Below are positions 1-18,186 of a stretch of 18,186 nt of DNA, in pieces. The stretch is from NCBI GenBank assembly GCA_038213805.1, contig JBBQSO010000101.1:1-18186 (forward strand), given 5' to 3'. This stretch comes from Planctomycetota bacterium. Its GTDB lineage: Bacteria > Planctomycetota > UBA11346. Every line of letters begins with the position of its first letter. Position 1 is the stretch's first letter. Under the pieces are notes generated by a model, which saw only the letters and a program-made list of their open reading frames with translations, was not told the DNA's origin and ran no database searches. The position numbers and the translations under genes were made by a program.

Positions 1-2
1 CC

Positions 3-647
3 CCCCTCCCGCTCACCGACCTCCACACCGCTCTGACCTGGCGCTATGCGACCAAGAAATACGACGCCGCGCGCAAGATTCCGGCCGCGAGCTGGGCCGC
101 GCTCGAAGAGACCCTGGTGCTCAGCGCCTCGTCCTATGGCCTGCAGCCCTACCGCTTCTATGTCATCGACGACGCCGCCGTGCGCGCCCGCCTGCTGCCC
201 GCGGCCTACGGCCAGACCCAGGTCGTCGAGGCCTCGCACCTGGTGGTCTTCGCTGCCAAGCAGGGCTTGGACGAAAGCTACGTCGAACACTTCATCGCAC
301 GTGTCGCCGAGGTGCGCGGCGTGCCCGCGGACACGCTGAAGGGCTACCGCGACACCATCGTCGGCGATCTGGTCACCGGCCCGCGCCACGCCTGGGTCGA
401 CCACTGGGCCGCCCGCCAAGCCTACATCGCGCTCGGCGACCTGCTCACCAGCGCCGCCCTGCTCGGCATCGACGCCACGCCCATGGAAGGCTTCGTCCCG
501 CCCAAGGTCGACGAGATCCTCGGCCTCGCCGCCGAGGGCTATGCGTCCGTGGTCTGCGCCGCCCTCGGTTACCGCCACGCCGACGATAAGTACGCCAAGG
601 CCCCCAAGGTCCGCCTGCCGGTAAGCGAGCTCATCAAGCACGTCTGA
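3..647 (+). CDS. NAD(P)H-dependent nitroreductase, NfsB/NfnB-like (5'-truncated by the window edge)
   Basis: The frame of ORF 117..647 stays open back to position 3 and reads PLPLTDLHTALTWRYATKKYDAARKIP. It carries the NfsB-type N-terminal RYATKKYD motif, SASSYGLQPYRF, GIDATPMEGF and C-terminal LGYR...KVR. The true start lies upstream of the window. Confidence 0.92.
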   Translation, partial: PLPLTDLHTALTWRYATKKYDAARKIPAASWAALEETLVLSASSYGLQPYRFYVIDDAAVRARLLPAAYGQTQVVEASHLVVFAAKQGLDESYVEHFIARVAEVRGVPADTLKGYRDTIVGDLVTGPRHAWVDHWAARQAYIALGDLLTSAALLGIDATPMEGFVPPKVDEILGLAAEGYASVVCAALGYRHADDKYAKAPKVRLPVSELIKHV

Positions 648-976
648 AACCGGTGAAGAGACGGCGAAAGACGTATGTGGAGGTCGAGCAGAGGGAAGAA
701 AGACAGGACAGCAGAGGAGAAACGCGGAGGATGGGGCTGTAGCCCGCGTTCAGTTCGCTGACCGAACCATCTGGACTGCGAAGGAGATACCGCCTTCGCA
801 GGCTGGCTGGCCGTTTCCCGCACTCCCCTGCCTGCCCCCCTCGCGCTTCCCAAAGTCACCCTGGCCCGGGCCGTGGAACTGTGGCAGAATCCCACATGCC
901 CCGGCATGGCGCCAGGGCATCCTTGACCTGTTGCCCAGGTGCCCGGCTCATGCCGGCGTGGGTGAGGAGAACCGCC

Positions 977-2065
977 ATGTTCCGCATCCACCCCCGCATC
1001 CCCGCTCCGCTGGTACTTGCGCTCGCCGCGCTGTCCTGTGCGCCCGGCGAGCGACTGACCGCCGAAGAGCAGCTCAAGCTGGCGAACGGCGACGTGGTCA
1101 CCGGCGAGTTGGTGAAAGAGACCACGACCACCCTCGACCTGCGCCGCACGCTGCTGGTCAAACATATGGTCAAGGTCTCGATCACCAGCATCCACAAGGA
1201 TCAGATCCTGAGCCGCGCCAAGGTGCCGGACGCGCCCGAGCTCTATAAAACACGCTCCGCTGGCGTGGGCGACAGCATGGAGGAGCAGTGCGCACTCGCA
1301 CGCTGGTGCATTGAACACGTGCTCGTCGACCAAGCGGTGATCCACACCGGCAAGGCCGCCGAGGCGGCGCCCGACAGCCCGATGGTGGCCCGGCTCTACA
1401 CCGACCTCGGCTTCGTAAAGACGCCCGACGGCAAGTGGATGAAGGAAGACGAATACCTCACCCAGACCGGCCAAGTCGACCTGGGCGGCAAGATCATGAG
1501 CCCCGCCGAGGCTGAGGCACGCAAGAGTCTGTACCGCGCGACCAGCGAGCATGACGCCGCGGCCCAGCAGGTGAAAGATCTCCAGTTCGTCGTCGACCAC
1601 TACGGCGAGCGCATCACCGACACACAAAAGAAGCTCGACGCCGCCAAGTCCGCCCAGGGCGAATCCCAGGCCCGCGCCAAGTCCGCGCAGGCCCAGGCCG
1701 AGGCCGCCGCACGGCGCGCGGCGGCCAACAAGGCCCAGAACGGCAACGGGTACGGCAACAATGGCCGGCGCGGTGGTCAGCAGCAGCAGGCCCAGACCTC
1801 CGGCGACCCCGCTGGCGAATATGCCCAGGCCAATACCGATGCCGAGAGCGCCGCGCGCGACCTCGCCACCTGCACGCGCCGCCTCGCGAGCCTGCAGGCG
1901 TCCCTGGAGAAGGCCAAGGCCGACCTCCCCGCCGCAAAGGAGCGCCTGACCAAAGCCGACGCCGAGCTCGACAAGGCCAAGGCCGGCGTGCCCGGAGGCG
2001 ATGCGGCCCACGCCGCGGTCAAGCCCAACGCCGACGCGCCAGCGAAGACCGCTGCCGCCAAGTAG
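977..2065 (+). CDS. Hypothetical exported protein (signal peptide, planctomycete-type LxNGxxxxG / LARWC / LGFVxxxDGKW region, C-terminal coiled coil)
   Basis: ATG at 977 follows GAGGAG (964-969). The N-terminus is hydrophobic (PLVLALAALSC...LTA). Codons are GC3-rich. The Ala/Lys/Gln-rich C-terminal half is interrupted by NGNGYGNNGRRGGQQQQ. Function unknown. Confidence 0.85.
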   Translation: MFRIHPRIPAPLVLALAALSCAPGERLTAEEQLKLANGDVVTGELVKETTTTLDLRRTLLVKHMVKVSITSIHKDQILSRAKVPDAPELYKTRSAGVGDSMEEQCALARWCIEHVLVDQAVIHTGKAAEAAPDSPMVARLYTDLGFVKTPDGKWMKEDEYLTQTGQVDLGGKIMSPAEAEARKSLYRATSEHDAAAQQVKDLQFVVDHYGERITDTQKKLDAAKSAQGESQARAKSAQAQAEAAARRAAANKAQNGNGYGNNGRRGGQQQQAQTSGDPAGEYAQANTDAESAARDLATCTRRLASLQASLEKAKADLPAAKERLTKADAELDKAKAGVPGGDAAHAAVKPNADAPAKTAAAK

Positions 2066-2117
2066 CAGCGGGAAGCGCCCGGCGGATATCCCACAGTTAC
2101 TACGTTTGACGTTTCAG

Positions 2118-2153
2118 CAGCCTGCCGGCAACCCCGGCAGGCTGTTCGCTTTC
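2118..2153 (+). terminator. Putative intrinsic terminator of the 977..2065 gene
   Basis: 11-bp stem CAGCCTGCCGG (2118-2128) / CCGGCAGGCTG (2134-2144), followed by TTCGCTTTC, about 50 nt after the stop codon. Confidence 0.65.
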
Positions 2154-2228
2154 TGCATGTCCGCGCTTCTCTCTGGTCGTCATGTCGGGTGCCCGTTCTC
2201 CTTTTGGCCAGCAAGGCTCCCCCAGAAC

Positions 2229-2263
2229 ACAGCAACCCCCTGGCATCGCCAGGGGGTTGCTGT
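2229..2263. terminator. Strong hairpin between convergent genes, probable pilin (possibly bidirectional) terminator
   Basis: Perfect 16-bp inverted repeat ACAGCAACCCCCTGGC-ATC-GCCAGGGGGTTGCTGT, 22 nt downstream of the pilin stop. Confidence 0.75.
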
Positions 2264-2285
2264 TGAAATCACAAACGCGAAACGT

Positions 2286-3098
2286 TCATTTCACGTGTGC
2301 GAAAATCGAATGACCCTGACCAGGGGTGTAGGTACCGGCCGCGTTGGTGGTGAAGGCGACCGGGGTTCCGGTGCCAGCAGGATCCTCCATGATAGAGGCC
2401 TCGGTCGAGTAGATGTCATCGACCAGTGCGACGTCATCCTTGGCATCGGGATTGGGCACCTTCACGCGCACCGTGGCGCCAAAACCCATGGTGGCATCCG
2501 CGGTGGGCGTGCCCGTTCCGACCTTAAGCGGCTTGGTATGAGAATCGCCAAAACAAGCCACCGACTTGGTGCCTTTGTGCGAGACCACGTCGCGGTCGGC
2601 AAAGACCACGCGCGCCGAACCCGGTTCCGCAGGGCAGGCGAAATCGAAGGCGTAGTTCACCTGGGGCAGGGTGGCACTCGCCGAACCGCTCCAGGTGTTG
2701 ACCAAAGCGATGGTCTCCGAGCGCTTCGCTTTGTTCTGGGGACCTGCGACAGTCGCGCTCGGGCACTTGAAGACGCTGTTGGGCAGCGTCATCACGTCGC
2801 AGAGCACTTCCATGCATGCGTTAGACCACTGCTGGGCAGGAGCGCCAGTCGCAGGAGCGGTCGTGAACCACGGCTGCGGCCACGGAGTCTCTTCAGTGGT
2901 CGCATAGGCGACGCAGGCGCCCATGATCTGGCTCTGGTTCTTCGCGCATTTCGACTGGTTCGCCATTTCGCGGACCATGCCGATGACCGGCAGCAGCATG
3001 CCGGCGAGGATGGCGATGATGGAGATCACCACCAGCAGCTCGATCAGGGTGAAGCCCTGACGGTGCCGCATAGATGTTGAGTGGATGTTGAGGGACAT
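2286..3098 (-). CDS. Type IV prepilin-like protein (N-terminal cleavage/methylation domain; PVC DUF1559 / H-X9-DG-like type), 270 aa
   Basis: ATG at 3098 with AGGAG 7 nt upstream. Class III signal [29 protein letters not shown] with Glu at +5, then [22 protein letters not shown], and [14 protein letters not shown] (variant of the H-X9-DG motif). Confidence 0.93.
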
Positions 3099-3318
3099 GG
3101 CGAAGCTCCTGGGGGTTTCCCGGGGGATGGACACGGCCAAAGGAATGGATTGGCCGAATATCGGAAGATAGACCCTCGGTACGGCTTCACAACCATAGAC
3201 AACCATCCCCCTCAGAGGGTGTCGCACCCGTGTTGTTGGGGACAGTTGGGGGTGTAGGGACCACAAGAGGTCGGAAGTCCAGAAGCCCCGCGCTCACCGC
3301 GTCCACTGACAACGCAGT

Positions 3319-3342
3319 CGCCCTGGTCATAAGACCAGGGCG
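3319..3342. other. Intergenic hairpin between exbD and pilin
   Basis: CGCCCTGGTC-ATAA-GACCAGGGCG is a 10-bp perfect stem. A second hairpin (3372-3394, containing a G-U pair only on the - strand) lies just after the exbD stop. Confidence 0.55.
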
Positions 3343-3403
3343 GACAAGAACTAACCTACCTTTGAGCGTGACTTGACAGCCGCCGGCCGTCAAGCCGGAA
3401 CCA

Positions 3404-4111
3404 TCACTTCAAATGCACTTCTTCGTACAGTTCTTCACCCAGCTCTTTGACGCTGTAATTGCGCACGCGGGGCGGGGCGAAGTTGATCTCGCGCTGCTTG
3501 TCCCACTCCTTGGGGTCGTTACCCATGTGAGCGCCGGACTTCTTCAGTTCGTAGGCGCGTACGCCGTCGTACGTCAGCAGGGCGAACTTCCAGGACAGAC
3601 CGCTGAAGCAGTTGATGACGATGGGGTCCTGCTCCTTGCGGCCGACGCCGGGCTTCTCGCGCTCGCCGCCCAGTTCCGTCTCGATGTAGGTGCTGATACG
3701 GCTGATCTCGGATTCGGCGCCGGCGTTGTTCTTGCCGTTGAGCTTGGAGCCTTCGAGGACGATGCCGCTGCTGCCACCGACGCGCAGGAAGGCGGTCGGG
3801 AAGACGCCGTTCTGGGCGGACAGACGGCTGCGCTCCTGGAGGAGCTTGGCCTGGTACTGCGAGGGCTCGTAGCCGTCGACGAAGCCTTCGGGCAGGATGA
3901 CGATGTTGATCTGCTTGGGCGGGTCGACCGGCGCCTTTGGCGGCGACGCGGACTGGCCCTTGTCGGTGGGCAGCACGCTGGCGATGCCCTTCTCGGGCGC
4001 GGTGAACTTGGTGGTGAGGATGAAGAACAGCAGCAGGAGCATGATGCAGTCGATCATCGGCACGAGGTCGATCTTGCCCTCGTTGATCTTTTCACTCGGA
4101 TCTTCGGCCAT
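3404..4111 (-). CDS. exbD: ExbD/TolR-family protein, long and divergent paralog (235 aa)
   Basis: N-terminal IDLVPMIDCIMLLLLFFILT TM motif with the conserved Asp, followed by a VLP linker. AAGGAA SD upstream. The periplasmic part is longer than in a typical ExbD and lacks the IxAD motif. Symbol is family-level only. Confidence 0.88.
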   Translation of the reverse strand: MAEDPSEKINEGKIDLVPMIDCIMLLLLFFILTTKFTAPEKGIASVLPTDKGQSASPPKAPVDPPKQINIVILPEGFVDGYEPSQYQAKLLQERSRLSAQNGVFPTAFLRVGGSSGIVLEGSKLNGKNNAGAESEISRISTYIETELGGEREKPGVGRKEQDPIVINCFSGLSWKFALLTYDGVRAYELKKSGAHMGNDPKEWDKQREINFAPPRVRNYSVKELGEELYEEVHLK

Positions 4112-4197
4112 GGTCGTTTCCTTGATGCAACTGGTGGCGCCCGGTAAGCGGCGACGGATCGAGCTTCAGCCCCGCGATCAGCGATCGCGGTGGTTGC

Positions 4198-4776
4198 TCA
4201 GTGGTCGCCCGGCTTGCGGGTGGTGAAGACCAGGAAGACGAAGGGCTTCATGGTCGCCGGGGTCGAAACCTTGGGTTTCATCTGGTCGTTGGGATTGATG
4301 GTGTCGCAGGCGATCTGCTGGACCTCCTGCACGACGCGGAACTCTGTGTCAGCGTCGGCGCGGATCTCGAGCACGATCATCGGCAGCTGCAGACCGGAAT
4401 TCTTGGGGTCAGGGAACTTGGTCGCCTGGTCGTAGGCGCGGTCGAGCACGCGGCGTAATGCGATGTAGGACTCGTAGCTGTCCGGGCCCAGCGAGCTGTA
4501 TCTTTGGTTGTTGATGAGGATGGTGTTGCGCGGCGGCGTGCCAGCCTGGGTGCTACCGTAGACGTTGATGACGATGCGCTCCCATTCCTTGGGGTTCTTC
4601 ACTTCCTGCGCGGTGCGCGTCGGTGGCACCGAGATGTCGTTGACGCGCTGGTCCATGGTGATGCGACCGCAGAGCATGAAGAACAGCAGGAGCAGAAAGA
4701 TGCAGTCGATCATCGGGACGAGATCGACCTCGGCATCCGCGTGCTCAAGGCCGAAGCGCTTCTTCTTGTGACTCAT
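4198..4776 (-). CDS. exbD: ExbD/TolR-family protein (192 aa)
   Basis: Start chosen at MSHKKKRF (ATG 4776, AGGAAAG upstream). VDLVPMIDCIFLLLLFFML TM motif and C-terminal VLEIRADADTEFRVVQEV typical of ExbD. Symbol is family-level only. Confidence 0.9.
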   Translation of the reverse strand: MSHKKKRFGLEHADAEVDLVPMIDCIFLLLLFFMLCGRITMDQRVNDISVPPTRTAQEVKNPKEWERIVINVYGSTQAGTPPRNTILINNQRYSSLGPDSYESYIALRRVLDRAYDQATKFPDPKNSGLQLPMIVLEIRADADTEFRVVQEVQQIACDTINPNDQMKPKVSTPATMKPFVFLVFTTRKPGDH

Positions 4777-4895
4777 GATGGCTTTCTTTCCTGGCCACCT
4801 GCGGGCATGCCGGGCGGCATGCCGAGGCGACGGGTCCGGGTTCCGCATCCGTGTGGCGGGCGCGCGCTCAGGCGCACACCGCAGTGGCGAACGCG

Positions 4896-4923
4896 GCCTA
4901 CAGCTGAGGGTTCAGCCGCAGGC
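4896..4923 (-). other. Intercistronic hairpin after exbB
   Basis: On the - strand GCCUGCGGCUGA-ACCC-UCAGCUGUAGGC forms 12 bp including two G-U pairs, which are mismatches on the + strand. It lies 20 nt after the exbB stop and has no U-tract. Confidence 0.5.
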
Positions 4924-4943
4924 GCGCGTCCGCACATCGCGCA

Positions 4944-5672
4944 TCAGCGCGTGCGGAAGTAGTCGAGAACCTCGTTGGTGATGACCGTCGAGTCCAGGGT
5001 GCACTGGTTGACGCGGCCGCGCAGCCAGAAGAAGAAGTAGAGGTTGCCGATGGCGATGACCAGGCCGGTCGCGGTGCAGACCAGGGCCTCACCGATGCTG
5101 CCGGAGAGCATGTTCGGATCCACGCCACCCGGGTTGGCGGACATGGTGAGGAACGACCCGATGATACCGGACACGGTGCCGAGCAGGCCGATGAGGGTCG
5201 CCGAGCTGGCGAACATCGACAGCCAGCCGACCTTGCCCATGTACTTGTTGGTCTCGGCCGCACCGACCACCTCGGAGGCCTCTTTCATGGTGTCGTAGCC
5301 GAAGTCCTTCTTGTCGAGGGCGGCAGCGATGATGTTGCCGAGCATGCTGCGGTCGTTGGCGACCAGGTTGCGCGCGTTCTCGACCGCCTCATCGGTGGGG
5401 CCTTCGGCGAGGATGTTGTGGATCTCGTCGGCGAGGCCGTCCGGGATCAGGTTCTCGCGCTTGATGGTGAACACCCACTGGATGGCCAGCGAGTAGCTGA
5501 CCAGCGAAAGGCCGATCAGCAGGTACTCGACCGGACCGGCCTCGAGGATCAGGGAGATGACGCTCTTCGAGGCCGCAGCGGCCTTCTCGCCTTCCGCGCC
5601 CACGAGCAACCCAGCCGAGGCGAGGCAGAGCAGGGCGAAGACAGGAGCGGAGGAACGGAGGAATCGGCGCAT
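4944..5672 (-). CDS. exbB: MotA/TolQ/ExbB proton channel family protein (242 aa) with N-terminal signal/extra hydrophobic segment
   Basis: ATG 5672 with AGGGAGA SD. Motifs LIGLLGTVSGIIGSF and SIGEALVCTATGLVIAI correspond to ExbB/TolQ TM2 and TM3. It lies directly upstream of two exbD-like genes. Symbol is family-level only. Confidence 0.92.
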   Translation of the reverse strand: MRRFLRSSAPVFALLCLASAGLLVGAEGEKAAAASKSVISLILEAGPVEYLLIGLSLVSYSLAIQWVFTIKRENLIPDGLADEIHNILAEGPTDEAVENARNLVANDRSMLGNIIAAALDKKDFGYDTMKEASEVVGAAETNKYMGKVGWLSMFASSATLIGLLGTVSGIIGSFLTMSANPGGVDPNMLSGSIGEALVCTATGLVIAIGNLYFFFWLRGRVNQCTLDSTVITNEVLDYFRTR

Positions 5673-5739
5673 GGGGTCTCCCTGATGGGTGGCGATCGCG
5701 GACCGGCCGCGGGACGTCCTGGGTTCGATGGTGGGGCGG

Positions 5740-5768
5740 AGTATGGTCGGGACGACTACCTGCGGCAA
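5740..5768 (-). promoter_or_regulatory. Candidate sigma70-type promoter for exbB-exbD-exbD
   Basis: On the - strand: TTGCCG (5768-5763), a 17-nt spacer, then CATACT (5745-5740), about 67 nt upstream of the exbB ATG. Confidence 0.4.
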
Positions 5769-5913
5769 GCCAAGCACGCATGGTCAAGAATTTTGTGTGT
5801 CACCAGCGGACTGCGCTCAAGTGGCTGGAGCGCCGCGATTTAGGGCGCGAAGGCCGGTTAAACGCACGGCGCTTGGAAAGGTTCATTGGAATATTTCCGC
5901 GCGTTTCCAGAAG

Positions 5914-5946
5914 GTCCGGAAGTCCGGGGTCCGGGGTCCGGAAGTC
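5914..5946 (+). repeat. Short tandem repeat array GTCCGGAA/GTCCGGG (8,7,7,8 nt plus a partial unit)
   Basis: Direct reading: GTCCGGAA GTCCGGG GTCCGGG GTCCGGAA GTC. It is inverted relative to the 6050-6086 array. Confidence 0.8.
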
Positions 5947-5999
5947 TCGTGGGGCACCGGTCTTGACCAGATGGCGGCGCTGGCCTGGAGTCCCGGGTC

Positions 6000-6045
6000 A
6001 GCCTAAAACCCGCAGACCCAGAGGATAGGACCGCGGTTTTAGGCT
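6000..6045. other. Inverted repeat overlapping the lysS stop codon (possible terminator or 3'-end structure)
   Basis: AGCCTAAAACC (6000-6010) / GGTTTTAGGCT (6035-6045), 11 bp. Confidence 0.5.
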
Positions 6046-7646
6046 CCGTGGACTTCCGGACTTCCGGACTTCCGGACTTCCGGACTCTCCTGCCGGAGCG
6101 CCGGGAACAGCACCACGTCGCGGATGTTGCCTTGGCCGGTGAACAGCATGACCAGGCGGTCGATACCCACGCCCTGGCCACCGCAAGCTGGCAGGCCGTG
6201 ATCGAGGGCGGTGCAGTAGTCTTCGTCGATCAGGCCGCTGACCTCGTCGTCCTTGGCGGTGGCGGCCTCCGCGACCTGCTCGCGGAAGCGCTGGCGCTGG
6301 ATGTCGGGATCATTCAGCTCGGTGTAGGCGTTGCCCAGCTCCATGCGCGCCATGAACAGCTCGAAGCGCATGGTGCGGGTGGGATCGTCTGCCCGCGCCT
6401 TGCACAGCGGGGTCAACCAGGTGGGCTGGTCGGTGATGAAGGTGGGTTGGATGAGGTGGGGTTCTACCACTGCCTCCCACACCTGGTTGAGCAGGCGGTC
6501 GTAGGTCGGGAAGTCCGCTGGGTCGAGACCGAGCTCGCGCGCCTTGGCGGTCACCGCCGCGCGGTCGTCGACGCGCAGACCGCCGAGCTGCTCGAGGGCC
6601 TGGTCGTAGGTGAAGCGGCGCCACGGCTGCCCGAGGTCGATGACGTGTTCGGCGAAGCGCAGCACGCGCGTGCCGAGCACACTGTCAGCGAGGTGGCGGA
6701 AGAGCTCTTCGCTGAGCGTCATCATCGCGTGGTGGTCGGCGTAGGCCTGGTACCATTCGATCATGGTGAATTCGGGATTGTGGCGCGGGCTGACGCCCTC
6801 GTTGCGGAAGTTGCGGTTCAGCTCGAAGACCTGCTCCATGCCGCCGACCAGGAGCCGCTTGAGGTAGAGCTCCGGCGCGATGCGCAGGTAAAGGTCACTG
6901 TCGAGGGCGTTGTGGTGGGTGACGAATGGCCGCGCCGTGGCCCCGCCGGGGATGGGGTGCATCATCGGCGTCTCGACTTCGAGGAAGCCGCGGTCGGTGA
7001 AGAAGCGCCGCACGCCCGCCACCAGCCGGCTGCGCAGCAGAAAAGTCGCCAAGCTGGCGTCGGACATCAGCAGGTCGAGGTAGCGCTGGCGGCTGCGCGT
7101 CTCGGCGGAGAGCGCCCCGCTGTCGGCGCCGGCCTGGTGCGGCGGCGGCAACAGGCTTTTGCCGAGCACGGTCAGGCGTTCGACGAAGACGCTGACCTCG
7201 CCGGTGCGGGTGCGCCCAACCGCGCCTGCGACGCCGACCCAGTCGGCAAGGTCGAGGGCCTTGACGACTTCCCACTGCTCCGCACCGAGCGCGCCGAGTT
7301 CGAGGTAGAGCTGGATGCCGCGCGCCTTCTTGGCCTCGGCGCCATCAAGGTCGGCGACCCCAGCGAGTCGCTGCGCCTGGTAGGCCTCGCCGCGGCTGCG
7401 GTCGTAGAGCGTGGCGAAGAACAGCTTGCCGCCGGCCTTGCGCAAATTGCCGATGCGCCCGGCGAGGCGGACCTGGGGCCCGCGCGGCTGGACGTCGCCT
7501 TCGACCTGGGCGGGCGCGAACTCGCGTGCCGCAACGATGGGACCGGTCGGGAGGAAGGTGGTGCCGAAAGGGTCGGCGCCGAGTTCACGCAGGCGCGCAA
7601 CCTTGGCGGCGCGGGCGGCGCGATATTGATCGATGGGATCAGTCAT
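6039..7646 (-). CDS. lysS: Lysine--tRNA ligase (class II)
   Basis: N-terminal OB anticodon-binding domain (LAGRI..LRKAGGKLFFATLYD...IQLYL), RQRYLDL, FLEVETPMM..IPGGATARPFVTHHN, YLRIAPELYLKRLLVGG, RNFRNEG..HNPEFT, ELGNAYTELNDP, GVGIDRLVML, IRDVVLFP. Confidence 0.98.
   Translation of the reverse strand: MTDPIDQYRAARAAKVARLRELGADPFGTTFLPTGPIVAAREFAPAQVEGDVQPRGPQVRLAGRIGNLRKAGGKLFFATLYDRSRGEAYQAQRLAGVADLDGAEAKKARGIQLYLELGALGAEQWEVVKALDLADWVGVAGAVGRTRTGEVSVFVERLTVLGKSLLPPPHQAGADSGALSAETRSRQRYLDLLMSDASLATFLLRSRLVAGVRRFFTDRGFLEVETPMMHPIPGGATARPFVTHHNALDSDLYLRIAPELYLKRLLVGGMEQVFELNRNFRNEGVSPRHNPEFTMIEWYQAYADHHAMMTLSEELFRHLADSVLGTRVLRFAEHVIDLGQPWRRFTYDQALEQLGGLRVDDRAAVTAKARELGLDPADFPTYDRLLNQVWEAVVEPHLIQPTFITDQPTWLTPLCKARADDPTRTMRFELFMARMELGNAYTELNDPDIQRQRFREQVAEAATAKDDEVSGLIDEDYCTALDHGLPACGGQGVGIDRLVMLFTGQGNIRDVVLFPALRQESPEVRKSGSPEVHGA
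6050..6086. repeat. Octamer tandem repeat (GGACTTCC)x4 + GGACT inside the 3' end of lysS
   Basis: Four perfect copies at 6050-6081 plus a partial copy. They encode most of the LysS tail SPEVRKSGSPEVH. Confidence 0.9.
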
Positions 7647-7692
7647 GGGTGCGGAAGCCTAGGTCTGGACCGGGAATAGCAACGCCGACCAA

Positions 7693-7727
7693 CGCGAAAC
7701 CCCCGGCCTGAGGCCGAGGGTTTCGCG
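7693..7727 (-). terminator. Putative terminator of the secretin operon
   Basis: On the - strand CGCGAAACCCUCGGCC-UCA-GGCCGGGGGUUUCGCG forms 16 bp with one U-G pair that exists only on this strand. It lies 28 nt after the secretin stop; the U-tract is weak. Confidence 0.7.
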
Positions 7728-7755
7728 CTGCCTTCCGATGTCGGACGTCGGACGC

Positions 7756-10317
7756 TTACAGGCGTTTTTCGATCTCGTCGAAGAGCACCACATCCGCCTG
7801 GAGGAGGATGAGGGTCTTCTTCTCGGTCTCGGAACGGCCGTTGGTGCTGAAGAGGCGGCCGAGGAACGGGATGTGGCTCAGGAACGGGATGCCCGAGTGC
7901 GACCGTGAGCTTTCGCCGTTGGTCATGCCCGCAAGGAGGAGCGAACCGCCATCGGGAATGGTCACCGAGGTACGGACCGACTGATAGTCCATCTCGGGAA
8001 TCATCAACGGGTTGTCGTTGTTGTTGATGCCCGCGTTGTTCTGGGTGATCGGCAGGCCGCCGAAGGTGCCCTGGGCCTGGCCCTGGAGGCCGGCCGGGGG
8101 CGCGCCGCCGAAGCGGCGCCACGCGGTCACCACGGCGTTAGTCGGACGCAGGGTCAGGGTGATATACTTCTTGTCCGCCGAGGCGATCGCCTGGACGTCC
8201 AGCACGGTGCCGTAGGAGAGCGTGCTGATGATCGGGTCGTACTGGCCCTGGTTGATGTCGTAGTCAGCGATGTAGGCCTGCTGGTTGATGTGCACGATGT
8301 GCGCCTGCTGGCCGTTGAACAGGGTCAGGTCGGGCTCGAACAACACGTTGCCGCGACGTTCTTTTTCGACCGCGTGCAGCACCGCAGAGACCAAGAAGTC
8401 GTCGGTCAGGCGCCAGTGCTGGGTCTGGAAGTTCAGGCCGTCCTGGCCGGTGACCGGCAAGGGCAGACCGTTCGGGGTCTTGTAGTCCTGCAGGGTGTTG
8501 TTGACGTTGGCCGCTGCGATGACGCTGCCCTGTTGGTGGTACACGCCGAAGGGGTTGGGAACGCCGACGCCGCCGGCGACCGGAATGACCTGCTGGCCAG
8601 GAAGCGGCTGGGTCGGCGCGCCGGTACCGCCCGGAGGGTTGAAGTTGCGCCAGTCGACGCCGATCTCTTCAAGCAGCGTGTTCTCGACGGTGAGGAACTT
8701 CACCTTCACGTGGATCTGGGTGCCCTTGGTGTTGCGCAGCGTACGCAGCAGGATGTCGACCTGCTTGTGCACCTCGGCGCTTTGGGTGATGACCATGGCG
8801 CCGTTGAATTCGGCGATGGCCACGCCCTCGCCCTTCCACAGGTCAGGCGAGACCACCTTCTGCACAATCTCGATGAACTCGTTGATCTCGGGCTTGGCCT
8901 CGGGTTCGACCGGGGGCAGCAGACGCGAGCCGGTGCCGCCGGGCTCGGGGATGTTGAGGTCCGGGCCGGGGAAGTTCGGCATCGCGTGGGTCAGATCGCG
9001 GATGTCGTACAGTTTCATGAAGATGTCGCCGCGCACGCCTTGCTCGTTCGAGACGAAAATCGCCTCGTCGCGCAGGGTGTACGTCAGGTTGGTCAGCTTC
9101 ATGATGAATTCGAGCACGTACTTCAGCTTCATCGCTTCGACGCGCAGGGTCACGGGCGGCGGTGCCGCCGCGACCACCTTGGGATCGAGGATGATGTTGA
9201 CGTTGGTGATGCGCTGCAAGAAGGCGAGCACGTCGACCAGGTCGTGGTCCTGGAAGTCGAGGGTCACTTCCTGTTCAAGCTGGTTCTTGATCTCGCGGCG
9301 CCAGGCCTCGCTCTCCTCGTTCAGGCCCTGCACGGGGGCGCTGCGCATGGCGTCGATCTTCGACCAGTCGCGGCTGTAGTTGACGATCTCGAGCTGGGGC
9401 AGCATCGAGGTGCGGATCGACTCGCTGAGCAGCTTGTGCTCTTCATCCCAGCGGTCGGCAGTGATCTGGCGCAGGTAGACGTGACGTTCGCGGCGGCACT
9501 TGATGAGCAGGCTCTGGGCGCGGTCCTCGGCGCGGTTGATGCGCAGGATCTGCTCGCAGAGCAGGATCGCCTCGTCGTAGTCGCGGCGCTCGCGCGCCTT
9601 CTGTGCGCGCTTGAGCATCGCGTCGATGCGGTCGCGCTCGATCTGCAGGCCGATGTCACGCAGGTCACGCTGGCGGTCGTGGGCGAGCTGGTTGCGATCG
9701 GCCGCCTGGTGGAGCTCCTCCTGCTCGCGGCGCTTGCGCGCCTCGCCGATCAGGGCCTCGACGCGGCGTTGTTCCGGCTCGCGGCGCGGGTCGGCGAAGG
9801 GCAGGCTGTCGAGGCGGGTGTTGGCGAGGGTGAATTCGCGCTCGGCCTCGGTGAAGTCGCCGGCGTCGAAGGCCTTCTGGCCGAGTTCCGACTTGGCCTG
9901 CGCCTCGACCCACAGCTGCTGCTGCTTGGCGAAGTACTCGTCGGAGGTGCGGTTGATGTGCGTGGTGCGCGCGTCGCGGTTGACGCCGCCCAGCGCCTGC
10001 GCCTGCTCGAGCGCCTTGCGGTAGACCTCGTTGCCGGGCTGCCAGTCGACGGCGATGGTGAAGTCGTGGATCGCGTCATCGAGGCGGCCCTGGTCGAGCG
10101 CCTTCTGCCCACGGTCGTGGTAGTAGGCGGCGGCGGCTTCGGCGGCCTGGCGCTGGGCCGCGCCGTCATCGGCTCCCGGCGTGCTCGCGACCGGTGCGGG
10201 GGCCGCAGCATCGGGCTTGGGCGCCGGATCCTCGGCGAACAGCGGACCGCACAGGGCGAGCAGGGTTGCGGAGATGGCGGACATCCGGCCATGGGCCGGT
10301 AGGGAGCGTGCGATCAC
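7756..10317 (-). CDS. Secretin (GspD/PilQ superfamily), paralog 3, with TPR-like/coiled-coil N-terminus
   Basis: The GTG start overlaps the upstream stop (GTGA); an alternative ATG is at 10284. Signal peptide ...LLALCGPLFA|ED. Helical TPR-like repeats; STN/N0-like VTLDFQDHDLVDVLAFLQRITNVNIILDP; N3-like LYDIRDL...HKQVDILLRTLR; core QIHVKVKFL, PDLTLFNGQQA, VTIPDGGSLLLAG, SGIPFLSHIPFLGRLF. Confidence 0.92.
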   Translation of the reverse strand: MIARSLPAHGRMSAISATLLALCGPLFAEDPAPKPDAAAPAPVASTPGADDGAAQRQAAEAAAAYYHDRGQKALDQGRLDDAIHDFTIAVDWQPGNEVYRKALEQAQALGGVNRDARTTHINRTSDEYFAKQQQLWVEAQAKSELGQKAFDAGDFTEAEREFTLANTRLDSLPFADPRREPEQRRVEALIGEARKRREQEELHQAADRNQLAHDRQRDLRDIGLQIERDRIDAMLKRAQKARERRDYDEAILLCEQILRINRAEDRAQSLLIKCRRERHVYLRQITADRWDEEHKLLSESIRTSMLPQLEIVNYSRDWSKIDAMRSAPVQGLNEESEAWRREIKNQLEQEVTLDFQDHDLVDVLAFLQRITNVNIILDPKVVAAAPPPVTLRVEAMKLKYVLEFIMKLTNLTYTLRDEAIFVSNEQGVRGDIFMKLYDIRDLTHAMPNFPGPDLNIPEPGGTGSRLLPPVEPEAKPEINEFIEIVQKVVSPDLWKGEGVAIAEFNGAMVITQSAEVHKQVDILLRTLRNTKGTQIHVKVKFLTVENTLLEEIGVDWRNFNPPGGTGAPTQPLPGQQVIPVAGGVGVPNPFGVYHQQGSVIAAANVNNTLQDYKTPNGLPLPVTGQDGLNFQTQHWRLTDDFLVSAVLHAVEKERRGNVLFEPDLTLFNGQQAHIVHINQQAYIADYDINQGQYDPIISTLSYGTVLDVQAIASADKKYITLTLRPTNAVVTAWRRFGGAPPAGLQGQAQGTFGGLPITQNNAGINNNDNPLMIPEMDYQSVRTSVTIPDGGSLLLAGMTNGESSRSHSGIPFLSHIPFLGRLFSTNGRSETEKKTLILLQADVVLFDEIEKRL

Positions 10318-12881
10318 AGGTTCGCCTCCAATTCGTCGTAGTTGATGACGGTCACGGTGGTGAGCAGGTAGAGTTGAAAGCGCACGGAGTAGCGTCCGCG
10401 CGCACCGAAGAGCCGGCCGAGGAATGGGATGTGCCCGAGGAACGGGATCTTGGTCGACGTCGCCTGCTCGAGATGGTTGCCGAATCCACCGACCAGCAGC
10501 GTGCCGCGGTCGGGGATGGTCACAGTGGTCGCGACCGTGGTCAGCAGCACGTTGGGCAGTTCAATGGGGTTATTTGAGCGCACCGTCTGGGTGTTCTGCT
10601 GACCGGTGATCGGATCGGGCGCACCGGTGGCGAAGGCGCGGGTGGTAACGACGTTCTCGAGGAAGAAGTCGGCGCTAGCGATCGCCGGGTAAAGATCGAG
10701 GGTGACGAACTTGCCATCGGAGCTGACGAAGGGCTTCACCGAGAGGTTGGCGCCGACGTTCAGCACCGTAACGCGCGGCGTCAAGCCAGCGGTCACGCCC
10801 TGGTTACCGGCGCCTACCTCGTAACTGCCGATGTAGCCGATCTGGTGGCCGAAGAAGCATGAACCACGCACGCCGTTCATGGTGGTGACCGAGGGCGCCT
10901 GCAGGATGGTGCCGCGCTGATTGCGCTCCACCGCCCTCAGGATGGTGGCCAGCTGCGTGCTCTTGAGGAAGGTCGAGCTCAGGCTCAGGCCGGTGCCCAG
11001 CGTTGGTGGGGCGGGGGCGAAGGCGGTCGCGGGCATGACGTTGGTGAGCGAACCGGCGTGGTCGAACGAATTGGTGGTGCGGTGGTAGCCGTTGGTGGTG
11101 CCGTCTGGACCGTTGAGGATGCCGCCCTTGGTTGTCCAATCGACGCCGATCTCCTCAAGGAAGCTGTCGTCGAGCTCGATCCATCGCACGTCGACGCGCA
11201 CCAGGATGTGGTGCACGTTGGCCTGCGAGCGGATGAATTGCTGGATGAGCAAGTGCACGCTCGGCGGGGCGTTGACGAAAAGATCGTGGCCGCGCACCTC
11301 AATGTTGTATTTGTCGTTGGTCCAGGTTGTTGGACTGACCGCCTTGACGATCAGGTCCTTGACGTCCTCGGGCGCGATGGCCGGGGTGTCCATACCGCCC
11401 ATCGCAGTCTTGAAGAGGTCGGCAGCACCGCCACCGCCGCCACCGCCGCGGCCACCACCACCACCACCTCCGGTGCTGGGATTGCCGGTGGGCAGACCAA
11501 CGCCCATGCCGATCTGGTCTTGTGGCTTGAAGAGCAGGTCGCTGATGTCGTAAAGCGCCAGCTCGCCACGCGTCTCGTCAGTGCCACCGATGTAGAGCGC
11601 GCCATTGGTGATGTGCCAAGTCTGGCCGATCAGGCGGCACGCCCAGGTAAGCACGTTCTCCAGGGTCATGTCCCTGGCCTTGAGCGAAATCGGATGGTCG
11701 CCACCGGCGAACACCGAGGGGTCGACGATGACGTTGACGTTGGCCTGCTTCTGCAAAGCGGAGAAAACGTCGACGGCGTTCTGCGCCTCGAAGTCGATGC
11801 TGACGCGCTGGTTGAGCTTCTCGAGCAGCTGTTCGTGCCACTCGGGCAGGCGCGCGGGCGGTGCGAGCTCGTTGCTCTGCCCGCCGTGGCGAGCGTCCCA
11901 ATCGTTGGCAAAGATCGGCTCGCCGTCGAAGCCACTGGGGATGAGCTCGCGCTCCATGCGCTCGAGCACCTCCTGGTGCAGCTCGGCATCGCGCTGCTCG
12001 GTGCTGAGGCGGCGCTGGTCGTGGACTTCGCTGATCAGACGGTTGAAAAGGGTCTGGACCTCGTCCTGGCCCGGGTACTCGCGCAGCAGGTGGCGGCAGG
12101 TGGCCAGGGCGAGGTCAAAATGGGCGTGGGATTCGAGGGCCTCGACGCGCGCGAGCTGCTCGTGGAAGGTGTCGCGCAGTCCATGCTGGTGGCCTTCCTG
12201 CGCGTCCTGGGCACTGGCAAGGCCGCTGCGGCGGGTGGCGTCGGCCTGGGCGGTGGAGGCGACGCGGGCCTGCTCGCGGGCATTCATGGCGAGGAGGTCG
12301 AGGCGCGCGAGTTCCGCGGCGATGGACGGTTCTGCGGCATACGGCAGGAGCTTGGCGCGACTGCCGGCGAGCACCCCCGCGGCGGACTCGAAGCGACCGG
12401 CCTGGACCATCAACTCGGCCTGATCGGCGGCGGTGCGCGCATCGGCGCGCAGCGCATCAAGGCGCAGCTGGCCGACCGCGGTGTCCCGACCCAGCGGCGC
12501 GGCGTGACCGGCGAGAATGTCCTCGACCTGGGCGAGCTCGGTGCGCGCGGTGGCGTGCTCGGGGCGGCGCAGCAGGACCCGGCAATAGGCCTCGCGAGCG
12601 TCGTTGTAGCGCGCCTCGGCCACGGCGCGGCGCGCCTCCGCGAGCAGCGCCTCGACCTGGACGGCTAGATCGGGCAACTCGCCCGCCGCCTGGGCGGCGG
12701 GGGCAGGCGCGGGAGTCGCGGCGGGGGCCCGTGCATCCTCGCCGCGGACGTGGCTTGCGGTGACAAGCACGGCGAACGCGGCCACGGCGGTGCGCAGCGG
12801 CGCTGCGCGCCGCTGCATTCCGCCAGGTCCGCGTCCGCGCGTGGCGGCGGCGCCTGGTTGTGGCTGCCGCCAGGAGCTCAC
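10314..12881 (-). CDS. Secretin (GspD/PilQ superfamily), paralog 2
   Basis: The GTG start overlaps the upstream stop (GTGA); an alternative ATG is at 12818. Same architecture: VSIDFEAQNAVDVFSALQKQANVNVIVDP, LYDISDL, a poly-Gly loop, VRVDVRWIEL, APSVTTMNG, VTIPDRGTLLVGG, KIPFLGHIPFLGRLF. Confidence 0.9.
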   Translation of the reverse strand: MSSWRQPQPGAAATRGRGPGGMQRRAAPLRTAVAAFAVLVTASHVRGEDARAPAATPAPAPAAQAAGELPDLAVQVEALLAEARRAVAEARYNDAREAYCRVLLRRPEHATARTELAQVEDILAGHAAPLGRDTAVGQLRLDALRADARTAADQAELMVQAGRFESAAGVLAGSRAKLLPYAAEPSIAAELARLDLLAMNAREQARVASTAQADATRRSGLASAQDAQEGHQHGLRDTFHEQLARVEALESHAHFDLALATCRHLLREYPGQDEVQTLFNRLISEVHDQRRLSTEQRDAELHQEVLERMERELIPSGFDGEPIFANDWDARHGGQSNELAPPARLPEWHEQLLEKLNQRVSIDFEAQNAVDVFSALQKQANVNVIVDPSVFAGGDHPISLKARDMTLENVLTWACRLIGQTWHITNGALYIGGTDETRGELALYDISDLLFKPQDQIGMGVGLPTGNPSTGGGGGGGRGGGGGGGAADLFKTAMGGMDTPAIAPEDVKDLIVKAVSPTTWTNDKYNIEVRGHDLFVNAPPSVHLLIQQFIRSQANVHHILVRVDVRWIELDDSFLEEIGVDWTTKGGILNGPDGTTNGYHRTTNSFDHAGSLTNVMPATAFAPAPPTLGTGLSLSSTFLKSTQLATILRAVERNQRGTILQAPSVTTMNGVRGSCFFGHQIGYIGSYEVGAGNQGVTAGLTPRVTVLNVGANLSVKPFVSSDGKFVTLDLYPAIASADFFLENVVTTRAFATGAPDPITGQQNTQTVRSNNPIELPNVLLTTVATTVTIPDRGTLLVGGFGNHLEQATSTKIPFLGHIPFLGRLFGARGRYSVRFQLYLLTTVTVINYDELEANL

Positions 12882-15412
12882 TGCATCTTCTCTTTTTCGC
12901 CCAGGTCGAGGATCTCGGCGTTGAGCATGAAGAAGATCTTGCGGTTCTCGTCGTAGACGCCGTTCTTGCTGAACAGGCGGCCAAGGAACGGGATGTGGCT
13001 CAGGAACGGGATGCCGGAGTGGGTGTTCTGGCGCAGCGCCTGGCTGAAGCCGCCGATCAGCAGGGTGCCCTTGTCGGGCATCATCACCGTCGAGCGCATG
13101 GTGCGCACCTCGACGTTGGGCAGCTCGATCGGGTAGTTGTTGATGCCGAGCACGACCAGGAAGTTGCCGCCCACCGCGAAGCGCGGGGCGCGCAGGATTT
13201 CGACGAAGAATTCCTCCGGCACCACCGAGCTCGGGCGGATCTCCATGGTGATGTACTTGCGGTCCGAGCTGACCACCGGGCGGACGTCGAGCAGGTCGCC
13301 GTAGTTCAGCACCTCGATCTTGGGATCGTAGGTGAAGTTGACGATGTCGTAGTCGGCAATGTAGGCGTACTGGTGGATGAACGCGGCGTTTGCGCGCTGG
13401 CCGTTAAAGCAGGTGATCGAGGGGTGCTCAAGGATCTGCGCATCGGTCTCCTGTTCGACCGCGCTGAAGATGGCGTTGATCTGGTCGGTGCGCAGAAAGC
13501 TGCCGCCGTGGTATGAGCCGTCGATGGTCAGACCCTTGTTGATGCCGTTGAAGTTGGCCTTGGTGCTGTTGGCGGGCAGCACGTTGTTGAGGTCGCCCTG
13601 GTAGGACAGGGTATCGTTCAGGCGCTCGTAGCCGTGGTCGCTGCTGCCACCGATGATGGTGCGGCCGCTCGGATTGTTGGCCGAGCCGGCGGCGGCCGCA
13701 GGATCGGTGTATTCGACGCCGATTTCCTCGAAGAAGCCCTTACGCACATCAAGCACCTGTACGCTGACGTGCACCTGCAGCGAGCCCTGATTGCGCAGGT
13801 TGGTCAGCAGCTGGTCGATGAGGGTGTGGACTTCGGGGCTCTGTGAGACGAACAGGGTCTGGCCACCGCGCTGGTCGATGGCGATGCCTTCCTTGTCCCA
13901 GGTGTCCTTGGCGACGTTGGACTTGATGAAATCCATCAGCGCGGCGGGATCGGCCGGGCGGCCGGTGGCCGCGGCGGCCTCCATCATGCCGCCCTTGAAC
14001 AGGCTGAATCCACCGCCGCCGCCCATGCCGCCGGCGCCGGCGTTGTACGCCAGTTCGCGGCCGGGGAAGTCGCCGATCGGCAGGACCAGATCGGTGACAT
14101 CGTACATGCGCAGCGTGACGGCGCCGGTGATCGGCGCCTTCGAGATGTAGATGGCCTGGTTCTGCAGGGCCATGTGCAGGCCGGTAAGCTCAAGGATCCA
14201 CTTCAGGGCGTCGCCGAAGCGCATGTCCTTGACGCGCAGGGTGACGTTGCCAGCACCGCCGCCGCCGACCACGTCGGGCGCGGTGATGATCGTGGTGTTG
14301 GTGACCTGGCGCAGGAAGGTGATGACGTCGTCGAACGACTGGTCGGCGAACTCGAAGGTGACGCGCTGCTCGAGCTTGTCCTTGAGCTGGGCGACCCACG
14401 GTTCGACCTGGTTCGAGCCGATTTCCTGCGCCTTGCGCAGGGCGCGGACCTGCCAGTCCTCGGGATAGACCAGCAGTTCGTTCTGCGGGATGAGAGCCTT
14501 ATGGATCTCTTCGTGGACGCGCGCCAGGCGTTCGAGGCGCTCCTCGCGGTAACGGTCGTCGAATTGCACATGGCCGCTGCGGCGCGCGCTCAGGTAGAGC
14601 GAACGCGCGTCCTCGCGGCGGCGGTCGAGCTCGTACGCGTTCCACGCATCGACTTCGGCGCGCTTGTAATCCTTGCGGTCGTAGGAGGCGCGCGCGCGGC
14701 GCAGCAGCTCGTCGACTTTGTTCTTGAGCGCCTCTTCCTGGAGGTCGCTCTGCTGCTCGGCATTGCGGCGGGCGTCGTCGCGGTTCTGTTCCTGGCGGGC
14801 GACGGCGGCGGTGCGCGCCTGGTTGCGCGCTTCGAGGCGCTTGGCTTCGACCTCGGCGGGCAGCTTGCCCCAGTCGAACTGGTAGGGGAAGGAACGCAGG
14901 CCGACGTCAACGCGGTCGTAGTCGAGCTCGGCGCCGGCGAAGTCGCCAGCCTTGGACTTGGCACCGGCGCTCTCCATGAGCGCGGCGAGGCGCACCGCGA
15001 TCTCCTGGGTCTTCACGTCCTGCAGGGCGTGGAACCAGGTCGCCGCCATCTGCAGGCGGTTGTCGCGCCGGCTAAGCACGGCGAGGATATCCTGGCGCAG
15101 CGCCTGGGCGGCCTCGTGCGAGGGATACAACCGCAGCGCGGCCTCGACCGCCTCGCGCGCCTCGACGAAGTGCGCGTTGGCGAACTCAGCCCGAGCCTGG
15201 ACGTATTTCGCCTCGGCCTCGATCTGGGCGCGCGCGAGCTCGCCGTTCCCCTGCTGGGCATCAGCCCAGAACTTCTGCTGGTCCGCGCTCAGCGCGGGCG
15301 CCGGCTGGGTGGCAGGGCCTGTGGCATCGGCCGCCATGAGCGGCGCTGCCAGCGGCAGAGCGAGCAGTGAGAGAAGCGCCGGGACGAGCACGGGCAGCCG
15401 GGGATGACGCAT
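12878..15412 (-). CDS. Secretin (GspD/PilQ superfamily), paralog 1 (844 aa)
   Basis: ATG 15412 with AAGGAG SD and signal peptide MRHPRLPVLVPALLSLLALPLAAPLMA|AD. Motifs VTFEFADQSFDDVITFLRQVTN, MYDVTDL, QVHVSVQVL, PSITCFNGQRA, VMMPDKGTLLIGG, SGIPFLSHIPFLGRLF. Confidence 0.92.
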   Translation of the reverse strand: MRHPRLPVLVPALLSLLALPLAAPLMAADATGPATQPAPALSADQQKFWADAQQGNGELARAQIEAEAKYVQARAEFANAHFVEAREAVEAALRLYPSHEAAQALRQDILAVLSRRDNRLQMAATWFHALQDVKTQEIAVRLAALMESAGAKSKAGDFAGAELDYDRVDVGLRSFPYQFDWGKLPAEVEAKRLEARNQARTAAVARQEQNRDDARRNAEQQSDLQEEALKNKVDELLRRARASYDRKDYKRAEVDAWNAYELDRRREDARSLYLSARRSGHVQFDDRYREERLERLARVHEEIHKALIPQNELLVYPEDWQVRALRKAQEIGSNQVEPWVAQLKDKLEQRVTFEFADQSFDDVITFLRQVTNTTIITAPDVVGGGGAGNVTLRVKDMRFGDALKWILELTGLHMALQNQAIYISKAPITGAVTLRMYDVTDLVLPIGDFPGRELAYNAGAGGMGGGGGFSLFKGGMMEAAAATGRPADPAALMDFIKSNVAKDTWDKEGIAIDQRGGQTLFVSQSPEVHTLIDQLLTNLRNQGSLQVHVSVQVLDVRKGFFEEIGVEYTDPAAAAGSANNPSGRTIIGGSSDHGYERLNDTLSYQGDLNNVLPANSTKANFNGINKGLTIDGSYHGGSFLRTDQINAIFSAVEQETDAQILEHPSITCFNGQRANAAFIHQYAYIADYDIVNFTYDPKIEVLNYGDLLDVRPVVSSDRKYITMEIRPSSVVPEEFFVEILRAPRFAVGGNFLVVLGINNYPIELPNVEVRTMRSTVMMPDKGTLLIGGFSQALRQNTHSGIPFLSHIPFLGRLFSKNGVYDENRKIFFMLNAEILDLGEKEKMQ

Positions 15413-15739
15413 TGCAACTCCTTGCTGAAGCGAGCGGCCGGCGGCTGGGGCCCACCGGGAAAGCGACTGGTTACCAGAAGATCCGGGGGACACGTAGTGG
15501 CTTCCCTGGCACGCGTTTGGACGCGCATGAGACAGGGCGGCGCACAGGCGCGCGGACGTGCGCACCATAGCGGGCTGATCCAGGAAGAAACACCCGCTGC
15601 AGCCCTGGCGCTTTTCGTGTCACTCACGCCGCGGTGCAAACGGCTGACAGATCAAGGCGAAGGACCTTTCGGAGGCGGTCCGGAACGGTCCTGACGAGCG
15701 CTTCGGGCGTGTCGGAACAGAGTCTGGGACATGCAGAGG

Positions 15740-15774
15740 GAAACGCCGTCCGGACTGGGTCCGGACGGCGTTTC
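15740..15774 (-). terminator. Putative terminator after the 624-aa gene
   Basis: Perfect 16-bp inverted repeat GAAACGCCGTCCGGAC-TGG-GTCCGGACGGCGTTTC, 22 nt after the stop at 15797. Confidence 0.7.
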
Positions 15775-15796
15775 GGGAGGCAGCCGGAGTCGGGAC

Positions 15797-17671
15797 CTAT
15801 CTGGGCTGGACGGCCGGGCCGGTGGGCGGGTGCAACGGGGCGTGCGAGCCGGGAGGCCCTGCCGGTCCGGCTGCAGGCGCAGCGGGTGCCGGCGCGACAC
15901 CAGTCGTCGCGGGCTTGGTCGGTGCCGATACGGGCTTGGGCGCAGTCGTCGCGGGCCTGGGAGTCGGTTCCTCGGCAGGCGCGGCTTCGGTCGCGCCGGT
16001 CTCATCGCCCGGTTTGGGTTTGCCCTTGTCGTCGGCTTCGGTGCCAGGGATGACGAATTCCTTCAGGAGTTTGTTGACGGGATCCCAGTAGACGAGGCGG
16101 CCATCGGCGAGTTCGTAGTAGACGGTGTCGGTTTTGAGCGACTCGTCGCCAGTCTTCTTATGAATATCTTCGAGCGGGCCGGTATCCGGGTCATGAGGGA
16201 TCGGTTCAGGCGGGACGAGTCCGTACTGCAGGAAGGTCGCCGGGCTCTTGCGGAACTGCTCAACCTCGTTGTACGGCCAGGTCTTGTAGTTCGGGTAGAC
16301 CTTGGAGGTGGGGTTGGTGGGCTTGAGGATCATCGACAGCTTGGTGAGTGGGATTTTGGCGTGGGTCTTAGCGTTTTCGAGAATCGCAACGTCGGTCTTG
16401 ACCTCTTTTTTCTTGAGATCGATGTCCTTGCCCTTGCCGCCCTCGCGCGTCTTCAGCGTGAGCTCGTACCAATACACACGCTCGACTTCGCGCTGCACCT
16501 CAACGAGGTGGAACGGCGTGGAGAAGTCTTGCCTGACCTTGTCCTTACCGAAGGGGTTGTCGATGATGACGTCAGCCTCGCCGACATCTGCGCCAGGCGC
16601 AACCTTGAACGGCTTGGGCGCCGGCACCCACTTCTGGTCACCCTTGGCATCGCGCACCAGCTTCATCGCCAACACTTGCGCGCCTACCATGTTGGGGTCG
16701 GTGGGATCGGCGCCGAAGGCTTTTTCGAAGGCGACGCGGATGCTCGACTGCGCGATCAGGCCGATCTCATCGCTGTTCGGGCCATTGTAGAGTGCTTCGC
16801 CGGGCTTGAGCGCGCTGGCGAACGGACCGCTGGTGCTGCCGGGCACGAACTTGGCGATGATGTCCTTCTGATGGTCGAGCAGGCCGGCGGCGAGGCGGGG
16901 CCAGTCGATGGGATCCTCTTCGTACTTGCCGGCGACCACCACGACCGCCTGCGGCTGGTCGAGGTGCTTGCCAGGGTCGAAGTCGGCGCCGGTGGCCTTG
17001 GCGACGAGGTGGGCGCGATAGGCGTATTTTTCCCAAGCGGCCTGGGAATCGGTGGTGAAATGGGTCTCGGCGAGGCCGTTCTTGGCGTCGATCGCGACCA
17101 ACCCGTTCTTGTCGACGCCCTTGGCTGCGAGCGGCTTCCACATGCCGCCGGCACCGATCTTGTACTCGATCTGCACGCCGAGCTGGTCGGCGGTGTTCTC
17201 GACGGTCTCCTTCAGCCACGTCTTGTGCGCGAGGTCGCTGGCGCGGCTGTCGGCGTCGCGCGTGGACGCGGGCAGGGCGAGGGTCAGCTCGACGGTGCCG
17301 ATGTTGTCCCTGGCCGTCAAGGTCGGGGTCGGCAGTTCGTAGACGTAGGGATGGAAACCGACCACGACCACCGGGCCGGTGTCGATGGTCGTGGAGATCC
17401 ACACGATATGCGGCAGCGACGGCAGCTCGGCGGCCCAGCGCTCGCGCATCTGGTCAAGGTAGGGCGGCGGCGTCTTGAGCACCGGCGGCGTCTGCTTGGC
17501 GCTCATGTCACGGACGGTCTGCACCATCTCGTTGATCTTCTCGGGGCTGACGTCCTTCGGCCGGATGTCGGTATTGGTGAAGGTGTTGGTCAGCGACCAG
17601 ATGCAGAGGATGCCGGCGATGCCGACCACGGCCTTTTCACCGTGGGCGAGGGCGAGTTCCTGGGCGTTCAT
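15797..17671 (-). CDS. Membrane-anchored periplasmic protein with Fn3-like region and Pro/Ala/Thr-rich tail (624 aa); putative pilus/secretion alignment component
   Basis: ATG 17671 overlaps the upstream TGA (ATGA). The N-terminal HGEKAVVGIAGILCIWSL is a single hydrophobic segment. PTPTLTA..GTVELT..GVQIEYKIG..W...FTTD...YAYRAHLV resembles fibronectin type III strands. The ORF-track extension to 17989 overlaps the upstream gene and is not credible. Confidence 0.82.
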   Translation of the reverse strand: MNAQELALAHGEKAVVGIAGILCIWSLTNTFTNTDIRPKDVSPEKINEMVQTVRDMSAKQTPPVLKTPPPYLDQMRERWAAELPSLPHIVWISTTIDTGPVVVVGFHPYVYELPTPTLTARDNIGTVELTLALPASTRDADSRASDLAHKTWLKETVENTADQLGVQIEYKIGAGGMWKPLAAKGVDKNGLVAIDAKNGLAETHFTTDSQAAWEKYAYRAHLVAKATGADFDPGKHLDQPQAVVVVAGKYEEDPIDWPRLAAGLLDHQKDIIAKFVPGSTSGPFASALKPGEALYNGPNSDEIGLIAQSSIRVAFEKAFGADPTDPNMVGAQVLAMKLVRDAKGDQKWVPAPKPFKVAPGADVGEADVIIDNPFGKDKVRQDFSTPFHLVEVQREVERVYWYELTLKTREGGKGKDIDLKKKEVKTDVAILENAKTHAKIPLTKLSMILKPTNPTSKVYPNYKTWPYNEVEQFRKSPATFLQYGLVPPEPIPHDPDTGPLEDIHKKTGDESLKTDTVYYELADGRLVYWDPVNKLLKEFVIPGTEADDKGKPKPGDETGATEAAPAEEPTPRPATTAPKPVSAPTKPATTGVAPAPAAPAAGPAGPPGSHAPLHPPTGPAVQPR

Positions 17672-18186
17672 CTCTTCACCTCGGGCTTGGTGTCGGCGGG
17701 TCCGCCGCTGAGCGGCGGCAGCTGGGCGATCTTGCTGAAATCGAAGACCACGATCGTCAGGCGGCTGATGAGCGGGTCGTAGGGCACCATCTTGCGGTCG
17801 CCGGGCTTGTAGCCGGCCTTGTTGGCGATGCTGCCGCCGGTCACCACCATGACCGGGCTGGCGAGTTTTTCGATCGCGGCTTCGGCTGCGAGCAGGGCGG
17901 AGGAGGTGCCGCGCAGGGTGATGGTCACCTCGGTGGCGGTGGCGTAGTTTGCGAGATCGCCCTTTAACACCGGTTCGACGTTCTTCCACTCGACCCCGGC
18001 GAGCTGCGCCCCGAGCGCGTCGGGCAGGGTGGCCTTGGCTGGCGCGATCACCGGGTTGGGCAAAGGCTTGGCGCGGGTGTTGATCAACACCTCGGCGAGC
18101 TTCTCGACGATGCGGAAGCGCTTGGTCAGCCGCGCATGCAGGGTCGCCTCGGGCATGGTCGACTGACGGGTGTAGAAGCCCGCCAC
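17668..18186 (-). CDS. Partial PilO/PilN/GspM-like protein (C-terminal part; starts beyond the window)
   Basis: The frame is open to the window edge. The helix-strand pattern (RFRIVEKLAEVL; EVTITLRGTSSALLAAEAAI; VMVVTGGSI; LISRLTIVVFDF) fits the ferredoxin-like fold of PilO/GspM. It is ATGA-coupled to the next gene, upstream of the secretins. The CDS is likely real; the family assignment is inference. Confidence 0.6.
   Translation of the reverse strand: MAGFYTRQSTMPEATLHARLTKRFRIVEKLAEVLINTRAKPLPNPVIAPAKATLPDALGAQLAGVEWKNVEPVLKGDLANYATATEVTITLRGTSSALLAAEAAIEKLASPVMVVTGGSIANKAGYKPGDRKMVPYDPLISRLTIVVFDFSKIAQLPPLSGGPADTKPEVKR

Follow-up and report, generated by a model that had tools for sequence, protein, structure and literature searches.

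Three adjoining secretin paralogs at the end of a planctomycete pilus-like operon: candidate subunits of a mixed outer-membrane ring

Secretins form the gates through which type II and type III secretion systems, type IV pili, and filamentous phage cross the outer membrane. The solved secretins matched in the structure searches described here are all rings of one protein, with 12–15 identical chains per entry, and the statement of the original prediction that characterised secretins are homo-oligomeric holds for all of them. Can such a ring also be heteromeric? The question is raised by an operon of an uncultured planctomycete (assembly GCA_038213805.1, contig JBBQSO010000101.1, positions 1 to 18,186; the whole of this 18,186-nucleotide stretch is termed the window), which ends in three diverged secretin genes that appear to have shared one operon since before the genera of their family split. 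The same lineage allows the effect of symmetry breaking on gating and docking to be asked, and it newly connects a group of uncultured planctomycetes with the Amuc_1098-1102 cluster of Akkermansia. Phrase searches of the literature brought up no account of heteromeric secretins or of a system with tandem secretin paralogs. The portion of PMC6668835 that lists duplications names ATPases, platform proteins, and pilins, and secretins are not among them.

Three genes with one domain plan

All three genes lie on the minus strand, where the list of open reading frames gives 7756..10317 (853 aa), 10314..12881 (855 aa), and 12878..15568. The first gene of the trio, secretin A, most likely starts at an ATG at position 15412, 6 nt after an AAGGAG, rather than at the end of the open frame at 15568; it thus spans 12878..15412 and encodes 844 aa. 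Secretin B (10314..12881, 855 aa) is counted from a GTG on the stop codon of A, and secretin C (7756..10317, 853 aa) from a GTG on the stop codon of B. Both junctions in the window are GTGA, with the GTG in the frame of the downstream gene, and this feature of the original prediction extends well beyond the window: in the window and 29 related loci, 39 of the 41 A-B and B-C junctions show a 4-nt overlap (GTGA at 38, ATGA at one), and at the remaining two an ATG lies 3 nt downstream of the stop. Because the overlap is conserved at so many junctions, it goes beyond chance. A GGAGG is found about 9 nt upstream of the GTG at the B-C junction. Alternative in-frame ATG codons occur at residue 22 of B and residue 12 of C, either of which could be the true start, but the conserved −4 spacing favours the GTG codons as the probable starts of both genes.

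For the Pfam Secretin domain (PF00263), whose cut-off is 27.5 bits, A scores 77, B 83.6, and C 82 (E values from 1.7e-21 to 1.6e-23). Pairwise identities are low (C-B 26%, C-A 32%, B-A 31%, over 760–851 alignment columns). In each protein a helical/TPR N-terminal domain is followed by an N0/STN-like domain, a linker (Gly-rich in B), an N3-like domain, and the secretin domain. Pfam TPR matches are weak and occur in C and B; an AMIN domain is absent from the Pfam matches of all three. An AF2 model of C (pLDDT 81.8) has its helical region at residues 56–305 (pLDDT 80–98), N0 at 350–438, a disordered stretch at 444–477, N3 at 478–531, and a beta-rich secretin domain at 534–844. The top Foldseek matches of this model are PilQ (6w6m, from the Vibrio cholerae competence pilus, E 5.4e-24), BfpB, InvG, and GspD, and the model also matches the N-domains of GspD/XcpQ in 3ezj (E 1.4e-4) and 5mp2 (E 2e-4). 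The N0 and N3 domains of A and B were assigned by alignment to modelled C. In this alignment N0 (86–87 aa), N3 (50–51 aa), and the last secretin segment (83 aa) are of equal length in A, B, and C; loop lengths in the barrel region differ (120, 105, and 130 residues for A, B, and C at one loop, and 99, 111, and 110 at another). Across all 71 aligned paralogs and relatives, 11 residues are invariant. By eye, a hydrophobic N-terminal segment followed by an Ala-rich site is visible in A, B, C, and their orthologs. As had been predicted, the coordinates, the lengths (844–855 aa), and the Pfam domains are those of three full-length secretins with the same domain order, and on sequence grounds A, B, and C are three intact, putatively exported secretins with one domain plan. 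A lipoprotein reading of C was considered and rejected: the Cys of its “LALC”-type box is kept in only 14 of 24 C orthologs, and A and B in the window have no such Cys.

Operon context and closest known systems

The genes of the operon run in the order pilM/N fusion, X2, X3, A, B, C, with one set of inner-membrane alignment genes preceding all three secretins. The window ends within X2, an Amuc_1100/PilO-like gene whose C-terminal 171 residues are encoded at 17668..18186 on the minus strand; the rest is on contig C68 of the same genome, which abuts the window end. In a tblastn search with the X2 protein of the close relative L002, residues 180–350 fall at 18186..17674 of the window and residues 1–181 at C68:543..1. 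PilM, upstream of X2 in relatives and on C68 in the genome itself, carries a PilN-like extension with an “NLLP” motif and a transmembrane segment, a motif that we take to be a mark of PilN-like sequence. Beside pilM on C68 (4.5 kb examined), no Amuc_1102-like pilin gene was seen. X3 (15797..17671, minus strand, 624 aa) is conserved, and its ATG overlaps the X2 stop (ATGA). Its orthologs lie directly upstream of A in at least 17 loci at 25–71% identity, and its position just before the secretins is that of PilP and Amuc_1099. X3 has no Pfam match; its profile found nothing meaningful among PDB sequences (one match at E 0.042), and in the Atlas it leads to unnamed Planctomycetota clusters only.

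The identity of X2 comes from structure. The best matches of an AF2 model of the X2 ortholog of locus L007 are 10 Amuc_1100 chains (E 1.2e-5 to 2.5e-4; TM by target 0.60–0.67), followed by PilO (2rjz), and the Atlas leads to the same identity; the Amuc_1100 structures matched include 6laf, 6kny, and 6lad. An X2 profile had no match among PDB sequences. Since the modelled X2 best matches solved Amuc_1100, the operon is a planctomycetal counterpart of the Akkermansia Amuc_1098-1102 (MUL2) pilus-like cluster; to our knowledge, no other pilus-like system of the PVC group has so far been studied genetically. Amuc_1098, the “PilQ” of Akkermansia muciniphila, is described in a passage of PMC4960237 as having an N-terminal TPR region and a C-terminal secretin domain, the same architecture as A, B, and C in proteins of about 850–900 aa. 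The Akkermansia order given in part of PMC13174399 (PilM [Amuc_1101], Amuc_1100, one more gene, secretin) is also that of the window operon, but there is one secretin gene in Akkermansia and there are three here. In all three proteins the NCBIfam model NF042912 (“Amuc_1098 family”) ranks first or second among the matches; its scores (C 95.4, B 76.2, A 72.8 bits) are far under the cut-off of 750 and cover the C-terminal ~140 residues only, and A, B, and C are thus not equivalogs of Amuc_1098.

With the type IVa PilMNOPQ operons (Pseudomonas, Myxococcus, Thermus, Vibrio), the window operon shares PilM with a PilN-like part, a PilO fold, and a secretin in last place. In contrast to type IVa PilQ, which has AMIN domains, A, B, and C have a ~250-aa helical/TPR N-domain in that place; the type IVa operon has a PilP, whereas none is recognisable here, and PilQ is tripled. 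All three proteins score below the cut-offs of TIGR02515 (PilQ; 66.8–76.9 bits against 284) and TIGR02517 (GspD; 58.5–89.9 bits against 351), and their neighbours are pilM-type rather than gspC-M.

Stop/start coupling of the secretins had been proposed as a sign of a shared ring. The coupling is real and conserved, but it is not specific to secretins: X2 and X3 are coupled by a 4-nt overlap in the window, and so are all seven operon genes of locus L032. Coupling on this scale means one operon rather than one ring. Genome-wide, secretin matches number 6, whereas there are just 2 strong matches to PilM and 4 full-length PilB/GspE-type ATPases, and the trio therefore does not correspond one-to-one to three machines.

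The secretin unit is bounded by two strong hairpins on the minus strand, as originally predicted. A 16-bp perfect hairpin at 15740..15774, 22 nt past the X3 stop (−34 kcal/mol, z −6.54), precedes a 330-nt spacer upstream of A and may be a terminator- or attenuator-like element. A 19-bp hairpin at 7693..7727, 28 nt past the C stop (−38.6 kcal/mol, z −7.09), resembles a terminator and would mark the end of the unit. On folding, none of 200 shuffles was equally stable for either. A consensus scan of positions 7500–16000 gave no promoter-like sites and six terminator-like sites (5.1 expected from shuffles); the two hairpins are not among the six, because they lack a T tail.

Retention and divergence of the three copies

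In 18 of the 24 genomes from the family, secretins A, B, and C sit next to each other, in that order, on a single contig. The remaining six genomes are fragmented at contig ends, and no continuous sequence is without a member. The same order is found in 17 of 17 related loci that reach far enough, a set that overlaps the 24 genomes in species. Phylogenetically, the three form separate clades with SH-aLRT support of 100 each (15 rows in clade A, 16 in clade B), and A+B+C is monophyletic at 99. The expectation of three stable orthologous clades always kept together is therefore borne out wherever the sequence allows. On the tree, the trio is a product of two duplications at the base of a planctomycete family, placed before the radiation of at least 15 genera.

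Selection on all three paralogs is purifying (dN/dS 0.05–0.30 for pairs with dS below 1.4), and the rates are uneven. Branches of clade B are 2–3 times as long as those of A and C. In closer pairs, dN/dS is 0.15–0.30 for B and 0.11–0.20 for A and C, with B highest in every pair and faster by 1.4–2.9 times. N-terminal domain identity among orthologs is 35% for B versus 60% for A and C, and conservation of the barrel region is 0.42–0.63 for B versus 0.45–0.74 for A and C. B is the fastest-evolving paralog, and C is the most conserved.

Elsewhere in the phylum the number of secretin matches is one, two, or three by family, with two more often than one; two are present in 67 of the 108 sampled genomes that have a match outside the trio's family. 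The tie to the Akkermansia cluster suggests that having several secretins is the more usual condition in Planctomycetota. Only within the trio's family is the copy number fixed at three, a limit that weakens the case for a shared ring. The paired proteins, on which the literature searches turned up no publication, belong to the same long TPR-secretin subfamily and lie downstream of PilM-X2-X3. Unlike the adjoining three of the trio's family, the two copies are often 6–13 kb apart. At the two loci checked (L035 and L036), the interval between the two secretins holds ExbB-ExbD genes and the genes for a TPR protein (with a Pfam TPR match in L036 only) and for a large protein of unknown kind. The tree indicates that the trio is a family-specific radiation that is not one-to-one orthologous to these pairs, although its deep nodes are weakly resolved.

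One mixed ring or separate channels

Three adjoining, old secretin copies hint at a pore of different subunits. When the duplicated genes of a homomeric protein are expressed together, their products tend to form heteromers, and in the bicomponent beta-barrel pore-forming toxins paralogs of a ring-former became obligate alternating subunits, making a heteromeric ring from a homomeric one; their fold and function are unrelated to those of secretins, and the parallel is conceptual only. The reading preferred here, tentatively and at somewhat less than an even chance, is that A, B, and C combine into a single mixed ring that lines one conduit through the outer membrane. They would be non-redundant PilQ-type paralogs, made from one transcript and encoded at the end of a PVC-type pilus-like operon. 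Co-retention in fixed order, the conserved 4-nt overlaps, the three well-supported clades, purifying selection on each, and the single set of alignment genes speak for this reading. A duplicated ring-former would co-assemble with its copy by default, and co-translation of the three at one site would yield a mixed ring, either with A-B-C as its repeat or with some other set ratio. It is this combination of default co-assembly and co-translation at one site that makes a mixed ring the most likely mechanism. The resulting pore, of lowered symmetry, would serve a pilus-like fibre and possibly polymer uptake, as proposed for Akkermansia MUL2; as far as secondary accounts such as PMC13174399 go, a role of this kind is known for Akkermansia only.

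In a stricter version, which is possible although doubtful, none of the three could be spared from a single hetero-oligomeric ring, such as (ABC)4 or (ABC)5, serving a PVC-specific pilus-like and maybe polymer-importing machine. If true, this would give the first example of a secretin pore with reduced symmetry, and the two-paralog forms of other Planctomycetota would be a simpler form of the same principle. A complex prediction with the secretin domains of A (546–844), B (560–855, as partner), and C (534–853), run without controls, scored 0.04 against a mark of 0.32, an outcome that speaks neither way on binding.

Several observations are awkward for a mixed ring. All solved secretins matched are homomeric; with 26–32% identity and barrel loops of unequal length, the three proteins may be hard to accommodate in one regular barrel; B evolves faster and has the least conserved N-terminal domain; coupling is operon-wide; and the spaced pairs with ExbB/ExbD between them (two loci checked) read more like two different channels.

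Three separate homo-oligomeric rings are the strongest alternative, possible although doubtful. Self-specific interfaces would have evolved after duplication, and each ring would have a specialised role, for instance for its own fibre or cargo from among the numerous prepilin-type proteins, or in export versus import. One PilM/N-X2-X3 platform and one operon would still serve all three. Besides the homomeric state of all solved secretins matched, each paralog retains every invariant residue and the full domain set and could be autonomous, and the loops of the barrel region, whose lengths are clade-specific, suggest that each has a lip or gate of its own. The genome has several ATPases and platform genes of its own, copies in other families are often kilobases apart with ExbB/ExbD between them (at the two loci checked), and P. 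limnophila has three unlinked pilQ-like genes, each deletable, according to PMC11958385. Separate rings would, however, need neither a fixed order, nor 4-nt coupling, nor strict co-retention behind a single alignment-gene set, and no member has been lost in any genome with continuous sequence.

It is unlikely that one or two of the paralogs form the pore while the remainder is accessory, as a secretin-derived scaffold, an assembly factor, or a periplasmic or outer ring docked on the main channel in the manner of TsaP, BfpG, or TadD. B, with its longer branches, its top dN/dS in every pair, and its poorly conserved N-domain, would be the likeliest accessory copy, and entry titles of solved structures name secretins with non-secretin partner rings (PilQ-TsaP in 6ve2, BfpB-BfpG in 9u5s, RcpA-TadD in 8odn). 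Yet B keeps all 11 invariant residues, has the highest Pfam score of the three, and is nearly as conserved as A and C in its barrel region. That the trio is redundant, kept by chance or dosage without joint function, is very improbable and already largely refuted: tandem duplication is the commonest route to paralogs and copy number differs among families, but redundant copies are not expected to persist as three co-retained old clades, 68–74% diverged, under purifying selection, and with none lost where sequence is continuous.

Two related loci have a broken A. In L002 the gene is interrupted by five 1-nt insertions, and its neighbours B and C are intact, a pattern that at face value would also count against a mixed ring. 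With the insertions ignored, L002 A has no stops and a dN/dS of 0.10, and the insertions point to a long-read assembly error or a very recent event. In L004 a stretch of 10 N lies where A is split.

The secretin trio and its pilus-type operon

The minus strand carries three long open reading frames in tandem: secretin A (15412..12878, 844 aa, with an ATG start 6 nt after AAGGAG), secretin B (12881..10314, 855 aa), and secretin C (10317..7756, 853 aa). The A/B and B/C junctions both read GTGA. Perfect hairpins of 16 bp (-34 kcal/mol, z about -7) and 19 bp (-38.6 kcal/mol, z about -7) are found 22 nt past the stop of the gene upstream of A and 28 nt past the C stop, respectively. Reading frames, Pfam domains, junction sequence, and folding thus confirm the original prediction of three tandem secretin genes with GTGA overlaps and flanking hairpins. 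Each protein carries a Pfam Secretin domain (77-83.6 bits versus a cut-off of 27.5); the NCBIfam models for Amuc_1098-type, MshL, PilQ, SctC, and GspD secretins match all three partially and far under their cut-offs. Pairwise identity among A, B, and C is 26-32% over nearly the full length. At the level of sequence, the three are shown to be intact, non-redundant, and probably exported secretins from one operon. The window spans an entire contig (C101, 18,186 bp) of its source genome, which is 5.5 Mb and 90% complete and whose relatives are uncultured Planctomycetota MAGs.

Directly 5' of A is X3 (17671..15797, minus strand), a 624-aa protein of no family whose ATG overlaps the stop of X2 (ATGA). 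X2 is split between the high end of the window (17668-18186) and the start of C68, the abutting contig of the same genome. Before X2 on C68 (540-2402, locus L048) lies a gene for a 620-aa PilM (PilM_2, E 1.4e-43) with a C-terminal extension containing an 'NLLP' motif and a membrane helix, features that we take to be PilN-like and to mark a PilM-PilN-like fusion; this pilM is accordingly predicted to encode one. A divergent FHA-SpoIIE phosphatase gene is located upstream of it. The order PilM-X2-X3-secretin(s) is shared with relatives and with distant families in the phylum.

X2 has no match in Pfam or among PDB sequences, and its protein atlas lead is the Amuc_1100 family. For an AlphaFold2 model (pLDDT 75) of the X2 ortholog from L007, a related trio-bearing locus, Amuc_1100 chains fill the top ten places among PDB matches (E 1.2e-5 to 2.5e-4; TM by target 0.60-0.67), with PilO next in the list. 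Because of this match and the gene order, the operon corresponds, in planctomycetes, to the Amuc_1098-1102 cluster of Akkermansia, which has one secretin, whereas the genome studied here has three. According to the available portion of PMC4960237, PilM is encoded there by Amuc_1101, and Amuc_1098, the most abundant outer-membrane protein, is a secretin of 907 aa whose N-terminal part bears TPRs. The cluster is now named MUL2, with a proposed role in glycan attachment and uptake (available portions of PMC13174399 and PMC12418764). A, B, and C belong to the PVC TPR-secretin kind; the novelty is the conserved, coupled trio.

Domain plan and N-termini

The AlphaFold2 model of C (71-sequence alignment, mean pLDDT 81.8) comprises a signal-like N-terminus, an all-helical domain (residues 56-305) with TPR-like hairpins and helices as long as 65 residues, an N0/STN-like alpha/beta domain (350-438), a disordered linker (444-477), an N3-like domain (478-531), and a beta-rich secretin domain (534-844). 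Foldseek matches the model to Vibrio cholerae competence-pilus PilQ (6w6m, E 5.4e-24), BfpB, InvG, GspD, and Pseudomonas aeruginosa PilQ. A, B, and C share the lengths of N0 (86-87 aa) and N3 (50-51 aa) as well as that of the final secretin segment (83 aa), and 11 residues are invariant in all 71 aligned sequences, B among them. The linker of B (window 11380-11480, between the N0-like and N3-like domains) contains a nearly pure Gly run of about 25 residues (GGGGGGGRGGGGGGG); those of A and C at the same place are shorter and Gly/Pro-rich.

From its GTG, B begins with an Arg-rich stretch of 20-35 residues ahead of a hydrophobic core (window 12780-12881), an unusual feature for an outer-membrane beta-barrel protein; RR pairs occur in this segment in several B orthologs. 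If translation started at an in-frame ATG at residue 22 instead, the signal peptide would be a conventional one. The signal peptide of C (window 10240-10317) contains 'LLALCG', with a lipobox-like Cys that A and B lack. Since this Cys is kept in 14 of 24 C orthologs, lipidation of C may occur in some lineages and is not conserved.

Conservation, coupling, and phylogeny

With C as query and A and B told apart by identity and position, matches were found in each of the 24 genomes sampled from this family (15 genera). In 18, a single contig carries three adjacent matches ordered A, B, C; the remaining six are interrupted by contig ends (three with all members on two contigs, three fragmentary), and no trio member is missing from any of the 24 with continuous sequence. 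Among 29 loci from genome contigs, which overlap the species set of this survey, all 17 that reach far enough carry A-B-C, and the shorter ones B-C or C only.

Stop and start codons overlap by 4 nt at 39 of 41 junctions (A-B 16/18, B-C 23/23), the two exceptions having an ATG 3 nt past the stop; GGAGG lies about 9 nt ahead of the B-C start. The overlaps that had been read as a signal of a shared ring are therefore real, but coupling is operon-wide in L032, a locus of a distant family with two secretin paralogs. There, seven genes in a row (2022-16826; PilM, X2, X3, two secretins, and TPR proteins of 1188 and 358 aa) are joined by successive 4-nt overlaps into a coupled chain of unusual length. 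Because all seven overlap in this way, translational coupling is a mark of the operon as a whole and not of the secretins in particular.

A secretin tree (68 rows, 821 columns; IQ-TREE quick search, SH-aLRT only) took a further secretin from the window's genome as its root and excluded rows under 700 aa as well as 13 of the 29 related loci; in it, support is 100 for each of clades A, B, and C. The anticipated three stable orthologous clades, kept together in A-B-C order, were thus recovered. A+B+C is monophyletic at 99, with C sister to A+B at 98; the relation of the trio to other families is unsure because support at deep nodes is weak and several long branches come together.

Values of dN/dS are well under 1 for all three genes (e.g., A 0.11, B 0.15, and C 0.11 between the trio loci L006 and L007; B 0.17 and C 0.06 between the window and L002, its closest relative), and B is highest in 7/7 pairs, more distant pairs being saturated. 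L002 (90% DNA identity) has five 1-nt insertions in gene A alone (L002:4904-7440), which may stem from assembly error or from a very recent event or decay; with these ignored, its A has no stop and a dN/dS of 0.10. B and C of L002 have in-frame indels only, and PilM, X2, and X3 are intact.

In an even sample of 151 phylum genomes (at least 85% complete; E <= 1e-40), 116 have a match. Counted as matches and not strict copy numbers, the 108 outside this family comprise 36 with one, 67 with two, and five with three. Multi-secretin clusters are the commoner state in Planctomycetota, since two-match genomes outnumber the others, and this family has its own version in the tandem trio. Among the matches listed, at least 21 two-match pairs are on a single contig with 6-13 kb between them. 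In L035 and L036, two-paralog loci of distant families, the genes in between encode a large unknown protein, another protein (with a Pfam TPR match only in L036), ExbB, and two to three ExbD proteins; in three other loci the two secretin genes are adjacent.

Ring composition and neighboring genes

A single set of genes in the PilM/N, PilO, and PilP positions precedes the trio. The genome has six secretin matches, two strong PilM, four full-length PilB/GspE-type ATPases, and four platform loci, counts by which the trio is not obviously for three separate machines. Unless selection drives the two apart, a ring-forming protein tends to assemble together with its own duplicate. A, B, and C, being co-translated and always co-inherited, would on this basis enter one mixed ring, a tentative reading that is ranked first for these reasons; such a ring, if shown, would be the first in the secretin family.

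Three separate specialized rings are also possible and rank a close second. Homomeric precedent is universal: the expectation of homo-oligomeric rings of 12-15 subunits holds for every PDB entry matched by secretin sequence search, each with 12-15 identical chains. The barrel loops are clade-specific, two loop-rich segments measuring 120/105/130 and 99/111/110 residues in A/B/C, and the split two-copy loci have a motor between the copies. A pore with a secretin-derived accessory, for which B is the candidate, is unlikely, and plain redundancy of the trio is nearly excluded. The portions of the literature covered by our searches (including PMC6668835) describe neither several secretin paralogs in one system nor a heteromeric secretin; the available part of a 2025 Planctopirus limnophila paper treats three unlinked pilQ-like genes as homomultimer formers (PMC11958385).

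The next gene after C encodes a class II aminoacyl-tRNA synthetase (6039-7646). Past it, on the minus strand, lie ExbB (MotA_ExbB, E 2.3e-20), two ExbD, and a prepilin-type N_methyl protein (3404-5777 and 2286-3266), and L007 has the same set 3' of C. Secretin-motor linkage recurs, after the trio in the window and L007 and between the paralogs in L035 and L036. A 394-aa plus-strand reading frame (881-2065) of high GC3 and no family (weak MscS_porin match, E 0.0012) and a 5'-open nitroreductase-family gene (3-647, plus strand, E 4.2e-18) appear unconnected with the secretin unit.
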